A DNA stretch of 56,667 nucleotides from an uncultured Elusimicrobia bacterium (GTDB lineage: Bacteria > Elusimicrobiota > Elusimicrobia > UBA1565 > UBA9628), in NCBI GenBank assembly GCA_964653765.1, contig CAZZGQ010000002.1, positions 1-56,667 on the forward strand, given 5' to 3'. This document shows, one piece after another, positions 1 through 56,667 of this stretch. The notes beneath the pieces were generated by a model. That model was not told the DNA's origin and made no database searches. It was given only the letters and a program-made list of their open reading frames with translations. The position numbers and the translations under genes were made by a program. Positions within the stretch are counted from its first letter, which is position 1. Every line of letters begins with the position of its first letter.

Positions 1-2
1 TG

Positions 3-938
3 GTGCGGGTGCCGATCCCGGGCGGCTGCTCGATCGGCTTGCGGCCGATCGACATCCACCTCAAGGGCTTCGCGGCGATGGGCGCGCGCCAGATCGCCGA
101 CCGCGGCGACATCATCCTCTCGGCCGCGCCGCAGCTCAAGGCGGGCCGCGTGAAGTTCAAGTTCCCGAGCGTGGGCGCCACCGAGCACCTCATGATGGCC
201 GCCGCCGCCTCGCCGGGCCGGACCGTGATCGAGAACGCGGCCCGCGAGCCGGAGATCGAGGACCTGGCGGAGTTCCTCAAGAAGCTCGGCGCCAAGGTGC
301 ACGGCGCCGGCACGCCGCGCGTCGTCGTCGAGGGGCAGCGCGCGCTCAAGGGCGCCCGGCACTCCGTCATGCCCGACCGCATCGAGGCCGGCACGTTCCT
401 GATCGCCTGCGCGGCGACGGGCGGCAAGCTGCGCCTCGAGGGCGCGCGGGCCAGGGACCTGACGGCCGTCATCGCCGCGCTGCGCAAAGCGGGGGCGAAG
501 ATCTCCGAGAGCGGCGGCGGGCTGACCGTGGAGATGAGCGGCCGGGCCAAGAGCGTTTCCATCAAGACGCAGCCGCATCCCGGCTTCCCGACGGACCTGC
601 AGGCCCCCTGGATGGCGCTCATGACGGTGGCGGGCGGCGCCAGCATCATCGCCGAGACCGTCTTCGAGAACCGCTTCATGCACGCCGCGGAGCTGGCGCG
701 CATGGGCGCCTCGATCGGCGTGGCGGGCGGCGAGGCCGCGATCGCCGGCGTGCCGAAGCTGACCGGCGCTCCCGTCATGGCGTCCGACCTGCGCGCCGGA
801 GCGGCGCTGCTGATCGCCGCGCTGACGGCGCAGGGTCAGACCACGATCCAGCGCGTCTACCACATCGACCGCGGCTACGAGCGCCTGGAGCGCAAGCTCG
901 TCCGCGCCGGCGCGCGCATCCGCCGCGTCAATAAATGA
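3..938 (+). CDS. murA: UDP-N-acetylglucosamine 1-carboxyvinyltransferase (5'-truncated by window edge)
   Basis: PGGCSIGLRPID.H (Cys115 loop), SVGATE, AAREPE, DRIEAGT, PGFPTDLQ, ETVFENRF, DLRAGA, HIDRGYE motifs. Confidence 0.97.
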   Translation: MRVPIPGGCSIGLRPIDIHLKGFAAMGARQIADRGDIILSAAPQLKAGRVKFKFPSVGATEHLMMAAAASPGRTVIENAAREPEIEDLAEFLKKLGAKVHGAGTPRVVVEGQRALKGARHSVMPDRIEAGTFLIACAATGGKLRLEGARARDLTAVIAALRKAGAKISESGGGLTVEMSGRAKSVSIKTQPHPGFPTDLQAPWMALMTVAGGASIIAETVFENRFMHAAELARMGASIGVAGGEAAIAGVPKLTGAPVMASDLRAGAALLIAALTAQGQTTIQRVYHIDRGYERLERKLVRAGARIRRVNK

Positions 939-2206
939 CCTACAAGCAGGCGCTGGCCGCCCTCGACGCGCGGCAGGAGACGCGCATCGAGCTGGGCCTG
1001 GACCGCGTCCGCGAGCGGCTGGAGCGGCTCGGGCATCCTGAGCGGCGGCTGCGCTGCTTCCACGTGGCGGGGACCAACGGGAAAGGCTCGACGTGCGCCA
1101 TCTTGGAGTCGGCGCTGCGGGCGGCGGGGCACAGGACGGGGTTTTATTCGTCGCCGCATCTGAGCGACGTGAGGGAAAGGATCAAGATCGCGGGGCGGCC
1201 CGTGGGGAAGGACGCGTTTGCCAAGGCGATCGGCAGGGTTTTAAAGGCTGATCCTGAAAAACGGCTGACGTATTTCGAATTGCTCACCATCGCGGCTTTC
1301 GTGATATTTTCCGCCGAGTCCTGCGACGCTGTGGTCCTAGAAACAGGACTCGGCGGAAGGCTCGATGCAACAAACGTAGTCGAGCGGCCGGCCGCCTCGA
1401 TCATCACCTCCATCGACTTCGACCACATGGCTTTTCTGGGGAACACGCTGGGAAAGATCGCCGCCGAGAAGGCCGGCATCGCCAAGAAAGGCGTGCCGTT
1501 GATCTGCCCGGCGCTGCCGCCGGAGGCGATGCGCGTGATCGAGCGCGCCGCCGAGGCCGCGGGAGCGAGGCTGATCGTGCTGCGCAAGGGCTGGAGCGCC
1601 GAGCGCGTGGATTGGAAGCGCCGGCTGCAGCGGCTGCGACGGCCGGACGGCCGCCGCTTCGAGCTCTCGCTGCTGGGCGACAAGCAGGGCGTCAACGCGG
1701 CTCTGGCCTGGGAGGCGCTGAGCGCGGGCTTGCCGGTGTCGGACGCCGCCCTGGCCCGGGGCCTCAAGCGCGTCGCCTGGCCGGGGCGCTTCGACGTGCG
1801 GCGGCTGGGCCCGAAGACGGCGATCCTCGACGGCGCGCATAACCCGGAGGCGGCCTCCAGCCTGGCCCGGACGTGGCGCGCCTCTCCGTGGGCGGCGCGC
1901 CCGGCGCGCTGGATCGTCGGGGTGCTGCGCGACAAGGACGCGAAGGCCGTCCTCAAGCCGCTGGCTGCGGCGCTCTCCGAGGTCGTCGTCGTCGAGCCGC
2001 CCAGCCCCCGCGCCCTGGCCGCCGCCGAGCTCGCCAAGCTCGTGCGCGCGCGCGCCCCGCGAGCGCGAGTCACCGTGGAGCCCGATGCCGAGACGGCGCT
2101 GCGCCGCTGGCGGCGCGAGGCGGCCGCGCCCAAGACCGCGGTCGTCTGCGGCTCGTTCTATCTGGTGGGCCAGGCGGCCCGCATCTTCGGAGGCAAGGGC
2201 AGATGA
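935..2206 (+). CDS. folC: Bifunctional folylpolyglutamate/dihydrofolate synthase
   Basis: HVAGTNGKGST P-loop, SPHL, ETGLGGRLDATN, EKAGI, WPGRF, LDGAHNP, CGSFYL; ATGA overlap with murA stop. Confidence 0.96.
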   Translation: MTYKQALAALDARQETRIELGLDRVRERLERLGHPERRLRCFHVAGTNGKGSTCAILESALRAAGHRTGFYSSPHLSDVRERIKIAGRPVGKDAFAKAIGRVLKADPEKRLTYFELLTIAAFVIFSAESCDAVVLETGLGGRLDATNVVERPAASIITSIDFDHMAFLGNTLGKIAAEKAGIAKKGVPLICPALPPEAMRVIERAAEAAGARLIVLRKGWSAERVDWKRRLQRLRRPDGRRFELSLLGDKQGVNAALAWEALSAGLPVSDAALARGLKRVAWPGRFDVRRLGPKTAILDGAHNPEAASSLARTWRASPWAARPARWIVGVLRDKDAKAVLKPLAAALSEVVVVEPPSPRALAAAELAKLVRARAPRARVTVEPDAETALRRWRREAAAPKTAVVCGSFYLVGQAARIFGGKGR

Positions 2207-3153
2207 TCACCGCGGCCGTCGGCGTCGACGTCGGGGGGACGTTCACCAAGATCGCCGCCGTCGATCGCAAGGGGAAGATCCGCCTGCAGGCGAGCCTGCC
2301 CTCGCAGCCGGCCGCCGGTCCCGCGGCCTTCGTGGACCGAGTCTGCGGCGTCATCGAGGCCTGGATCAAGAAAGAGGGCCTCAAGCCGCTCGGCGTCGGC
2401 CTCGGCTTGGCCGGCGACGTCGATTCCATCCGCGGCGAGCTGCGCCTGGCGCCCAACCTCCCCGGCTGGGGCGGCTTCCCGTTCAAACGCGCTCTGCAAG
2501 GGCGCCTCAAGACCTCGGTCGTGGTCGACAACGACGCCAACGCGGCGATCTGGGGCGGCTACTGCGTGGAGCTCAAGCGCAAGCCGCGCGACGTGGTGGG
2601 CATCACGCTCGGCACGGGCGTGGGCGGCGGATTGGTGGTCGACGGCAAGCTGTACCGCGGCGCGACGGGCTCGGCGGGCGAGATCGGCCACATGAAGGTG
2701 TCCCCCGGCGGCGAGTCCTGCCACTGCGGCGGCAAGGGCTGCCTGGAGGCCTACGGCGGCAGCTACGGCATCCTGCGCCTGGCGCGCCGCATGATCTCCG
2801 AAGACCCGCGCCGCGCGGCCCGCCTTCTCGAGATCTGCGGCGGCCCGAAGACCCTCGAGCCCAGGCACCTCTCGCAGGCGGCCGACGCCGGCGATCCCGT
2901 GGCGCAGGAGGTCTGGCTGCGCACGGGGCGCATGCTCGGGATCGGGCTGGAAAACCTGATCCTGGTGCTCAATCCCGACGTCGTGCTGATCCTCGGCGGG
3001 ATCTCTCGCGCCGGCCGGTGGCTGCTCGACCCGATCGAGGCCCACCTCGCCGGCTCGCCTTTCCGCACGCCCTTCGCCAAGGCGCGCGTGAAGATGGCCG
3101 ACGATCCGAACGTAGGCTGCGTGGGAGCGGCCTTGCTGGCGCTCGAGCCTTGA
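2203..3153 (+). CDS. ROK family sugar kinase (glucokinase-like)
   Basis: GVDVGGT, DNDANAA, GTGVGGG, GEIGH, Zn motif CHCGGKGCLE; start set at the ATGA overlap at 2203 (the ORF-track extension from 1873 overlaps folC). Confidence 0.93.
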   Translation: MITAAVGVDVGGTFTKIAAVDRKGKIRLQASLPSQPAAGPAAFVDRVCGVIEAWIKKEGLKPLGVGLGLAGDVDSIRGELRLAPNLPGWGGFPFKRALQGRLKTSVVVDNDANAAIWGGYCVELKRKPRDVVGITLGTGVGGGLVVDGKLYRGATGSAGEIGHMKVSPGGESCHCGGKGCLEAYGGSYGILRLARRMISEDPRRAARLLEICGGPKTLEPRHLSQAADAGDPVAQEVWLRTGRMLGIGLENLILVLNPDVVLILGGISRAGRWLLDPIEAHLAGSPFRTPFAKARVKMADDPNVGCVGAALLALEP

Positions 3154-5342
3154 TCCTCGTCTCCCTGGCGCTGGTCGCGGCCTCCTTGGCGTCCGCCCAG
3201 GACTATTCCCTTCCGCCGGCGCCCGTGGCCGTCTCCACGTCGACGACGCTGCTGCGCTACTCCGCCGACCACCTGGACTACGAGGCTTCCACCTCCAGCT
3301 TGCACTTGAAGGGCCACGTGGTCGTCCTGGACTCGACCCGCACCGTCACGAGCGACGAGCTTTGGGGCAACACGCGCACGCGCATGTTTCATTTCAAAGG
3401 GCACGTCCTGGTCGTCGACTCCACGCGCACCATCAAAGGCGACGAGTTCTGGGTGGACACGGTGGGCCGCTCCGGCCGCTCGGACGGGTATCTCTATGTC
3501 GAGGACAAGGTGGGCGCGGTCGCCAGCGAGCGCGGCGGCGACTTCGACTTCGACTCGGGCGACGGCCACCTTTATAAGACGGCGGCGGGGCACGGCTACT
3601 GGCGCGTCCACGCCCGCGAGGCCCAGATGAGCGGGCGCAAGAAGCTGGACTACCTGGGCGCCGACTTCACGAGCTGCGACGTTGTCCCGCCGCACTATCA
3701 CTTCCACGCCAGCAAGCTGAGGGTGCGCCCCGGAAAGAGCATGGTCGGCCGGAACGTGGTCTTCTACCTGGGACCGGTGCCGCTGTTCTACACGCCCTTC
3801 ATCTACAAGTCCTTATCCGGCGAGTCCAAGGTCCGCGTCAAGGCGCAGTTCGGCTACGATAGCCGCAACGGCGCTTTCGCGAAGACGACGCTGTACACGA
3901 CGATCAACCCCTTTCTCTACGACAAGGCGTACCTGGACTACTACTCGAAGGAGGGCGTGGGCCTGGGCAACGAGCTGGAGCATCGCAAAGGCGACAGCCG
4001 CAGCGTCGTCACCGGCTATCAGATCCACGAGTCCTCCGGCGTCGAGCGCTGGACGGCGGCCGTCAACGCCTACGAGACGTTCGGCAGCGCCGTCTCCGCC
4101 TTCCAAGTCCGCGTCCAGGGCCAGTCCGACGCGGACTTCAACAACCACTACGCCCGAAGCAGCACGTTCCGCGTCACGCCGGAGCTCATCAACGACGCCG
4201 CCTGGATCTACCGCAAGCCCAAGTACAACCTCCGCGTCAGCTACGCGCGGCACGACCTGCTGCAGCAGGACCTGTTCCACTACTTCAAGAACAGCGAAGA
4301 CACGCGCGTCGACGTCAATTCGGCGCAGTTCAACGTGGGCAAGCTGCCGTGGCTCAACAGCGTCAGCGGGTTCGCGAACAACAACTACACGCTGGGGCGG
4401 ACTTACTTGCAGCGCACGGCCGGCGGAAGCTGGGACGCGACCCGGACGATCAAGCTGTCGCGGAGCTTGGCCCTCGTGCCGCGGGTGGACTTCAGCGAGA
4501 CCTGGTACGACCAGACGGACGTCGCCATCGATCTCGCGCAGACGCGGCACGTCTATGACGCGACGATCGGCCGCTATACCGTGGGGGGGACGCTCCGGTG
4601 GTACACGCTGCTCGGGGCCTGGGACCTGGGGTACGGCTACACGAAGCGCCTCAAGGCGGACTCGTTCACGGATGACGCGGTGGCGGCGGACCACGGCGTC
4701 GAGCAGAACCTGCTCTCCTTGACGGACGCCTTCCGTCCTTCCCGCCAGATCCTGCTGCGGGCCTCCTCCGCCTACGACTTCCGCGTCTTCCGCGATCACA
4801 TGGTCGGGTTCCGCGACCGCGTCCAGCCCATCATCGGCGAGGCCATCTACACGCCGCGCCACACGTTCAACGTGACGGTGCGCAACGTCTACGGCCTGAC
4901 GTCGGGCGAGCAGAGCTTCATCGCGTCCCTGCTGCACGGCGACGAGCAGAAGTCCTTTTACTCGATCGGCGTGGGCTATAACGGCGGCAGCACCGGCACC
5001 TATTCCGCGGACACCGAGTTCGCCGTCGCCAACGCCTCGGGGACGTGGCGCCTGATCGCGGCGCTGCGCTCCCAGCTGGGCACGACCGGCGGACTGGGAG
5101 GCTTCTCGACGCGGCAGATCGTCCTCTTCGAGAAAGAGGTGTCGATCGTCAAAGCCTGGCACGACTTCAACACGCGCGCGATGGTCCGCTTCCGCCCCGG
5201 CGACGTGCGCGAGTACACCGTCCGCGTCGAGCTGCGCTTCGGCCCGCCCGGCCAGCCAAAGACGACGGTGCCGGTGGGTAGGCGCGACTGGGAGTCGGAG
5301 TGGTTCCCGGAGCGGACGTCCGGGCTCCATGACCGGCCTTAG
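3150..5342 (+). CDS. lptD: LPS-assembly outer-membrane protein LptD
   Basis: TTG start overlapping ROK stop; signal peptide (LILVSLALVAASLASAQ); beta-jellyroll N-domain with FTSCD..PPHYHF and PLFYTPF; long aromatic beta-strand C-domain (barrel). Confidence 0.85.
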   Translation: MILVSLALVAASLASAQDYSLPPAPVAVSTSTTLLRYSADHLDYEASTSSLHLKGHVVVLDSTRTVTSDELWGNTRTRMFHFKGHVLVVDSTRTIKGDEFWVDTVGRSGRSDGYLYVEDKVGAVASERGGDFDFDSGDGHLYKTAAGHGYWRVHAREAQMSGRKKLDYLGADFTSCDVVPPHYHFHASKLRVRPGKSMVGRNVVFYLGPVPLFYTPFIYKSLSGESKVRVKAQFGYDSRNGAFAKTTLYTTINPFLYDKAYLDYYSKEGVGLGNELEHRKGDSRSVVTGYQIHESSGVERWTAAVNAYETFGSAVSAFQVRVQGQSDADFNNHYARSSTFRVTPELINDAAWIYRKPKYNLRVSYARHDLLQQDLFHYFKNSEDTRVDVNSAQFNVGKLPWLNSVSGFANNNYTLGRTYLQRTAGGSWDATRTIKLSRSLALVPRVDFSETWYDQTDVAIDLAQTRHVYDATIGRYTVGGTLRWYTLLGAWDLGYGYTKRLKADSFTDDAVAADHGVEQNLLSLTDAFRPSRQILLRASSAYDFRVFRDHMVGFRDRVQPIIGEAIYTPRHTFNVTVRNVYGLTSGEQSFIASLLHGDEQKSFYSIGVGYNGGSTGTYSADTEFAVANASGTWRLIAALRSQLGTTGGLGGFSTRQIVLFEKEVSIVKAWHDFNTRAMVRFRPGDVREYTVRVELRFGPPGQPKTTVPVGRRDWESEWFPERTSGLHDRP

Positions 5343-5345
5343 AGC

Positions 5346-6599
5346 TTAGCGGGCTTCCGCGGGCAGGTCGGCGGTCCGTATGCCGAAGAGCGGCCAGCAG
5401 AGCAGGGCCAGGACGCCTTGCGCTCCAGCCATGGCCAACGCCGCGCCGGCGGCGCCCAGCCGGGGGATGAGGAGAAGGTCGAGGATCAAGTTGAAAGCGA
5501 TCGCGCCTACCGCCGCGGCCGCCGCCGCAGCGGAGCGCTTCGCGCCGATCAGGGCGTTGAGGGAAAAGTGGTTGATGAACATGAAAGGAAGCGCCAGCGA
5601 GAGCCAGATCAGGTATTTAGCCGTGCTGGCGTAGGCCGGGCCGTAGATCAAGCGCGTCCCCAGGCGCGCTCCTAAGGCGCAGGCCGTGGCCGCGAGACAG
5701 CCGCCGAGGAAAAGCTCCAGGCGCAGCCGGCTGGCGGTCTGGCGCACGGTGCCCTTCTGCAGGCCGGAAAAGACCGGCAGCGACGCGATCGCGAAGAGGC
5801 CGGGCAGCATCCCGATGCCGGCGATGACGCGCTCGGCGGCGAAGTAACGGCCCGTCTCGTCCGCCCCGACGCCAAACCACTTGAGGCAGGCGATGTCGAC
5901 GCGCGAGAAGCCGGCCAGCGCCAAGTTGATCAAGGCGAGGGCGGCCACCTCGCCCATCTCGGCGGACGGCCAGCGAGGCAGGGGCCACGATGCCGGGCGA
6001 GGCAGCGCGGTCACTTGGCGCGCGATCAATATCAGGCCGATAAGCGCGGCGAGCGCGTGCGCGAGCAAAAGCGCTAAGACCGCGGCGCCAACGGTCGGGC
6101 GAAGAGACAGCGCGGCCAAGCCGAGCCCCAACGTGAAGCAGCCGAGGACGAGCTTCATCCAGGACTCGACCTTCAGCTTTTCGTAGGCGAGGCAAAAATA
6201 GCTGAGCTGGTCGACGAGGTTGCGGCCCGCCGCTAACGCCAGGAAGAGAAGAACGATGCCCCGCTCGCTGGCAAAGGCCGGCCAGAGCGAGACTCCGGCC
6301 AGGAACAACGCGAACAGGACGACCTTGGCGTAGGTGATCTGGAGGAAGAGTGGCGCGCCCTTCGATTTGTCGCCGGCGACGTCTCGGGTCAGGAGGACGT
6401 TGAGGCCGCAGTCGCCGAGCGAAGCCAGGAACATCGCCGCGGCGTATCCGACGGAGAACCGCCCGAAGCTCGCCGCGCCCAGCCGGCGAGCGAGGAGGAT
6501 GAAGTAGACGATCTGGAATCCGCGGGAGGCCTCGGCGGCCGCCTTCCAGAGAAAATTGAGCCCGATGCGCCGTCGCGTCCCGCTCGCGGAGAGGGTCAT
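5346..6599 (-). CDS. wzx: Wzx/MOP-family polysaccharide flippase
   Basis: About 12 hydrophobic segments; LARRLG...FG, D.GL...L.RDVA, RVDI..L, G.Y.AA.R, L.P.LG..GAA.A; ATG at 6599 coupled to the upstream GT2 stop. Confidence 0.85.
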   Translation of the reverse strand: MTLSASGTRRRIGLNFLWKAAAEASRGFQIVYFILLARRLGAASFGRFSVGYAAAMFLASLGDCGLNVLLTRDVAGDKSKGAPLFLQITYAKVVLFALFLAGVSLWPAFASERGIVLLFLALAAGRNLVDQLSYFCLAYEKLKVESWMKLVLGCFTLGLGLAALSLRPTVGAAVLALLLAHALAALIGLILIARQVTALPRPASWPLPRWPSAEMGEVAALALINLALAGFSRVDIACLKWFGVGADETGRYFAAERVIAGIGMLPGLFAIASLPVFSGLQKGTVRQTASRLRLELFLGGCLAATACALGARLGTRLIYGPAYASTAKYLIWLSLALPFMFINHFSLNALIGAKRSAAAAAAAVGAIAFNLILDLLLIPRLGAAGAALAMAGAQGVLALLCWPLFGIRTADLPAEAR

Positions 6600-7447
6600 G
6601 AGCGGGCGGTCTCTGGGGCGTTCCAATCCCAGCCGTGCGCGGCGAAGTAAGCGCGGTTGAGCGCCTTGATCGCCGCGCTCTCCCAGGGAGGACGGTGCTT
6701 GTCGAAGTAGCGCGTCTGGGACCGCCGCACTTCGCGCCGCAGCCAGTCTGGCGCCGCCCCCCGCTCGGCGTAAGGCGCGGCGTGGACGGCTTGAGCGGCC
6801 GGGAGGTAATAGGTGGGGAAACCCGCCTGGCGCGCCCGGAAGCAAAAATCCACGTCCTCATAATACATGAAATAGCCGGTGTCGAACCCGCCGACGGCGT
6901 CAAAGACCTTGCGCGTGCAGGCCAGAAAGGCGCCGGTGACCCAGTTGACCCGCGCCGCGCCGGAGGGGGCCGGCGTGGGGGGGCGCAGATAGTATTTGCG
7001 GCGCGTCCTCGGCAGCGCCAGCCGAGCGAGCGTTCCTGCCAACGTCGGGAACGGGCCGCAGGACGGCTGCTCGGAGCCGTTCTCGGAGGACAGCCGGCCG
7101 CCGACGACTGCGTCTCGATCTGAGAGGAATCCTGCGATAGCGCGCAAGGAGCCTGGCGCGAGGTAGAGGTCTTGATTGACGACGACGAGGGCCCGGCCTT
7201 TGGCCTCAGAAGCCGCGCGGTTGACCGCTTGCGAAAAGCCGAGATTGGCCGCGTTCTTCAGTAGGCGGATGCCGGGTAGGTCCGCGACGAGGGAAGGCGT
7301 CTCGTCCAGGGAGGCGTTGTCGACGACCAGCGTCTCGACAGGCAGGTCCTGGGCCGCCGCTGTCGTTGCGTCGACGGCTCGACGGATCCACGGCGAGCCG
7401 TTGTGAGCCGGAATAAGGACGGACAGGGCGGGCTCGGCGGCGGCCAT
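6596..7447 (-). CDS. GT2 glycosyltransferase (WbbL/rhamnosyltransferase-like)
   Basis: SVLIPAHN, VVDNAS.D, N.GFSQAVN, VNQD, WVTGAFL, GGFD..YFMYYEDVDFCFR. Confidence 0.9.
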   Translation of the reverse strand: MAAAEPALSVLIPAHNGSPWIRRAVDATTAAAQDLPVETLVVDNASLDETPSLVADLPGIRLLKNAANLGFSQAVNRAASEAKGRALVVVNQDLYLAPGSLRAIAGFLSDRDAVVGGRLSSENGSEQPSCGPFPTLAGTLARLALPRTRRKYYLRPPTPAPSGAARVNWVTGAFLACTRKVFDAVGGFDTGYFMYYEDVDFCFRARQAGFPTYYLPAAQAVHAAPYAERGAAPDWLRREVRRSQTRYFDKHRPPWESAAIKALNRAYFAAHGWDWNAPETARS

Positions 7448-7493
7448 GAAAGTCCGATCCTATCAATTTCTCGTCAGCGGCGTTCTTTTTTAA

Positions 7494-7553
7494 TGTTAGA
7501 ATTGTCATTGCTACTTGACTATTAAATAAGCATCGAGATAATAACTCGAGGAG
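7494..7553 (+). promoter_or_regulatory. Sigma70-type promoter(s) and RBS for the main + strand cluster
   Basis: TTGACT (7515-7520)-N16-GATAAT (7537-7542); upstream extended -10 TGTTAGAAT (7494-7502); GAGGAG at 7548-7553, 6 nt before ATG 7560; AT-rich divergent gap. Confidence 0.7.
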
Positions 7554-7559
7554 AATCCA

Positions 7560-8435
7560 ATGACGCGTAAAATCGTCCGTTTCGGCAACCGCATCATCGC
7601 GCAGGGTAACGAGCCTTATATCATCGCTGAGATCGGGATTAATCACAACGGGTCGTTGGATACGGCCAAGAAGCTCATCGACGCGGCCAAGTCGGCGGGC
7701 TGCGACGCGGTCAAGTTCCAAAAACGCACGGTCGACATCGTGTACACGAAGGAAGAGCTGGCCAAGCCGCGGGAAAACCCTTTCGGGCCCACCAACGGCG
7801 ACCTCAAGCGCGGACTCGAGTTCGGCAAGAAGGAGTATGGAGAGATCGATCGTTACTGCAAGGAGCTGAAGATCGACTGGTTCGCTTCCTGTTGGGATGA
7901 GGGCTCCGTCGATTTCATGGAGGAGTTCGACCCCGTCTGCTACAAGATCGCCTCGGCCAGCCTGACCGACGACAACCTGCTGCGCCATCACCGAAAGACC
8001 GGCAGGCCCATCATTCTTTCGACGGGCATGAGCACCGATGCGCAGATCAAGCATGCAGTGGAGGTCTTGGGCCTCGATGATTTGGTGCTCATGCACGCGA
8101 CCAGCACCTATCCCTCCAAGCCGGAGGAATTGAATCTGGCCTGCATCGCGAAGTATATGGAGCGTTATCCTGTTCCGATCGGATACTCGGGGCATGAGGT
8201 CGGCCTGGCCACGACCTTCGCTGCCGCGGTGCTCGGCGCCTGCGTCATCGAGCGTCACATCACCCTGGACCGTTCCATGTGGGGCAGCGATCAGTCCGCC
8301 TCGGTGGAGCCCCAAGGGTTCGCTCGCCTAGTCCGCGATATTCGCGAGCACCGCGTGGCCTTGGGCGACGGCGTCAAGACGGTCTACCCAAGCGAGAAGC
8401 CCATCATCGAGAAGCTGCGCCGCGTGGGGAAGTGA
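7560..8435 (+). CDS. neuB: N-acetylneuraminate synthase family (NeuB/SpsE), short form without C-terminal AFP/SAF domain
   Basis: IIAEIGINHNG, DAVKFQ, YKIASASL, ILSTGM, HATSTYP, GYSGHE, IERHITLDR.MWGSDQ.AS; 291 aa. Confidence 0.93.
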   Translation: MTRKIVRFGNRIIAQGNEPYIIAEIGINHNGSLDTAKKLIDAAKSAGCDAVKFQKRTVDIVYTKEELAKPRENPFGPTNGDLKRGLEFGKKEYGEIDRYCKELKIDWFASCWDEGSVDFMEEFDPVCYKIASASLTDDNLLRHHRKTGRPIILSTGMSTDAQIKHAVEVLGLDDLVLMHATSTYPSKPEELNLACIAKYMERYPVPIGYSGHEVGLATTFAAAVLGACVIERHITLDRSMWGSDQSASVEPQGFARLVRDIREHRVALGDGVKTVYPSEKPIIEKLRRVGK

Positions 8436-8737
8436 CCTACTGCTTCGACATCGACGGCACTCTGTGCACCAATACGGAAGGTGCTTACGAGGATGCGGCC
8501 GGTTTCCCGGACGTCATAGAGCGCGTTAACGCGCTCTATGACGCCGGGCACCGCATCATTCTCTGCACGGCCCGGGGCTCCAAGACCGGCATCGATTGGC
8601 GCAAGGTGACGGAGCAGCAGATGCAGCGCTGGGGCGTTAGGTATCATGAACTGTGGTTCGGCAAGCCGACGGCCGACGTCTACGTCGACGACAAGGCCGT
8701 CAATATCAAGGATTGGATGATCAAGGAGCCGCGATGA
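8432..8737 (+). CDS. Minimal capless HAD-family phosphatase
   Basis: GTGA overlap; FDIDGT (motif I), CTARG (II), GKP (III), VYVDD (IV); 101 aa. Confidence 0.82.
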   Translation: MTYCFDIDGTLCTNTEGAYEDAAGFPDVIERVNALYDAGHRIILCTARGSKTGIDWRKVTEQQMQRWGVRYHELWFGKPTADVYVDDKAVNIKDWMIKEPR

Positions 8738-9720
8738 CACCGCATAGAGGACGCGTCGTCTATCTCAACGGTGAGTATGTGCCCGAGGCCTCGGCGCGCA
8801 TCTCGATCTACGACTCGGCGTTGATGTTCGGCGACATGGTCTTCGAGATGACCCGTTCCTTCAGCAAGAAGCAGTTCAAGCTGCGCGAGCACTTGGAGCG
8901 CCTCTACGCCTCCGTCCGCTTCGTGAACATCCCGCTCAAGATGCCGATCGAGAAGATGGAGAAGCTCTGCCAAGAGGTCATCGAGCGCAACGACCCTCTC
9001 TTCGAGAGCACCGACGAGCATCGCTTGATGATCAACGTCAGCCGCGGGCCCTTGTCCATCTACGCTCCCATCTTCGGCGGCAAGATGGAGCCGACGGTCG
9101 TCATCGCCGACTTTCCGCTCAAGTGGACGGTGGCTTCGATGGGGCCGCTCTTCGACACCGGCATCAACGCTGTCATCCCTTCCCAGCGCGCCATCCCGGC
9201 GACGCTGCTCGATCCCAAGGTCAAGAGCCGCAGTCGCCTCCATTACATGATGGCCAACATCGAGGTCTCGCAGGTCAAGGGCGACAACAACTGGGCGCTG
9301 CTCCTCGATCCTGAGGGTTTCATCGCCGAGGGCACCGGCGACAACATCTTCATCGTCAAGGATGGCGTCGTCATCACGCCCGAGCCGCGCAATATCCTGC
9401 GCGGCATCAGCCGGGCGTACATCTTCGAGCTCTGCGAGCAGCTCAAGCTCAAGTGTGTCGAGCGCAACATCGAGCCGTACGACATGCTCATGGCCGACGA
9501 GTCGTTCATGACCGGCACTCCGTTCTGTCTGCTGCCCGTCACGGCCCTTAACGGCACGGCGTTGGGTGACGGCAAAATGGGACCGATCACGCGCCGGCTG
9601 CTCGAGCGCTGGAGCAAGAACGTCGGGGTCGACGTCGAAAAGCAGATCAAGGATTGGGGCCGGGAGATCAGCTCGGCGGCCGCCGGGGCGCCCAGCCCTT
9701 ATCAATTCCGGCGCGGGTGA
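8734..9720 (+). CDS. PLP fold-type IV aminotransferase (BCAT/D-amino acid aminotransferase/PabC family)
   Basis: VYLNGEYV, FGD.VFE, HLERL..S, DPKVKS (Schiff-base Lys), EGTGDNIF, LRGISR, ESFMTGT. Confidence 0.9.
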   Translation: MTPHRGRVVYLNGEYVPEASARISIYDSALMFGDMVFEMTRSFSKKQFKLREHLERLYASVRFVNIPLKMPIEKMEKLCQEVIERNDPLFESTDEHRLMINVSRGPLSIYAPIFGGKMEPTVVIADFPLKWTVASMGPLFDTGINAVIPSQRAIPATLLDPKVKSRSRLHYMMANIEVSQVKGDNNWALLLDPEGFIAEGTGDNIFIVKDGVVITPEPRNILRGISRAYIFELCEQLKLKCVERNIEPYDMLMADESFMTGTPFCLLPVTALNGTALGDGKMGPITRRLLERWSKNVGVDVEKQIKDWGREISSAAAGAPSPYQFRRG

Positions 9721-10544
9721 CGACGAACCCGATCGGCATCATGCAGGGGCGTCTTTCGCCTCCTGCGCATGGACGGATACAGGCCTTCCCCGCGGATTCT
9801 TGGAAGCGCGAGCTCGAGTTGGCCGGCGACCTCGGACTGGCCCATATCGAGTGGGTCTATGACGTCGAGAGCGCCGACTCGTCGCCGCTGCTGACCGATC
9901 CGGGCGCGGTTCGCGAGGTCGTCCGCCGCACCGGCGTCAAGATCGCTGCCGTCTGCGGCGATTATTTCCGCGACTGTCCCGTGATTCGCGTCGATGCGCG
10001 GGGCTTGCGTGAGCGGGTTGAGCGCGTGGCGCGCCTATGCGCCGCCTGTCGTGAACTCGAAATCCCGGCTGTCATGATTCCCTTCGTCGATTTCTCGGCG
10101 ATCCAGGGCGAGGCCGAGCTTCCCGCTGTCGCCGCCGCTCTCAGGGAATGCCTGCGCCCGGCGCGTGAAGCGGGGATCAAAATCCTGCTGGAGACGAACC
10201 TCCAGCCCGCCCTTTACCGCAGACTTCTCGAGGACGTCGGCGATCCCGGGCTCGGCGTCAACTATGACATGGGCGACTGCGCTTCGCTAGGGCATGAGCC
10301 TGCCGCCGAACTCGGGCTTCTGGGTCCTTGGCTTCGCGGTGTCCATGTAAAGGACAGGCCGCTCGGCGGCTCGACGGTCCCGCTCGGTAGCGGCGCTGTC
10401 GACTTCCCAACGGTCTTTCGGGCATTGGACAAAGCGGGCTTCGCCGGGCCGATCACCCTTCAGACAGCACGCGCTGGCGACGAGCTCGAGCTGGCGCGCC
10501 GCAACCGCAGCTTCGTGCGGTCTCTTCTATGCCCAAGCGCGTGA
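9717..10544 (+). CDS. Xylose-isomerase-like TIM barrel (sugar phosphate isomerase/epimerase, AP-endonuclease-2 family)
   Basis: GTGA overlap; IGIMQGRLSP, LLET, NYD.GD, HVKD, G.G.VDF. Confidence 0.82.
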   Translation: MTTNPIGIMQGRLSPPAHGRIQAFPADSWKRELELAGDLGLAHIEWVYDVESADSSPLLTDPGAVREVVRRTGVKIAAVCGDYFRDCPVIRVDARGLRERVERVARLCAACRELEIPAVMIPFVDFSAIQGEAELPAVAAALRECLRPAREAGIKILLETNLQPALYRRLLEDVGDPGLGVNYDMGDCASLGHEPAAELGLLGPWLRGVHVKDRPLGGSTVPLGSGAVDFPTVFRALDKAGFAGPITLQTARAGDELELARRNRSFVRSLLCPSA

Positions 10545-11356
10545 CGCCGGCGGCTTTTTCGCTCAAGGGCCGGGTGGCTGTTGTGACGGGCGGCGCGGGC
10601 TTTTTGGGGCAACAGCATGCCCGGGCTCTGCATGCTCATGGCGCGGAGGTGGCGCTCGTCGACATCGATGAGGCCGCCGCCAAGAAGGCGGCGCGCCGCG
10701 TTGGTCGTCGCGCGGCGGGCTTCGCAGTCGACGTGACCTCGCCCGATTCGGTGCGTGCTCTGGAGCGGCGCGTGCGCGCCGCTCTCGGCGAGGTTGATAT
10801 CCTCCTCAATAACGCGGCGATTGACCCGAAGATCAAGGCGGGAGGCGAGGGTGTCGAGTTCTCCCGACTCGAGAACTTTCCGCTGGAGCAGTGGAACCGC
10901 GAGATTGCTGTCGGCTTGACGGGAGCTCTTCTGTGCAGCCAGGTCTTCGGCACGCGCATGGCGCAGCGAGGACGCGGAGTCATCCTCAACATCGCCTCGG
11001 ACCTGTCCGTGATCGCGCCTGATCAGCGTCTCTATCGCAAGTCCGGTTTGCCGAAGCACCGCCAGCCCGTCAAGCCCGTCACGTATTCTGCGATCAAGGC
11101 GGGGTTGGTCGGCCTCACTCGATACTTGGCGACTTATTGGGCCGAGGACGGAGTTCGAGTCAATGCGCTGTCACCTGGAGGGATGCGCAAGGATCAGCCC
11201 GAGGAGTTCGTGGCGAGGCTGTCATCGCTCATCCCAGCCGGCCGCATGGCCGAGCTCGACGAATACGGAGGAGCGGTCGTCTTTCTCGTCAGCGACGCTT
11301 CGTCTTACATGACCGGCCAAAACGTCGTGATTGACGGCGGCCGAAGCATCTGGTAG
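10529..11356 (+). CDS. SDR family oxidoreductase
   Basis: TGGAGFLG, NNAA, YSAIK, VRVNALSPGG, TGQNVVIDGG. Confidence 0.93.
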   Translation: MPKRVTPAAFSLKGRVAVVTGGAGFLGQQHARALHAHGAEVALVDIDEAAAKKAARRVGRRAAGFAVDVTSPDSVRALERRVRAALGEVDILLNNAAIDPKIKAGGEGVEFSRLENFPLEQWNREIAVGLTGALLCSQVFGTRMAQRGRGVILNIASDLSVIAPDQRLYRKSGLPKHRQPVKPVTYSAIKAGLVGLTRYLATYWAEDGVRVNALSPGGMRKDQPEEFVARLSSLIPAGRMAELDEYGGAVVFLVSDASSYMTGQNVVIDGGRSIW

Positions 11357-11364
11357 GGGGTACT

Positions 11365-12096
11365 ATGGCTAAACGGGTCGTCGGTATCATTCAGGCGCGC
11401 ATGGGATCGTCGCGGCTCCCGGGGAAATCGATGGAGCTGCTGGCCGGCAAGCCGTTGGTTTGGCAATTCCTCGAGCGAGTGAAGCGATCCAAGCGGCTCG
11501 ACGAGATCGTGCTGGCCACGACCACCAAGGCGCAGGACGACGTTCTAGAGCAGTTGGCGCGCGGCTGCGAGGTCAGCGTCTTCCGAGGTAGCGAGAACGA
11601 TCTAGTCGACCGCTATTTCCAGGCGGCGAAACGGTTCAAAGCCGACACGGTGGTGCGCTTGTGCGCCGACAATCCGGTCGTCGAGTCCGAAGAAGTCGAC
11701 CGGATCATCGAGTACTTCCCTATCTCCGGCGTGGATTTCGCGGCTAATACTCATAACATCCTCGACAACCAGTATCCCGACGGCCTGGGCGCCGAGATCT
11801 TCAGCTTCGAGAGCTTGGAGGAAATCTGGCGGGAGTCCACCGACCCTCGGCGCAGGGAGCACCCGCACACGAACTTCTACGAGCAGCCCGAGAAGTACAC
11901 GATCGGCACCGTGCCTTGCCCCGCCGGCTTCCGCAGGCCCGAGCTCAAGCTCGACGTCAATCTGCCCGAGGAGCTGGCTTTCCTGCAGACGATCTACGAT
12001 TACTGCTATCCGCGCAACGAGCGCTTCCATATCACGGATATTATTCGGTGGCACGATACAGTCTATAAGAAGGAGCCGCTAAGAGCGTCGAAATAG
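11365..12096 (+). CDS. Acylneuraminate-type cytidylyltransferase, SpsF/PseF-like
   Basis: IIQARMGSSRLPGKS, FRGSENDLVDRY, VRLCADNP, REH, LDV..PE.L. Confidence 0.9.
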   Translation: MAKRVVGIIQARMGSSRLPGKSMELLAGKPLVWQFLERVKRSKRLDEIVLATTTKAQDDVLEQLARGCEVSVFRGSENDLVDRYFQAAKRFKADTVVRLCADNPVVESEEVDRIIEYFPISGVDFAANTHNILDNQYPDGLGAEIFSFESLEEIWRESTDPRRREHPHTNFYEQPEKYTIGTVPCPAGFRRPELKLDVNLPEELAFLQTIYDYCYPRNERFHITDIIRWHDTVYKKEPLRASK

Positions 12097-12101
12097 TCGC
12101 C

Positions 12102-12893
12102 ATGAGCTTTACGTTAGAACGAATCAGGGATTTTTGGACGGACCAGGCGAAGACACATGGGCAATCGTATGCCGCTTCGTGGTCAGATCGCTACGCTATT
12201 GAGTTGGAGATCGAGACGCTGCTCAATTACGTAGCGCCAGGCGACCGTATGCTCGATATCGGATGCGCGAACGGTTTTTCAACGCTCCGAATTGTGAGTC
12301 AACGAGCTGTGTCAGTCGACGCGATAGACTATATTCCGGACATGGTTGAACAAGCCACGCGGCGCGCTGCTGATCTCGACGGACAACTTCAAGGATCGGT
12401 TCGATTTTCCGTCGGCGATGCAACTGCCCTTGAGCAAGAATCGGAATCCTACGACAAGGTCATGGCGATTCGAGTCGTCATAAACCTGCGTTCGTGGGAC
12501 AACCAAAAGAAAGCTCTACAAGAAGCGTCGCGAGTCCTAAAACGAGGCGGATTGCTTCTGCTATCAGAGGCGACTCTTCAGGGCTGGACCAAGCTCAACT
12601 CACTGCGGGCTACGTTTGGCCTTGCGCCTATCCCGATGCCTGCCTTCAATGAGTATCTAGATCAAGACCGAGTCGTCGATGCGCTCCGTGGGTCGATGGA
12701 TCTCGTCATGATCCGGAATTTCTCTAGCACTTACTTTCTGGGGACGCGCGTGCTTAAACCACTTGTATTTCCGATTGTCGGGCTTGCTGCTGAGATACCG
12801 AATCCGCAAACAGCATGGAACCGGTGGTTCTCGCGCTTGCCGGCCTTGGGGACATTCGGCACCCAAAAACTATTCGTTTTTCGAAAGAAGTAA
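12102..12893 (+). CDS. Class I SAM-dependent methyltransferase
   Basis: LDIGCANG, GDAT.L, RVLKRGG. Confidence 0.88.
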   Translation: MSFTLERIRDFWTDQAKTHGQSYAASWSDRYAIELEIETLLNYVAPGDRMLDIGCANGFSTLRIVSQRAVSVDAIDYIPDMVEQATRRAADLDGQLQGSVRFSVGDATALEQESESYDKVMAIRVVINLRSWDNQKKALQEASRVLKRGGLLLLSEATLQGWTKLNSLRATFGLAPIPMPAFNEYLDQDRVVDALRGSMDLVMIRNFSSTYFLGTRVLKPLVFPIVGLAAEIPNPQTAWNRWFSRLPALGTFGTQKLFVFRKK

Positions 12894-12922
12894 GGCCCTT
12901 CAGTCAATCGCCCTCGCGTAAC

Positions 12923-12931
12923 TGTTAAGAT
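12923..12931 (+). promoter_or_regulatory. Extended -10 element, possibly for a leaderless transcript
   Basis: TG-T-TAAGAT ending 6 nt before ATG 12938. Confidence 0.5.
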
Positions 12932-12937
12932 TTAAGG

Positions 12938-13891
12938 ATGCCATTGCTGTCCGTTGTTATTCCCGTTTATCGCGCTGAAGAGTGTCTGGAGGAGCTGCAT
13001 CGCCGCTTAACGAGTACGCTTGAGGCTTTGACCGAGGATTACGAGATAATCTTTGTCGAAGATGGCGGCGGCGATGGCTCCTGGAATCTTATTTCCGCTC
13101 TCGCTCAGCGCGATAGGCGTGTGCAAGGCCTGCAACTGAGCAGGAACTTCGGGCAACACTACGCCATCACCGCAGGCATCGATTACAGCATAGGCGACTG
13201 GGTTCTGGTGATGGATTGCGACTTACAAGATCCTCCCGAGGAGATACCTAGGCTCTACGCGAAAGCGCTGGAAGGCTATGACGTTGTTGTGGCTCGGCGC
13301 CAGGAGCGTACGGATCCGTTTATAAAGCTAGCTGCTTCCACGGCGTTCTATGCTGTTTTTCGCTATTTGTCAGACCTGCCCTATGACGGGCGCGTTGGGA
13401 ACTTCCGCCTCATATCTCGCCGCGTCGCCGATTCCTTTACTCGGATGCGCGAGCGCCTGCGACTTTTTAGCGGCATGGTCGACTGGATGGGATTTCCGAC
13501 GTCAGCGATCGACGTCATGCATGGAGAAAGGTTTGCGGGCAAGTCCAGCTATAATTTCCGAAAGCTCTTTGCGTTGGCAAAGGACGCCATTCTTGCGTAC
13601 TCGAATAAACCGCTGAAGTTAGCCGTCGGTCTAGGAATGAGCCTCAGTATGGCTTCCTTTTGTTTCGGCGCCTATTTCATCGTTCGAAAGTTAACCCAAG
13701 GTATTCCTGTCGTTGGTTGGACGAGCTTGATTGTGTCGATCTATTTCATGGGCGGCCTGATTCTGACGTTGTTAGGGGTAATAGGTATATATCTTGGCGA
13801 AACGTTCGACGAAACCAAACGCCGTCCCTTATACTTCGTCAGACGCGCGACGTTTGCCGAGTCCGCCCGCTCTGCAACGGCGGTACGGTGA
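12938..13891 (+). CDS. GT2 polyprenyl-phosphate glycosyltransferase (GtrB/ArnC/YkcC-like)
   Basis: SVVIPVY, VEDG.GD.SW, LSRNFGQHYA..AG, MDCDLQDPPE, GNFRLISR, two C-terminal TMs, E.KRRPLY. Confidence 0.92.
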   Translation: MPLLSVVIPVYRAEECLEELHRRLTSTLEALTEDYEIIFVEDGGGDGSWNLISALAQRDRRVQGLQLSRNFGQHYAITAGIDYSIGDWVLVMDCDLQDPPEEIPRLYAKALEGYDVVVARRQERTDPFIKLAASTAFYAVFRYLSDLPYDGRVGNFRLISRRVADSFTRMRERLRLFSGMVDWMGFPTSAIDVMHGERFAGKSSYNFRKLFALAKDAILAYSNKPLKLAVGLGMSLSMASFCFGAYFIVRKLTQGIPVVGWTSLIVSIYFMGGLILTLLGVIGIYLGETFDETKRRPLYFVRRATFAESARSATAVR

Positions 13892-14757
13892 CATGCCCGA
13901 TTTGCCGCCAAGGCCTTGCGGCGGACTGCACGGTTTGCGGTTTTCACGGCCGCGAGGGCGACGCTGGGATCTTTGAGGCGCTTCGTTCACCGTCGGCGGA
14001 GTTAGAATATCCGCATAGCGGTTACGACGAGCTCTTCCCGCTCGAGGATATCAGCTATTGGTTTCGGCATCGCGCTGCGATCATAGAGTCCGCGGTGCGC
14101 CGATGGCCATGGCGCCCGCCTCTTCTTGATGTGGGAGGCGGTAATGGCTTCCAAGCACAGCTATTGTCGAAGCTGGGAGATGGGGTTGTCCTGGTCGAGC
14201 CCGGCGTTCGCGGCTGCGAAAACGCGGCCGCTCGCGGCGTGGTGCCGATTGTCAGATCAACGCTAGAGGCCTTGCAGTTGCGCGAAGAATCCGTCGGAGC
14301 CATCGCCCTCTTTGATGTCTTAGAGCATCTGGCATTGCGCGAGAGCCTTCTTGCCGAGGCGCGAAGGGTTCTTCGAAAAGGCGGAAGACTTTACCTCACG
14401 GTGCCCGCCCTAGGCTGGCTTTGGAGCGCGGAAGACGTTCGCGCCGAGCACAAGCTGCGCTATACCGCGACTCGGTTGCGCGCAGAGCTTCTCGGGCAGG
14501 CATTCGAGGTCGAGCATCTGACTTATTTTTTCTTGCCGCTCGTGGCTCCGATTTTGGCTTTGCGGACACTCTTTTCATTGACCGGCATCGACAAAGCCCG
14601 GCTTGGGTACGAAAGGGAGCATTCGGGATCGGGGATTGCTGGGAAAGTCTTGCGGCAGCTTCTAGGATTCGAGGCTCGCTGGCTGGCGCGAGGCCATGCC
14701 CTGCCATTTGGTTCTTCCTTGCTGTGCGTAGCCAGAAAGACATCATCGTACAATTGA
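13888..14757 (+). CDS. SAM-dependent methyltransferase with N-terminal CxxC..CxxC ribbon
   Basis: GTGA overlap; CPIC..CTVC, YWF.HR, LDVGGGNG, FDVLEH, TVPA...LWS.ED..A.H.LRY. Confidence 0.85.
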   Translation: MTCPICRQGLAADCTVCGFHGREGDAGIFEALRSPSAELEYPHSGYDELFPLEDISYWFRHRAAIIESAVRRWPWRPPLLDVGGGNGFQAQLLSKLGDGVVLVEPGVRGCENAAARGVVPIVRSTLEALQLREESVGAIALFDVLEHLALRESLLAEARRVLRKGGRLYLTVPALGWLWSAEDVRAEHKLRYTATRLRAELLGQAFEVEHLTYFFLPLVAPILALRTLFSLTGIDKARLGYEREHSGSGIAGKVLRQLLGFEARWLARGHALPFGSSLLCVARKTSSYN

Positions 14758-14761
14758 TTTC

Positions 14762-16558
14762 ATGCTTTCGCACTCGCCACTGAAGGAGTCTGCGATTTTC
14801 TCTCGGCTTCGGCCCTATGCGCCGATCGTTTTCTTAGCCGTTTGCTGCGGTCTCGTCAGCGGATTTCCCCGATGGACGGGGGGCGGTACGCCCGGCCTCG
14901 CATCCAAACCTTTCTTCTTCGCCGACGAGGTCCAATATGCCGGCCTGGTCCAGTCCAGGCGAGACGGACTTGGTGATCCCTACTTGTACGAATACCGCAC
15001 GGCGAAGGTCCCATGGCCCGAGGTCACTGATAGACTGGCTGGCATGGCCGTCGATGCTGCGGGCGGGGTCGAGCGGCTGGTCCTCCTGACTGACTTTGTG
15101 GCGCCGATGGTCTGGTTTCTGTTGGCTTTCGCGCTATTGTTTTCAATCGGCTGCTCTCGAGAGCAGGCGGCGTTTCTTGCGCTCATCTACACGCTCGAGT
15201 TTTCGTTCTATTCAAACTGGGCAGCCGTGTCAACCGTAGGGGGCCGGGTCCTGGGCTTGCGCGATATCCTCATGCCTGGTCTTTGGAGGCCTCTTTCGGT
15301 GTCGCTGGGGATCGTCCCCACTCGCTTCCTGCACCCGTTGATCTCGAGGCCTTTCTTCCTGTTTACGCTGCTTTGTGTTTGGCGAGTTTGCCAGAAGGAG
15401 TCCTGGACATGGACGCTTCTCGGGGGCTTGGCACTCTCCGCCGGTTTCTATGTGCGGTTCTTTGACTGGACAACCGCGTACGCCATTGTCGTCTGGTGGT
15501 TGCTTTGGGCGCTCGTTTCCCGCGAATACGAGAAGGCTGTTCGTCTTGCCGGTGTTCTCGCCATATCCTTGCTCGCGGGTGTTCACTATTTTGTGAATCT
15601 GCTGGCTTGGTGCCGATATCGGGGCGGGGTAGATTCTTTAGGGCCCAGCTTCTATTCGACCATGACCAATTTTTGGCCGTCCACGTGGCGTTCGGCCTTA
15701 GTGGCCATCTTCGTTCTTGCGACGCTCTACGGGGGCAGGCGGCATCCTGCGGCGCGATGGTTGGGGTGGCCGATCTTTTTAGCCACCCTGCTGTTCATGA
15801 ATGCGGCTTCTTTTCTGGGCTTGGGCGCTGTCCAGCCTGGCCATTGGAGCTTCTACCATTTGGAGCCCTTGATCGTCTGCCTCTGCGCGGGGATATGCTT
15901 TCAGTGCGTCTCTCGTCTGGGGAAGGCGGCTATCCCGGCGCTCATACTTCTCACCGTCGTCCACAGTGCGGCCATTCAGGTCTCTTGGCGGCAAGCGCAT
16001 CCTGATCTCGCGCCGCAAGAGGGGTATCTCGCCGATTTGCGGACGGCTATGGCGCGTTTGCCGCTTCCTGCTTCGGGCGAGCGTAAGGTGATTCTTGGCG
16101 TGGAAGCGGACTGGATCCGTGTGCTCAGCGATCAATACAGTTTCCTGGCACTTCCCGGCTGGAGCGCGGCGAACCGGCCGGAGCTATTGAGGCGCTTGCT
16201 TATCGCCTATCGCATCTATGGCTATCCGGAATCGCACGTGCGGACGCTTTTCGAATTCGGAATGAACGCCGAGCTCGAGCAATTGATTTGGCCGACGGAG
16301 TGCAGCGCTCGTCCGGAGAGGCCCGGATGCCGATTAGATCCGAGGCTCGAACCAGTGTGGCTGAGTTTCTATCGATCCATCCCGGAAAATGTTGACGAAG
16401 CGGTGGCATGGACGCGGGCCCGATACCGGTTGGATCAGATTCTGCTGACGCCGGGCTTAGGCACGAAGACTACATTCGCTCGATTTTCACGCGCTCAATC
16501 TTTCCACTTGATAGGGCGAAGCGGCCGCGTGAGTCTCTGGGAAGTAAACCGTGGCTGA
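14762..16558 (+). CDS. Polytopic membrane protein, probable GT-C-type (lipid-phosphate-sugar-dependent) transferase
   Basis: About 12 hydrophobic segments; acidic ADE..Y after the first TM (GT-C-like); soluble C-terminal tail; follows GtrB-like gene. Confidence 0.55.
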   Translation: MLSHSPLKESAIFSRLRPYAPIVFLAVCCGLVSGFPRWTGGGTPGLASKPFFFADEVQYAGLVQSRRDGLGDPYLYEYRTAKVPWPEVTDRLAGMAVDAAGGVERLVLLTDFVAPMVWFLLAFALLFSIGCSREQAAFLALIYTLEFSFYSNWAAVSTVGGRVLGLRDILMPGLWRPLSVSLGIVPTRFLHPLISRPFFLFTLLCVWRVCQKESWTWTLLGGLALSAGFYVRFFDWTTAYAIVVWWLLWALVSREYEKAVRLAGVLAISLLAGVHYFVNLLAWCRYRGGVDSLGPSFYSTMTNFWPSTWRSALVAIFVLATLYGGRRHPAARWLGWPIFLATLLFMNAASFLGLGAVQPGHWSFYHLEPLIVCLCAGICFQCVSRLGKAAIPALILLTVVHSAAIQVSWRQAHPDLAPQEGYLADLRTAMARLPLPASGERKVILGVEADWIRVLSDQYSFLALPGWSAANRPELLRRLLIAYRIYGYPESHVRTLFEFGMNAELEQLIWPTECSARPERPGCRLDPRLEPVWLSFYRSIPENVDEAVAWTRARYRLDQILLTPGLGTKTTFARFSRAQSFHLIGRSGRVSLWEVNRG

Positions 16559-16588
16559 ATCGTTGGCGGAATAGGCGGCCGCAAGTTT

Positions 16589-16597
16589 TGATATTAT
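16589..16597 (+). promoter_or_regulatory. Extended -10 element upstream of wzz-like gene
   Basis: TG-A-TATTAT in an AT-rich intergenic gap. Confidence 0.4.
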
Positions 16598-16640
16598 TTA
16601 TATGCCTTCTTTGGCGCAATCTAGAATCGACGAGTCAAGA

Positions 16641-17873
16641 ATGAACCCTACATCGGTGCACGACGTCGAGAAGCGAGCCGTTGGACCACGCTCTTCCAGT
16701 CACGGTTCCGTTGAAGCCAACGAATTAGACTGGGTACCAATCGCGCAGTGCTTATGGCGGTCTAGGCGCATGATTGTGCGAGGAACATTTCTAACGACCG
16801 TTGTGGTCGGCTTTCTAAGCTTCTTGTCTCCCAACGTTTACGAGAGCCGCGCCTTTCTGCGCTTTGGAAAATCGGGAATCCCTACCGTAACTTATAACTC
16901 GAAGGTGCCGGTCATATTTAACGTAGGGCATTTTTTGGACTATTTGCACCAGAAGGGCCATTTTTCAGGTGAACAAACGGCGGCCATTGAAAAGTCGTTT
17001 AAAAGCCCTGCTGGACCCGCGGCGCTGCAGAAGAGCGCGGAGATCGCTTACGACACGGAAAAGTCGAAACTTCCAGAAGCTCCGCTTCCTCCCAATGTCC
17101 TTGGCCTTTGGATCACCGTCGAAAGTCGCGCGCCGGAGCAAGCTCATGAGTTCGCCGCGTTTTTGGGCGACTATGTCAAGGATTGTCTCTTGTTTGACGA
17201 CCTTGATCAGTATATTCACTCGAATTTTCTGGCGGCGAGCAATTCCGTGAGGACGACGGAAAACTCGGTGGCCGACACCAATTTTAACATACGCCGTCTG
17301 GGTGCCAAATTGTCCGACCTTCAGCAGATCAAGAGCATATATCCGACGGCTCCAGTGGCGCTTCCCTGGCCCTCCACCGCGGGGTCGGAATACATTTCTC
17401 CAGCGGTTTTGGATATTGAGACGCAAGCAAAAATGGCCGAGTTTCGTAATCGCCGCCTTTCGTTGGCACGAGAAGACGAAATGGAGCGAATTCGTTTGGA
17501 GTTTTTTACCAAGGCCAACGAACTGCTGAAGAATGACAAGTTTTCCGTGGGGGGCGATCTGTTCCGGCTCTTGCAGCGCTTAAAGATGGATTTTTTTAAG
17601 GGCCAAGATCTTTCGAAGGATTCGGTTAAGGAAGTGTTCAATAACATTAGCATCGAGCTCGATGCGATGGGCGAACGCTATCTTTCCGACGTGAGTCCCG
17701 AGAATCGAACGATGGCAGGATATTATTCCGCGCCAGTCAAGGTGAGGCCGCATCGTTTGAAGATCATTTTTACATCATTCTTCTTGTCTTTGTCTTTTTT
17801 CATCATTCTGGCTTTAAGCAGGGAGTGGTGGGATCAGGTAGAGTCTCAATTGCAGGGACAGCGCGCGCCTTAA
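16641..17873 (+). CDS. Wzz-like polysaccharide co-polymerase / chain-length determinant (alternative start 16602)
   Basis: N-terminal TM followed by P.VYESRA, coiled-coil middle, APVKVRPHRLKII followed by C-terminal TM. Confidence 0.72.
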   Translation: MNPTSVHDVEKRAVGPRSSSHGSVEANELDWVPIAQCLWRSRRMIVRGTFLTTVVVGFLSFLSPNVYESRAFLRFGKSGIPTVTYNSKVPVIFNVGHFLDYLHQKGHFSGEQTAAIEKSFKSPAGPAALQKSAEIAYDTEKSKLPEAPLPPNVLGLWITVESRAPEQAHEFAAFLGDYVKDCLLFDDLDQYIHSNFLAASNSVRTTENSVADTNFNIRRLGAKLSDLQQIKSIYPTAPVALPWPSTAGSEYISPAVLDIETQAKMAEFRNRRLSLAREDEMERIRLEFFTKANELLKNDKFSVGGDLFRLLQRLKMDFFKGQDLSKDSVKEVFNNISIELDAMGERYLSDVSPENRTMAGYYSAPVKVRPHRLKIIFTSFFLSLSFFIILALSREWWDQVESQLQGQRAP

Positions 17874-18938
17874 GTGAAGCGGCCATTAAGAGTCGGCATT
17901 GCCGGGTATGGCGTCATTGGCCAGCGCCGAAGGCAAGTCATCGACGCGCATCCCGCCCTTAAGCTAGTCGCCATTGGCGATAAGACTTTTAAACGGCGAG
18001 AGCGGTTGGGAAACGGCCCTCGACAGTATCACGACTGCAGGGATCTTGTTGCTGCCGAACAGCTAGACGTTTTGTTCGTTTGTCTCCCAAATTATCTCGC
18101 AGCGCCGATGACCCTGGCCGGCCTGAAACGTGGTTTTCATGTGTTCTGCGAGAAGCCGCCAGGCCGCACGCTTGCTGAGATAGACGCCGTGTATGAATAC
18201 ACCAAGCGCAGGCCAGACCTGAAATTGAAGTATGGCTTCAATCATCGATATCATGACTCGGTCCGCGACGCGTTAGAGATTCTGGCCAAAGGAGAACTCG
18301 GCCGCGTTATTAGTCTGCGAGGCGTCTATGGCAAAAGCAAGATCATCCCTTTTGCCGATGCGTGGCGGGGAAAGCGGAAATATGCCGGAGGAGGCATCCT
18401 TCTTGACCAGGGCATTCATATGGTCGACCTCATCCGTCTGTTCGCGGGGGAATTCGTCGACGTTCACAGTTTCATTTCAAACGATTTCTGGCGGCATGAC
18501 GTGGAGGATAACGCCTATGCGTTGATGCGCACGAGAACGGGCGTGGTGGCCATGGTTCATTCTTCTGCGACGTCTTGGCGCCATCGTTTCCATCTTGACG
18601 TGACGCTGGAGCGCGGCGCCTTGATCCTTTCTGGCATTCTTTCGGGCTCACGTAGTTACGGCGCTGAGACACTTACGGTGGTCTATGCCGGTCAGGATGA
18701 TTCCGGCGACCCTAAAGAGCAAACGACTCGCTACAATCAGGATCATTCTTGGCGCGATGAGATCGATGAATTCGTCGAGGCCATTCTTCAGAATAAACCC
18801 GTTTCAAACGGCTCTTGCGAGGATGCCGTCAAGACGATGGAGCTCATTTACCGTATTTACTGCGCGGATTCCGTTTGGCGGAGCGCCTACAAGTTGCGGG
18901 GCCGGTTGTCGGGCGATCTTGCCGGAGCCGCGCGGTGA
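17874..18938 (+). CDS. Gfo/Idh/MocA family oxidoreductase
   Basis: GIAGYGVIG, HVFCEKP, GFNHRY, GGGILLDQGIH.VD. Confidence 0.92.
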   Translation: MKRPLRVGIAGYGVIGQRRRQVIDAHPALKLVAIGDKTFKRRERLGNGPRQYHDCRDLVAAEQLDVLFVCLPNYLAAPMTLAGLKRGFHVFCEKPPGRTLAEIDAVYEYTKRRPDLKLKYGFNHRYHDSVRDALEILAKGELGRVISLRGVYGKSKIIPFADAWRGKRKYAGGGILLDQGIHMVDLIRLFAGEFVDVHSFISNDFWRHDVEDNAYALMRTRTGVVAMVHSSATSWRHRFHLDVTLERGALILSGILSGSRSYGAETLTVVYAGQDDSGDPKEQTTRYNQDHSWRDEIDEFVEAILQNKPVSNGSCEDAVKTMELIYRIYCADSVWRSAYKLRGRLSGDLAGAAR

Positions 18939-19654
18939 AACGACCGCTCTCCGGTAAACGTGCGCTTGTCACCGGTGGCACTCGTGGCATTGGCGCGGCG
19001 ATCGTGCGGCGGCTGTGTCAAGATGGCGCGAGCGTCACGGTGACTGGCACCCGATTGAACGGCGAAAAACCGAAGGGCTGTGCCTATTTTGCCGTCGATT
19101 TCGCCGATCGCCCGGCGACGGAGGATTTCGCGCGACAAATGGCGCGGCGAGGTTTCGACATATTGATCAACAATGCCGGCATAAACAAGATTTCCCGATT
19201 TCAAGATATCGATCCTAGAGATTATGATCGGATCCAAGAAGTCAACGCGCGCGCTCCCTTTTTGCTTTGCACGGCTCTAGTTCCTGGAATGACGGCCCGT
19301 CGGTGGGGGCGCATCGTCAACCTGACCTCTATTTTTGGCGTCGTGAGCAAGGAATGTCGCGGAGCGTATTCCGCCAGCAAATTCGCTCTCGATGGGATGA
19401 CGGCAAGCCTCGCTGCGGAAGTGGTCCCTTACGGCGTTCTGGCAAACTGCGTCGCTCCTGGGTTTATCGATACCGAACTGACACGCTCAGTCCTTGGGAA
19501 AGCAGGCATGAAGGAAATGGCTCGGGCCATACCCGCCAAGCGCTTGGGCCGCCCGGAGGAGATCGCGGCGCTCGTGGCCTGGCTCTGCGGACCAGAGAAT
19601 ACTTACATTAGCGGCCAGAATCTCGTCATCGACGGTGGTTTTAGTCGTGTCTGA
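18935..19654 (+). CDS. SDR family oxidoreductase (FabG-like)
   Basis: GTGA overlap; TGGTRGIG, NNAG, YSASK, NCVAPGFIDT, SGQNLVIDGG. Confidence 0.92.
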   Translation: MKRPLSGKRALVTGGTRGIGAAIVRRLCQDGASVTVTGTRLNGEKPKGCAYFAVDFADRPATEDFARQMARRGFDILINNAGINKISRFQDIDPRDYDRIQEVNARAPFLLCTALVPGMTARRWGRIVNLTSIFGVVSKECRGAYSASKFALDGMTASLAAEVVPYGVLANCVAPGFIDTELTRSVLGKAGMKEMARAIPAKRLGRPEEIAALVAWLCGPENTYISGQNLVIDGGFSRV

Positions 19655-20735
19655 TCTCATCGTCCAGTCGCATCGGGGTCCGTATGCGGCGCATTTCAGC
19701 GGCGAGTCGCTTGACGATTTGTTCCGCGCGCCGCGGCCTAACGCCCATTATATCGTCGATCAAAATGTGGCGAAGCTCTATGCGAAGGCTCTTCGTCCAG
19801 TTCTTGAAACACGCTCAGTCCTTCGCCTGGAGGCCACGGAAAGAGCCAAGACGCTTGAGTGTTTCACCGGGTATGTTGAGCATCTTGTCGCATCGGGAAT
19901 ACGCCGCGGCGATACTTTGGTCGCTATAGGTGGCGGCGTTATTCAGGACATCGTTTGCTTTCTTGGAGCCACGTTGTTGCGCGGGATCGATTGGGAATTT
20001 TATCCAACCACCTTACTGGCTCAGGCCGACTCTTGCATCGGGTCGAAGAGCTCAATTAACGTCGGTTCTGCGAAGAATGTCCTTGGCACATACACGCCGC
20101 CAAAACGCATCGTCATTAACGTCGGTTTTCTTGACACTCTCTCCGAGTGGGATAGGCGGTCTGGAGTGGGCGAGATGCTCAAGGTCCATGCGATTGAGGG
20201 GCCGGCGGCTTTTAACCGTATCGCAAGCGAATACTCGAGGCTTTTTTTAGATAAGGGTGCCCTGATTCAATACTTGCGTGATTCCCTCGAAATAAAGCGC
20301 CGGATCGTTGAAGTTGATGAATTCGATCGTGGGCCTCGCAACGTCATGAATTACGGCCACACTTTTGGGCATGCCATCGAATCGGCGACTGATTACGCCA
20401 TTCCCCATGGAATTGCCGTGACGATCGGCATGGACATGGCGAATTTCGTCGCTTGGAAGCTTGGGTTGAGCACCGGAGAAATCTATTTCCGTATGCGACC
20501 GACGCTTGCGGCCAACTACAAAGGCTATGAATCAACGAAGGTGCCGTTTGATTCTTTCCTCGCGGCGATCGGGAAAGACAAAAAAAATACGAAAGATCAG
20601 CTCGGGCTGATTCTGCCAGATGGCGAGGGCCGTGTGGCGAAGCGTTTTTGTTCAAACAACGAGGAGTTCCGCGCCAGTTGCGAAGAATACCTCGCTCACC
20701 AGCGTGAGCCCTTGCCGCTGGCAAAGGGTCAATAG
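19647..20735 (+). CDS. AroB-related (3-dehydroquinate synthase-like) sugar-phosphate cyclase (alternative start 19635)
   Basis: E..KT, GGGVIQD, RG....PTTLLAQ.DS.IG.K...N, KN..G, GEMLK, RN.MNYGHTFGHAIE, HG.AV..GM, DKK. Confidence 0.88.
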   Translation: MSDLIVQSHRGPYAAHFSGESLDDLFRAPRPNAHYIVDQNVAKLYAKALRPVLETRSVLRLEATERAKTLECFTGYVEHLVASGIRRGDTLVAIGGGVIQDIVCFLGATLLRGIDWEFYPTTLLAQADSCIGSKSSINVGSAKNVLGTYTPPKRIVINVGFLDTLSEWDRRSGVGEMLKVHAIEGPAAFNRIASEYSRLFLDKGALIQYLRDSLEIKRRIVEVDEFDRGPRNVMNYGHTFGHAIESATDYAIPHGIAVTIGMDMANFVAWKLGLSTGEIYFRMRPTLAANYKGYESTKVPFDSFLAAIGKDKKNTKDQLGLILPDGEGRVAKRFCSNNEEFRASCEEYLAHQREPLPLAKGQ

Positions 20736-20800
20736 GTCTCCCGCGGCGAGAACAGCGTGATCGCGGCGGTCAAGAAGTCGTATCCCGGCTAGAGCGATCG

Positions 20801-22615
20801 ATGTTCCTTGCGACCACCGCATTGAGCGAGTTCTGGGATACGCGCTCCAGTATTCTGTTCCTTGGATCCTGGTGCTGCCTGCACAGCCGGATCCGGCAGC
20901 TCAAGACGATAGAGCACGCCGTCTTGCCTTATCCGTTAGACGATAAAGCCGTCTTCGATGAGGCTGTCGAGTTCTGCGACGTCTTTTATGACAGGTCCTT
21001 ATCCATTCTAGCGAGGACGCTGAACGGCCTGCACGGGACCTCTCTCAGCGAACAGTATTGGCGCATCCTTCTTGGCCCGTGGCTTACCCATTACATCCAC
21101 GCTCTCTATGACCGCTACCTTTGCGTCCAGGCCGCGCGAGAGAGCTATGGCGTCCTCGAAACCATCGGGCTGGACGAGTCGTCGTATTTCGTGCCTCGAG
21201 ATGCCGACGATCTGCTCAGGTCCATCCATACGGACTCCTATAACCTGCAGCTTCTCACCGCGACGTGCGAGTTTATGGGTGTCCGAATCAACTCGAGAAA
21301 AGCCCTAGATGTGCGGTCCGAAACCATCGTGCTTTCTCATTGGCGCGCGCGGCTCAAGCTTCGAGCGAGAAGAGTGTTTGCGGGATGCCTCGCGCGCCTG
21401 CTTCCTCAGTCCGTTTTCCTTCGTGACGGCCAAATCTGGTATTTTTCCTCTTACCTTCCGCTTAGCGCTCGGTTCCGCCTCCTGCTGCAGACTCGCGGTA
21501 GGGCGGTGTTCGTTCCGTATCACCGTAATGGCCCGAAGTTCGGCGCGCCGAAGATGGACCGCGATCTGCGCGCAGGGCTGGCTCGCGCATTCGGCGAAGG
21601 CGAATTCGAGCGCCTCTTCGCCTCAACGCTCGCCGCGAATTTCCCATGGCTGTACCTCGAGGGCTATGCTCGTTATCTGGCGCAGTTGAAGCCGATGTTG
21701 AGCCTCTCGCCGCGGGCGCTCGTTGCCTCCACCAATACCGTGCCCTTCCAATTCATCGCGGCTCAGCTCAAAGAGAAGGCCGGGTCCAAGCTCATCAGCG
21801 TCCAACATGGCGGCTCCTTCGGAACGGTCAAGCATAGTCCGACGGAGAAGCACGATCAGATAGTCGCGGATGAATATTGGAGCTGGGGCTGGTCAGACGG
21901 TTTGGGCGGACGCGCCAGACCGGTTCCCGGCTTCTTGCTCGGTTCTAGTCGACGACGGGGTGCCAGACGCCGCATGACGGGTCCTATTCTCTATAGTGGC
22001 AATGATATGCCGCGATACGCCTATCGTCTCTGGAGTAATCCGATCGGACCGCAATGGGAAGAGTTCATCCAATGGCAGCACCGCTGGCTCAGGGCGCTTG
22101 GAGCCGAGGCGCGTTCGGAGCTCTTTATTAGACTCTATCCCCACGACCATTACCTTTGGGAGCAAAAGCAACGGCTGCTAGAGTCATTCCCTGATTTGAG
22201 GCATGATGACGGTATAGTGCCATTCGAAGAAGCACTTGACCGCTGCAAGCTGTTCGTAGCTGACAACAACCACACCACGTTATTGCAGGCTCTGTCGGCG
22301 GACAAGCCGACGGTTTTGTTTTGGGAGCCGCGCTTCAATGGGCTTCGCCCGTCTGCCGAGCCCTACTTCGCCCGATTGCGAGAAACAGGCGTATTGCACT
22401 ATTCTCCCGAAGATGCCGCACGCAAGGTCAATGAGGTCCGCTCTCAACCGATGGACTGGTGGCGGCAGCCCGATGTGAGGCGAGCTGTAGCTTCGTTCAG
22501 GAGGCAGTTTGCCCATACCGAAGCCGATACCACAGCGGCCTGGGGCGACTCCTTTCTTCGGCTGCTCCGCAACTCTGTAAACCCAGCCGATCCGTCCTTG
22601 CTTTCTCGTCGATAG
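20801..22615 (+). CDS. Putative glycan transferase, resembles LIC12162 family (GT-B-like C-terminus)
   Basis: MFLATTAL.E.W...ILFLG.WC N-terminus, W.ILLGPWL, QHGG, WGW, RLYP, N.TT.LQAL....PT. Confidence 0.72.
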   Translation: MFLATTALSEFWDTRSSILFLGSWCCLHSRIRQLKTIEHAVLPYPLDDKAVFDEAVEFCDVFYDRSLSILARTLNGLHGTSLSEQYWRILLGPWLTHYIHALYDRYLCVQAARESYGVLETIGLDESSYFVPRDADDLLRSIHTDSYNLQLLTATCEFMGVRINSRKALDVRSETIVLSHWRARLKLRARRVFAGCLARLLPQSVFLRDGQIWYFSSYLPLSARFRLLLQTRGRAVFVPYHRNGPKFGAPKMDRDLRAGLARAFGEGEFERLFASTLAANFPWLYLEGYARYLAQLKPMLSLSPRALVASTNTVPFQFIAAQLKEKAGSKLISVQHGGSFGTVKHSPTEKHDQIVADEYWSWGWSDGLGGRARPVPGFLLGSSRRRGARRRMTGPILYSGNDMPRYAYRLWSNPIGPQWEEFIQWQHRWLRALGAEARSELFIRLYPHDHYLWEQKQRLLESFPDLRHDDGIVPFEEALDRCKLFVADNNHTTLLQALSADKPTVLFWEPRFNGLRPSAEPYFARLRETGVLHYSPEDAARKVNEVRSQPMDWWRQPDVRRAVASFRRQFAHTEADTTAAWGDSFLRLLRNSVNPADPSLLSRR

Positions 22616-22637
22616 TCCCACTCCATTCTGCCTGATT

Positions 22638-22646
22638 TGATAAAAT
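22638..22646 (+). promoter_or_regulatory. Extended -10 element
   Basis: TG-A-TAAAAT in the 73-nt gap before ATG 22689. Confidence 0.5.
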
Positions 22647-22688
22647 CTTCAGGCCTCTCTTTAGACTGCCCATGCACATCGAATCCCA

Positions 22689-24551
22689 ATGACCAGCCTC
22701 TCAACGAGGGCGGTGTGTTTCCCAAAATTGAGCCTTGCGGCGCTTGTGCTTGCAAGGTTCAGGCTGCGAAGCGGGCTAGAGGTGCACTTCGAGGATTACC
22801 CGCTCTACGCGAAGGCTCTTTTGCGCTGGTTCCGCGTGCCCGAGCGGTGGATTTTGGCTACCTATAGCGCCGTCGCACAAGGATCTGTCCAGCGCCTTCC
22901 AAGAGGAGATGCCCTGCCTGACCAAGCTCGTTTGGTCCTGCAAGCGATGCAGCTGGCCGACGATCTAAGCGTTGGGATCGAGCCGTTGATCACTGATAGC
23001 CAATGGGGCGCCTTCGGCCGGGAATTCTTGGGCGCTGAGCCTGCCGCCGCCGCCACCATCAAGCGGTTTTCCTGGGATTGGGCTTGGCCTTTCGCAAAGA
23101 CCATCGTCATCGCACGCGCCATTGTATCGGCCGACCGTCCACTCGTTGCGATTTGGAGCCCCTCCATTCCGGAAAACTGGCGGCAAGCGTGCGACTCCGT
23201 GATCGAGCGCTCAGGCGTTGAGATTGTGTCGTGGCCCATGGGGGCGGCGGCTATTTGGCGTTTGTTTACCGGCTTGGCTTGGGCCGCACGTGTATTGGGT
23301 TTGACTATGGCGACGGTGATTCGACATGGCATCAGACGAGGCGGGGCCCGCCAATCAGCCCTCATGGGAATCGAGCTCGTTGATCCACGGCGAATGGGAG
23401 GAACCCCGGCCGATCTTGATTATTGGATTGATGGACGCAAGGTGAAGCGGGAAGACGTGTTGTTTTACATGCACGGAGCGCAGAGGAATTTTTTGAAGCG
23501 AATGGGCGTTGACTGCGACGAGATTTTGCCGCGGCTGCGAGGTCAAGGATATCGCGTCTTGGAGCTCTATCGTCTTCCCTTGTCCTTTGAGTCGATTCGC
23601 GAGATCTTGGGAGCGTTGAGAAAGCTGCCAATACTTTCCGGGGGAACTGGAGGTTTTGGCTCCGTCGTTTATGAGGCGTGGCGGGCCTTTTTGACTTACC
23701 TGCCGCTTTTTGACCATAGCACTCCTCTTAACATGGTTCACACGCCTTTCCCAAGTGGGTTTGCCGGACCCCGTCTTGATAGTGGCGTTATTACGGGTTT
23801 GTGCCGAAGCCGAGGAAGCCGCAGCGTCGGCTATCAAAACCGTTTCGTCTACGATACGTTTGAATTCGATTTTGACTGCTACGATCTCTTCTTGGCTTGG
23901 GGAGCAGGTTGGTGGGATTCTTGGAGGCCGTTCTTGTGCCGCGTCCGCGATGTCTTTGAAGTTGGATGCTCCAATCTCGCGACGCTAGGCGCTTCCGATC
24001 TTAAGGATCAAAGAACCGTCGTGGTTTTTGCCCAAGAGCTCAATGGGAACCATTATTCCGCGTCGTACAATTACAAGTTGCTGCGCGCCTGTGGAGAGCT
24101 GGCCCGCCGATATCCTCGATGCAAGTTTGTCGTCAAGATGAAGGATTTGCAGGACATTGATGCCATTCTCAGTGATGCCGATTTTCGCCGGTATTGCGAG
24201 ACGATCTCGAATTTTTCCTTTGCTCGACTGTCGCGTCACGAGTGCGCGGGGTTGCTGCGGCAAGCCGATATTGTGATCGCCGCGGCCTACACAACGCCAG
24301 GTGGCGACGCGCTCTTAGCAGGCAAGCCCGTCATTTTCTACAGCGAGCTTGGCGGAGGGTGCAAAGCGCTAACGTCGATCTCCGGCTTGGTGGCGGAGAC
24401 GCTGAGCGATCTTGAAGTCTACTTTGAGAACGCGCTTGCTTCGATCGATCGGGCGGGGAAGTGGCCGCTTGAAACCCTGCGCAGACTGGATCCGTACCGA
24501 GATGGGGCTGCGCGTGACCGGATTATAGAACGGATTTTACAGGAAGCTTAA
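22689..24551 (+). CDS. Putative glycan transferase, GT-B-like C-terminus (resembles PFTS-motif polysaccharide biosynthesis proteins)
   Basis: GYQ, D.FLAWG, VVKMK, ADIVI..AYTTPG.DALLAGKPVIFY, DPYRDG.A..RI (typical GT-B terminal helix). Confidence 0.6.
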   Translation: MTSLSTRAVCFPKLSLAALVLARFRLRSGLEVHFEDYPLYAKALLRWFRVPERWILATYSAVAQGSVQRLPRGDALPDQARLVLQAMQLADDLSVGIEPLITDSQWGAFGREFLGAEPAAAATIKRFSWDWAWPFAKTIVIARAIVSADRPLVAIWSPSIPENWRQACDSVIERSGVEIVSWPMGAAAIWRLFTGLAWAARVLGLTMATVIRHGIRRGGARQSALMGIELVDPRRMGGTPADLDYWIDGRKVKREDVLFYMHGAQRNFLKRMGVDCDEILPRLRGQGYRVLELYRLPLSFESIREILGALRKLPILSGGTGGFGSVVYEAWRAFLTYLPLFDHSTPLNMVHTPFPSGFAGPRLDSGVITGLCRSRGSRSVGYQNRFVYDTFEFDFDCYDLFLAWGAGWWDSWRPFLCRVRDVFEVGCSNLATLGASDLKDQRTVVVFAQELNGNHYSASYNYKLLRACGELARRYPRCKFVVKMKDLQDIDAILSDADFRRYCETISNFSFARLSRHECAGLLRQADIVIAAAYTTPGGDALLAGKPVIFYSELGGGCKALTSISGLVAETLSDLEVYFENALASIDRAGKWPLETLRRLDPYRDGAARDRIIERILQEA

Positions 24552-24557
24552 GAATCG

Positions 24558-25382
24558 ATGCTATCCGTTGACGCGTTGGCGCAAAAGAATATCGAGCATC
24601 ATTCCCGGCTCAGCGCCGAGCACGAGTGGGTCAAGGGATTTGTATCCGCCGAGGCGCTAAGGCGGGCCGTTCCAACTTCCGGGACGAAGACGCTCGAGGA
24701 ATTTGAATCCGGCTATTTTGGTCCCGAGGTGGGCCCCGTACGCCGCTATCTCGAGGCGCAGATGCATCGATATATTAGCCCTGTGGATGAGTTCTTGGAC
24801 ATGGGTTGCGGCGGGGTTTGGTGGAAAGAATCTTATTGGCCGATCCCCAAACGCGTGACAGGCGTCGAGATTAATCCCTTCGCGCTGTTGAGCTTGCGAG
24901 ACACTTATTGGGACCATCGGAGATATCGTCTCATTTATGCTCCCTATGGTTTAACCGAGCTGCCCGATCAGTCGTTTGATCTGGCGCTTTCGTCGAGCGT
25001 GCTCGGATACGTTCTGCCTTCCATCGCGCAGCTTCATATCGCAGAGCTGGCCCGCCTGACGCGTCGAGGGGGATACGCCGTCTTTAGTCGCGTGAAGGCC
25101 GCCAATATTTGGACGCATGGCAGCGGGACCCGCTTGCGAGAAATCTCTCCGGGCGTATTCGATTACGCCTATTCACAACGAGATCTGAGGCGCGAGATCA
25201 TGAGCCACGGATTTGTGATCGAGGAATCGCGCAGCGTTGGCCTGCGGCTTCCGTTGCCGTGGCGAGCTATTCAAACGCTTTATCGTCAAGGGTGGGCGGG
25301 CTTTATGGACGCGGCCGCGAATAGGCTATTTCCGATTTTCCCATTGCACCATCTCATCGTCGCGCGAAAGAGGGGATCATGA
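24558..25382 (+). CDS. Class I SAM-dependent methyltransferase
   Basis: LDMGCGG, GVEIN, LPDQSFDL.LS..VL.Y. Confidence 0.82.
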   Translation: MLSVDALAQKNIEHHSRLSAEHEWVKGFVSAEALRRAVPTSGTKTLEEFESGYFGPEVGPVRRYLEAQMHRYISPVDEFLDMGCGGVWWKESYWPIPKRVTGVEINPFALLSLRDTYWDHRRYRLIYAPYGLTELPDQSFDLALSSSVLGYVLPSIAQLHIAELARLTRRGGYAVFSRVKAANIWTHGSGTRLREISPGVFDYAYSQRDLRREIMSHGFVIEESRSVGLRLPLPWRAIQTLYRQGWAGFMDAAANRLFPIFPLHHLIVARKRGS

Positions 25383-26512
25383 CCATTCGTCCTAGGCGGG
25401 CTCTTTTAAATCCTGAATTGATCCGACCCAGCGCGTTGAGCTCCCAACCAAGAGATCCTAAGCTTCTTTGGCTCGATAAGAACGAGAACTTGGACCCTGA
25501 GCTCCTCTCTGTTTCCCGAAGGATTCTTCCCGAAATCTTGCCGCTTGCCCTGTCGACGTATCCGGAGGCAGGAGAAACGTATCGAAAGTTGGGCCGTTGG
25601 CTGGAAGTCAGTCCTGAGTCATTATTGCTGACGCCAGGAAGCGATGGCGCGATTCGTCTCGCCTTTGAGGCGTTCGTCGACTCCGGCGACCCCGTTGTGC
25701 ACACTCATCCAACCTTCGCGATGTACCCCGTTTACGGCCAGATGTTTGGGGCTCAGGTTCATCGCGTCGAATACCAGCGAATAGGCAACGCCCCATTCAT
25801 TGATCCCGAGGCAGTTGTTCGGCAGCTCAAGGCGCATCGCCCGAAGCTCTTGTGCTTGCCGAACCCCGACAGCCCTACGGGCACTGTTCTTGCGCCAGAG
25901 GCCATTGAGAGCCTCTTAAAAGAATGCGAGGCCGTTGGCGCCGTGCTGCTGCTTGATGAAGCCTATCACCCGTTTCACGATTGGTCGGCGGCTCCCTGGA
26001 CCAGGGAATACAAGAATTTGATTGTCGCAAGGACATTCGCCAAGGCCTGGGGTGTGGCCGGCCTTCGGATTGGTTATGCCGTGGCTCATCCAGAAACCAT
26101 CGCTCTATTGCACAAAATGAGACCGATGTATGAGACAAGCACGTTCGCCGTCGAGTTCGTTTCTCGACTGCTTGATCATGCGCCTGACATGATGCGATCC
26201 GTGGCTCGGATCAACGAAGGAAAGCAGTATTTTGCTGGCGAGATGAAGGCCTTGGGATTGGAGGTTCTACCGACGGCCGGGAACTTCCTTCATGTCGACT
26301 TCGGCGGTCGAGGGCCGGTTATTCATGCGGCGCTTTCCGGCAAAGTCCTCTATCGGCCGACCTTCGATCATCCCAGCCTCGCGGGATACAGCCGCTTCAC
26401 GGTCGCGCCGCGGCCCATCATGGCTCGCGTCGTCGAGATGATCAAGGCCGCTTTAAACCCAGAAGTTTCCCAGCCTCAGGGAGCTCCTCAAGCGCGCGAG
26501 GTCCGAAGTTAA
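25379..26512 (+). CDS. HisC/CobD-family PLP-dependent aminotransferase (class I/II)
   Basis: LDKNEN, GSDGAI, NPDSPTG, DEAY, RTFAKAWGVAGLRIG, GNF. Confidence 0.9.
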   Translation: MTIRPRRALLNPELIRPSALSSQPRDPKLLWLDKNENLDPELLSVSRRILPEILPLALSTYPEAGETYRKLGRWLEVSPESLLLTPGSDGAIRLAFEAFVDSGDPVVHTHPTFAMYPVYGQMFGAQVHRVEYQRIGNAPFIDPEAVVRQLKAHRPKLLCLPNPDSPTGTVLAPEAIESLLKECEAVGAVLLLDEAYHPFHDWSAAPWTREYKNLIVARTFAKAWGVAGLRIGYAVAHPETIALLHKMRPMYETSTFAVEFVSRLLDHAPDMMRSVARINEGKQYFAGEMKALGLEVLPTAGNFLHVDFGGRGPVIHAALSGKVLYRPTFDHPSLAGYSRFTVAPRPIMARVVEMIKAALNPEVSQPQGAPQAREVRS

Positions 26513-26520
26513 GTCTTCGC

Positions 26521-27468
26521 ATGAAACATCAAGTTTTGATTTCGCCGTCGTCGTTTGGAGACTGCGGCTCTGATCCGCTTCGGATTCTCGAGGAGGCTGG
26601 CTTTGAGCTCAAGTTCAATCCTTACAGACGAAAACTGGTGCGCGCGGAAGTCGTGGAGCTTGCGCAAGGCTGCCACGGCCTGATCGCCGGCGTCGAGCCA
26701 TTAGACAAGGAAGTTCTGGAGAAGCTACCCGAGCTTCGCTGCATCAGCCGCTGCGGCGCGGGGCTTGATAACGTGGATCTGAATTGTGCGCGGGAGCTTG
26801 GGATTTCCGTTCTTAATACGCCGGAGGGGCCAACGCGAGCCGTGGCGGAGTTAGCCGTTGGACTGACGTTCGCCTTGGCCAGGGCCATCCCACGGCGCGA
26901 CCGCGCCATGCGCGCAGGACGTTGGGATAAAAGCCTCGGCATGTTAATCGAAGGCAAGACAGTGGGCGTGATGGGCCTTGGCCGTATTGGTCGGGCCGTG
27001 GCGCTTTTGTTTCAGTCCCTGGGTTGCCGCATTCTTGGAAACGATGTGCGTCCCGACGTGTCATGGGCGCGAGAACATCACGTTGAGCTCGTTTCTTTTG
27101 AAGAGCTTCTCAAACAAGCCGATATCGTTTGCCTCCATGTTTCCCTTGGCGCAAACAGCGTCGGTTTGATTGGACGACCCGAGCTCGCGCTTTTGAAAGA
27201 AGGCGCGTTATTGGTCAATTTGTCGAGGGGCGAGGCGGTTGACGAGGCCGCGCTGATTGAGGCGCTTGATTCCGGGCGCCTAGCTGGAGCTGCGCTTGAC
27301 GTCTTCGCTCAGGAGCCCTATCGAGGACCTTTGCTACGCTACGACAACGTCGTTTTGTCGCCGCACGTTGGGTCCTATGCGCGGGAAGCTCGACTGCGCA
27401 TGGAAGTGGATGCGGCCCGTAATCTCATCGCAGGCATGGACCAGCGGCTTGAACGCAAGCAAGGGTAA
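26521..27468 (+). CDS. D-2-hydroxyacid dehydrogenase (SerA-like, no ACT domain)
   Basis: ISRCGAGLDNVD, AVAE, GLGRIG, LH, N.SRG..VDE, LDVF..EP, SPH. Confidence 0.9.
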   Translation: MKHQVLISPSSFGDCGSDPLRILEEAGFELKFNPYRRKLVRAEVVELAQGCHGLIAGVEPLDKEVLEKLPELRCISRCGAGLDNVDLNCARELGISVLNTPEGPTRAVAELAVGLTFALARAIPRRDRAMRAGRWDKSLGMLIEGKTVGVMGLGRIGRAVALLFQSLGCRILGNDVRPDVSWAREHHVELVSFEELLKQADIVCLHVSLGANSVGLIGRPELALLKEGALLVNLSRGEAVDEAALIEALDSGRLAGAALDVFAQEPYRGPLLRYDNVVLSPHVGSYAREARLRMEVDAARNLIAGMDQRLERKQG

Positions 27469-29146
27469 GTCCCATGTGCGCGCCAACGCCGCCATTTACG
27501 GCGGAGCGGGCATCATCGTCCAAATCTTTCGTCTTGTCCAAGAAGTCCTTTTGCGCCGACTGCTCACGACGGAGATCATCGGAATCATCGGCTTGGGCGA
27601 TTTGGTCCAAAGTTTCGCCAAGAGCTTGGATCTGGGCGTCGTTGTGGCCGCGGGACGAGATTTGCCGCTGCTTCGCGGAGCGGGACGCCTCGATGAGGAA
27701 GCGATCGCTCGGAGAACGGCTCTATGGGGCTATGTAGCGCAGGCCGTTATATTCGCTATCCCAGTCGTTGTTTACGCTCTCGTTGCCGTCACCGATCCCA
27801 ACATTCGCTGGGCCTTGTGTGCGGCCTCCCTCGTTCAGGTTTTGACCGCCGCCTGCGAGGCGCGGCAGCTGGTCCTTCAGTCCGTCCAGAATTTCGCGAG
27901 CTTAAGCCGCGTCAACCTCTCCTTCGCCTTGATCTATGCCGCTTGCGTTGTGAGCGGAGCGGAATTGTTTGGGCTGCGAGGGGTCCTTGTTGGGGGCGTG
28001 GCGGCCTGGATTGTTCAGACGTTTCTCCTGCGCCATTACATCGCCGGCTTAGTTCTTCAAGAGGGGCGTCTCGATTTCAGAGTATTAAAGAGTCTCATCA
28101 GCTTTGGCCTTCCCTTGAAGCTTTGTGATTATCCGACCGCGCTTGCATTTCTCGTTGACTCGATGATTGTTGGAAAGCTCTTCGGCCTTGAAGGATTGGC
28201 GATTTACTCGACGGCGCGCGCGTTCTTCAACCAAGCCCTCGAGCTTCCCACGCGGTTTGGAAGCGTCGTGCTGATGAGGCTGTATCATGACGACGCAGCC
28301 GAGGGAAGGGCAGTCTCGGCCGCTCAATTGGCTCGATTCCTTAAGGCGCAATATTTTCTCATCCTTCCGGTTTTGGTTTGCGGCTTTGCCGTTGGCCTTA
28401 GGTTCCTCGCCTCTTGTTTCCTGCCTCGTTACATGCCCACGGTTGCGGTGGCTGAAGTTCTTATTCTTGAGGCTTATTTTGTTCCGCAGATCAGCTTGAT
28501 GCGTAATTATTGGATCATCGACAAGAATCTGCGCCTAATCGCCGTCTCGGGAAGCTTGTGGCTCATCTCTCGCGTCGTTTTGCTGTATTGGCTGGCTGTC
28601 GGCCTGAAGCTTGGGCTTATCGGCGCCGCTTGGGCATGTGTCGCCAGCGCCATTGTCTATTACGCATTCCTTTTGATCGGGATCGGGCACCCGCTTTGGG
28701 GCGGTGCTGGCAGCACTCGGCTTGGCTTGTCGGCGATCATTTCGGCCGCCGTAGCGGCGATTGCTGTGCGACAATTGAATACTCCAATGCCAGCCGTTTT
28801 GACGGCAGCGATGCTTGTCGCCGTCCGTCAATTGACTGGAATGATGATGGTGATTTCTCCACTGATCCTTTTCGGCCTCCTTGTTGTCGTCGCCGAAGAC
28901 AATGACGTTGGTTCCGTTACTGTCTGTCTGCCGCGGCTGAGCTTGTGGGCTCTATTCTTTGCCAGGATCAAAAGGAGAAAACCACTGGACGTCTACTTCG
29001 AGGATTACACGCGCTATGCCAAGGCGCTCATGCGCTGGTTTGGCATCCCTGAATCTTGGTTGTTGATTTGCTACCAGCTTGTCGCTGGCCGCTCGGTTCG
29101 CCGATTGCCGCAACGAACCTTGGGGGTTCCATCCCTCTCGGCCTAA
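27449..29146 (+). CDS. wzx: Wzx flippase with an extra ~80-aa C-terminal extension (start TTG 27449 or GTG 27476)
   Basis: RRLL....G, DLG...A.GR.LP, LISFGLPL, D...VG.LFG..GLAIY, LGLIGAAWA; many TMs. Confidence 0.8.
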   Translation: MNASKGKSHVRANAAIYGGAGIIVQIFRLVQEVLLRRLLTTEIIGIIGLGDLVQSFAKSLDLGVVVAAGRDLPLLRGAGRLDEEAIARRTALWGYVAQAVIFAIPVVVYALVAVTDPNIRWALCAASLVQVLTAACEARQLVLQSVQNFASLSRVNLSFALIYAACVVSGAELFGLRGVLVGGVAAWIVQTFLLRHYIAGLVLQEGRLDFRVLKSLISFGLPLKLCDYPTALAFLVDSMIVGKLFGLEGLAIYSTARAFFNQALELPTRFGSVVLMRLYHDDAAEGRAVSAAQLARFLKAQYFLILPVLVCGFAVGLRFLASCFLPRYMPTVAVAEVLILEAYFVPQISLMRNYWIIDKNLRLIAVSGSLWLISRVVLLYWLAVGLKLGLIGAAWACVASAIVYYAFLLIGIGHPLWGGAGSTRLGLSAIISAAVAAIAVRQLNTPMPAVLTAAMLVAVRQLTGMMMVISPLILFGLLVVVAEDNDVGSVTVCLPRLSLWALFFARIKRRKPLDVYFEDYTRYAKALMRWFGIPESWLLICYQLVAGRSVRRLPQRTLGVPSLSA

Positions 29147-30561
29147 TCCTGCCAGTCCTTCCCCTTTTTGGGGCGGTTTACGTTTATTTCTTTGGGCTAA
29201 AAGCAAGTCCCATGCAGGCGCTCCTGGCCGCTCTTCTCTGTTTTTTGTTTTGGCCGAAGGTGGGCTTGCACCAGCCTCCTCTCCTAGAGGGGATGTCGGC
29301 CTATATTTTCATGTGGCCGATCACCACGAGCGCGCTCGCCTTAAGCGTCTGGCGACATGAAGGGAAGAGGCAGGCGTCGGTCGGCAAGGCGCTTGGACGA
29401 TGCCTTTTCATCGCCATAGCGGCCGTCACCGTCTCATTTACGGCCTCCTGGTTGGTCGACAAACAGGGTCTTGCTCCGTCCACGATCGAGCCGCGTTTGC
29501 GCGTTTATAATTTTCTCATCTTGCTGCAAGCAGGATGGTTTTCTTATTTGTTTTTGCGCAGCGTGCGCACCGCGCAGGATGCGCGCCGCGTATTAGAAAT
29601 CTTCGCCTTGGGCGGGGGCGTGATTGTCGCGGAGTCAATTGTATTCGCTTACCTGAAAATACCGTCGCCTGGCGGTTTGGCGTTCGATAAGACGGCAGGG
29701 CGTTTTCAGAGCTTCTTCTATTCCAGTTTCTCCACCGTGAATTTTTTTATGACCTTGGCGTTTTCGAGCATGATGTATATGTCCTTGACACGGCGTCGAG
29801 CGTGGCTGTTATTAACGGCGGCTTGCTTCTTGCCTGTGATGGCGACCTATGAGCGCGGACCGATTTGTGGGCTACTGTGCGTGGCTCTGGTGGCTTTCCT
29901 TGCGACGCGCCGGCGCAAACTGCGATGGTTGCTTTCGATCGCTGTTGTCGCCGCGGCGCTAGCCATCGCCTTTCCGCTATTCTCGGAAGGGTTGGGCCGC
30001 GTGATGGGGGGCTCGGTACGCAAGGATTATTTTTCCTCAGGCCAGGTTTCCGTGCGGCGCGCGATCTGGGCGCGTGGTCTGGATGTTGGAGTCGTAGCGT
30101 TTCCGTGGGGGGTCGGCCCTGGCCTGTTTTCGGAGCAGACGGACGCTGTAGCGATCTGGGTACCGCCGGAGCGGTTCGCCGGACCGGCGGATCGCCTGTT
30201 TTGGGAGACTTATAATAGCCTTGTTCATGGATGGTATCATTCCGATTTGCATAGCCTCTACATGACTTGGATTGTGGAAAATGGGCTTCTTGGGATCCTG
30301 ACTCTTGTCTTTGTGGCGTTTATTTTTGGAAGAAGCCTTCTGGCGCTCTTGCGTACTCCTATTCCCACCGGCGATGAACCGTGGCGAACCTATGCTTTAT
30401 GGGTTTGCTCTTGCGCCGCTTTCGCAGGCCTGGCCGTAGACTATGCTTTTGACGTCAATCCTTTTTTGTTTTTCATGCTGTTTCCCCTTTTGCACATCGG
30501 CAAGGTTTGCCAACGGACACTCAGGTACAATAGCGACGAGCAGGCCATGTCGATTTGTTAG
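29056..30561 (+). CDS. O-antigen polymerase/ligase family (Wzy/WaaL) membrane protein; start uncertain (29056-29212)
   Basis: About 12 TMs, TYERG, large loop with R..IW..GL..P.GVG.G.F, HSDLHSLY..W.VENG..G. Confidence 0.78.
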   Translation: MVVDLLPACRWPLGSPIAATNLGGSIPLGLILPVLPLFGAVYVYFFGLKASPMQALLAALLCFLFWPKVGLHQPPLLEGMSAYIFMWPITTSALALSVWRHEGKRQASVGKALGRCLFIAIAAVTVSFTASWLVDKQGLAPSTIEPRLRVYNFLILLQAGWFSYLFLRSVRTAQDARRVLEIFALGGGVIVAESIVFAYLKIPSPGGLAFDKTAGRFQSFFYSSFSTVNFFMTLAFSSMMYMSLTRRRAWLLLTAACFLPVMATYERGPICGLLCVALVAFLATRRRKLRWLLSIAVVAAALAIAFPLFSEGLGRVMGGSVRKDYFSSGQVSVRRAIWARGLDVGVVAFPWGVGPGLFSEQTDAVAIWVPPERFAGPADRLFWETYNSLVHGWYHSDLHSLYMTWIVENGLLGILTLVFVAFIFGRSLLALLRTPIPTGDEPWRTYALWVCSCAAFAGLAVDYAFDVNPFLFFMLFPLLHIGKVCQRTLRYNSDEQAMSIC

Positions 30562-30564
30562 AAT
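30556..30564 (+). promoter_or_regulatory. Extended -10 element overlapping the upstream stop codon
   Basis: TG-T-TAGAAT, 12 nt before GTG 30577. Confidence 0.45.
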
Positions 30565-30576
30565 CTTAATTGCGCT

Positions 30577-31443
30577 GTGGCTAGAATATTGCTAACCGGT
30601 GGACGCGGCATGGTGGGAAGCTATGCCAGCCGCGTTTTCACCAAAGATGAGGTCCTGGCTCTTGGATCCAACGAGCTCGATATCTGCTTGCCGGATCAGG
30701 TCGACGCTAAAATCGACGCTCTCCGACCCGATGTCGTTGTTCATTTGGCTGCGGCGACCAATGTCGATCGTTGCCAGACGGACCCCGCCTACGCGTTTCG
30801 CGTCAATGAGCAGGGAACGCGCAATATCTCTCGTGCCTGTTTGCGCCATAACTGTACTCTTGTTTACGCGAGCAGCGGCGCGGTTTTCGATGGTCGAAAA
30901 CTAGAGCCGTACCTCGAATCAGATCCGGTATCTCCAGCGAACACATATGGCGCCTCAAAGTTGGCGGGGGAAGTCGTCGTGCGCGACCTTGCCTGTCGAT
31001 GGTTTATCGCTCGCGCTGGCTGGGTTTTTGGCGGAGTCGACCGCGATGCTAAATTCGTCGGCAAACTCGCTGGCATGATGCTTTCCGGTCAAAAGCAGCT
31101 GAAGGTCGTCGACGACAAGATCGGGACCCCTACCTATGCTTTGGATTATCTACAAAGTATTCAAAGCTTGATTGGCGGCGCAGAAAGCGGAATCTATCAT
31201 CTCGGCAATATGGGTCTTGCCTCCCGTTTTGAGATCGCGCAGGAAATCCGCCGCATCCTGGACCTCAAGGACGTGGAAGTCGTTCCTGTTTCCTCCGATC
31301 AGTTCCCTCTTCCTGCGCCACGGGGACGTTCCGAGGCCATTGCCAGCTCCCACGGTGCTTTCGCGCGGCGTTCTTGGCAGAAAGCGCTGGAAGACTATCT
31401 CGTTCGGGAATACCTACCAGCCTATCCAGCCGTTACCGCCTAA
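30577..31443 (+). CDS. rfbD: dTDP-4-dehydrorhamnose reductase family
   Basis: TGGRGMVG, HLAA.T.VD.C..DP..A..VN, VFDG....PY.E.D..SP...YGASK.AGE, DD..GTPT, PAPR. Confidence 0.85.
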   Translation: MARILLTGGRGMVGSYASRVFTKDEVLALGSNELDICLPDQVDAKIDALRPDVVVHLAAATNVDRCQTDPAYAFRVNEQGTRNISRACLRHNCTLVYASSGAVFDGRKLEPYLESDPVSPANTYGASKLAGEVVVRDLACRWFIARAGWVFGGVDRDAKFVGKLAGMMLSGQKQLKVVDDKIGTPTYALDYLQSIQSLIGGAESGIYHLGNMGLASRFEIAQEIRRILDLKDVEVVPVSSDQFPLPAPRGRSEAIASSHGAFARRSWQKALEDYLVREYLPAYPAVTA

Positions 31444-32393
31444 TGCCTTTAGTCACCATAGCCATCTGCGCTTATAATGCGCAGCGCTACATTGAAGAAA
31501 CGCTCGAGAGCGCGCTGGCGCAAACGTTTCGCGACTTCGACGTTCTTGTCGTTGACGACGGCTCGACCGATGACACCCCAGGCATCGTCGGCCGCATGGC
31601 TCGGCGGCACTCTCGACTGAAATATTTTCGCCAAGAAAACGGAGGCTTAAGCAGCTCGCGCAACGCTTCGCTGCGAGTGGCGGAGGGCCAATGGCTTGCC
31701 ATCATCGATCACGACGACATTTGTCTTCCCGGACGGCTCGAGGCGCAGGTGGAGCAGGCCAGACGCTTTCCCGACGCCGCGCTTATTTTTTCGGATTCGG
31801 AGCATTTCATGGACGACGGTCGCGTTATCCGCAGCCAATTCCAGTATTTCAACCCTTGCGGCATTGATTTGACGGCGGGAGCTGCAGGGGCGCAGCTCCT
31901 GGTTCATGGAAACTTCATTGATTCGGAAACGGCTTTTTTCCAGCGGAAGGCGGCAATCGAGCTTGGGGGATTTGATCCCCGATACGCTTACGCCATGGAC
32001 TATGAGTTTTTTATTCGATTGGGCGCTCGGTTTCGCATCTCAGGAGTCGATCGCATATTGTCTCGCTGGAGACTCCATCCCAAGCAGTTGACTCAGACGA
32101 TCCCAGATAAGGTCGTAGCCGAGACGCGAGACATTCTTTCACGTTGGCTTGACTGGCCGGGGCTTGTTGGGGTGGCTCGGGCCGAGGTGAAACAGAGGTT
32201 ATTTTTGTTTGCGCTGCTTGAGCTTAGGGCCAAAATGGCTGGGTCTCGAATGACGCCAACCACGGCGGTGCTTCAGGACGTTCTCAGTGGAGCGCCAACG
32301 AGCCTTCTCGACCTCCAATGTCTCTCTCGTTTGGGAACGGAGAAATTTCGCCGAGTCTTGGGCGCGCGCCCTGCGCCTACCTTGAGAACATAG
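31443..32393 (+). CDS. GT2 glycosyltransferase
   Basis: TAATG overlap; VTIAICAYN, VVDDGSTD, N.GLS.SRN, IDHDD, GGFD......DYEF..R. Confidence 0.9.
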   Translation: MPLVTIAICAYNAQRYIEETLESALAQTFRDFDVLVVDDGSTDDTPGIVGRMARRHSRLKYFRQENGGLSSSRNASLRVAEGQWLAIIDHDDICLPGRLEAQVEQARRFPDAALIFSDSEHFMDDGRVIRSQFQYFNPCGIDLTAGAAGAQLLVHGNFIDSETAFFQRKAAIELGGFDPRYAYAMDYEFFIRLGARFRISGVDRILSRWRLHPKQLTQTIPDKVVAETRDILSRWLDWPGLVGVARAEVKQRLFLFALLELRAKMAGSRMTPTTAVLQDVLSGAPTSLLDLQCLSRLGTEKFRRVLGARPAPTLRT

Positions 32394-32398
32394 CCCAT

Positions 32399-33286
32399 AT
32401 GCCGAGCGGCTCGGATCGTTCCGTCTTCGCGCGGCGATTTGGCGTGACGTCGTTTTACCGCCTCGCGCAGCGGATGATGCGGTCTGTTTATTATTTTATC
32501 TTCGCCCGGAGGGCCTATAAGTTCGCCATCCGGCCGCTCATCGAGTTCAATACCTTGGACCAGTTTCGAGCCTTTTGCACGGGCTATCCAATTCTTGAGA
32601 ACTGCCAGGCCATCCGTCTTGAGCCCGCTCATTCCTTTGGCCAGCGGCTTCTTGTGATCGCCGCCCATCCCGACGACGAGACGGTGGGGATGGGGGGCAC
32701 CATGTTGAGAGCCCGCAAAGACGGGAATGACGTGCGGGTTCTCTATGTGACCGATGGCGGCAACGGCGGGCCTGGAACCTATCAAACGAATTGCGCGTTG
32801 CGGGAAGAAGAAGCCCGTTCGCAAAGCCAGGCTCTGGGCATCGCCCATGAATTTTTGGGCGCGCCTGACGGGCTATTTGAGGTCACGGAGGAGTTGGCGC
32901 GTTTGCTCGCGAACAAGATCGAGGACTATTCTCCAACCTCCTTGTTCATCCCATGGCTTCTCGAATCGAATCCAGCCCATCGTCAAGTCAACCATTTGCT
33001 GTTGAGAAGCCTTCAGCTGATACAGTTTGACGGAACGATATTCGCCTACAAGGTTTGGTCGAATCTGACTCCCAATACTTTTGTCGACGTCACGAGCGTA
33101 ATGGAGGAAAAACTCGCTGCCGTCGCCCGCTGGAAATCCCAGGTCGACATTTTTGACTACGTTCACTTCACGCGCGGCATGAACGCTCACGACAGCTATC
33201 TTCAGTCGGGACGAGGGTACGTCGAACCATTTTTTAATTTGCCTGCGAAAGATTATGTCGCTCTCCTTCGGCGTTACTACGGATAA
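32399..33286 (+). CDS. PIG-L/LmbE family de-N-acetylase
   Basis: IAAHPDDE..GMGGT, TDG..G, R..EA, H, K..A....SQ. Confidence 0.82.
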   Translation: MPSGSDRSVFARRFGVTSFYRLAQRMMRSVYYFIFARRAYKFAIRPLIEFNTLDQFRAFCTGYPILENCQAIRLEPAHSFGQRLLVIAAHPDDETVGMGGTMLRARKDGNDVRVLYVTDGGNGGPGTYQTNCALREEEARSQSQALGIAHEFLGAPDGLFEVTEELARLLANKIEDYSPTSLFIPWLLESNPAHRQVNHLLLRSLQLIQFDGTIFAYKVWSNLTPNTFVDVTSVMEEKLAAVARWKSQVDIFDYVHFTRGMNAHDSYLQSGRGYVEPFFNLPAKDYVALLRRYYG

Positions 33287-34301
33287 AGCCTTAGGCTCGA
33301 GTCTTGGGAGCGTCGTTTCTCCATTCGCCAACCCCACGGCGCGGCGAGTAGCCGCGCGCTACCTGGATTCTCGCGAGGCGGTTGACGCCTCTGGGACATG
33401 GAGGTCGACGCGGCGTTTTGGCGTTGGACTTCTCGAGCTGGTTGGGGCTTCCTACGCTGACTATCAGTCCCTGGCCAAAGGCCAGGCGGATCTCGAGGAT
33501 GTTGGGTTTGAGAAGAGCTTGAGCTTGCTTGGCCCCTTCGCGGAGGGAGACCCGTCTATCGTATTGATGGAGAGATGGGTGAAGGAGCGTGGTTTGCTTT
33601 GCCGGGCCGTGGCGCTCTCAAGCGCTCCGGTTCTTCGGATCACGGGATCATGGCAGGAGTATTGCGATTCCAAGCGGGGAAAATTTTGGCACAACCTCAA
33701 TCGCTCCCAACGTCAGATCGAATCGCAATTCGGTCCGCTCGAATTCAAGGTTCTCGAAAGGCCCGAAGACGTAGAGAAGGCTTTTCCGTCTTGTCTCGAG
33801 CTCTATCGCGCGAACTGGACGCGACTGACGTCGCGATCCTTCTTCTTGAGCGATTCGGGCGGCCGATTCCTTCATGATTTAATGGTTGAGTTGTCGCGCG
33901 AGGGTAAGGCCGAGATCTCGCGGCTTGAGCAAAGGGGCGAGCTCCTGGCGTTTTCCTGCGCGCTGAAGATGGATTCAATCTATTATTTTTACGTCTTCGC
34001 CACGAGTAAGCGTCCGGAATTCGAGCGCTTCTCCATTGGGAAGCTTTTCCTGAGACGGCTGCTGGAATCCGTCTTTTCGCGGGGAATGTGCGCGTTTGAC
34101 TTCATGGCTGGCGAGGAGCCGTATAAGTTCGAATGGACCCGCGCAAGCCGCAGCCGAGCGCTCTATTTGGTCGCCCCCGACACGCTGGCCGGTCGAGCGC
34201 GTCTTGAATATTTCCTGGCAGCGCGCGGCTTGGAAGCCAGGCTTAAGAACAACCAGATGTTGCGAGGCCTGTTGCAGCGCCTGTCTCTTTTGTTGCGATG
34301 A
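33255..34301 (+). CDS. GNAT family acyltransferase (CelD/BcsL-like)
   Basis: DY..L, W.EY...K....NL.R..R, SIG.L.L..L.E, FDFMAGEEPYK.EW. Confidence 0.8.
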   Translation: MSLSFGVTTDKALGSSLGSVVSPFANPTARRVAARYLDSREAVDASGTWRSTRRFGVGLLELVGASYADYQSLAKGQADLEDVGFEKSLSLLGPFAEGDPSIVLMERWVKERGLLCRAVALSSAPVLRITGSWQEYCDSKRGKFWHNLNRSQRQIESQFGPLEFKVLERPEDVEKAFPSCLELYRANWTRLTSRSFFLSDSGGRFLHDLMVELSREGKAEISRLEQRGELLAFSCALKMDSIYYFYVFATSKRPEFERFSIGKLFLRRLLESVFSRGMCAFDFMAGEEPYKFEWTRASRSRALYLVAPDTLAGRARLEYFLAARGLEARLKNNQMLRGLLQRLSLLLR

Positions 34302-35395
34302 GAATTACGGCCTCGCCAAGTCTAAGTTTTTCCGACATCCTGAAATTGTGGCGGCTTAAGCCTGCGTCTGATTCGAGGGCGGGCATGGCTTGGGTGGCCG
34401 ACGGCCGGACCGCTCTTGAGGCCGCCTTGCGTCATTGCGCAGGCGGCGGCCCGTGGCTCGTACCGGCCTATTGTTGCCCAGCCGTTCGGCAAACCTTCCT
34501 CGCCGCAGGCATACAAACCGAATACTATCCCGTGGACGAGTCCCTGGTTCCTGTTTGGGACTGCCTGAAAGCTAGGCTCGAACAGGGCGCGGCTGCGGGG
34601 ATCGTCATCATTCACTATTTCGGATTTCGAACGGACTGGACTCCGCTCAAGTCCCTCTTAGTATCGAGGAAAATTCCGCTCATCGAGGATTGCGCCCATC
34701 TTCCGATGCCTGATCCCGGCTGCGAGAATTTAGAGAGCGAGGCGCGGATCTATAGCCCGCGGAAATGGCTGCCGATTCCGCACGGCGGCATGCTAATGTT
34801 GAAGCACTTTGACGGCTCGCCGCAATCCCTATTTCAAAAAAGCACGCCCGATCTTGTTCCTCAGCTAGCACGCAGCGCCGCGTTCGCGCTTGAACGCGGT
34901 TTGCGTCTTAACCTGCGGGGGTGGCTGCTTTCTCTGCCGGCATTTGAGCGCCGCGTTGAAAGTCAAGACGCCGTTGGGCACGCCTATGGCCTGGCCATGG
35001 ATCCGCGCCTTGTCGCCTTCATCAAAAACGGCGCCCCGGCGGCGGCTGAGATCGCCCAGAAACAAAGAAACAATTACGAAGCCTTGGCGCACCACCTCAT
35101 CAGTCTGCCGTCACTTCGGTTGTGGCGGCGACCAATGCCAGAGGATTGTCCCTATACGTTGCCAGTCTTGCTTGATCCCGCGCGCCGAGATGGCCTTCTC
35201 CGGTATTGCCTTCGCAGGGGAGTGATGGCGAGAGCTTATTGGAGATCGCTTCCGCCCGAGGTCATGGCCAGCGCCGACTTCGAGACATCAAGACGGCTTT
35301 CGGAAAGCCTCCTTTGCCTTCCGATCCACTACCGGCTGAGCTCCTCCGATTTAGACCGGGTTCGCGCTGTTGTCGCGGCATTCTTTAACGAATAG
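34298..35395 (+). CDS. Divergent DegT/DnrJ/EryC1/StrS-like PLP-dependent enzyme
   Basis: GR.AL, VPAYCCP.V, IHYFG, LIEDCAH, YSPRKWLP...GG, S..LLCLPIH. Confidence 0.72.
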   Translation: MRITASPSLSFSDILKLWRLKPASDSRAGMAWVADGRTALEAALRHCAGGGPWLVPAYCCPAVRQTFLAAGIQTEYYPVDESLVPVWDCLKARLEQGAAAGIVIIHYFGFRTDWTPLKSLLVSRKIPLIEDCAHLPMPDPGCENLESEARIYSPRKWLPIPHGGMLMLKHFDGSPQSLFQKSTPDLVPQLARSAAFALERGLRLNLRGWLLSLPAFERRVESQDAVGHAYGLAMDPRLVAFIKNGAPAAAEIAQKQRNNYEALAHHLISLPSLRLWRRPMPEDCPYTLPVLLDPARRDGLLRYCLRRGVMARAYWRSLPPEVMASADFETSRRLSESLLCLPIHYRLSSSDLDRVRAVVAAFFNE

Positions 35396-36310
35396 AACCA
35401 GCCCCTCCTCGATCGGCAAGGCAGGAGAGTAGCCGAGTTCCTTGACGATCCGGTCGCTTTGGTAGATCGCGCGGCTTGTGAGGGCGTCGATTCGCGAGGG
35501 CGTCAAGGGAAGGCGTATTCTCAGTCTCTGCGCGAGGCTAGCGGGCCATCGCGCCAGGAACTCAGGAACGCGCAGCGTTGGAACAGGCTTGTCGAGCGCG
35601 CGCGCGATGATCGCGACGAAATGCTCGATGGTCAGATGGTCGGAAAGGTTGTAAATTCCGCCACTCGCACGACCGGCCAGTCCGCAAAGCATGAGCGCCT
35701 CAACGACATTATCGACATGAATGTAGTTGGCCGACGCCCCAGGCTCGCCCATGAAAAAAAATAGGCCGCTGTCGATCATCGCGATCATCTGCTGAAGCGA
35801 TTGGTTGGGCATTCCGGGGCCAAAGACGATGGACGGCCTCAAGACAACCCAAGAGGCCCCGGCCCGGCTTCTTTCCTCGATGACCAGATGCTCCGCGGCG
35901 GCTTTCGTCGTCTCGTATTCGCCAACTGGATGGATCGCCGCTTTCTCCGTCACGACTCCTTCGCGATGCGGCCCATACACGCCAACGCTGCTCAGTTGCA
36001 CCCACCGCGCGACGCGTCGCTGCGCCGCCCGTAATAAAATTTCCGTTCCCTCCACATGAACTTGCCGCATCCGCGCTTTGTCGCGCAGCTCGCCCGCACA
36101 ATGATAAAGGACGTCTGCGCCATCCAAGAATGCCTCAAGCGGCGTATCGCCATCGCCCAGATCGCCACGGTAAACCTGAACTTCCGGAGAGTGGGGAAAT
36201 CGACCAGGATCCTGGCGCGTCAACACGCGCACGGTATCTTTACGTTCGAGATGCCGCTGCGCGAGCTTGCGCCCGATGAATCCCGTGGCTCCGGTGATCG
36301 AGACGATCAT
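35351..36310 (-). CDS. NAD-dependent epimerase/dehydratase (extended SDR)
   Basis: TGATGFIG, HCAG, LSSVGVYG, YE.TK, LRPS.VFG. Confidence 0.9.
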   Translation of the reverse strand: MIVSITGATGFIGRKLAQRHLERKDTVRVLTRQDPGRFPHSPEVQVYRGDLGDGDTPLEAFLDGADVLYHCAGELRDKARMRQVHVEGTEILLRAAQRRVARWVQLSSVGVYGPHREGVVTEKAAIHPVGEYETTKAAAEHLVIEERSRAGASWVVLRPSIVFGPGMPNQSLQQMIAMIDSGLFFFMGEPGASANYIHVDNVVEALMLCGLAGRASGGIYNLSDHLTIEHFVAIIARALDKPVPTLRVPEFLARWPASLAQRLRIRLPLTPSRIDALTSRAIYQSDRIVKELGYSPALPIEEGLVLFVKECRDNSANPV

Positions 36311-36328
36311 TGGCCTTGCTTTGACCAG

Positions 36329-36919
36329 TTAAGGACGTTTTGCGATCTCCTTTGCTGGTATGCCAGCTACAATTGTCCAAGGAGCAATGCTTCTTGTAAC
36401 TACGGCCCCTGCACCGACTATGGCATGCGCGCCAATTGTAACGTTGGGTAGTACTACGACATGAGCGCCTATCCAAACATCATCTTCGATCTTAATCGTT
36501 CCCGATTCGTGACCTTGTCGGTTGATCGGCAAATCTCTGGAGGAAAATCGATGATTGCTTGTTCTTAAAATTGTATTGGGGCCAATCAGGACATCGTTGC
36601 CTATTAAAATTCGACCTCCATCAGCTGCTGATAAACTTACGTTGAAATTGAGGGACACAGAATTTCCTATCTGGATAAGACCATTGGCATTCGCATAGAT
36701 GCTCCCATTCCGCAACATGCCAAAGTTGTCCCCAATAGAAACATTTTTGCCTTCAACAACGAGAATCTGTTCGTCAAAGCAAGCATTTCGCCCGAGGCTG
36801 CTCAGTGTCATTTTTAGCCACATTCTTCTTGCTAGTCGTCCGATGCGACCAGGAAGACTGCGAACCAACGCATCCACCCAAGTAGTTAATTCTTCCGATA
36901 TTTTCTGCCAGAGCGCCAT
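36329..36919 (-). CDS. Hexapeptide-repeat (left-handed beta-helix) O-acyltransferase
   Basis: IGNDVLIGPN, NH.F, IEDDVWIGA.V.VLP.VTIG..AIVGAGAVVT, VAGIPAK; ATG 36919 preferred because the longer start overlaps the promoter. Confidence 0.9.
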   Translation of the reverse strand: MALWQKISEELTTWVDALVRSLPGRIGRLARRMWLKMTLSSLGRNACFDEQILVVEGKNVSIGDNFGMLRNGSIYANANGLIQIGNSVSLNFNVSLSAADGGRILIGNDVLIGPNTILRTSNHRFSSRDLPINRQGHESGTIKIEDDVWIGAHVVVLPNVTIGAHAIVGAGAVVTRSIAPWTIVAGIPAKEIAKRP

Positions 36920-36931
36920 GGAGTGATTTGA

Positions 36932-36960
36932 ATTATAGACGTACACAGTCGTTTCAGCAA
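36932..36960 (-). promoter_or_regulatory. Sigma70-type promoter for the inverted cassette
   Basis: Minus strand TTGCTG (36960-36955)-N17-TATAAT (36937-36932), 12 nt upstream of ATG 36919. Confidence 0.6.
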
Positions 36961-37020
36961 CAGTCTAATCTCGGCCTGAAATTTCGTAAAATAACTGTCA
37001 CTCGAACCCCAAAAGACGCT

Positions 37021-38184
37021 GTGCGAAAGAAAATCTGCTTTGTCGCGACTGCTGAGATGGCGATCGAGACTTTCCTTCTTGAGCATATTCGGGAGCTCGC
37101 CAAACACTGTGACGTGACGGTGATCCTCAACGCCACCGATCCGGGATTTTTGAAGGACGCCAGGGGCGTTCGGGTGATTCCCGTCGCCATCGAGCGGGAA
37201 ATTAGGCTTTGGCGGGATTGCCGGGCTTTGACGAAGTTGATTTCGATATTTCGAAGAGAACGCTTCGTAGCCGTTCATTCTATTATGCCGAAGTCCGGGT
37301 TACTGGCGATGTTGGCCGGGTATTGCGCGCAGATTCCGAGGAGAACGCATACCTTCACCGGTCAAGTGTGGGCCACCAAGACGGGTTTGGCGCGCTGGTT
37401 TTTTAAGGTTCTAGACCGGCTGCTCGTCGCCTGCGCAACTAATATCCTGGTTGACAGCGAATCTCAGCGAGCTTTTCTGGTCAGGGAGGGAATTGTTTCC
37501 GAGCGCAAGGCTCGGGTTCTGGGGCGTGGGTCCATCCAGGGCGTTGACTGCAAAAGGTTTCGCCCGGATTTTGCCGTTCGACGAGAGGTCAGGGGCGAGT
37601 TCGAAATGAGCGAGCCCGAAATCCTCATTTTGTTCTTGGGCCGGATGAACGTCGATAAGGGGCTGCTTGATCTGACGCGAGCCTTCGTCAGGATTTGCGA
37701 AGACCACGACGGCGTGCGCTTGCTCTTTATCGGACCTGATGAGCAGCGGATGCAAGAAAAGATTCTTGAAGAGGCGGGATCCTTGGCGAAGCGAATCTTG
37801 TTTAAGCCTTATACGCGAGAGCCCGAAAAATACATGGCGGCGGCGGATCTCTTTTGCCTTCCGAGTTACCGGGAGGGATTTGGTAGCGTGCTCATCGAGG
37901 CCTCCGCCGCTGGGGTGCCCGTCGCGGCCAGTCGGATTTACGGAGTGATCGATGCCGTTGAGGATGGAGCAACCGGTTTTCTCTTTGAGCCGCGCAACGT
38001 GGAGGAGCTGACTGCTGTCATTCGCAAGTTGATTGATGATTCCAGTTTGCGCAAGACCATGGGAGAATACGGTCGACAGCGAGCCTTGCGCGATTTTTCG
38101 AAAGAAGCGGTGGTGGCGGCCATGCTTGACTACTACGGCCAGATCATTGGCCGTTCGGAGAGGGAAGTCCTCTCCTATGCTTGA
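37021..38184 (+). CDS. GT4 glycosyltransferase (CapM/WbuB-like)
   Basis: KICFV.T, HSIMPKSG, HTFTG, GVD...F, FLGR...DKG..DL, PSYREGFG.VLIEA.A.G.PV. Confidence 0.9.
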   Translation: MRKKICFVATAEMAIETFLLEHIRELAKHCDVTVILNATDPGFLKDARGVRVIPVAIEREIRLWRDCRALTKLISIFRRERFVAVHSIMPKSGLLAMLAGYCAQIPRRTHTFTGQVWATKTGLARWFFKVLDRLLVACATNILVDSESQRAFLVREGIVSERKARVLGRGSIQGVDCKRFRPDFAVRREVRGEFEMSEPEILILFLGRMNVDKGLLDLTRAFVRICEDHDGVRLLFIGPDEQRMQEKILEEAGSLAKRILFKPYTREPEKYMAAADLFCLPSYREGFGSVLIEASAAGVPVAASRIYGVIDAVEDGATGFLFEPRNVEELTAVIRKLIDDSSLRKTMGEYGRQRALRDFSKEAVVAAMLDYYGQIIGRSEREVLSYA

Positions 38185-38187
38185 GTT

Positions 38188-38196
38188 TGGTATGAT
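38188..38196 (+). promoter_or_regulatory. Extended -10 element
   Basis: TG-G-TATGAT, 20 nt before ATG 38217. Confidence 0.45.
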
Positions 38197-38216
38197 AGGA
38201 CGATTTTAGACCTCAG

Positions 38217-39209
38217 ATGAAGGAAGCTGAAGTTCGCCCGCTCGACCTTTACAACCGTTACCTCGACTTAGCAAAACGGGACGCCAAGACCCTGATTGCC
38301 GAGCGGTCTGATTTTGTCGAAGTCGCTTGCTCTGCCTGCGCTGCGCGGCCGCACGTCGAGGCCTTCGAAAAACTGGGTTTTCGCTGGGTGGTCTGCCGGA
38401 CATGCGAGTCGCTCTATATATCGCCTCGTCCGACGCCGGAACAATTGCTCAACTTCTACAAGAACGGAGAGTCGGTGAAGTTTTGGAGCTCCGACTTTTT
38501 TCGGCAGACGGCCGAGGCCCGGCGAGAAAAGATGTTTCAGCCTCGGGCAAGGCTCGTGGCCGAGCTCGTGAATCGAGAGGCGTGGACCGGCGATAAGACG
38601 TTCGTCGATGTCGGCTCGGGCTATGGGATTTTCTTGGAGGAGATCCGCAAGCTTGGTGTTTTTAACGACATCGTTGGAGTCGAGCCCGGTCCGACGATGG
38701 CCCAGATCTGCCGAGAGAGAGGATTCCGAATCGTCCCAAAGATGGCCGAGGATGTCGTCGACGGCGATTGCCGCGCTGACGTCGCCACGGCTTTTGAGGT
38801 GCTCGAGCACGTCTTTGACCCGCTCAGGTTCTTGGCGGGAGTCCGGCGCCTGCTTAAGCCCGGAGGGCTGTTTCTTTATACGACCCTGACGGCCAGCGGA
38901 TTCGACATTCAAGTGTTGTGGGAAAGGTCCAACAGCGCTCACCCGCCTCATCATCTCAATCTGATTTCCGTCAAGGGGATGGAGCTGTTGCTCGAGCGAG
39001 CGGGATTCAGGCTCGTTGAGCTGGCCACTCCTGGCGAGCTTGACCTCGACATCGTGGCCAACATGGTTCGGGAGAATCCCGCGTTGCCGTTGCCTCGATT
39101 TGTCGCGGAAATGCTCAAGTCTTGCGACGACAAAGGGCGCAGGGAGTTCCAGTCCTTTCTGCGTAATAATCGCCTGAGCTCGCATATTCGCGTCGTCGCC
39201 CGCGCATGA
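38217..39209 (+). CDS. SAM-dependent methyltransferase with N-terminal Zn ribbon
   Basis: CSAC...CRTC..LY.SPRP, VDVGSG.G.FL, FEVLEH..DP, L.PGG. Confidence 0.86.
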   Translation: MKEAEVRPLDLYNRYLDLAKRDAKTLIAERSDFVEVACSACAARPHVEAFEKLGFRWVVCRTCESLYISPRPTPEQLLNFYKNGESVKFWSSDFFRQTAEARREKMFQPRARLVAELVNREAWTGDKTFVDVGSGYGIFLEEIRKLGVFNDIVGVEPGPTMAQICRERGFRIVPKMAEDVVDGDCRADVATAFEVLEHVFDPLRFLAGVRRLLKPGGLFLYTTLTASGFDIQVLWERSNSAHPPHHLNLISVKGMELLLERAGFRLVELATPGELDLDIVANMVRENPALPLPRFVAEMLKSCDDKGRREFQSFLRNNRLSSHIRVVARA

Positions 39210-40159
39210 CGCAAGCGAGCTTGACGCGCGTTCAGAAGCTGACCGTCGATGGGCAATCCGCTTTACGGCTAAACAACGGTCTGGTCCAAGTCGACGTCCT
39301 TCCCGAGCTTGGCGGCAAAATCTGGAATCTGATCCATGTCCCGTCGCAGACGCAGTGGATTTGGCACAATCCAAAAACTGCGCTCCAGAAGGTCGCGTCG
39401 GGTGCCAGCTACGATGACCATTGGGCGGGCGGCTGGGAAGAGCTTTTCCCAAACGACGCGGCCGGTATGTTCCAGGGCCGGAACCTTCCCGACCACGGCG
39501 AGTGGTGGAGTCGCCCCTGGAATGCCGAGGCTCTGGAGTCAGCCAGCGGACAATCGGCCGTGCGACTTTCGCTCGAGGGGAGCGTGTTGAGGGCGCGTTG
39601 CGAGAAACGCATCGAGGTTGCCGCCAACGCCGCGGAAGTCACGATCCGCTATCGAATCGAGAACCTGGAAGATAAGCCGATCCATTTTCTTTTCAAGCAG
39701 CATCTGGCCGTCGCAGTTACTCCGGAGCACCGTCTTGAAGTCCCAGGTGGTTTGGTCCGTCCGGTTGACCTAGACTTCAGTACGAGGCTTGGCGCGGAGG
39801 GGCCGTTTCCGTGGCCGCACGGTCTGGATCGTAAGGCTCAGCTGGTGGATCTCAGCGTCTTGCCCAAGCCTCAGGAGCGGCATCGCGAATTTGTCTATAT
39901 CGAACGCCTCACGGAGGGCGCCTGCGGCGTTCGCGACACGGTGACAGGACGCTCGCTGCGGTTAAAATTCTCCCAGAACACGTTTCCTTTTACCTGGCTT
40001 TTCTGCACGTATGGAGGCTGGCGGGACCTTTACACTGCCGTGCTCGAGCCATGCACCAATATGCCAAAGGATCTCAACGAGGCGTTCCGGCTCGGGAACT
40101 GCGCTTCGCTTGAGCCCGGCGAGTCATTAACGACCTCCGTCAGCGCCATTCTTTCATGA
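39206..40159 (+). CDS. Galactose-mutarotase-like (aldose 1-epimerase superfamily) protein
   Basis: P.LGGKI, GGWEELFP, DHGE, H, EP.T. Confidence 0.7.
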   Translation: MTQASLTRVQKLTVDGQSALRLNNGLVQVDVLPELGGKIWNLIHVPSQTQWIWHNPKTALQKVASGASYDDHWAGGWEELFPNDAAGMFQGRNLPDHGEWWSRPWNAEALESASGQSAVRLSLEGSVLRARCEKRIEVAANAAEVTIRYRIENLEDKPIHFLFKQHLAVAVTPEHRLEVPGGLVRPVDLDFSTRLGAEGPFPWPHGLDRKAQLVDLSVLPKPQERHREFVYIERLTEGACGVRDTVTGRSLRLKFSQNTFPFTWLFCTYGGWRDLYTAVLEPCTNMPKDLNEAFRLGNCASLEPGESLTTSVSAILS

Positions 40160-40908
40160 AGATCGTCGCCATCATCCCTGCGCGACTCAGCGCTTCCCGT
40201 TTCCCGCGCAAGCCCTTGGCGTCGATCCTGGGCCGCCCCATGATCGAGCACGTTTATCGGCGCACTCGGCTGTGCCGGTCTTTGGATGATGTCTATATCG
40301 CCACTTGCGATGAGGAGATTCGGCGGGTCGGCGAGAGCCTGGACGCGAAGGTGTCGATGACCTCGCCTCGACATGAACGCGCCAGCGACCGAGTGGCGGA
40401 GGCGGCGCGCTCTATTGAAGCGGACGTGATCGTCATGATTCAGGGCGATGAGCCGATGATCATCCCCGAGATGATCGATGGTGCCGTTGAACCGCTGCGC
40501 CGTGACCCGTCCGTGCTCTGCGCCAATCTTGCCGCGCCGATCAAGTCGGAGCGGGAATTCGCCGATCCAAACACCATCAAGGTGGTCATGGCCCAAAATG
40601 GCGACGCCCTTTATTTTTCCCGCGAGCCTATTCCGACGCGCCAGAAGTTCCCTTTTGGCGATCTTTCAGTCTACAAACAAGTTTGCGTCATTCCTTTCCG
40701 CCGGGAATTCTTGCTGCGCTATGCAGATTTGCCGCCCACGCCGCTTGAGCGAGCGGAATCGATCGATATGCTTCGCGCGCTCGAGCATGGTTATCCCATT
40801 CGGTTGGTCCGAACAGACGTGATGACTCATGCCGTCGATACCCCGGAAGATCAGCGGATCGTCGAGAAGATGATGCGCGCCGATCCGCTTGTTACCCAAT
40901 ATGCGTAA
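40156..40908 (+). CDS. kdsB: 3-deoxy-manno-octulosonate cytidylyltransferase family, paralogue 1
   Basis: IPARLSASRFPRKPL..I.G.PMI.HV, ASDRVAE, QGDEP, KVV, YFSR.PIP, LE..E.IDMLR.LE.G, VDTPED. Confidence 0.9.
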   Translation: MKIVAIIPARLSASRFPRKPLASILGRPMIEHVYRRTRLCRSLDDVYIATCDEEIRRVGESLDAKVSMTSPRHERASDRVAEAARSIEADVIVMIQGDEPMIIPEMIDGAVEPLRRDPSVLCANLAAPIKSEREFADPNTIKVVMAQNGDALYFSREPIPTRQKFPFGDLSVYKQVCVIPFRREFLLRYADLPPTPLERAESIDMLRALEHGYPIRLVRTDVMTHAVDTPEDQRIVEKMMRADPLVTQYA

Positions 40909-41872
40909 TCCAGCTTCTCCGTCAAAATTTCGCGTTTTGGTGTCGGCGCCTTACGCGATGCCGGTGATCGATCGTTACCGCAGCGTCCTTGAGCAAGCCG
41001 GCTGCGAGGTCGTCGTGGCCAAGGTCCGGGAACGTTTAAGCGAGGGCGAGCTTCTTGGCCTTGTGGTCGACGTTGATGGGATCATTTGCGGCGATGATCA
41101 GATCACGCTCCGCGTTCTTGAGGCCGCTCCACGTCTTAAGGTCATTTCAAAGTGGGGCACTGGCATCGACTCGATCGACGTGGAGGCCGCGCGCGCGCGA
41201 GGCGTTGCGGTTCGAAACACGCCTAATGCCTTCAGCGAGCCCGTCGCGGACACGGCGCTGGGGTATATGCTCTTGTTCGCGCGCCGCCTTGACACGATGA
41301 GTCAAGACATCCGAGCTGGCCGTTGGTCAAAGCCCGCGCTGTTCGCGTTGCGGGAAAAGACTCTTGGAATCATTGGCCTCGGCAATTGCGGGAAAGCCGT
41401 GGCGGGGCGGGCCGCGGCCTTTGGTATGCAGATCGTTGCCCATGACGTCGTCTCGCCGTCAAAGGAATTTCTGGCGCGATGCCCGGTTCGCTTGACAACG
41501 CTTGGGGAAGTGCTGGGAGCGGATTTCGTCACGATTCACGCCAATTTAAATCCCACGTCCTACCACCTGATCAACGATGCGGCGCTCGCGAAGATGAAAT
41601 CGACGGCTTACTTGATCAATACAGCGCGAGGACCGATTGTTGAAGAGGCCGCTCTTGTTCGAGCCCTCTCGGCCAAGCGCATCGCCGGAGCTGCCTTGGA
41701 TGTTTTTGAAAAGGAGCCTCTTCCGGAGGATAGCCCGCTTCGCCGATGCGACAATGTCTACTTCGCGCCGCATAACGCCAACAGCAGCCCTGAGGCGGCC
41801 GAGCGAGTCCATGAAAACACCATCGCCCAGCTGCTGAAGGACCTCCAAGCCGATCCGGTGGTAAGGGCCTAA
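40901..41872 (+). CDS. D-2-hydroxyacid dehydrogenase (SerA-like), paralogue 2
   Basis: SKWGTGIDSID, VAD, GLGNCG, INTARGPIV.E, LDVFEKEPLP, PHNA. Confidence 0.9.
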   Translation: MRNPASPSKFRVLVSAPYAMPVIDRYRSVLEQAGCEVVVAKVRERLSEGELLGLVVDVDGIICGDDQITLRVLEAAPRLKVISKWGTGIDSIDVEAARARGVAVRNTPNAFSEPVADTALGYMLLFARRLDTMSQDIRAGRWSKPALFALREKTLGIIGLGNCGKAVAGRAAAFGMQIVAHDVVSPSKEFLARCPVRLTTLGEVLGADFVTIHANLNPTSYHLINDAALAKMKSTAYLINTARGPIVEEAALVRALSAKRIAGAALDVFEKEPLPEDSPLRRCDNVYFAPHNANSSPEAAERVHENTIAQLLKDLQADPVVRA

Positions 41873-41875
41873 GCC

Positions 41876-43822
41876 ATGCCTGAGACATCCGTCATCATCC
41901 GCGCGTTTAACGAGGCCAAACATCTTCCCAGGCTTTTTGACGCGTTGAAGCGTCAAACATACCGCGATTTCGAGACCGTCGTCGTTGATTCCGGCTCCTA
42001 TGACGCGACGCGCGACATCGCTCGTCAGAACGCGGACCGGCTGATCGAGATCCAGCAGCATGATTTCACGTTTGGGCATTCGCTTAACGTCGGCATTGAA
42101 AATAGCGGCGGCCGTTTTCTTGCCATCATCTCTGCGCATGCGGCGCCAACGAATTCCGAGTGGCTGGGAAACCTGATCGAACCCCTTCGCTCCGATCGCA
42201 CGGCTATGGTCTACGGGCGCCAGATCGGCGACCACCAGACTAAGCTTGGGGAGTTCGTCGATTTCTTGCGAACCTTTGGGACTGAAAAGAAGGTTCTAGT
42301 GGCGCCCGATTTCTTCGCCAACAACGCGAATTCGGTGCTGCGCCGGGATTTGTGGCAGCGCCGCCGTTTTGACGAGAATCTGCCAGGCCTCGAGGACATC
42401 GAGTGGGTGAAGTTTTTCATGGAGCAGGGCTATCAAGTTGTTTATGAGCCGAAGTCCTGCGTCTTTCATGTTCACGAGGAAACGTGGTCGCAAGTGCGCC
42501 GTCGCTATTATCGAGAAGGACAAGCCGCGAAGTGGATTGGAATCGCCGGACGGCGCGATCTGCCCAAGCTCTTCTTTCGAGAGATGCGTTCCTTGGTTGG
42601 CGATTTTTTCTGGACCATAAAACATGGGCGGTCGAGCCGGCCGATGGATATCGTTCGTTGGCGTTACGAGAAGCTGAGAGGTTCTAGCTCCGGCATATTG
42701 GACGGCGCGGCGATGCAAAACCCGGCGACCCGAAGGCAACTGTTGTTTGATCGCTCCTACAAGGCTGTCGTCGTGAGAGCTCCAGGCAAGGCCAGCCTCG
42801 AGGATGTTGAGATGCCGGCGCTCAAGCCTGGAGAGGTGCTTGTGAAGGTCGCCTACCAGGGAATTTGCGCTACGGACCGCGAAGTTTTCGAGGGAACCTT
42901 AGGGTACTATAAAGACGGTCTGGCCAAATATCCGATCGTGCCTGGGCATGAGTTTTCGGGCACCGTCGCGGCTTGTGGCGCCCGCATCGAGGATCTTCCC
43001 CATGGCAGCCCGGTCGTAGTTGAGTGCATTCAGGGATGCGGCAATTGCCCGCAATGCCGACAAGGGCGGAGTATCGGATGCGTTCAGAGACGCGAGGTGG
43101 GCGTCATCGGGAAAGACGGCGGTTACGCGGAGTTCGTGATAACGCCAAGAAAGTTCGTTCATGTTCTTCCGGCAGGGATGGATCTGCGCAAGGCCTGTCT
43201 GTGCGAGCCCACCGCTGTCGTCTTGAAGGGGCTGCGCCGATTGGCTGGAGCGCGGCTAGGAGCTCGTTTGGGCGAGTGCGCTGTCATCGGCGCTGGAACC
43301 ATTGGGCATTTGGCCGCCAGGATCTTGGAACTGCGTGGAAACCGAGTCACCATCTTCGACCGGGATCCTCGGCGCCTTGAGCCGTTTAACGGCAGCTCCA
43401 TTGGAACAAGCCGGGACGTGGATGATTTGACCCGATTCCAAACGGTCATAGAAGCGACCGGCGATCAAGAGGCCTTGGAGGACGTGCTGCGCAAATCCGC
43501 CGCCGGCACCACGATTCTATTGCTGGGGCTGCCCTATGCGCGCCGGGAATTCAGCTTTGAAAATATCGTCGGCTACGATCTGGCGGTCGTGGGCTCCGTC
43601 GGGAGCGGGTCCGAGGACTTCCGAGAGGCGCTGAAGGTCCTTCCTGAGTTAGACGTGCCCGCTTTTTACGGCGCGGTCTTTCCATTGGCGGACTATGAGC
43701 TCGCATGGCAGGCGGCCCGCGAGAGAAAATCGATCAAGGTGATGCTCGAGGTGAGTCGGCCTGAAGCCGCGCAGGCCGACTCACGCGAAGTGGCGACGGC
43801 TTCTGCTAATGGCCCGAAGTGA
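41876..43822 (+). CDS. Fusion: GT2 glycosyltransferase + Zn-dependent medium-chain dehydrogenase (MDR)
   Basis: N-half SVIIRAFNE, VVDSGS.D, ISAH, EDIEW; C-half from about aa 295 GICATD, GHE, CxxCxxC...C, GAGTIG; one uninterrupted frame. Confidence 0.85.
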   Translation: MPETSVIIRAFNEAKHLPRLFDALKRQTYRDFETVVVDSGSYDATRDIARQNADRLIEIQQHDFTFGHSLNVGIENSGGRFLAIISAHAAPTNSEWLGNLIEPLRSDRTAMVYGRQIGDHQTKLGEFVDFLRTFGTEKKVLVAPDFFANNANSVLRRDLWQRRRFDENLPGLEDIEWVKFFMEQGYQVVYEPKSCVFHVHEETWSQVRRRYYREGQAAKWIGIAGRRDLPKLFFREMRSLVGDFFWTIKHGRSSRPMDIVRWRYEKLRGSSSGILDGAAMQNPATRRQLLFDRSYKAVVVRAPGKASLEDVEMPALKPGEVLVKVAYQGICATDREVFEGTLGYYKDGLAKYPIVPGHEFSGTVAACGARIEDLPHGSPVVVECIQGCGNCPQCRQGRSIGCVQRREVGVIGKDGGYAEFVITPRKFVHVLPAGMDLRKACLCEPTAVVLKGLRRLAGARLGARLGECAVIGAGTIGHLAARILELRGNRVTIFDRDPRRLEPFNGSSIGTSRDVDDLTRFQTVIEATGDQEALEDVLRKSAAGTTILLLGLPYARREFSFENIVGYDLAVVGSVGSGSEDFREALKVLPELDVPAFYGAVFPLADYELAWQAARERKSIKVMLEVSRPEAAQADSREVATASANGPK

Positions 43823-45641
43823 CGACTCGCCGATTATCGTTGCTTTGCCCAGAGAGGCCGCCCGCCTAGCCAAGGGAATTGGCCGAGACCGAGAGTGGTG
43901 TTATCTCGGCTCCTCCATTCGTCGGCGAGAGCGCGTTTCTGCCGTTCTCAATAGCGAGCGCAGGGTCTCCGTTGCTCGAGAAATTGATCTGATCGCGGGC
44001 AGATGCAAACAACCGTTCCTGGACTGGCTTGAGAGCGTTGGACGTCTCCAACGCGATCGCCTGGGTTGGTGGACCTCGACGTTAGCCTCACGCAGCTCGC
44101 TGCAGACCGATCTTTTTCTTCAATTCTGTTACGCTGAGCTCATTCGGAGTTGGATTGCAGAGCGCCGTGGGCCGGTGGTTGTTGTTGTCGAGGATCCCTG
44201 GCTGATTTTATTCCTCAAGCGGCGCTTTCCAGACGAATCCGGGCTGGTCTTCTTTGGCGGATTGCCGATGGGCCTTTGCACTAATACGCTCTACTGGCTG
44301 GCGCGAGCGCCTTTGTCCGTCGCCCATACCCTGGCTTATGCCCTCGCCGCTTTCATGCTGGGTGGCCTTATTCGGCGTCGTGAGCCTCGGGAGGGTGGCG
44401 CGTCCGTCTTGATTCATACTTGGATCGATGGCCGATCCGTGTCCCAAAGAGGCGTCTTTCAGGACCCTTACACGGGAAGGCTGGAGTCATTTTTCACGTC
44501 ACGCGGGCAAACGGTGTTGCGTTTGACGCATTGGCACATCCCGCCCACTTTAATCCCGCGCCTGAAATCATTCTGGCAAGACTTCCTCCTGGCGCCTCAC
44601 TATTTGCGTCTAAGCGATATCCTTCACGCCGTGACGTCTCGTTTTACCCTCTCTAATCTGGATTCCATCCCGCGGATGCTTGGCTGGGATATGCGCCCTC
44701 TGCTACGTCGAGAAATGCTTCATGAGTGGGGCCATCCGGCCTATTCGCGATACCGGCTCACTTATCTATGCCTGCGCAGAATGGCCAGCCAATGGGCCAG
44801 TCAGGTCAAGTGCATCGTTTATCCCTTTGAAAACCTGCCTTGGGAAAAAATGCTTTGCCTGGCCTGGCGAGAAGCGTCGCCAACGGTTCGCCTTGTTGGT
44901 TATCAGCATTCGAGCGTGCCGCCGCTGCTGCTGAACTATTTTCTCGGTCAGCGTGAAAGCGAAATCATGCCATTGCCGGACCAGGTGATCGCAAACAGCA
45001 GTTATAATGAGGCACTTCTCAGGAGCGGCGGTTATCCGTCGGTGCTTAACGGGGGGGCCCTGCGCTACGAGCACTTGTTTTTGGACCTTTCGGCGGCCGA
45101 AGGGAGGAAGATTTCATCCGACGCGGATCGGTTCGTGCTTGTGGTTTTCCCGACGTGCGTGCCTTATGCCGAAGCCCTGTTTTTTGACGTCATGGAGACG
45201 TTTAAAGATCCGCTTCATGTCCCGGGGGCTCAGCGGCCCGTGCCGATCGTATTGAAATTTCATCCAGTGCTCCCGTTCAAAATAGTCGCACCCGCAAACG
45301 CGCGGCTGCCGCGCTGGGTTTCCGTCTCGGAGCAATCTCTCGACCAATTGCTTCCCAAGGCGGGAGTTCTACTTTATGTTCCGCACACGACGAGCTGGTG
45401 GGAGGCTTTTATCGCTGGCGTTCCGGTATTAAAATATCAGACCGATATGCTTGACGTGGATTCGTCTTCCGCCTTGGACGGAGACGCCCCTCGGATTTGC
45501 AGGCGAGAAACGATTCGCGATGAGATCGCAAGCGCGCTTTCGCGCGGGAAGACGGGAAAGTGCCCGGAGCATCAGCTGGAGAAGTTTTTTGGACGAGTTA
45601 ACGAAAACCTTTGGCTTCAAATGACGGGGGAACTTCGATGA
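43809..45641 (+). CDS. Putative glycan transferase, GT-B-like C-terminus (resembles LIC13510-type surface carbohydrate proteins)
   Basis: D.Y.G.L, YPFEN.PWEK....AWR, GYQHS, G..RY, LKFHP, T....EA..AGVP. Confidence 0.58.
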   Translation: MARSDDSPIIVALPREAARLAKGIGRDREWCYLGSSIRRRERVSAVLNSERRVSVAREIDLIAGRCKQPFLDWLESVGRLQRDRLGWWTSTLASRSSLQTDLFLQFCYAELIRSWIAERRGPVVVVVEDPWLILFLKRRFPDESGLVFFGGLPMGLCTNTLYWLARAPLSVAHTLAYALAAFMLGGLIRRREPREGGASVLIHTWIDGRSVSQRGVFQDPYTGRLESFFTSRGQTVLRLTHWHIPPTLIPRLKSFWQDFLLAPHYLRLSDILHAVTSRFTLSNLDSIPRMLGWDMRPLLRREMLHEWGHPAYSRYRLTYLCLRRMASQWASQVKCIVYPFENLPWEKMLCLAWREASPTVRLVGYQHSSVPPLLLNYFLGQRESEIMPLPDQVIANSSYNEALLRSGGYPSVLNGGALRYEHLFLDLSAAEGRKISSDADRFVLVVFPTCVPYAEALFFDVMETFKDPLHVPGAQRPVPIVLKFHPVLPFKIVAPANARLPRWVSVSEQSLDQLLPKAGVLLYVPHTTSWWEAFIAGVPVLKYQTDMLDVDSSSALDGDAPRICRRETIRDEIASALSRGKTGKCPEHQLEKFFGRVNENLWLQMTGELR

Positions 45642-46741
45642 AAAAGATTGTCCATGTCGCGGTGATCGGCTGCGGCCGCATTTCTGGCCATCATTGTCGC
45701 TCCATTGTCGAGGCGCCGGGCGTAAAGCTCGCGGCGGTATGCGATCTGGACGAGAAAAAGGCGCAGGCTTACGCCAAGGAGTTCTCGGTTCCGTGTTTTA
45801 CCAACTATCGCGAGATGTTGCGGAGAATTCCAGAGGTCGACGTGGTCGCTGTCATCACGCCCTCCGGCATGCATTATGAGCACTCATTGGAAATCCTCGA
45901 TACCTATCGTAAACACGTGATCGTTGAAAAACCTACTTTTATGCGCCCGAGCCAGGCGCGGCGTGTTTTTGCGCTTGCCCGCCGCCTTGGGCTTCAAGTA
46001 TTTCCCGTTTTTCAAAATCGCCACAACCTTGCCGTTCAACGGGTGCTTCGCGGTCTTCAGTCGGGCGAATTGGGAAAACCCAGAATCATTTCCGTGCGAG
46101 TGCGTTGGTGCCGCCCCCAACGTTACTATGAAATGGCGCCGTGGCGGGGGACGTTTGCCCAAGATGGTGGAGCGCTGACCAATCAGGGAATCCACCACAT
46201 TGACTTACTGCGGCTTTTCGGGGGAGAAGTTCGCCGGGTCAACTGCCTTATGCGAACGTTGGGTGTGGATATCGAGGTCGAAGACACCGCTCTTGCGACC
46301 GTCCAGTTTAAGAATGACGTGGTCGGCGCAGTCGAGGTCACGACAGCGGCAAGGCCAAGCGACTTCGAGGCCTCATTATCGCTAGTCTGCGAGAATGGGT
46401 TGGCCCAGATTGGAGGAATCGCCGTCAACGAGCTTCAGATCTTCACGCCCGACCCGTCGGCTTGCGTGGCGCATTCCGAGGATTTTAGCGGCTGCATTTA
46501 CGGCAACGGGCATAAGCAGATCTATCGGGAAATCAGCGCCTTCTTCAACGAGGGCGTTCCGTTTTCCGTAGCGGAAAGCGATAGCACGAGCACTCTTCAG
46601 CTGCTCAACGCCTTCTATCGCTCCGATGAGGCGCGCGAATGGGTGGAGGTCGATTCCGAGGGAGAGTCTACTCGTTTGGGGCGCGAGGATGAGTCATTGG
46701 CCAGCTTATACCGCAGCCAGCCCGAAGTGGTTCGAGCATGA
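45638..46741 (+). CDS. Gfo/Idh/MocA oxidoreductase (WlbA/WbpB-like)
   Basis: ATGA overlap; IGCGRIS..H, TPSGMH, EKP, FQNR.N, WRGT...DGG...NQ.IH.ID, VED. Confidence 0.9.
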   Translation: MKKIVHVAVIGCGRISGHHCRSIVEAPGVKLAAVCDLDEKKAQAYAKEFSVPCFTNYREMLRRIPEVDVVAVITPSGMHYEHSLEILDTYRKHVIVEKPTFMRPSQARRVFALARRLGLQVFPVFQNRHNLAVQRVLRGLQSGELGKPRIISVRVRWCRPQRYYEMAPWRGTFAQDGGALTNQGIHHIDLLRLFGGEVRRVNCLMRTLGVDIEVEDTALATVQFKNDVVGAVEVTTAARPSDFEASLSLVCENGLAQIGGIAVNELQIFTPDPSACVAHSEDFSGCIYGNGHKQIYREISAFFNEGVPFSVAESDSTSTLQLLNAFYRSDEAREWVEVDSEGESTRLGREDESLASLYRSQPEVVRA

Positions 46742-47514
46742 CGCGGGAGAAAATCGTCGGAATTGTGCCGGCGCGGATGGCGGCGTCTCGTTTTCCTGGA
46801 AAGCCGCTACATCCTATTCTCGGCCGGCCAATGATTGAACATGTATTTAGACGCGCTGAGCGCTTTAAAGGGTGGGACGGACTGCATCTGGCGACGTGCG
46901 ACGGCGCGATCGCCGATTTTGGTCACTCCAAGGGTTGGTCGGTGATAATGACAAGCGATAAGCACACTCGCTGCTTGGACCGGATTGCCGAGGCTGCCGG
47001 CAAGTGCGGCTTAAAACTCGCGCCAACGGACATTGTCGTTTGCGTTCAAGGCGACGAGCCAATGCTGCATCCAGACATGATCGCGGCAGCGATCCAGCCC
47101 CTAAAAAAGGATCGCCAAGCGCATGGAACCATCTTGGCGATGGAGATCGCGCAGCGCGAGCAGTTTGAGAATCCGGACACAGTCAAGATCGTCTACAACA
47201 AGGAAGGCGAGGTGCTTTACACGTCGCGCGCGCCCGTACCGTATTGCAAAGGCACGTTCTCCGTCGATCATGGGGCGAGGAGAATCTATGGCATTTTCGC
47301 GTTTCGCTGGAACGCGTTAAAGACTTTTACGAGGATGAAAGAAGGTCGCCTTGAACGGCTTGAATCGTGCGACAGCAATCGCCTGCTTGACGGAAAAGTC
47401 AGACAGAGAATCGCGCCGTATCCGTTCCGTCCTTCGTTTTCCGTTGATAGTCCGGCCGATATCCACCTCGTGGAGGAACACATGCGGAAGGATCCGCTAT
47501 GGGGGCGGTATTAG
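46738..47514 (+). CDS. kdsB: 3-deoxy-manno-octulosonate cytidylyltransferase family, paralogue 2
   Basis: VPARMAASRFPGKPL, DRIAEA, QGDEP, Y.SRAP.P, LE..ES.D.NR, SVDSP.D. Confidence 0.85.
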   Translation: MTREKIVGIVPARMAASRFPGKPLHPILGRPMIEHVFRRAERFKGWDGLHLATCDGAIADFGHSKGWSVIMTSDKHTRCLDRIAEAAGKCGLKLAPTDIVVCVQGDEPMLHPDMIAAAIQPLKKDRQAHGTILAMEIAQREQFENPDTVKIVYNKEGEVLYTSRAPVPYCKGTFSVDHGARRIYGIFAFRWNALKTFTRMKEGRLERLESCDSNRLLDGKVRQRIAPYPFRPSFSVDSPADIHLVEEHMRKDPLWGRY

Positions 47515-47515
47515 C

Positions 47516-48253
47516 GTGAGTACGGTTCGGAAAATCATTTCTCGAATCAGAAGTTGGAAGCAGGAGTTGACGGCGCCGCAGCAATTCAGGATGCAGTATT
47601 ACTCGAATCTGAAAACGCTGAGGACGGATTCGAAGCGCCCAGTTCTTAAGGAATTCCATTGCGATGCCACGGATCACCCAGTTTCCTACGTGGATTTCGA
47701 GTGCTCCTTCGCGGCTCGCCACATCGGCAAGAAAAATCCGACAACGATCCTGGACATTGGATCATATCGGCATTTCATTTTGGGATTGCAGGCAAAATAT
47801 AAGGTGACGACCCTCGATGTGCGGCCCAGGCCGAAAGCGACCGATAACGAGGTCGTCATCACCGGGGATGCCAAGCGATTGGATCTTCCGGACAACTCCA
47901 TTGACGCCGTTGTATCGCTGTGCGCCATAGAGCATTTTGGCTTGGGACGATACGGGGACGAATTTGATTTGAGCGGCGATAAGAAGGCCTGCCAAGAAAT
48001 GATCCGAGTCTTAAATCCAGGCGGAGTTTTGATCCTCACGACGACGATCACGCAAGGAAGCGCCCTGACCGTTTTTAACGCGCACCGCATCTACGATTAC
48101 GCGGCGATCCAGGCGTTGCTCGCTCCGCTTGAACGCGTCGAGGAGGCGTTCTTTAGTCATAATAAAGGCGGATGGTGCTCGCGTGAGGAGGTTTCGAGCG
48201 TGCCTGGGATTTGGGACGTCTACTGCGGCTGTTGGAAAAAGCCGGCAAATTAA
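47516..48253 (+). CDS. DUF268-like SAM-dependent methyltransferase-fold protein
   Basis: LDIGS, LD.R, SLCAIEHFGLGRYGD, HR.Y. Confidence 0.72.
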   Translation: MSTVRKIISRIRSWKQELTAPQQFRMQYYSNLKTLRTDSKRPVLKEFHCDATDHPVSYVDFECSFAARHIGKKNPTTILDIGSYRHFILGLQAKYKVTTLDVRPRPKATDNEVVITGDAKRLDLPDNSIDAVVSLCAIEHFGLGRYGDEFDLSGDKKACQEMIRVLNPGGVLILTTTITQGSALTVFNAHRIYDYAAIQALLAPLERVEEAFFSHNKGGWCSREEVSSVPGIWDVYCGCWKKPAN

Positions 48254-48263
48254 GAGGCAGAGA

Positions 48264-49601
48264 GTGAGGCTTCAGTCGACGTGGGTCGAGAAAAGCGCCA
48301 AAGCAGCGGCGCTTTGGATCATCGTCCTGATTTGGGCCTTGCATTTAGTCTATCCGATGCAGCGGCTTCAAGACGCACGATGGCTGATTTTCGGCAATAG
48401 TGTTCCGATTTATTTCTTCTTCATTGTCCCGCCCGTTTTGATCGCGGGGATTTTAACCGTGCTCTTCAAGCGCCAGTGGTCTAAATGGGAGCTGCTGTGG
48501 CTTGCTCTGCCCTTGATCTGCCTGCCTGGGGTTTTTGTCAGCACGGATCGCCTGTGGTCGCTGCGGCAATGGTCGAGCTTTATGATCCGCGGCCCGATTC
48601 CCGGCGGCGTCCTTTTTTTTGCGGCGCGCGCCCGCTCGCGCAGTTTCATCGTCGCTTGGATATACCCAGCGATCCTCGCGGCGGCTCTGATTGGTCTTGT
48701 GGAAGTGCTCTTTCATTTCAATCCCATTTGGAAAGACTTCAGCAACGTGATCCAAGAGACGGGCCAGATCACCAATCCTTTTTACCGCCCAGGTTATCAA
48801 ATGGCGCCGCCGACGCCGCCAAGGGGTACGCAGGGCAATAGAATTCCTTATGCGGCGACGCTGGTTGGTTTTTTCCCGCTGGGAATTTGGGTGCTCAAGC
48901 ATAAGAAATGGCCCCCGACGACCGCCTACGCGGCGGTTTGCTTGCTTTCATCCATTCTGATCTTGGCGGGATCAAGATCGGCTTGGATGGGGTTAGGTGT
49001 CAGTCTGGTATTGATGGCGTCCACGGGCCTTATTAAAAGCAGATTCGAATGGTTGAGCATTGCCGGTAGCGTTCTCTTCCTCTTGGGCGCCGCGTGCGCA
49101 TTGCCTGGTCCCCGCCATGCGCTGTGGAGCCGACTCCATTCGTTCCATTTCGCGGAAAACGGAATTCGTACCCGCCTTTACGGGTGGGAGACCGCCCGGA
49201 TGTTGAAGGATTGTTGGGCCTGGGGGGTTGGTTACGGCCAATATCCAAGCGCCGCCGATCGTTATTATCGCGGTCCCCGATGGCTGCCTTATTTCCACGG
49301 ACAAACTTGGATTGGAACGCCCGATAGTCAATATCTTCGATGGGCGATCGAGAATGGCATTTTGAGTTTGACCTTACTCGCCGCTTTTTTTGCAGGCCTT
49401 ATCCGCGAGAGTTGGGCCAGGATTCAATCTATTGCAGACGCCGAGGCGGTCGACTTTTACAAAGCACTGCTGGCCGGATGGGCGGCGGTCGCCACCACTT
49501 TTATGTTCTTTGATGGGTATTATTGGGGAGCCTGCAATATGACGTTCTGGGCCTTGCTGGGGTTATTCGCCACAAGCCTCGACGGCGCTGAGCTATGGTA
49601 G
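48264..49601 (+). CDS. O-antigen ligase (WaaL)-family membrane protein
   Basis: About 12 TMs, GTQGN, LAGSRSAW, R...W......GVG.GQY, SQYL.W..ENG. Confidence 0.78.
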   Translation: MRLQSTWVEKSAKAAALWIIVLIWALHLVYPMQRLQDARWLIFGNSVPIYFFFIVPPVLIAGILTVLFKRQWSKWELLWLALPLICLPGVFVSTDRLWSLRQWSSFMIRGPIPGGVLFFAARARSRSFIVAWIYPAILAAALIGLVEVLFHFNPIWKDFSNVIQETGQITNPFYRPGYQMAPPTPPRGTQGNRIPYAATLVGFFPLGIWVLKHKKWPPTTAYAAVCLLSSILILAGSRSAWMGLGVSLVLMASTGLIKSRFEWLSIAGSVLFLLGAACALPGPRHALWSRLHSFHFAENGIRTRLYGWETARMLKDCWAWGVGYGQYPSAADRYYRGPRWLPYFHGQTWIGTPDSQYLRWAIENGILSLTLLAAFFAGLIRESWARIQSIADAEAVDFYKALLAGWAAVATTFMFFDGYYWGACNMTFWALLGLFATSLDGAELW

Positions 49602-50596
49602 AGTCTGTAAACCGCATGCCCTCGGTCCTCGTAACAGGAGCCACTGGTTTTGTGGGACGGGCGCTCTCCGCGAGGTTGCTAGCGGACGGCTGGCATGTTC
49701 GCGCGGCGATGCGTCAACCGGGTGACAAGCACCGGTTATTCCCTGGGGTTGAGCCGGTTCTTGTGGGCTCGATTGGGACTCCCATCTCGTGGGAACCCGC
49801 CTTATCGGGAGTACAAACGGTGGTCCATCTTGCCGCGAGGGCTCATGTCATGTCCGATAAGGCCTCCGATCCCTTGGCAGTCTATCGAGAGATTAACGTC
49901 CAGGGAACTCGCCAATTGGCGCGGGCTGCCGCCGCTGCAGGGACCGTCCAGTTCATCTATTTAAGCTCCGTCAAAGTCAACGGCGAGGGCACCACTCGGC
50001 CCTACACCGAAAAGGATTTACCTGAGCCTGAGGATCCCTACGGAATAAGCAAATGGGAATCTGAGCAAGTGCTGCGCCAGATCGCGGCAGACTCTTGTCT
50101 CGTGCCTGTGGTACTGAGGCCTCCACTGATTTATGGGCCTGGAGTCAGAGCTAATTTCCTCAAGCTCATGGAAGCTGCGGCCAGAGGGCTCCCGTTGCCG
50201 CTGGCTTCGGTTCACAATAGGCGCAGCTTGATTTTCCTGGGGAACCTGGTTGATGCGATAGCAGCTTGCTTGGGACGGTATCCTTCCGCGCCCCGCACGT
50301 TTCTCGTCAGCGATGGCGAGGATATATCAACCGCGGATCTCGTCCGGCGCATGGCGCAGTCTTCGGGACGGAGGGCCCGACTTTTCGCCTGTCCACCGGC
50401 CGTCCTCGGTGCGGCGGCCCGTCTGGTGGGGCGCGCCGCTGAAGCCAAAAGACTTCTGGGCAGTCTCACCGTCGACTCTTCGGCCATTCGTGCGGAGCTC
50501 AGATGGCGTCCGCCTTATACGATGGCGAGAGGGTTGGAAGAAACCTCGTCATGGTACTGGAGCGGTCGCGCAAAGAGGGCTGTGGCCAGGGCATGA
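49595..50596 (+). CDS. NAD-dependent 4-epimerase/4-reductase (WbpV/WbpK-like)
   Basis: TGATGFVG, HLAARAHV, SSVKVNGE, P.DPYG.SK.E.E, RPPL.YGPGV.ANF, NRRS.I...NL. Confidence 0.88.
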   Translation: MVESVNRMPSVLVTGATGFVGRALSARLLADGWHVRAAMRQPGDKHRLFPGVEPVLVGSIGTPISWEPALSGVQTVVHLAARAHVMSDKASDPLAVYREINVQGTRQLARAAAAAGTVQFIYLSSVKVNGEGTTRPYTEKDLPEPEDPYGISKWESEQVLRQIAADSCLVPVVLRPPLIYGPGVRANFLKLMEAAARGLPLPLASVHNRRSLIFLGNLVDAIAACLGRYPSAPRTFLVSDGEDISTADLVRRMAQSSGRRARLFACPPAVLGAAARLVGRAAEAKRLLGSLTVDSSAIRAELRWRPPYTMARGLEETSSWYWSGRAKRAVARA

Positions 50597-51645
50597 GCAG
50601 CGAAATATTGACGGTGAGCTATGCGCTTGCCGCCTTTGCCGCGGCGGCCGGCTCTTGGGCGTTAGCCCGTTGGTACGACCGGATCCCCCTTGTTGACATC
50701 CCTAACCAGCGGAGTTCTCATCGAATGCCCAAGCCGAGATCCGGAGGGATCGCCATACTCCTGGGATTGCTGGCAGGATCGACCCTCATCGCCTTGGTCG
50801 ATCGGCCATTCTTTGGGACGGCTACGTCATGGATCTTGGGTGGCGGCGCGGCCTTCTTTCTTTTAGGCCTTCTCGATGACGTGTTTTGTCTTCCGGAATG
50901 GTCAAGGCTTCTGGCGCAGGTCGTATTGGCGATCGCGATTTCGACCTGGGGGCTTGGATTGCGGTTCATCGAGCTGCCCGGGATGAAGCCGTGGCCGCTT
51001 CCCAAGATGGCTTCTATTGCGCTCACATCGTTCTGGTACGTCGGTTTCGTCAATCTATTTAACTTCATGGATGGGACCGATGGCATGGCCGCTGGAGAGG
51101 CCGCGCTTGCGGGTCTTGCGATGGCGTTCCTCGGCGGGAATCTTCTTCCGCTGCTTGTTTCCGCCGCGGCGTTCGGCTTTCTTTTGACTAACTATCCGCC
51201 GGCTCTCATATTTATGGGCGACAGCGGCAGCTATCTTCTAGGCTTCTTGTTGGCCGCTTCCGCGATTATGGGCGAAAGGAGCGGGGTTCCTTTTGTGGCG
51301 TTTATCCTGGTCCTGGGAACTTTCATCACTGACACGACCGTTACGTTATTCCGGCGAATGCTCGCAGGGGAGCGCTGGTTTAAGGCGCACCGTTCGCATT
51401 ATTATCAGAAGCTGACCGATCTCGGCATGAGCCATGCGCGTGTTCTTGGAATCAATCTGACCCTGACGATCGTCTTGAGTCTCAGTGCCTTTGTCTATGT
51501 CATGCAAAGCGCCTTGATCCAGCTGGGCATCCTTGGGGGCTGGCTGATGGCCTTCCTGTGCGGGATACGCTGGATCCATAGGCAAAAGAAACCCTCCGAT
51601 TTAAAGCGGCCTTCTGCTATGGCTTATGAGTTGAGCTCGCAATGA
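50593..51645 (+). CDS. MraY/WecA/WbpL-family undecaprenyl-phosphate sugar-1-phosphate transferase (initiating)
   Basis: D.PN.RSSH..P.PR.GG, GLLDD, NLFNFMDG.DG, FMGDSGS, AHR.H.YQ. Confidence 0.92.
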   Translation: MSSEILTVSYALAAFAAAAGSWALARWYDRIPLVDIPNQRSSHRMPKPRSGGIAILLGLLAGSTLIALVDRPFFGTATSWILGGGAAFFLLGLLDDVFCLPEWSRLLAQVVLAIAISTWGLGLRFIELPGMKPWPLPKMASIALTSFWYVGFVNLFNFMDGTDGMAAGEAALAGLAMAFLGGNLLPLLVSAAAFGFLLTNYPPALIFMGDSGSYLLGFLLAASAIMGERSGVPFVAFILVLGTFITDTTVTLFRRMLAGERWFKAHRSHYYQKLTDLGMSHARVLGINLTLTIVLSLSAFVYVMQSALIQLGILGGWLMAFLCGIRWIHRQKKPSDLKRPSAMAYELSSQ

Positions 51646-51693
51646 GAAATCAATCGGGCTGCTTCGTCCCAAGCAACGGCGTGGGCAGCAACA

Positions 51694-51702
51694 TGATAGA
51701 AT
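51694..51702 (+). promoter_or_regulatory. Extended -10 element, possibly for a leaderless transcript
   Basis: TG-A-TAGAAT ending 6 nt before ATG 51709. Confidence 0.5.
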
Positions 51703-51708
51703 AGGCAG

Positions 51709-53613
51709 ATGTTGCGTCCCAGCATGAATCAGAGGCGTCTTCTCGTAATCGCTTTTGACGCTGTCGTCGTTGTCGTCGCCTATGTCCTCGCCTTCCTGCT
51801 GCGCTTCGATCTGCGGCTTAACTGGGACAATCTGGCCATCATCCGGGCGACGTTTCCGTGCCTTGCACCGTATCTCGTCTCTTTCTGGGCATTTTCGATG
51901 TATCAAGGTATCTACTATTTCTCGAGCTTCGAGGACCTGCTCAACATCACGCAAGGTGTTCTCGCGGGGGCTCTTGTTAGCGGTGCGGCGATCCTCTTCT
52001 TTAGACAGGGTCAGTTCCCGCGGTCCGTGCTGTTCATTCACCCGATCATCACGTTCCTAGGAGTGGGTTGGATCCGCTTCGGCATCCGCCTCATCAAGAG
52101 TCGTCTGAACATGCCCCGTATATATTCCGGCGGATACCGCGATGTCCTGATCATCGGTGCCGGAGAGCTCGCTGAGGGCTTGGTCCGGCAGATGCGCAGA
52201 ACCAAGGAGCCGCGGTATCGCGTCGTGGGCTTCATCGACGATGACCGGGATAAGTGGGGGCGCCGCATCCACGGCTCCCCCGTCTTTGGCGGCCACAAGT
52301 CCATTGCCGAGGTTTTTGAGCGGCATCACGTAGACGAAATTGTTATCACCATCGCGACGCGCCGGGCTGAGGTGGTTCGCGCCGTGATGGAGAGCCTCCG
52401 CGACTGCGAGCAGAAGCCGCAGGTCAAGATTGCGCCCGCCCTCGATGAGATGTTGCGCGCGCCGAATATCGACGCCGGCTCGTTGCGCAAGGTCCGGCCG
52501 GCCGACCTTCTCAATCGCGACGTTGTCCGCTTGGATATGACCCGGATCGCGCATTTCATCCAGGGCAAGACTGTGCTGGTCACCGGCGCTGGTGGGACGA
52601 TCGGGTCCGAACTCTGCCGGCAGGTGCTGCAATATGGTCCGGGTCGGCTCGTCCTCATCGAGAGCCATGCCACGTCCCTCTTCTACTCTGCGAGTGAGCT
52701 CACGGCAAGGGCGCCGCAGGGCGTGGAGATCGTACCGGTGTTGGGCGACATCCGGGATCAGGCTTTGATCGACCACGTCTTCAAGTGGTACAAGCCTCAA
52801 GTCGTGCTTCACGCCGCGGCGCATAAGCACGTCCATCAGCTCGAGTTCAACGTCCCTGAGGGAATCAGCAATAACGTGCTGGGGACGTATTACCTGGCCT
52901 GTGCCGCTAGGAAGTATGAGGCGGAGGCCCTTCTGCTTGTGTCGACCGACAAGGCTGTCAAGCCCTCGAGCGTCATGGGGGCAACCAAGCGCGCCGCAGA
53001 GCTTATCCTCAAGAGCTTCTCAGCGCTAGGGGGCAAGACGCGCTTTGTCTCCGTCCGTTTCGGGAACGTGCTGGGCAGCTCGGGCTCCGTGCTCGAGATC
53101 TTCCAACGGCAGATTGCCGCCGGCGGGCCGATCACCGTGACGCATCCTGACGTCACGCGATACTTCATGACCGTCGAGGAAGCCGTCCAGTTGATCCTTC
53201 AGGCCGCGACGATGGCTCGCGGGGGCGAGATCTTCGTGCTCAAGATGGGCACTCCTGTCCGGATCCTCGACATGGCGCGCAACCTCCTCCTTCTTTCCGG
53301 CCTCGAGCCCGGCAAGGATATCCGAATCCAGTTTACCGGCCTCAAGCAAGGGGAAAAGCTTGAAGAGGAGCTGATGGAGGATCCCGCGCACTGTGATGAC
53401 TCCGAGCATCCGTCCATCATGATCCTTCGGCCGGGAGCCGACCCTGCTACTCAGATCGAGAAGAAGATAGTCGATCTTGAGATCCTCAGCCGGACGGCCG
53501 GCTCCAGAACCTTGATCGCCAAGCTGCGGGAGCTCGTGCCGACCTTCGTTCCAGACGCCCACCACGAAGACCCTCAAGGCCGGACTGAGCCGGCGGCTGC
53601 TAACCCCAACTAA
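51709..53613 (+). CDS. Membrane-anchored UDP-GlcNAc 4,6-dehydratase (WbpM/PglF/CapD family)
   Basis: 4 N-terminal TMs, GAG..G, TGAGGTIGSELC.Q, HAAAHKHV, STDKAV.P.SVMGATKR, VRFGNVLGSSGSV, RYFMT..EA. Confidence 0.95.
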   Translation: MLRPSMNQRRLLVIAFDAVVVVVAYVLAFLLRFDLRLNWDNLAIIRATFPCLAPYLVSFWAFSMYQGIYYFSSFEDLLNITQGVLAGALVSGAAILFFRQGQFPRSVLFIHPIITFLGVGWIRFGIRLIKSRLNMPRIYSGGYRDVLIIGAGELAEGLVRQMRRTKEPRYRVVGFIDDDRDKWGRRIHGSPVFGGHKSIAEVFERHHVDEIVITIATRRAEVVRAVMESLRDCEQKPQVKIAPALDEMLRAPNIDAGSLRKVRPADLLNRDVVRLDMTRIAHFIQGKTVLVTGAGGTIGSELCRQVLQYGPGRLVLIESHATSLFYSASELTARAPQGVEIVPVLGDIRDQALIDHVFKWYKPQVVLHAAAHKHVHQLEFNVPEGISNNVLGTYYLACAARKYEAEALLLVSTDKAVKPSSVMGATKRAAELILKSFSALGGKTRFVSVRFGNVLGSSGSVLEIFQRQIAAGGPITVTHPDVTRYFMTVEEAVQLILQAATMARGGEIFVLKMGTPVRILDMARNLLLLSGLEPGKDIRIQFTGLKQGEKLEEELMEDPAHCDDSEHPSIMILRPGADPATQIEKKIVDLEILSRTAGSRTLIAKLRELVPTFVPDAHHEDPQGRTEPAAANPN

Positions 53614-53618
53614 TAACC

Positions 53619-54377
53619 GTGGGCAATATCTCCTACCAGACCGCCGAACTGGCGCGTTATTTTGACGGCTACCGAAATAAGTGGTCTGATTTCTATCCTT
53701 CCGAACGCTGGGTCATCGAGCGAGTGGCCACGGAATCGGCGGGGCTCGGACGAGTCCTCGATGTGGGCTGCGCCCAGGGAGGGCTCGGGAAGGCTCTGGC
53801 GCAGCAGAAGCTCCTGCGATCCTACGCCGGCATTGATATCAATGGGCCAGCCATCGCCGGGGCTTTGCAAGAAAGCACTCGTCTAGGCGTGCCGACCCGC
53901 TTCGAATGCGCCGATATCCTCAAAGGAGCGGCGTTTCGACGAGAATCATTCGATACCGTTTTTAATCTGAGCTGCGCCGATTGGAATGTGGAGACGAATC
54001 GGATCATCGATGCGTCCTGGCGCAAAGTAGCTCCGGAAGGTCATCTCATCATTTCTCTACGCCTGACCGGCGGCAAGGGGATCAACGATATCCGTCGAAG
54101 CTATCAGCCGATCGTTAGCGAGGGGGCGGCTCAGGAGTCCGCCGAGCGCGCCAACTACGTCGTCTTCAACGTCAACGACGCGCTAAGGCTGTTTGCTCTT
54201 CTTCCTCGCGCTGAGCGCCTCTTAGCCTACGGCTACTGGGGCAAGCCGTCCTCGACCGCGGTAACGCCCTACCAATCGCTGGTATTCGCGGTATTCGCGA
54301 TCAAGAAGGGCGTTGAGGATCGGAAGACGCCTTCGTCGGAGTTGCGCTTACCCCTGTCGCTCTGGGAAGTCGCTTAA
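53619..54377 (+). CDS. Class I SAM-dependent methyltransferase
   Basis: YPSE..V, VLDVGCAQGG, Y.GIDI. Confidence 0.8.
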   Translation: MGNISYQTAELARYFDGYRNKWSDFYPSERWVIERVATESAGLGRVLDVGCAQGGLGKALAQQKLLRSYAGIDINGPAIAGALQESTRLGVPTRFECADILKGAAFRRESFDTVFNLSCADWNVETNRIIDASWRKVAPEGHLIISLRLTGGKGINDIRRSYQPIVSEGAAQESAERANYVVFNVNDALRLFALLPRAERLLAYGYWGKPSSTAVTPYQSLVFAVFAIKKGVEDRKTPSSELRLPLSLWEVA

Positions 54378-55519
54378 CAGCTTAGCGCTGTCGCCGGGCG
54401 CTGAGAGCGGGCGTTCTGGACAGCAGCGGCGAAGCGCCCCAGGAAGACCTTGCGGTCGAAGCGCTCGGCGTGCGCGCGGATTGCCATCCGGTCGAAAGTG
54501 ATGCTTTCGGCTCGGCGTAGGGCCTCCGCCATTGAATCAGCCGTCTGCGCCGGAAACAGGACGCCGGTGGCCCCGTCGATGACGGTCTCGAGCGCGCCTC
54601 CCCGGCCGAAGGCGATGACAGGCTTACCACAAGCCATAGCCTCCACGGCCGAGATGCCGAAGTCTTCGTCCTGAGGGAAGAGCAGGGCGCGGCAACCCTG
54701 GTAGAGGTCGCGCAGCTCCTCGTTGGAGCGCCAGCCTAAGAATTCTGTCTGGGTCCCTTGCGCCAAGCGGCGCAGGCTCTTCTCGTCGTTGCCGATGCCG
54801 ACGATCTTGAGCCGGGCGCCCAGGATACTGCAGGCGTCGATGGCCACGTCGACGCGCTTGTAGGGCACCAGGGCTCCTGCGACCAGATAGTAGCCTTCTT
54901 CTCGCGGAGGCTTGTCCGAGGGGGTGAAGAAGTCGGTGTCTACGGGCGGGTAAATCACCTCGGCGTCTCGATCGTAGCTTTTCTGGATGCGGTCGCGGAC
55001 GTTCCCGCTGTTGGCGATGAAATAGTCCACTGAGCGGCTGGACTGAACGTCCCAGCGCATCAGCCAGGGCCGCAATAGTCTTGCTCCCGGCCTCAACCAG
55101 GACAGCGATCCTTGATTAAAATAATTCTCGAATTGATAATGCAGATAGCGCATCGGCGTGTGGCAGTAGCATACGTGGAGCGGACGCTTGTCGCTGGACT
55201 TGGAGCTTGTTTTGGCGCCCTTGGCGACGCAGTGGCTCGAGGAGATGACGAGGTCGTAGCCCGACAGGTCGAACGTTTCCACCGCTTGCGGCATGAGAGG
55301 CAGAAGGTAGCGGTAATAGGACCGCACCAACGGCAGGCGCTGAAGCCAGGAGGGCTTGATAGGCATTCGAGCGAGCTTGCCGCCGATCCTGTCTTTATCG
55401 TAAAGCAGGGTGAAGATCTCAGCTTGGGGGAACAGCTCGCAGATGGCCTCCAGCACCTTCTCGCCGCCGCGCATCCCGAGCAGCCAGTCGTGAACGACAG
55501 CGACCTTGAGATCGTTCAT
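54374..55519 (-). CDS. GT4 glycosyltransferase (WbaZ/RfbU-like mannosyltransferase family)
   Basis: VVHDWL..MRGGEKVL, SSSHCVAKG, YCHTPMRY, VIYPPVD, LVPYKR.D, EDFGI..VEAMACG.PVIA...GGA.ETV. Confidence 0.92.
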   Translation of the reverse strand: MNDLKVAVVHDWLLGMRGGEKVLEAICELFPQAEIFTLLYDKDRIGGKLARMPIKPSWLQRLPLVRSYYRYLLPLMPQAVETFDLSGYDLVISSSHCVAKGAKTSSKSSDKRPLHVCYCHTPMRYLHYQFENYFNQGSLSWLRPGARLLRPWLMRWDVQSSRSVDYFIANSGNVRDRIQKSYDRDAEVIYPPVDTDFFTPSDKPPREEGYYLVAGALVPYKRVDVAIDACSILGARLKIVGIGNDEKSLRRLAQGTQTEFLGWRSNEELRDLYQGCRALLFPQDEDFGISAVEAMACGKPVIAFGRGGALETVIDGATGVLFPAQTADSMAEALRRAESITFDRMAIRAHAERFDRKVFLGRFAAAVQNARSQRPATALSC

Positions 55520-55520
55520 C

Positions 55521-56225
55521 CTACCTGGGGCGCGCCGCTTCCAAATGGATTTTCAGAAGATGCGGCAGCACTTCGATCTTCGTGATGCCGTTAGGTAGAT
55601 TGAAAGGCCGGGTCATGTCCAAGGGCGGGCGTTGATGCTTGCCGACGGCCTCAAGGATCGATTGGATCCACGAGTCTGGGATCGTGACGCCTTTGATCTT
55701 GGCGTCGACGATCTTCACGTAGACCTTGCCCTTGGCGGAGCTCACCAAGCAAGCGAGGGACGCCGAGTTGTCGACCGCTAGGTAGCGTTTGAGGACTTGA
55801 GCCAAGGCGGACTCCGACTCGGAGCCCAAGAACTTTAGCGAGCCGACCCCGAACTGGACCAGCGCCTGCGCCTTGATGATGTGATCCGGCTCGAGCTGAA
55901 CGGCGCCGGCTTTGACGGTGACCTCTTTGACCTTCCCGGAGCGGCCTTGATCGCGGATCCAGTGGTCGATATAGGCGTTCACTTCGTCCTCCGTCAAGGC
56001 GAAGGTTTCTTCGTGGACGCCGGCTCGAGTTTTAGCGGGCTTATTGCGCCGGATGGTCTCGATCATCCTGTCGATCTTGGAGATCGCAATCTGCTGAGGG
56101 GAAGCCTGGGCCGTAGGAGCCGCATTGACCCTGCCCGAGGCCGAAGCTCGCGGAGCGTTGGTCCCAGCGGGGGCGGCCGCCGAGACGCCGATCGCCAAGA
56201 CGGTCAAAAAGCTAGCACTCTTCAT
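55521..56225 (-). CDS. Hypothetical exported protein (signal peptide; LTEDEVNAY helix followed by beta-rich region)
   Basis: MKSASFLTVLAIGVSAAA signal-like start; GC-rich host-like codon usage; no recognised catalytic motif. Confidence 0.65.
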   Translation of the reverse strand: MKSASFLTVLAIGVSAAAPAGTNAPRASASGRVNAAPTAQASPQQIAISKIDRMIETIRRNKPAKTRAGVHEETFALTEDEVNAYIDHWIRDQGRSGKVKEVTVKAGAVQLEPDHIIKAQALVQFGVGSLKFLGSESESALAQVLKRYLAVDNSASLACLVSSAKGKVYVKIVDAKIKGVTIPDSWIQSILEAVGKHQRPPLDMTRPFNLPNGITKIEVLPHLLKIHLEAARPR

Positions 56226-56251
56226 TCGATCCCATGCGCACGATTCGAACG

Positions 56252-56313
56252 ATTTTATCATATTGGGTCTTGCCTTCGAGGCGCCGAGCCCGCCCGCGCA
56301 AAAATGATAAACT
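56252..56313. promoter_or_regulatory. Back-to-back extended -10 elements of a divergent promoter
   Basis: Minus TG-A-TAAAAT (56260-56252); plus TG-A-TAAACT (56305-56313), 7 nt before ATG 56321. Confidence 0.5.
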
Positions 56314-56320
56314 GGCCTCC

Positions 56321-56667
56321 ATGAGCGACAACCCCCTCTGGCTCGTCACCGGCGGCGCCGGCTTCATCGGCTCCAACATCGCCGAGGCCCTGGTGAAGCA
56401 GGGCAAGCGCGTGCGCATCCTGGACAACCTATCGACGGGCAAACTCGAGTTCATGGCGGGCTTCAAGGACAAGGTCGAGTTCCTGAAGGGCGACATCCGC
56501 GCCTTCGAGGACTGCAAGCGGGCGGTGGCCGGCTGCGACTATGTGCTGCACCAGGCCGCCATCCGCGCCGTCGCCAAGTCGGTGGACCGGCCGCAGGAGA
56601 CGCACGAGAGCAACGCCACGGGCACGCTCAACATGCTGCTCGCCGCCAAGGAGGCCAAGGTCAAGCG
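56321..56667 (+). CDS. NAD-dependent epimerase (WbpP-like UDP-GlcNAc/GalNAc 4-epimerase family), 3'-truncated; absent from the ORF track
   Basis: My translation: MSDNPLWLVTGGAGFIGSNIAEALVKQG..VRILDNLSTG..GDIR..VLHQAA..V.KSV..P..T...N..GTLNML. Confidence 0.88.
   Translation, partial: MSDNPLWLVTGGAGFIGSNIAEALVKQGKRVRILDNLSTGKLEFMAGFKDKVEFLKGDIRAFEDCKRAVAGCDYVLHQAAIRAVAKSVDRPQETHESNATGTLNMLLAAKEAKVK

Follow-up and report, generated by a model that had tools for sequence, protein, structure and literature searches.

Gene remnants have been described as an anomaly in nine E. coli O-antigen clusters, where they were read as marks of recent events (PMC7685785), and a tyv remnant is present in the Abe module of Yersinia pseudotuberculosis (PMC5399914). 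The window analyzed here, a stretch of 56,667 nucleotides, is one large surface-polysaccharide locus that encodes glycosyltransferases, methyltransferases, aminotransferases, dehydrogenases, and an RmlD-like reductase, as well as two cytidylyltransferases of the CMP-sugar synthetase type. The local gene order is LIC12162-family gene, 620-aa gene, methyltransferase, aminotransferase (class I/II), dehydrogenase (2-hydroxyacid type), wzx with its tail, and wzy (Table 1). The tail shares an open frame with wzx (starting at 27296, 27410, or 27476 and ending at 29146) and contains a 63-aa segment similar to the start of the 620-aa protein. An earlier note, made from the sequence alone, had offered two readings of this tail: the scar of a deleted second transferase, or a portable membrane-associated docking module. 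Our analysis favored the first, with a probability of roughly 0.82: the tail would be the scar of a deleted GT-B transferase gene that has merged into the wzx frame, and the resulting appendage is most likely inert.

Table 1. Coordinates of wzx, its tail, and the neighboring genes discussed in the text (positions in the window).
Feature	Position	Strand	Basis
LIC12162-family transferase gene, directly upstream of the 620-aa gene	20801..22615	+	NCBIfam TIGR04331, E 7e-128
Intact member of the ~620-aa family, predicted GT-B glycosyltransferase	22689..24551	+	AF2, Foldseek, identity to L004–L006
wzx core, predicted MOP-type flippase	27476..28882	+	Matches the orthologues over their entire length
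Junction segment	28883..28921	+	Three-frame translation of the window, L004, L005, and L006
Putative remnant, N-side (codons ~8–71 of a copy of the ~620-aa GT-B gene)	28922..29110	+	wzx frame
Putative remnant, C-side (last ~11 codons and TAA 29144–29146)	29111..29146	+	DNA alignment, codon comparison
wzy, O-antigen polymerase/ligase-like, Wzy_C	29212..30561	+	Pfam PF04932, E 5e-13

The segment in the tail (translation VCLPRLSLWALFFARIKRRKPLDVYFEDYTRYAKALMRWFGIPESWLLICYQLVAGRSVRRLP) and residues 9–71 of the protein encoded at 22689 (nt 22713–22901, translation VCFPKLSLAALVLARFRLRSGLEVHFEDYPLYAKALLRWFRVPERWILATYSAVAQGSVQRLP) were located exactly as the earlier note had given them, in both coordinates and sequence. 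Its count of 37 identical residues out of 63 without gaps was reproduced by BLASTP (45/63 positives, E 2e-25), and the DNA word it had reported as shared was present in both copies as the 14-mer ACTTCGAGGATTAC. When the 620-aa protein was searched against the window (tblastn), the wzx tail was the sole other match (E 6e-17). A six-frame search of the entire assembly (4.04 Mb in 626 contigs) yielded just these two copies of the segment and no further one. The DNA of the two copies was identical at 113 of 189 positions, divided over the three codon positions as 38, 49, and 26 of 63. Identity at the third position was therefore 41%, which is near random and indicates that the two copies are old rather than the product of a fresh duplication. 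As read from these alignments, the resemblance is one at the protein level, with synonymous sites saturated. A recent duplication of the 5′ end of the 22689 gene was rejected on the same third-position value and on an overall DNA identity of only 60%.

No Pfam or NCBIfam family was assigned to the 620-aa protein of the window, and a profile search of the PDB was empty or marginal; among eight family members, single marginal matches to Epimerase_2 (7e-4) and Glyphos_transf (0.23) were obtained. An AF2 model built on eight members (pLDDT 78, pTM 0.75) showed two Rossmann-like alpha/beta halves, an arrangement shared with GT-B enzymes and UDP-GlcNAc 2-epimerases (PDB 1f6d, 3beo, 4xsu, and 3d0r; WbbB 8csc). 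The top Foldseek matches of the model were GT-B enzymes (E 4e-6 to 4e-4, probability ~1.0, target TM-score up to 0.55), including UDP-GlcNAc 2-epimerases, GT1 and GT4 transferases, trehalose-phosphate synthase, and the Kdo transferase WbbB. A further likeness, by our own reading of the alignment, lies in the C-terminal TTPG..AL..GK region, which resembles nucleotide-sugar-binding halves. Unlike the structures matched, the family has no family membership at the sequence level, and the 620-aa protein exceeds them by ~200 residues and carries long helical inserts (residues 79–145 and 184–213). Conserved motifs of the family include GYQNR, EFDFDCYD, AWGxxW, VKxKD, and TTPGxxAL.

In this model, residues 7–69 form a strand-helix-strand-helix-helix-strand succession that opens the N-terminal Rossmann half, and this half continues beyond the segment with strands at 152–155 and 177–180. 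The segment thus corresponds to strands 1–3 of a larger half and would be a fragment of a domain rather than a module of its own. The earlier note had described the tail as a copy of an N-terminal domain; a copy of the N-terminus it is, and the model limits it to a part of the domain. In the model, it is the first beta-alpha-beta part of a Rossmann half and not the separate domain that the docking proposal would imply.

Besides the window, genes of the ~620-aa family were located in L004 (11509–13368), L005 (5828–7693), L006 (3567–5468), L012 (5001–6869), and L013 (5007–6869). Their hosts are MAGs labelled Actinomycetes, Opitutaceae, and Solirubrobacterales, as well as soil contigs. The position directly before wzy is conserved, usually after wzx, and genes for NeuB and a CMP-sugar synthetase are often nearby. 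The family offers a candidate for the transfer of a nonulosonic or ulosonic acid sugar. As a by-product, the analysis brought to light an unannotated, predicted GT-B family of ~620 aa in loci for sialic-acid-like (nonulosonic acid) sugars of several phyla.

A profile of the two copies was run against 1.84 billion representative proteins and returned eight matches. These were N-terminal in proteins of 614–644 aa or in short fragments, except for one repetitive protein of 2951 aa, and no credible case outside the N-terminus of the ~620-aa family was found among the representatives. One protein, P0009 (220 aa), has ~60 residues of the family N-terminus and then Ala/Arg/Pro-rich text of the type that arises when high-GC DNA is read out of frame; this protein is probably a family member with a frameshift or a wrong gene call rather than a short form. 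A word-based search restricted to the tail matched only the L004 gene; a metagenome scan contributed a further N-terminal case of the ordinary kind as well as a single chance match (L016). The segment was never found on another Wzx by the profile, the tail-restricted word search, the search with the wzx ORF, or the metagenome scan. Neither a closer intact relative of the remnant nor the same remnant elsewhere was recovered by the tail search, in the metagenome scan, or among the relatives. In 60 taxonomic relatives the ~620-aa family was absent apart from two marginal partial matches, and the locus is patchily distributed. The earlier note had suggested searching the segment alone against databases, and this search gave no further fusion. 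Its idea of a portable docking module was not supported: in these searches the segment was confined to the N-terminus of one family and was on no other Wzx.

The start of wzx is GTG 27476 or ATG 27410. A search with the wzx ORF returned four orthologues, P0004–P0007, of 490–503 aa and 53–62% identity. They aligned up to residue ~497 of P0003, the end of all four coinciding with the beginning of the 63-aa segment, and the last ~75 residues of the window Wzx had no counterpart in any of them. The window Wzx had no Pfam match at E 0.01; matches of P0007 to the Polysacc_synt-type families PF01943/PF13440 were weak or faint, and the positional counterpart of wzx in L013 matched PF13440 (3.5e-8). 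The body of the ORF would resemble MOP-superfamily Wzx flippases in that it is orthologous to 490–503-aa proteins encoded next to wzy and was modelled by AF2 as an all-helical membrane protein. It differs from them in the foreign C-terminal extension of ~75 aa, carried by none of the homologues found.

The position of the tail was explained by the gene order in relatives. In L004, L005, and L006, the gene after wzx encodes a protein of 619–633 aa; its start and the stop of wzx overlap by 4 nt that read ATGA (GTGA in L006), and wzy comes next where the contig extends far enough. The order of wzx, the 619–633-aa gene, and wzy was found in L004, L005, L006, and L013 and is present in an Opitutaceae MAG; in an Actinomycetes MAG the order is NeuB, the 620-aa gene, and wzy. 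Over its full length, the 22689 protein is 55–63% identical to the products of the genes behind wzx in L004–L006, the same level as that of the Wzx proteins. The tail was 51–59% identical (E about 1e-19 to 1e-25) to the N-termini of the intact window copy (win_620), L004_619, L005_621, and L006_633, the values for the last three being 51–57%. Since the wzx orthologues end where the segment begins and the relatives carry the family gene at that place, the tail is a remnant located at the ancestral position. The reading of the earlier note as the scar of a second transferase was borne out here: a full-length homologue lies between wzx and wzy in relatives.

Other parts of the neighborhood were also compared. 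The pair of aminotransferase and 2-hydroxyacid dehydrogenase genes that immediately precedes wzx (25379–27468 in the window) is conserved in L005 (2328–4366) and L006 (105–2125), so this pair belongs with the wzx block; L007 has the aminotransferase without the dehydrogenase. The methyltransferase gene at 24558 was not seen in the relatives' contigs that carry the pair. Upstream of the wzx block, L004 (8011–9828, minus strand) and L005 (414–2219, minus strand) have a divergent gene for a 601–605-aa protein without a Pfam match, the two copies being 64% identical. It gave no BLAST match to the LIC12162-family gene of the window and is unrelated to it.

At the 3′ side of the segment, the family proteins continue after SVRRLP with RGDAL; the tail reads QRTLGVPSLSA and stop, which aligned ungapped and in frame to DRILEAQFP and stop in relatives. 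The DNA from 29102 to 29146 aligned gaplessly and codon by codon with the last part of the gene in relatives (RIIDRILEAQFP and stop), followed by the conserved 5′ region of wzy. Both ends thus match the family gene, indicating that codons ~72 to ~610 were deleted from within it without a change of reading frame and that the remnant has nearly kept the original stop. Approximately 82 of ~620 codons are left, ~71 N-terminal ones joined in frame to ~11 C-terminal ones and the stop; most of the gene is missing and the remnant is without an in-frame start codon of its own. This match of the last ~11 codons to the family C-terminus, together with wzx orthologues that end at the start of the segment, extends the deleted-transferase reading of the earlier note to both borders of the tail. 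No IS element or recombination end was visible next to the remnant.

The 5′ side is less orderly. In the wzx frame, the junction reads VVAEDNDVGSVT, which is unlike the basic C-terminus of the orthologues (SSRRQPGAI, RSRRARSA, and RSRRAETV, each followed by the stop). Frame +2 of the junction reads RRRRQ, similar to these basic ends, and then TGA (28903–28905), which overlaps an ATG in frame +1 (28902–28904) as ATGA, just as in relatives. This ATGA (28902–28905) looks like the vestigial wzx stop and start of the lost gene, both now out of frame. ATG 28902 sits 20 nt 5′ of the GTC of VCLPRL; this distance is 21 nt in relatives and 24 nt in the intact window copy. With the wzx body and the segment both in frame 0, two or more small shifts of frame inside 40 nt separate the window from the relatives' arrangement, which follows directly from comparing the reading frames. 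A (CTGT)2 tandem run, CTGTCTGTCTG, is situated at 28920–28930, exactly where the frame of the remnant leaves the vestigial ATG. The loss of one base, or slippage of one 4-nt CTGT unit, would explain how this ATG came to be out of frame. An independent small gene for the segment was ruled out, since there is no in-frame start between MMMV (~28850) and 28922. The ORF from ATG 28902 has 12 codons and stops at 28938–28940, and a small gene from this ATG was likewise rejected because the ATG is out of frame.

Taken together, the following course of events is proposed. The ancestral order would have been wzx, the ~620-aa GT-B gene, and wzy, the first two joined by an ATGA in which the stop of one overlaps the start of the other. 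The locus probably held two old paralogous transferases, of which the divergent intact copy stays 6 kb upstream at 22689, and the copy at the ancestral place would have lost codons ~72 to ~610 through an internal deletion that kept the frame. Later small indels at the overlap may have put the wzx stop and the ATG of the remnant out of frame, so that the wzx frame would now read through the remnant and end at, or close to, the remnant's stop in front of wzy. As protein, the 63 residues are most likely without function, and Wzx would bear a tolerated cytoplasmic appendage of ~75 aa. An open frame ending at this point may keep ribosomes arriving at wzy, which lacks both a canonical start and a Shine-Dalgarno sequence. 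Such ribosome delivery would explain the survival of an in-frame, ‘non-polar’ deletion; because the deletion is in frame, the 3′ end was kept, and wzy has neither canonical start nor clear ribosome binding site where the relatives' Wzy begins, we infer that deletions that kept ribosomes up to wzy were the ones that survived.

The selection analysis did not speak for this scenario in all respects. Of the 39 columns invariant in three relatives, the tail has kept 29, as has the intact 22689 copy (29/39), and there is no stop or frameshift within the 82 codons. Pairwise dN/dS between the tail and the family, a comparison that the earlier note had suggested, was about 0.1–0.18, with dS saturated and the remnant's own branch inseparable with one genome; the dN of the remnant was only slightly above that of the intact paralogue. 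Low dN/dS with saturated dS indicates only that most of the divergence built up under constraint, while the sequence still belonged to a functioning gene. The remnant showed no visible neutral decay. Either the truncation was recent, or the frame or the remnant is still constrained, and the preserved sequence would fit both. Three further points were counted against the scar. At least two frame changes in 40 nt could hint at selection for read-through. With no close relative carrying either the intact gene or the same remnant, the timing of the loss is not measurable. Finally, AF2 predicted the tail of the complete Wzx as a small beta-alpha-beta unit with moderate confidence (pLDDT 63–79), an order that is alignment-driven, and the five models disagreed with each other (mean pLDDT 49 to 74).

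Among the alternatives, the one that survives best is that the DNA was kept for the expression of wzy, the remnant supplying either its start (TTG 29056 or 29068) or terminating ribosomes. The open wzy frame reaches back into the remnant, as far as TTG 29056. In the alignment with L004 and L006, no ATG, GTG, or TTG was present at the position of the relatives' Wzy N-terminus (~29140–29160); the only canonical options are the two upstream TTG codons and, downstream, ATG 29212, which would cost about 20 conserved Wzy residues. There was no clear Shine-Dalgarno sequence before any of the start candidates, and the deletion is in frame, with the 3′ end of the gene kept beside wzy. On the other hand, the non-canonical ATC 29146 or CTG 29149, or ATG 29212, may suffice as a start, and an in-frame outcome is expected by chance in one case out of three. 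As an explanation in its own right, we consider this unlikely. It would place selection on the open frame and not on the residues, and would then be a compatible refinement of the scar.

A functional fusion, in which the N-terminal piece serves Wzx as a docking or regulatory extension, maybe a tether to the paralogous transferase or to Wzy, is less probable than retention for wzy expression and was given little weight. It would account for the family-conserved residues being kept as well as in the intact paralogue, for the unbroken frame, for the presence of the segment in the wzx frame despite an ancestral overlap that was out of frame, and for the ordered secondary structure predicted by AF2 with moderate confidence. 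These points are opposed by the distribution of the segment, carried by no other Wzx and never found outside the N-terminus of one GT-B family, and by its structure, since three strands of a larger Rossmann half are not expected to be stable alone. Moreover, synteny and deletion fully explain its position and both of its ends. A specific form of the tether, with the remnant co-opted as an acceptor-side beta-alpha-beta piece on the cytoplasmic C-terminus of Wzx that binds the 620-aa transferase or Wzy, appears slightly more doubtful still. If true, the last transfer step would be physically coupled to flipping, for instance by mimicry of the transferase N-terminus.

An assembly or binning artefact, with a chimeric join or a collapsed repeat creating the fusion, could be suspected in a fragmented MAG (626 contigs, 88% complete) and is highly improbable, the two copies being too different in their DNA to collapse and separately assembled contigs being identical. 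Eight runs of soil metagenomes, belonging to a 2021 and a 2025 study, contain the stretch, and their Logan contigs showed 0 differences and 0 gaps over 28300–29700, and one contig of 9.8 kb spans both copies at the expected spacing of 6.2 kb. A chimera, which the earlier note had named as a possible refutation, was thus ruled out at the contig level, the two studies agreeing across all junctions; this agreement rests on contigs, which hide rare variants, and a minority genotype is possible.

With the scar as the preferred reading, the wzx ORF should be annotated as a flippase plus a gene remnant instead of a new protein with two domains. Of two paralogous transferases in the locus, one should be regarded as recently lost, and the repeat unit has probably changed with it. 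The locus would also provide a clean natural case of an in-frame deletion of the ‘non-polar’ kind within a block of wzx, glycosyltransferase gene, and wzy that is coupled in translation. Compared with the remnants known from O-antigen and capsule loci, the likeness is evident: what is left of a truncated sugar-pathway or transferase gene lies in a surface-polysaccharide locus, marks a fairly recent rearrangement, and has an intact functional counterpart elsewhere. Unlike in those cases, the deletion was internal and in frame with both ends of the gene kept, and the remnant has been absorbed into the reading frame of wzx. The wzx tail is nevertheless a further example of these known scars, which are ordinary in fast-changing surface-sugar clusters.

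Follow-up and report, generated by a model that had tools for sequence, protein, structure and literature searches.

Two KdsB-derived cytidylyltransferases lie in separate gene cassettes of a surface-glycan island and probably activate different acidic sugars

The nine-gene run at 38217-48253 of the window (the whole 56,667-nt stretch of DNA that was analysed) consists of two gene cassettes, A and B, rather than one module, apparently mobile and set side by side within a low-GC surface-glycan island. The two cytidylyltransferases of the run, KdsB1 and KdsB2, each belong to a widespread, unstudied cassette of their own. Each cassette probably makes a different acidic surface sugar and activates it with CMP, and both possibly work without the usual carbon-joining synthase; we found no paper on their enzyme families. 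We assign a probability of roughly 0.42 to the reading in which each cassette ends in a KdsB-derived cytidylyltransferase for a non-Kdo acidic sugar, made by an oxidative route that in cassette A involves no Kdo8P synthase. The idea that the 2-keto acid arises by oxidation of an aldonic acid, put forward in an earlier note on this DNA with different gene assignments, is tentative, at somewhat less than even odds.

All nine ORFs described in that note were recovered on the + strand with the families it had given (9/9; Table 1), and most junctions are stop/start overlaps of 4-8 nt, in agreement with the translational coupling it had described. A family search of the block likewise confirmed the absence of KdsA, KdsC and KdsD, and found no aldolase or synthase families within 38217-48253. 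The view of the run as a single pathway does not hold, since KdsB2 and the adjacent Gfo/Idh/MocA gene (Gfo45611) group with an AroB-like cassette 18-28 kb upstream, of which they are the detached end. The Gfo/Idh/MocA enzyme, which had been cast as the aldose dehydrogenase partnering KdsB1, therefore does not serve KdsB1.

Table 1. Positions and family assignments of the cassette genes and of two further genes in the window.
Feature	Position	Strand	Location	Assignment details
NeuB-family synthase	7560-8435		outside the nine-gene block	
Third cytidylyltransferase	11365-12096		outside the nine-gene block	
Gfo/Idh/MocA (Gfo17874)	17874-18938	+	cassette B, detached upstream part	
SDR	18815-19654	+	cassette B, detached upstream part	
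AroB-like	19635-20735	+	cassette B, detached upstream part	TIGR04425
HisC-like aminotransferase	25379-26512	+	cassette B, detached upstream part	
PGDH-like 2-hydroxyacid dehydrogenase (Hacid26521)	26521-27468	+	cassette B, detached upstream part	
SAM methyltransferase	38217-39209	+	cassette A (38217-45641), first gene	Methyltransf_23, Pfam E 4.6e-24
DUF4432, galactose-mutarotase-like	39206-40159	+	cassette A, directly upstream of KdsB1	37.9 bits, gathering score 32.5
KdsB1	40156-40908	+	cassette A	CTP_transf_3, E 1.5e-48
PGDH-like D-2-hydroxyacid dehydrogenase	40889/40901-41872	+	cassette A	2-Hacid_dh_C, E 9.7e-56
GT2::Zn-MDR fusion (GT2-MDR), 648 aa	41876-43822	+	cassette A	Glycos_transf_2 residues 5-117, ADH_N/ADH_zinc_N 317-625
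GT-B fold transferase (o43809), 610 aa	43809-45641	+	cassette A, last gene	TIGR04326/LIC12162-related
Gfo/Idh/MocA oxidoreductase (Gfo45611)	45611/45638-46741	+	cassette B	Pfam GFO_IDH_MocA
KdsB2	46738-47514	+	cassette B	CTP_transf_3, E 8.5e-39
DUF268/Methyltransf_11 methyltransferase	47351/47516-48253	+	specific to this island	Pfam; likely GTG start at 47516

The split is evident from the neighbours of KdsB2 orthologues (54-70% identity) in 19 well-flanked metagenome loci: Gfo17874 accompanies them in 19/19, Gfo45611 in 18/19, Hacid26521 in 16/19, the HisC-like gene in 14/19, and the AroB-like and SDR genes in 10/19, with neither GT2-MDR nor KdsB1 nearby in any of the 19. The DUF268/Methyltransf_11 gene had no orthologue in these loci (0/19). 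An SIS_2 isomerase was found in 19 cassette-B loci, and most cassette-B loci lacking the AroB-like gene have an IMPase or HAD phosphatase; neither the SIS nor the phosphatase gene occurs in the 56,667-nt window. KdsB2 is the only nucleotidyltransferase of the cassette.

The core of cassette A (KdsB1, dehydrogenase and GT2-MDR) was found in more than 12 phyla, including Chloroflexota and one archaeon without KdsA or canonical KdsB. Among 80 GTDB loci, 62 were well flanked (at least 3 kb of upstream sequence); in these the three genes occurred in the same order on one strand in 34, KdsB1 was near GT2-MDR in 42, and in 40 the PGDH-like dehydrogenase was no more than 4 kb from GT2-MDR. KdsA was missing from 13 of the 51 carrier genomes, among them every one of the 6 Chloroflexota as well as a genome labelled Thermoplasmatales, so that cassette A occurs in genomes without a Kdo pathway and needs no Kdo8P synthase. 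In all nine examined KdsA-less carriers other than the Elusimicrobiota bin (G007) the cassette's own gene was the sole KdsB-family member, that bin having a second, separate one (178 bits), and no KdsB-family match at E <= 1e-40 was present in 399 other Chloroflexota genomes. These Kdo-less lineages rule against remodelling of host Kdo as the role of cassette A; the proposal that Kdo is modified between two CMP-transferases is thus contradicted for this cassette, and there is no sign that the two KdsBs act one after the other.

By family models both proteins are KdsB-like: KdsB1 scored 298.7 bits against PRK13368 (cut-off 255) and 159.1 against TIGR00466 kdsB (cut-off 155.2), and KdsB2 212 against PRK05450.1-5 (cut-off 193) and, below the cut-off, 142.6 against TIGR00466. 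In a tree, canonical KdsB (including KpsU), KdsB1 and KdsB2 formed three separate clades, that of KdsB2 with 98/93 support. In alignments the sugar pockets of both families are remodelled (KpsU 1GQ9 numbering; 120 KdsB1 homologues, 46 KdsB2 orthologues). H172Q, G174C, Y176I and E201D were present in 120/120 KdsB1 homologues and Q202M and S75R in 119/120, while the KdsB2 family carried S75R, F153T, H172I/V, Y176F/L, E201D, Q202S and L203N; positions 75/172/174/176/201-202 thus read R, Q, C, I, D-M in KdsB1 and R, I, G, F, D-S in KdsB2. The housekeeping KdsB of this genome retains S75, H172, G174, Y176 and E201-Q202. Both families keep the CTP/Mg residues, and R10, R15, K19, Q96, D98, K141, R155, E198, R204 and D225 are conserved in both.

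Each KdsB family also adjoins a PGDH-like 2-Hacid_dh whose R/E/H triad is intact, and the locus counts for both bear out the association with a D-2-hydroxyacid dehydrogenase, the enzyme to which the earlier note had tentatively attributed formation of the 2-keto group. In one locus (L216), a CTP_transf_3 and a 2-Hacid_dh domain are fused in a single 592-aa protein. The closest PDB relatives of the cassette-A enzyme are 3-phosphoglycerate dehydrogenases (1WWK, 217 bits), with which its triad aligns. GT2-MDR has more than 1300 homologues (53-74% identity); its GT2 domain is of the GT-A type with S-A-H in place of the DXD motif, and by structure its MDR domain is closest to polyol, threonine and alcohol dehydrogenases rather than to aldose 1-dehydrogenases. 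Because 19 loci pair GT2-MDR with an ATP-grasp gene without KdsB1, this protein may act upstream of CMP activation, yielding a product usable as a carboxylate. DUF4432 is present in 21 loci and is encoded in 17 of 25 ATP-grasp loci, its place being taken in 16 others by a PF04199 'cyclase' hydrolase, never both; H97, H166 and E281 are invariant and D244 nearly so, and no sequence relative was found in the PDB. Orthologues of the first methyltransferase (41-53% identity) adjoin the KdsB1 triad in 11/62 well-flanked and 14/80 total loci, FkbM-type methyltransferases replacing it elsewhere, and the enzyme probably O-methylates the acid sugar. The last protein, o43809, matched no Pfam family and TIGR04326 only weakly (68.7 bits, cut-off 250); its AF2 model (pLDDT 91), for which Foldseek returned GT-B enzymes, confidently predicts a GT-B fold. 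With a K-x-H-P motif (K483 and H485 near-invariant, P486 invariant) and homologues in three further loci, each about 5 kb or less from a CTP_transf_3 gene, it is a candidate CMP-acid transferase.

In the pathway we propose for cassette A, GT2::MDR, with a putative hydrolytic, sugar-releasing GT2 domain, and DUF4432 (elsewhere the PF04199 hydrolase) would supply a free sugar and oxidise it to an aldonic acid, the C2 hydroxyl of which would be oxidised by the PGDH-like dehydrogenase to give a 2-keto acid. Ring closure of the keto acid would be followed by coupling to CMP by KdsB1, installation by the K-x-H-P GT-B transferase and O-methylation by the methyltransferase. Cassette B would start from a sugar phosphate, related loci also encoding a phosphatase and an SIS isomerase resembling GmhA. 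By the same two-oxidation logic its product would most likely be a seven-carbon 2-ulosonic acid bearing an amino group, or else a carbocyclic analogue, which KdsB2 would activate last.

A somewhat less likely alternative is that the substrates of both KdsBs are tailored 3-deoxy-2-ulosonic acids, built on a skeleton supplied by an aldol-type enzyme whose gene lies elsewhere (housekeeping KdsA, providing Kdo, the island NeuB-family synthase or a pyruvate aldolase of the HpcH type). The dehydrogenases, aminotransferase and methyltransferases would then serve only to decorate the acid, like KdnB/KdnA in the case of Kdo8N. The genome, a MAG estimated to be 88% complete, does encode KdsA and KdsB on one contig (C9; 367 and 203 bits), together with KdsD/KpsF (C120, 292 bits), KdsC (C178, 125 bits) and two NeuBs, one in the window and one on C6. 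However, both NeuBs are near their own cytidylyltransferase, and since KdsA and the NeuBs all have partners in this genome, KdsB1 and KdsB2 are left without a synthase. Among KdsA-less carriers 11/13 have NeuB, in many cases on the island of the cassette and 10-30 kb or less from it, but in 9 of these 11 a NeuA-type cytidylyltransferase-like match lies no more than about 6 kb from each NeuB (exceptions, G006 and G014); across well-flanked loci, NeuB lay within 10 kb of cassette A in 7/62. HpcH was found in locus L106, and in L216, which has no GT2-MDR beside it, a KdsB1-type gene (52% identity, the same pocket residues) comes directly after one for an HpcH_HpaI pyruvate aldolase, so KdsB1-type enzymes may accept an aldolase-made 3-deoxy acid, yet HpcH-like genes occurred in 0/80 cassette-A and 1/55 cassette-B loci. 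In all, no dedicated synthase for KdsB1 or KdsB2 appeared in the block, by genome count or in more than 130 related loci, as the earlier note had anticipated. The intact cassette A in genomes without KdsA or canonical KdsB and the replaced Kdo-contacting residues also argue against a condensation-derived acid, and a tailoring-only role would not account for a 2-hydroxyacid dehydrogenase being the most constant partner, even fused to a cytidylyltransferase.

Less probable still, the PGDH-like enzyme could make D-glycerate, phosphoglycerate or a similar C3/C4 2-hydroxy acid that the KdsB-like enzyme converts to a CMP- or CDP-linked form, giving the glycan a glyceric-acid or phosphoglycerate substituent. 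This would suit the phosphoglycerate dehydrogenase kinship, the Arg75 gained in both KdsB families, a possible binding site for an additional anionic group, the ATP-grasp variants, which suggest a ligatable carboxylate, and the occurrence outside glycan islands of the KdsB1-dehydrogenase pair as a minimal unit (a trio with a GT-B-like gene is also seen there). In contrast, the mutarotase-like protein directly upstream of KdsB1, with its conserved His/His/Asp/Glu, implies a reducing sugar able to form a ring. The genes of cassette B (isomerase, phosphatase, two Gfo enzymes, aminotransferase) are those for building a sugar, with no other activating enzyme among them, and the KdsB geometry that lets a hydroxyl beside a carboxylate attack is fully conserved. 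That KdsB1 and KdsB2 are merely KpsU-like CMP-Kdo synthetase copies boosting CMP-Kdo for a Kdo-containing O-antigen or capsule, with unrelated redox neighbours, would fit the NCBIfam matches, E. coli KpsU as best PDB match of KdsB1 and the housekeeping Kdo pathway of this genome, but is disfavoured as very improbable by their separate clades, invariant pocket replacements, cross-phylum gene order with redox partners and the presence of cassette A in Kdo-less genomes, which uphold the suggestion that neither is an ordinary CMP-Kdo synthetase.

Our preferred reading, of two cassettes for different non-Kdo acids, can be set against characterised enzymes. In E. coli KdsB, H181, Y185 and Q98 contact Kdo (PMC12199768); the residues aligned with His181 and Tyr185 are replaced family-wide in KdsB1 and KdsB2, both of which gain an Arg. 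At the level of whole pathways, cassette B, with its SIS isomerase, phosphatase and KdsB-like enzyme, has three of the four Kdo functions and resembles the KpsF/KdsC/KpsU set with only KdsA missing, and could draw on the housekeeping KdsA.

The window is contig C2 of a 4.04-Mb, 88% complete metagenome-assembled genome (MAG), and between 12 and 52 kb it carries a surface-glycan island of 53-59% GC, as compared with ~70% GC in the flanks, with nearly all genes on the + strand. The gene content of the island includes two Wzy_C genes, Wzx-like genes, a WecA-type GT4 and a WbpM-type dehydratase. The earlier note had described one KdsB-centred module of nine genes, and all nine ORFs were indeed found, tightly coupled and with the families it named; no aldolase or synthase family occurs within this block. 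The housekeeping kdsAB genes that it had suggested looking for elsewhere both lie on contig C9 and, with KdsD on C120 and KdsC on C178, make up a complete Kdo pathway outside the window. A NeuB-family gene in the window belongs to an operon terminating in a third cytidylyltransferase, and a second NeuB lies on contig C6, which also bears a cytidylyltransferase-like frame. Since KdsA and the two NeuBs each have a cytidylyltransferase on their own contig, the two KdsB-family cytidylyltransferases of the block, KdsB1 and KdsB2, are left without a synthase.

Gene neighbourhoods in other genomes and metagenomes, counted by tblastn, divide the block between two cassettes. Cassette A comprises a methyltransferase, a DUF4432 protein, KdsB1, a PGDH-like 2-hydroxyacid dehydrogenase (Hacid40889), a fusion of GT2 and Zn-MDR domains (GT2-MDR) and a GT-B transferase (o43809). 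Homologues of the fusion number more than 1300, at 53-74% identity, and when one genome per GTDB species was scanned, 80 cassette-A loci from at least 12 phyla emerged, among which only two are named non-MAG strain records, both of the Magnetospirillum group. In the 62 loci having at least 3 kb upstream, a KdsB1 orthologue lay no more than 4 kb from GT2-MDR in 42 and the PGDH-like dehydrogenase in 40, and the order KdsB1, dehydrogenase, GT2-MDR on a single strand was kept in 34/62. Just upstream stands either DUF4432 (21 loci) or a PF04199 'cyclase' hydrolase (16 loci), never the two together, and the usual followers are a Methyltransf_23 or FkbM methyltransferase and a large GT-B-like orphan.

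KdsB2 has orthologues at 54-70% identity in 55 metagenome loci. At the 19 that are well flanked, its neighbours were orthologues of two Gfo-family proteins of the window (Gfo17874, 19 loci; Gfo45611, 18), of a second PGDH-like dehydrogenase (Hacid26521, 16), and of a HisC-like protein (14), an SDR (10) and an AroB-like protein (10), which in the window scores 462 bits against TIGR04425 (cut-off 400); GT2-MDR and KdsB1 were each near KdsB2 in 0/19. Because these neighbours correspond to window genes of two further segments, KdsB2 and Gfo45611 represent the detached end of the AroB-like cassette (cassette B), whose two pieces stand ~18 kb apart in the window, with cassette A among the glycan genes between them. 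A single nine-gene pathway is rejected, as KdsB2 and Gfo45611 orthologues accompany the AroB-like set and never GT2-MDR or KdsB1. The synthase-independent acid route that the earlier note had proposed is supported in part, with its genes re-assigned to two cassettes.

Features of the window and of the related locus L216
Feature	Position	Strand	Sequence
Nine-gene block	38217-48253		window
Cassette A	38217-45641		window
KdsB1	40156-40908	+	window
Gfo45611 and KdsB2 (cassette B)	45638-47514		window
KdsB2	46738-47514	+	window
Detached part of cassette B	17874-27468		window
Orthologues of KdsB2 neighbours	17874-20735 and 25379-27468		window
NeuB operon	7560-12096		window
NeuB-family gene	7560-8435		window
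Third cytidylyltransferase	11365-12096		window
Wzy_C polymerase/ligase genes	29056-30561 and 48129-49601		window
Wzx-like gene	5346-6845	-	window
Wzx-like gene	27296-29146		window
Orphan ORF o22689	22689-24551		window
Segment shared by o22689 and Wzx-like ORF (58% identity)	22713-22901 and 28922-29110		window
Cytidylyltransferase::dehydrogenase fusion	1250-3028		L216
HpcH_HpaI aldolase, then KdsB1-type gene	4142-5746		L216

The NeuB of the window is short (291 aa), lacks a Pfam SAF-domain match and scores 248 bits, as against 399, with TIGR03569. Its operon partners are a class-IV aminotransferase, an AP_endonuc_2 TIM-barrel protein, an SDR and the NeuA-like cytidylyltransferase, and the same gene set adjoins cassette A in two Chloroflexota loci (L015 and L064). 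The presence of two Wzy_C and two Wzx-like genes may mean that the island specifies two repeat units, or that it was assembled from transferred pieces. Residues 9-72 of o22689 (620 aa) recur as residues 543-606 of the downstream Wzx-like ORF.

The two cytidylyltransferases are 40% identical to each other. KdsB1 scores 298.7 bits against PRK13368 (NCBIfam; cut-off 255) and falls just above the equivalog cut-off of TIGR00466 (159.1 bits as a protein and 158.8 in the genome scan, cut-off 155.2); KdsB2 falls below it (142.6 and 142.3), and the housekeeping KdsB of the same genome reaches 203.3 bits. The CTP/Mg residues R10, R15, K19, Q96, D98, K141, R155, E198, R204 and D225 (numbering of KpsU, 1GQ9) are essentially invariant across 120 KdsB1- and 46 KdsB2-family sequences, and this set is kept in canonical KdsB/KpsU as well. 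At other positions the three groups differ.

Residues distinguishing the three KdsB groups (KpsU numbering)
Position	Housekeeping KdsB/KpsU	KdsB1 family (120)	KdsB2 family (46)
75-77	S-G-T	R-A-S	R-A/C-L
172	H	Q	I/V
174	G	C	G
176	Y	I	F/L
201-203	E-Q-L	D-M-L	D-S-N

H172 and Y176 of KpsU are the aligned counterparts of His181 and Tyr185 of E. coli KdsB, which together with Gln98 line the Kdo site (PMC12199768). A maximum-likelihood tree gave three clades, canonical KdsB including KpsU (100/100), KdsB2 (98/93) and KdsB1 (93/91), with the branching between them unresolved. Judged by these residues and the tree, neither KdsB1 nor KdsB2 looks like a Kdo enzyme, and Q172/C174/I176/D201-M202 and I172/F176/D201-S202-N203 can serve as sequence markers of the KdsB1 and KdsB2 families, respectively.

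Cassette A does not need KdsA. Kdo8P synthase was absent in 13/51 cassette-A carrier genomes (six Chloroflexota, one Thermoplasmatales-labelled genome, one Elusimicrobiota bin, four Desulfobacterales-type bins and one Burkholderiales bin), in which the best matches, of 124-137 bits, are most likely DAHP synthases. The triad of KdsB1, dehydrogenase and GT2-MDR is intact in most of the 13, and KdsB-family genes other than that of the cassette were absent from 9/10 of those checked, the Elusimicrobiota bin having a second one; 399 other Chloroflexota species genomes gave no KdsB-family match at E <= 1e-40. NeuB is present in 11/13 KdsA-less carriers, and in 9/11 of these no NeuB is farther than ~6 kb from a NeuA-type cytidylyltransferase-like match, so that KdsB1 is again left unpaired.

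Four Desulfobacterales-labelled genomes (G004, G005, G014 and G017; loci L021, L023, L035 and L040) show a variant cassette A, in the order GT-B (weakly WaaA-like), methyltransferase, cyclase, KdsB1, dehydrogenase, GT2-MDR. KdsA, canonical KdsB and the WaaA N-domain were found in none of the four, and LpxC only in G005, whose 7.0-Mb MAG is a single 'chromosome' record. This lineage may have a Kdo-less envelope that uses the cassette-A acid.

A GmhA-like SIS_2 isomerase occurs in 19 cassette-B-related loci, and most cassette-B loci without the AroB-like protein and SDR have an inositol-monophosphatase-family or HAD phosphatase; neither the isomerase nor a phosphatase is present in the window. 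Cassette B could accordingly be a KpsF/KdsC/KpsU-like set drawing on the housekeeping KdsA. KdsB2 orthologues, sought as a probe of KdsA-independence, were found in none of 401 Chloroflexota genomes.

The constant partner of the KdsB families is the PGDH-like dehydrogenase. Hacid40889 and Hacid26521 are full-length family members whose closest solved relatives are 3-phosphoglycerate dehydrogenases, and both fall below the equivalog cut-off of SerA TIGR01327 (232.5 and 227.6 bits, respectively; cut-off 454). Hacid40889 has both domains, PF00389/PF02826 (Pfam E 9.7e-56 and 5.5e-21), and its Arg/Glu/His triad aligns with those of human PHGDH and P. horikoshii PGDH. The D-2-hydroxyacid dehydrogenase family interconverts aldonates and 2-keto-aldonates; it includes the 2-ketogluconate(-6-P) reductases GhrB/TkrA and KguD, and SerA/PdxB, which oxidise 2-hydroxy acids. 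On four soil-metagenome contigs (L164, L166, L174 and L180) the KdsB1-dehydrogenase pair occurs without GT2-MDR, outside glycan islands, and the next gene encodes an orphan of 450 aa that has no Pfam family and contains an R-P-H-P motif. The neighbours of this trio are MacB/FtsX permeases, an FGGY kinase or a radical-SAM gene.

At locus L216, a NeuA-like CTP_transf_3 domain and a PGDH-like dehydrogenase 43% identical to Hacid26521 are fused in one protein of 592 aa; next to it, a KdsB1-type gene with identical pocket residues directly follows an HpcH_HpaI pyruvate aldolase. A KdsB1-type enzyme may accordingly be fed by a pyruvate aldolase. HpcH-type aldolases occur in just 1/214 other loci and are absent from the window. 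The other alternative, that of the earlier note, in which host Kdo is remodelled between two CMP-transferases, finds no support.

In Magnetospirillum-group loci (L068, L071, L072 and L079) the order is cyclase, dehydrogenase, GT2-MDR, KdsB, and the KdsB is 33-36% identical to KdsB1; that of L068, the only one of the four examined, keeps H172 but has I176 and D201-Y202. Two of these diverged variants lie in named, non-MAG records, Paramagnetospirillum marisnigri SP-1 (L068) and Magnetospirillum sp. SS-4 (L079), organisms that may be available for direct chemistry.

In GT2-MDR, the GT2 domain (PF00535, 70.1 bits) has invariant D38, S39, G40, S41 and D43 (D-x-G-S-x-D) and E173-D174 across 22 sequences, in which an invariant S86-A87-H88 occupies the position where GT2 enzymes usually carry the DXD metal-binding motif. 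Sequence searches with this domain alone returned only generic GT2 matches (e.g., K4CP and GalT1), and a fold search with the whole protein (pTM 0.57) returned MDR proteins for all of the top 50 and nothing on the GT2 domain. The MDR domain (ADH_N and Rossmann in Pfam) has a near-invariant C331 and invariant H358, E359, C388, C391, C394 and C402, which provide the catalytic Cys/His/Glu set and the four cysteines of the structural zinc site expected of the polyol/threonine-dehydrogenase type, and so is a complete zinc enzyme, with Foldseek TM scores of 0.80-0.88 to sorbitol, galactitol-1-P and threonine dehydrogenases. A reading of the MDR domain as an archaeal-type glucose dehydrogenase was not supported, since the domain's PDB and Foldseek neighbours are polyol, threonine and alcohol dehydrogenases.

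ATP-grasp enzymes activate carboxylates, and in 19 loci, mostly of Gemmatimonadota and Acidobacteriota, GT2-MDR occurs with an ATP-grasp gene, usually also with DUF4432, and without KdsB1. Loci with this set and no KdsB include L042, L044, L058, L059, L066, L070, L082, L083, L086-L088 and L097. They suggest that the same acid is there amide- or ester-ligated instead of CMP-activated, and thus that GT2-MDR acts prior to CMP activation; a role of the GT2 domain as the CMP-acid transferase is disfavoured by these 19 loci. On the simplest reading, the product of GT2-MDR and DUF4432 is a carboxylic acid, namely an aldonic acid, whose further fate is either 2-oxidation with CMP activation or ligation. 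DUF4432 (PF14486; 37.9 bits, gathering threshold 32.5) conserves H97, H166, D244 and E281, which we take to resemble the catalytic His/His/Asp/Glu set of galactose mutarotase; sequence and profile searches of the PDB gave no usable match and no alignment to a solved mutarotase.

The transferase o43809 has no Pfam family and no transmembrane segment, and is predicted to adopt a GT-B fold (pLDDT 91). It is a distant relative of TIGR04326 (LIC13510), which it matches at 68.7 bits (cut-off 250) over the C-terminal half only, and one homologue carries PF27859 LIC12162. An hhalign match to LIC12162 (E 2e-44) was discounted because the query alignment contained that LIC12162 sequence, and hhalign against o22689 gave only a weak C-terminal match. 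At each of three further loci, a homologue and a CTP_transf_3 gene are no more than ~5 kb apart. A K-x-H-P motif, with Lys and His near-invariant and Pro invariant, follows a strand of the C-terminal domain and recalls the HP motif known from sialyltransferases and beta-Kdo transferases; in sialyltransferases, the histidine of this motif donates a proton to the CMP phosphate (PMC9587256). No sequence-family match to sialyl- or Kdo-transferases was found. In the window, o43809 may belong to cassette A or to cassette B.

We propose routes that use each conserved enzyme and form no carbon-carbon bond, with substrates that we infer throughout. In cassette A, the GT2 domain would, conjecturally, free a sugar from its nucleotide; DUF4432 would supply the anomer, which the MDR domain would oxidise to an aldonate, and the PGDH-like enzyme would oxidise C2, followed by ring closure. 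KdsB1 would then transfer CMP and the GT-B protein the acid, with O-methylation as the last step. Cassette B would start from a sugar phosphate, probably sedoheptulose-7-P through the SIS isomerase, and proceed by dephosphorylation or by an AroB-like phospholyase and the SDR. One Gfo enzyme would oxidise C1 and Hacid26521 C2, the second Gfo and the HisC-like protein would perform keto-amination, and KdsB2 would transfer CMP.

Our boldest reading, to which we give a probability of roughly 0.3, is that many bacterial phyla and some archaea make CMP-3-hydroxy-2-ulosonic acids by two successive sugar dehydrogenations (of C1 by MDR or Gfo, of C2 by the PGDH-like enzyme) and no C-C bond formation. 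Cassette A would yield a hex-2-ulosonate, cassette B an aminated hept-2-ulosonate and its AroB-like branch a carbocyclic analogue, and the cassette-A acid might replace Kdo in the Desulfobacterales-labelled lineage without KdsA, KdsB and WaaA. Against the oxidative reading stand the aldolase next to the KdsB1-type gene of L216, the possible reliance of cassette B on housekeeping KdsA, the nearest relatives of the MDR domain, which are not aldose dehydrogenases, and the incompleteness of the MAG.

The glycan ulosonic acids known so far (Kdo, Kdn and the sialic, pseudaminic and legionaminic acids) all arise, to our knowledge, by PEP-dependent condensation, and annotation pipelines therefore label any KdsB-like gene 'CMP-Kdo synthetase'. 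Two large families derived from KdsB, whose members number hundreds to thousands in more than 12 phyla, are mis-named in this way; they have their own pocket signatures and a PGDH-like companion, and one works in Kdo-less organisms. If the oxidative route is right, it is a third, aldolase-free way to glycan ulosonic acids beside the KdsA and NeuB routes, and brings to the surface glycans of bacteria and archaea a new class of activated sugar acids and a new logic of biosynthesis; even if aldolase-fed, the products would be undescribed sugars. A literature search for the cassette families, or for hex- or hept-2-ulosonic acids in glycans, found nothing relevant.

The system belongs to the CMP-ulosonic-acid theme, as a variant not known before. 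The AroB-like (TIGR04425) surface-sugar cassette with LIC12162/LIC13510-type transferases, families classed in TIGRFAMs as hypothetical equivalogs, counts KdsB2 and Gfo45611 as bona fide members by neighbourhood; unlike related loci, the window's cassette is split in two and lacks the SIS isomerase, and the literature search gave no experimental paper on it. With the HP-motif GT-B transferases of GT52, GT80, GT99 and GT107, o43809 shares two Rossmann domains and K-x-H-P, but its top structural neighbours are GT1 enzymes, UDP-GlcNAc 2-epimerases and MurG (TM 0.3-0.6). SerA/PdxB, GhrB/TkrA and KguD are of the same family as Hacid40889 and Hacid26521, which, unlike them, fall below every equivalog cut-off and lie inside glycan cassettes adjoining a cytidylyltransferase. 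With the CMP-Kdo pathway (KdsD, KdsA, KdsC, KdsB; KpsF/KpsU) the cassettes share the KdsB fold, the CTP/Mg residues R10, K19, D98 and D225 and, presumably, the joining of CMP to the hydroxyl beside a carboxylate, and like KpsU they lie in a glycan locus without KdsA. In contrast to KdsB/KpsU, the cassette enzymes form their own clades, with the equivalents of the Kdo-contact residues His181/Tyr185 and the E-Q pair replaced, and their constant partner is a 2-hydroxyacid dehydrogenase, for which we know of no role in the Kdo pathway. In the NeuB/NeuA, Pse and Leg pathways, a hydrolysing enzyme (NeuC, PseG or LegG) first releases the sugar from the nucleotide, and synthesis of the acid and its CMP activation come afterwards. 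The proposed sequence of nucleotide sugar, free sugar, acid, CMP-acid and GT-B transferase resembles these nonulosonic-acid pathways, a module of the NeuB/NeuA type shares the island, and the cassettes differ in having no NeuB-type condensation and cytidylyltransferases of the KdsB rather than the NeuA type.

Follow-up and report, generated by a model that had tools for sequence, protein, structure and literature searches.

The locus described here raises the question of what a GT2-type glycosyltransferase domain and a zinc-dependent MDR dehydrogenase do together in one polypeptide. The protein is encoded in a 56,667-nucleotide stretch of a contig from an uncultured Elusimicrobia bacterium (the window; Table 1), where a GT-A domain, a helical linker and a Zn-MDR domain follow one another. 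As the initial annotation had stated, one frame joins the two domains; it starts with ATG and is intact. Both domain sets are recovered by Pfam, with Glycos_transf_2 (PF00535) at residues 5-117 (E 2.8e-19), Glyco_tranf_2_3 at 2-215, ADH_N at 317-432 (E 1.7e-25) and ADH_zinc_N / Glu_dehyd_C at 440-625. The domain border had been put at about nt 42758 (residue 295); residue 293, found here, is in agreement. When the whole protein was modelled by AF2 (mean pLDDT 84.2, pTM 0.61), the inter-domain geometry carried no confidence, and a Foldseek search with this full-length model gave MDR matches only and did not separate the substrate class.

Table 1. The GT2-MDR fusion, its parts and its neighbours (positions are those of the window).
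Feature	Position	Strand	Basis or remark
Class I SAM methyltransferase	38217..39209	+	Recurrent; 9 other loci have an orthologue close to the fusion
DUF4432, aldose-1-epimerase-like	39206..40159	+	Overlaps the KdsB1 start by 4 nt
KdsB/KpsU-like CMP-sugar synthetase (KdsB1)	40156..40908	+	PF02348, E 1.5e-48
PGDH-like D-2-hydroxyacid dehydrogenase	40889..41872	+	Ends 3 nt before the fusion start
GT2-MDR fusion ORF, P0001	41876..43822	+	648 aa, ATG-initiated, no internal stop
Atypical GT2 (GT-A) catalytic domain, residues 1-225	41876..42550	+	Pfam, invariant columns, AF2, Foldseek
Helical linker, residues 226-292	42551..42751	+	Conservation, AF2 models
Zn-dependent MDR dehydrogenase, residues 293-628	42752..43759	+	Pfam, motifs, Foldseek
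610-aa protein, TIGR04326-like, no Pfam family	43809..45641	+	Start overlaps the fusion end by 14 nt

Such a frame could be an assembly or frameshift artefact joining two separate genes. The source genome is indeed a fragmented MAG of 626 contigs, and one relative (G030) has the two halves in overlapping, stop-interrupted frames. However, this explanation is already refuted by the recurrence of the single-frame fusion in independent genomes (at least 594, some of them from isolates or closed chromosomes) and by the conservation of the linker between the domains. Of 599 stretches matched in a genome search, 594 encode the full-length fusion (at least 594 species), and the 120 best protein matches are all full-length homologues of 617-669 aa with both domain sets, at 53-74% identity. 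Because full-length matches in one frame recur in so many species (at least 594) and proteins (at least 120), we consider the junction genuine. The carriers are found among Proteobacteria, Nitrospira, Chloroflexi, Planctomycetes, Gemmatimonadota, Acidobacteriota, CPR bacteria and Thermoplasmatales, and include one haloarchaeon; Magnetospirillum sp. SS-4 and Haloarchaeobius baliensis are carriers in culture. The architecture is thus common and not rare, and no characterised example was found. A literature search for the fusion or for the cassette described below found no characterisation either, in keeping with the earlier remark that no characterised GT2-MDR fusion was known. Database names are generic ('alcohol dehydrogenase catalytic domain-containing protein') or wrong ('BchC'); we rejected the latter, a JGI name, since the protein scores 53.3 bits on TIGR01202 against a cut-off of 291. 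The family is therefore widespread and uncharacterised, and the fusion is very probably a real, conserved two-domain enzyme belonging to a CMP-acid-sugar cassette.

The GT-A domain had been called complete. Its fold is, the isolated domain being modelled by AF2 with a pLDDT of 95.8 and a pTM of 0.92, but the canonical DxD is absent. Foldseek matched the domain to PcManGT, TarP, TarS, CgT, WrtF, K4CP and GalNAc-T2, at E values of about 1e-13 for PcManGT, TarP and CgT, with the Pyrobaculum mannosyltransferase PcManGT on top. The domain shares with the inverting GT2 enzymes (SpsA, K4CP, TarP/TarS, PcManGT, WrtF; Foldseek probability 1.0) the GT-A fold, the nucleotide-binding motifs 'xxNE' and 'DSGSxD' and, at the usual catalytic-base position, an E-D pair that is a candidate for this role. 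Its signature reads R9-x-x-N12-E13, D38-S-G-S-x-D43 and F64-T-F-G-x-x-x-N71 in the N-terminal part, then S86-A87-H88 (nt 42131-42139) at the DxD position, N149-N-A-N152, E173-D174 (nt 42392-42397), H198-V-H200 (nt 42467-42475) and R210-x-x-R213-E214. When aligned with K4CP, the D-C-D of that enzyme falls opposite S86-A87-H88. The alignments showed that S-A-H is invariant in the fusion family, as is E173-D174, and that the serine and the histidine of S-A-H are kept in 120 of 123 sequences of the wider subfamily (122 cluster representatives and the query). Unlike the inverting GT2 enzymes, then, the fusion has an invariant S-A-H for DxD and adds an invariant H-x-H-E, R-x-x-R-E and an arginine (Arg9) for the usual proline. 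Judged by these motifs, the domain belongs to a distinct GT2 subfamily defined by S-A-H in place of DxD, H-x-H, Arg9 and E-D.

The GT-A domain also differs from the inverting GT2 enzymes in being joined or linked to enzymes of a putative sugar-acid pathway, and in a cross-phylum conservation that matches that of a metabolic enzyme. The median identity across phyla is 54% for the GT-A core, on par with the metabolic enzymes of the cassette (51% for the MDR, and 56% each for the KdsB-like enzyme and the 2-hydroxyacid dehydrogenase). The linker has a median identity of 36%, below both catalytic domains; its helices are predicted by AF2 at residues 226-250, 256-275, 277-281 and 283-291, and R263, K266, G269 and G273 are conserved. 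In other proteins this S-A-H domain has different fusion partners, namely a cytidylyltransferase, a methyltransferase, an MBL hydrolase or a cyclase-family hydrolase. In the loci of the Gemmatimonadaceae type, an aldose-epimerase-like gene overlaps the fusion start and the genome has no dedicated cytidylyltransferase. On the basis of the cross-phylum conservation, the fusion partners and these Gemmatimonadaceae-type loci, the domain appears to behave like a biosynthetic enzyme.

The dehydrogenase half holds all the motifs previously listed for it (GICATD, GHE, the structural-zinc cysteines and GAGTIG), and these are kept in 28 homologues. The catalytic zinc ligands are C331 (nt 42866-42868, in GICATD), H358-E359 (nt 42947-42952, in GHE) and E444, the first three residues being invariant in 28 sequences and E444 kept in at least 90%. 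The structural zinc ligands C388/C391/C394/C402 (nt 43037-43081) are likewise invariant in the 28 homologues, and so are G472, G474 and G477 of the Rossmann motif G472-A-G-T-I-G477 (nt 43289-43306). At the end of beta-2, D495 (nt 43358-43360) is invariant and of the NAD type. Because of this invariant Asp495, the sequence points to an oxidising enzyme and not to a TarJ-like NADPH reductase. The Cys-His-Glu-Glu catalytic zinc ligands, the structural zinc lobe and the Rossmann fold with its NAD-type Asp are shared with the Zn-MDR family of polyol, threonine and sugar dehydrogenases (sorbitol DH, TDH, GatD, IdnD/RspB, HpsP, archaeal glucose DH). In contrast to these, our MDR is joined to an N-terminal GT-A domain through a conserved helical linker, is only 20-27% identical to any solved structure and falls far below every cut-off of the NCBIfam equivalogs (the best is IolM, 127 bits against 450). 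Foldseek TM scores, normalised to the target, were 0.78-0.88 for HpsP, sorbitol DH, threonine DH, galactitol-1-P DH, RspB and the Haloferax glucose DH. The Glu_dehyd_C family (PF16912) gave 45.4 bits against a cut-off of 34.9; the Haloferax enzyme came only 44th in Foldseek and scores like other MDRs.

The genes around the fusion suggest the context in which it works. In the window the cassette runs mutarotase-like DUF4432, KpsU/KdsB-like, PGDH-like, GT2-MDR fusion and a GT-B-like protein of about 600 aa. KdsB1 exceeds the cut-offs of NF009905 (298.7 bits against 255) and TIGR00466 (159.1 against 155.2), and its best PDB match is E. coli KpsU (1GQ9, E 2.3e-46). The PGDH-like enzyme has the Arg/Glu/His catalytic residues and an NAD-type GxGxxG...D motif, and its family includes 2-ketogluconate reductases (9m0t match, E 1e-42; GhrB model). 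The 610-aa protein has no sequence match in the PDB, and Pfam gives sub-threshold GT-B hints only; counting the window, 28 loci have such a protein near the fusion, the relatives in the other 27 being only 24-29% identical, and we regard it as a candidate acceptor-specific transferase. Linkage was counted in the 51 loci whose flanks extend for 3 kb or more on each side of the fusion. In 36 of these a KdsB-like gene is found no more than 3 kb away, in 31 a 2-hydroxyacid dehydrogenase gene is adjacent, and 29 have both partners. Cassette gene starts and stops often overlap, and the fusion is translationally coupled to the KpsU/KdsB-like and PGDH-like genes in most loci. One further slot has two occupants, DUF4432 in 14 loci and a cyclase-family hydrolase (PF04199) in 17 others; the DUF4432 orthologue of one locus (L034) also matches Aldose_epim (PF01263). 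A Thalassovita plasmid carries an SDR and an SMP-30 gluconolactonase beside a standalone trio of GT2-like, cytidylyltransferase and PGDH-like genes, and Maf-type proteins are found on Rhodobacterales plasmids. The cassette is horizontally mobile.

Most likely, the cassette builds a CMP-activated 2-ulosonic-type (2-keto-aldonic) acid for a surface glycan, and does so by oxidation and not by an aldol condensation of the KdsA/NeuB type. The explanation that we favour as a whole, a bifunctional enzyme within an oxidative CMP-acid-sugar cassette, is put forward tentatively and with somewhat less than even confidence; the specific mechanism, whose five steps we infer, is more tentative again. The route would lead from a nucleotide sugar to the free sugar, its aldonolactone, the aldonate, the 2-keto acid and finally the CMP-sugar. 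The DxD-less GT-A domain would act on a nucleotide sugar and release the sugar or hand it over, by analogy with PseG, LegG and NeuC, the sugar-releasing hydrolases of nonulosonate pathways. The fused NAD+-dependent Zn-MDR would then oxidise the sugar, most likely at C1, to an aldonolactone, possibly with the help of a mutarotase-like protein or a lactonase-type hydrolase; the classical helpers of aldose-1-dehydrogenases are a mutarotase before and a lactonase after the reaction. The PGDH-like enzyme would oxidise the C2 hydroxyl of the aldonate to give the 2-keto acid, and the KdsB-like enzyme would form the CMP-sugar. A separate, fast-evolving transferase would install it, here perhaps the 610-aa protein and on the Rhodobacterales plasmids a protein of the Maf type.

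Such a route would resemble known pathways in part only. With the CMP-Kdo and CMP-nonulosonate pathways (KdsA-KdsC-KdsB/KpsU; NeuC-NeuB-NeuA; Pse, Leg) the cassette shares a surface-glycan locus and a KpsU-like cytidylyltransferase above the NCBIfam subfamily cut-off, and the proposed route would share the CMP-nonulosonate logic of free sugar release, 2-keto acid and CMP activation. However, the cassette has no aldolase or synthase, and two NAD-type dehydrogenases stand in the place of the condensing enzyme. No Kdo-8-P synthase was found in the cassette of the window, whose own genome has a housekeeping KdsA on another contig. Among 24 carrier genomes, 16 gave no KdsA above the cut-off; the 7 CPR genomes, the 6 Chloroflexi and the two archaea all belong to this group. 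With the oxidative, non-phosphorylative aldose pathways (aldose 1-dehydrogenase, lactonase and mutarotase; 2-ketoaldonate reductases of the D-2-hydroxyacid DH family), the cassettes share several enzyme classes, namely an MDR or SDR, a 2-hydroxyacid dehydrogenase and a helper of the mutarotase-like or lactonase type, whereas those pathways are catabolic and unlinked to cytidylyltransferase or glycan genes. The cassette may represent an oxidative route, hitherto undescribed and independent of an aldolase, to a CMP-activated non-3-deoxy 2-ulosonic acid, together with a new function for the GT-A fold, a possibility that we hold no more firmly than the five steps themselves. The S-A-H GT2 subfamily would then either hydrolyse nucleotide sugars as the dedicated, hard-wired partner of an aldose dehydrogenase or be the first GT2 with a CMP-linked donor.

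Several observations count against our favoured explanation. Neither a KdsB-like gene nor a 2-hydroxyacid dehydrogenase was found nearby in 13 of the 51 loci, and polyol, threonine, aldonate and glucose dehydrogenases match the MDR about equally well in sequence and fold. A distant S-A-H member in Gloeothece lies in an ordinary EPS cluster without a cytidylyltransferase, and we know of no nucleotide-sugar hydrolase with a GT-A fold. Fusions of a cytidylyltransferase with a GT2-like domain, which occur in both orders, fit 'activate then transfer' better. Indeed, the DxD-less GT-A domain could be the terminal transferase of a KdsB-made CMP-ulosonate, with 'make, activate, transfer' as the core trio and the MDR as the final modification, made on the CMP-sugar or on the residue just transferred, for example by oxidising a secondary alcohol of the side chain in the manner of a polyol dehydrogenase. 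A nucleoside-monophosphate-sugar donor would explain the loss of DxD more naturally, and S-A-H together with the basic R9, H198, H200, R210 and R213 fits a donor that has no need of a diphosphate-bound metal. The retained E173-D174 pair, a fold closest to true GT2 transferases and the persistence of the GT2-like, cytidylyltransferase and 2-hydroxyacid dehydrogenase trio in MDR-less form in Asaia, Thalassovita and Gemmobacter point the same way. Nevertheless we consider this reading rather unlikely: the metabolic-enzyme-like conservation of the GT-A core from CPR bacteria to archaea would be unusual with lineage-specific acceptors, separate transferase candidates exist (the GT-B-like protein of about 600 aa in 28 loci and the Maf-type proteins), 12 genomes have the fusion without any dedicated cytidylyltransferase, no GT2 enzyme using a CMP donor is known to us, and the source of the sugar acid in the KdsA-less genomes would stay unexplained.

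The remaining readings are less probable. If the GT-A domain were a glycosyltransferase acting on polyprenyl phosphate, as DPM synthase, GtrB and ArnC are, its linker helices would lie at the membrane interface and the MDR would oxidise the sugar before or after its loading on the lipid carrier; the high conservation across phyla would follow from an acceptor lipid common to all, long basic helices do follow the GT-A core and PcManGT is the closest structural match. We judge this improbable in view of the missing DxD, the lack of a transmembrane-like hydrophobic segment on inspection of the sequence (not by a TM predictor), the rmsd of 9-11 A of Foldseek alignments that include the helical part, the linker being the least conserved part of the protein, and the tight link to a CMP-sugar synthetase, which it does not explain. 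Loss of the DxD and the promiscuous fusion to several pathway enzymes might instead suggest that the GT-A domain is catalytically dead and serves as a nucleotide-binding or scaffold module recruiting the dehydrogenase to a pathway complex. Against this, the 122 cluster representatives agree fully or almost fully at about 40 positions, including the E-D pair and three histidines, and by alignment these cluster where GT2 enzymes bind donor and metal, a pattern typical for active sites kept by selection; we find it quite improbable. The comparison with TarJ made in the initial annotation is not supported. On a TarJ-like model, the MDR would supply a polyol phosphate for nucleotide activation by reducing a ketose phosphate, and the GT2 would transfer it. 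TarJ is itself an MDR, and TarI/TarJ and the cassette both place an MDR close to a cytidylyltransferase in a cell-surface polymer locus, but the partner here is of the KdsB/KpsU type (PF02348) and not the CDP-forming IspD/TarI type, the predicted cofactor of the MDR is of the NAD and not the NADPH type, as Asp495 would indicate, and the cassette has an extra GT-A domain as well as a 2-hydroxyacid dehydrogenase that would be left without a role. Furthermore, polyol-phosphate transfer is normally carried out by TagF- or LicD-type enzymes and not by GT2. We therefore regard a TarJ-like role as very improbable. The more general suggestion that the fusion couples sugar-nucleotide handling to redox chemistry is plausible.

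If our favoured explanation of an oxidative CMP-acid-sugar cassette is true, a class of surface sugars, the oxidatively made CMP-activated 2-keto-aldonic acids, has been missed in glycan analyses of organisms from Proteobacteria to CPR bacteria and archaea, and the pathway would be present in some 600 species or more, among them Kdo-lacking CPR bacteria and archaea. It would add a DxD-less catalytic type to GT2, the most populous glycosyltransferase family, and a new feed into KdsB-type synthetases. The family is large (at least 594 species) and at present mis-annotated. Acid-labile ketosidic residues of the proposed kind would matter for serotyping and for phage or immune recognition of surface glycans. 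Since every component is a soluble enzyme, the cassette should be easy to test in vitro. There is precedent for hexulosonic acids in capsules, the E. coli K3 antigen containing 4-deoxy-2-hexulosonic acid; KdsB1, the 2-hydroxyacid dehydrogenase and the fusion were unmatched in 5,426 E. coli genomes by blastn, a weak negative at the DNA level, and no phage homologues were found.

A WecB/NeuC-like epimerase displacing the GT-A domain was considered and set aside as anecdotal, such epimerases lying near the cassette in only 3 loci. At the Dehalococcoidia locus L080, the GT2 part is missing and an epimerase of this type is present.

The GT2-MDR gene runs in a single frame of 648 codons from an ATG start with no internal stop. 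Its start follows the upstream stop codon by 3 nt, and it ends in a 14-nt overlap with the start of the downstream gene; the antisense ORFs over it are shadows. Pfam places a GT2 domain at residues 2-215 (PF00535, E 2.8e-19; PF13641) and a complete zinc MDR at residues 317-625 (ADH_N, E 1.7e-25; ADH_zinc_N; Glu_dehyd_C). When we searched 5.8 billion proteins, the best 120 matches were all full length (617-669 aa, query coverage 96-100%, identity 53-74%) and all carried both domain sets. Scanning one genome per GTDB species gave at least 599 matched stretches, at least 594 of which encode a relative of the fusion, nearly always as a single frame spanning residues 1-626. Among its carriers are members of the Proteobacteria, Nitrospira, Desulfobacterales, Chloroflexi, Planctomycetes, Gemmatimonadota, Acidobacteriota, Elusimicrobiota and several CPR phyla, as well as one MAG of the Thermoplasmatales; Magnetospirillum sp. 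SS-4 and Haloarchaeobius baliensis are carriers available as isolates. Across 28 sequences, linker residues R263, K266, G269 and G273 never vary. The fusion is genuine and not an artefact: the intact frame proposed in the initial annotation is borne out by the uninterrupted codons and by the same fusion in at least 594 species genomes, and the motifs it quoted (GICATD, GHE, CGNCPQC...C and GAGTIG) are all there. Protein names in databases and the literature searched yielded no characterised counterpart, but the fusion is not rare; it is frequent but uncharacterised.

The gene for this conserved two-domain enzyme, whose catalytic motifs are intact, is coupled to those for a CMP-sugar synthetase and a D-2-hydroxyacid dehydrogenase. 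In the window, the genes around it are co-directional and tightly packed (see table), and the core of this arrangement is shared between phyla. Among the 51 loci whose flanks both reach 3 kb or more, a KdsB-like gene lies within 3 kb of the fusion in 36, a 2-hydroxyacid dehydrogenase gene in 31 and both in 29, while one slot is occupied either by DUF4432 (14 loci) or by a PF04199 hydrolase (17 loci). Elusimicrobiota and Desulfobacterales loci keep the gene order, with the dehydrogenase gene overlapping the fusion start. The KdsB-like protein is closely related to KpsU (1GQ9, E 2.3e-46), the CMP-Kdo synthetase of capsules. The 2-hydroxyacid dehydrogenase is closest to type III PGDH, with 2-ketogluconate reductase also matched (E 1e-42), and retains the Arg/Glu/His catalytic residues and an NAD-type motif. 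The 610-aa protein encoded 3' of the fusion belongs to no Pfam family, is TIGR04326-like at 68.7 bits (below cut-off) and gives a sub-threshold GT-B hint; 27 further loci (28 counting the window) have relatives close to the fusion, with only 24-29% identity and weak GT-B hints, and we regard it as a candidate transferase for the cassette product. A second half-cassette, made up of the oxidoreductase, another KdsB-like gene and the DUF268-type methyltransferase, follows directly on the 3' side, and two different acidic sugars may therefore be activated at this locus. A DUF268-like methyltransferase also adjoins the fusion in a Saccharibacteria locus (L056).

Coordinates of the fusion, its neighbours in the window and features of homologous loci in other genomes
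Feature	Position	Remark
First part of window	1-12000	
Surface-glycan region	12000-54000	
Wzy_C gene	29056-30561	
Methyltransferase	38217-39209	same direction as fusion
DUF4432 aldose-epimerase-like protein	39206-40159	same direction as fusion
KdsB-like cytidylyltransferase	40156-40908	same direction as fusion
PGDH-like D-2-hydroxyacid dehydrogenase	40889-41872	same direction as fusion
GT2-MDR fusion	41876-43822 (+)	648 aa
610-aa TIGR04326-like protein	43809-45641	3' of fusion, same direction
Second half-cassette	45611-48253	
Gfo/Idh/MocA oxidoreductase	45611-46741	same direction as fusion
Second KdsB-like cytidylyltransferase	46738-47514	NF009905 222.9 bits, below cut-off of 255
DUF268-type methyltransferase	47351-48253	same direction as fusion
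Wzy_C gene	48129-49601	
L003, radical-SAM enzyme	10052-12142 (-)	
L034, Gemmatimonadaceae locus	5133-9996	
L056, radical-SAM enzyme	4656-6053	
L064, upstream genes	2469-5915	Taylorbacteria (CPR), 5' of cassette
L064, radical-SAM enzyme	14635-16146	
G030, split fusion copy	C16:88289-90189	

The MDR domain is a bona fide zinc MDR of the polyol/threonine subgroup, with catalytic ligands C331, H358, E359 and E444, structural ligands C388, C391, C394 and C402, a GxGxxG Rossmann motif and Asp495, which is invariant and of the NAD type. Its matches to polyol, threonine, aldonate and glucose dehydrogenases are of similar strength, and its substrate is not readable from homology because its scores lie far below every curated equivalog cut-off. 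JGI's name for the fusion, BchC, is wrong: it scores 53 bits where the cut-off is 291.

The GT-A domain had been described as complete. Its fold is predicted with very high confidence (AF2, pLDDT 95.8, pTM 0.92), and Foldseek on this model finds likeness to the true GT2 enzymes PcManGT, TarP, TarS, CgT, WrtF, K4CP and GalNAc-T2, yet the DxD is missing: the alignment sets S86-A87-H88 opposite D-C-D of K4CP. The GT2 subfamily bearing this S-A-H motif comprises 392 clusters at E <= 1e-30. In the 122 representatives analysed, a near-invariant signature (R9, N12-E13, D38-S-G-S-x-D43, F64, N71, S-[AG]-H, N150, E173-D174, H198-x-H200 and R210) is independent of architecture, with 74 standalone proteins, 23 MDR fusions and 25 other fusions. 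In the other fusions that were checked, the domain is joined to a methyltransferase, to a hydrolase of the MBL fold or of the PF04199 cyclase family, or, at either end, to a PF02348 cytidylyltransferase.

In 2-keto sugar acids, the anomeric hydroxyl is the group on which KdsB-type enzymes act. However, no KdsA- or NeuB-like gene was found in the cassette, and 16 of 24 carrier genomes have no Kdo-8-P synthase above cut-off, including all CPR (7/7), archaeal (2/2) and Chloroflexi (6/6) genomes tested, so the Kdo pathway cannot generally feed the cassette's dedicated KdsB-like enzyme. A housekeeping KdsA is encoded in the window's own genome, on a different contig. We propose that a sugar is oxidised to a 2-keto-aldonic (2-ulosonic) acid and then CMP-activated: a KdsB-type enzyme is present and the synthase missing, and two NAD-type dehydrogenases, one from a family that interconverts aldonates and 2-keto-aldonates, replace the synthase. 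Mutarotase-type and lactonase-type helpers are classical companions of aldose 1-dehydrogenase, and the recurring helpers here, an aldose-epimerase-like protein or hydrolases of three unrelated folds (PF04199, MBL and SMP-30) with lactam or lactone hydrolases among their members, imply that the reducing sugar is free. The occurrence of hexulosonic acids in capsules, such as the E. coli K3 antigen, also argues for such a product. Only in its last step is the cassette like the CMP-Kdo and CMP-nonulosonate pathways. It is unlike TarI/TarJ, its cytidylyltransferase being KpsU-like and its MDR NAD-type. The initial annotation, which had drawn the TarJ comparison, is supported in part. The widespread, mobile cassette that the fusion marks plausibly encodes a new way of making an acidic surface sugar.

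As for the GT-A domain, we slightly favour, and only tentatively, a role as biosynthetic entry enzyme, which would release the sugar from a nucleotide sugar straight into the fused dehydrogenase. Over the span from CPR bacteria to archaea, conservation of its core (median identity 54%) matches that of the three metabolic enzymes (51-56%), whereas the candidate acceptor-specific transferase, the 610-aa protein, is at 24-29%; many loci have separate transferases, and the commonest fusion partner, the MDR, would catalyse the next step. Only somewhat less probable is the main rival, in which the DxD-less domain is itself the transferase for the CMP-sugar; it explains the loss of the DxD and the fusions to cytidylyltransferases better than the entry role does.

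Variant loci also occur. On two Rhodobacterales plasmids (Thalassovita pAge77, L085; Gemmobacter p5, L087), the S-A-H GT2 is standalone and is accompanied by a NeuA-like cytidylyltransferase and a PGDH-like enzyme but not by an MDR; several Maf/MptE-like proteins, one about 1,580 aa long, lie on the flanks, and the Thalassovita locus adds an SDR and an SMP-30 gluconolactonase. Maf-type proteins are known nonulosonate transferases for flagellin, and the arrangement suggests that the product decorates flagellin or another protein. In one Dehalococcoidia locus the GT2 part is missing, and a standalone MDR accompanies the KdsB-like and 2-hydroxyacid dehydrogenase genes. Thirteen of the 51 loci, mostly from Gemmatimonadaceae, have neither partner nearby, and in the genomes of 12 of them the sole KdsB homologue is the housekeeping one (35-44% identity). 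In the Gemmatimonadaceae locus L034, which was annotated in detail, the start of the fusion lies within the end of an aldose-epimerase-like gene, and around them are GT4 genes, a formyltransferase, a polysaccharide deacetylase, a protein of 631 aa and a weak ATP-grasp match; such a match was given by a neighbour cluster conserved in the partnerless loci (c13, tested from L023). There the fusion product may be used differently, for example as a carboxylate ligated by an ATP-grasp enzyme. A distant Gloeothece S-A-H member lies in an ordinary EPS cluster with no cytidylyltransferase.

B12-binding radical-SAM enzymes adjoin the cassette in L003, L056 and L064 and form a neighbour cluster (c25) in 8 loci; they recur in Desulfobacterales, CPR and Rhodospirillales loci alongside several SAM methyltransferases, and in such lineages the sugar may be C- or O-methylated. 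Upstream of the L064 cassette, a standalone MDR, a transketolase split into its N-terminal and C-terminal halves and a fragment of a PfkB-type kinase may form a separate sugar-building module.

GC content is 53-61% across the surface-glycan region against 62-72% in the first part of the window, so the cassette looks horizontally acquired. Just 3 of 40 genomes related to that of the window contain the fusion; this and the drop in GC both agree with a glycan island gained by horizontal transfer. In one of those three, from the same family (G030), two overlapping frames interrupted by stops encode the GT2 and MDR halves, which reflects either a decaying copy or a sequencing frameshift. The two separate Wzy_C (O-antigen polymerase/ligase-like) genes in the window suggest two repeat-unit systems or a composite cluster.
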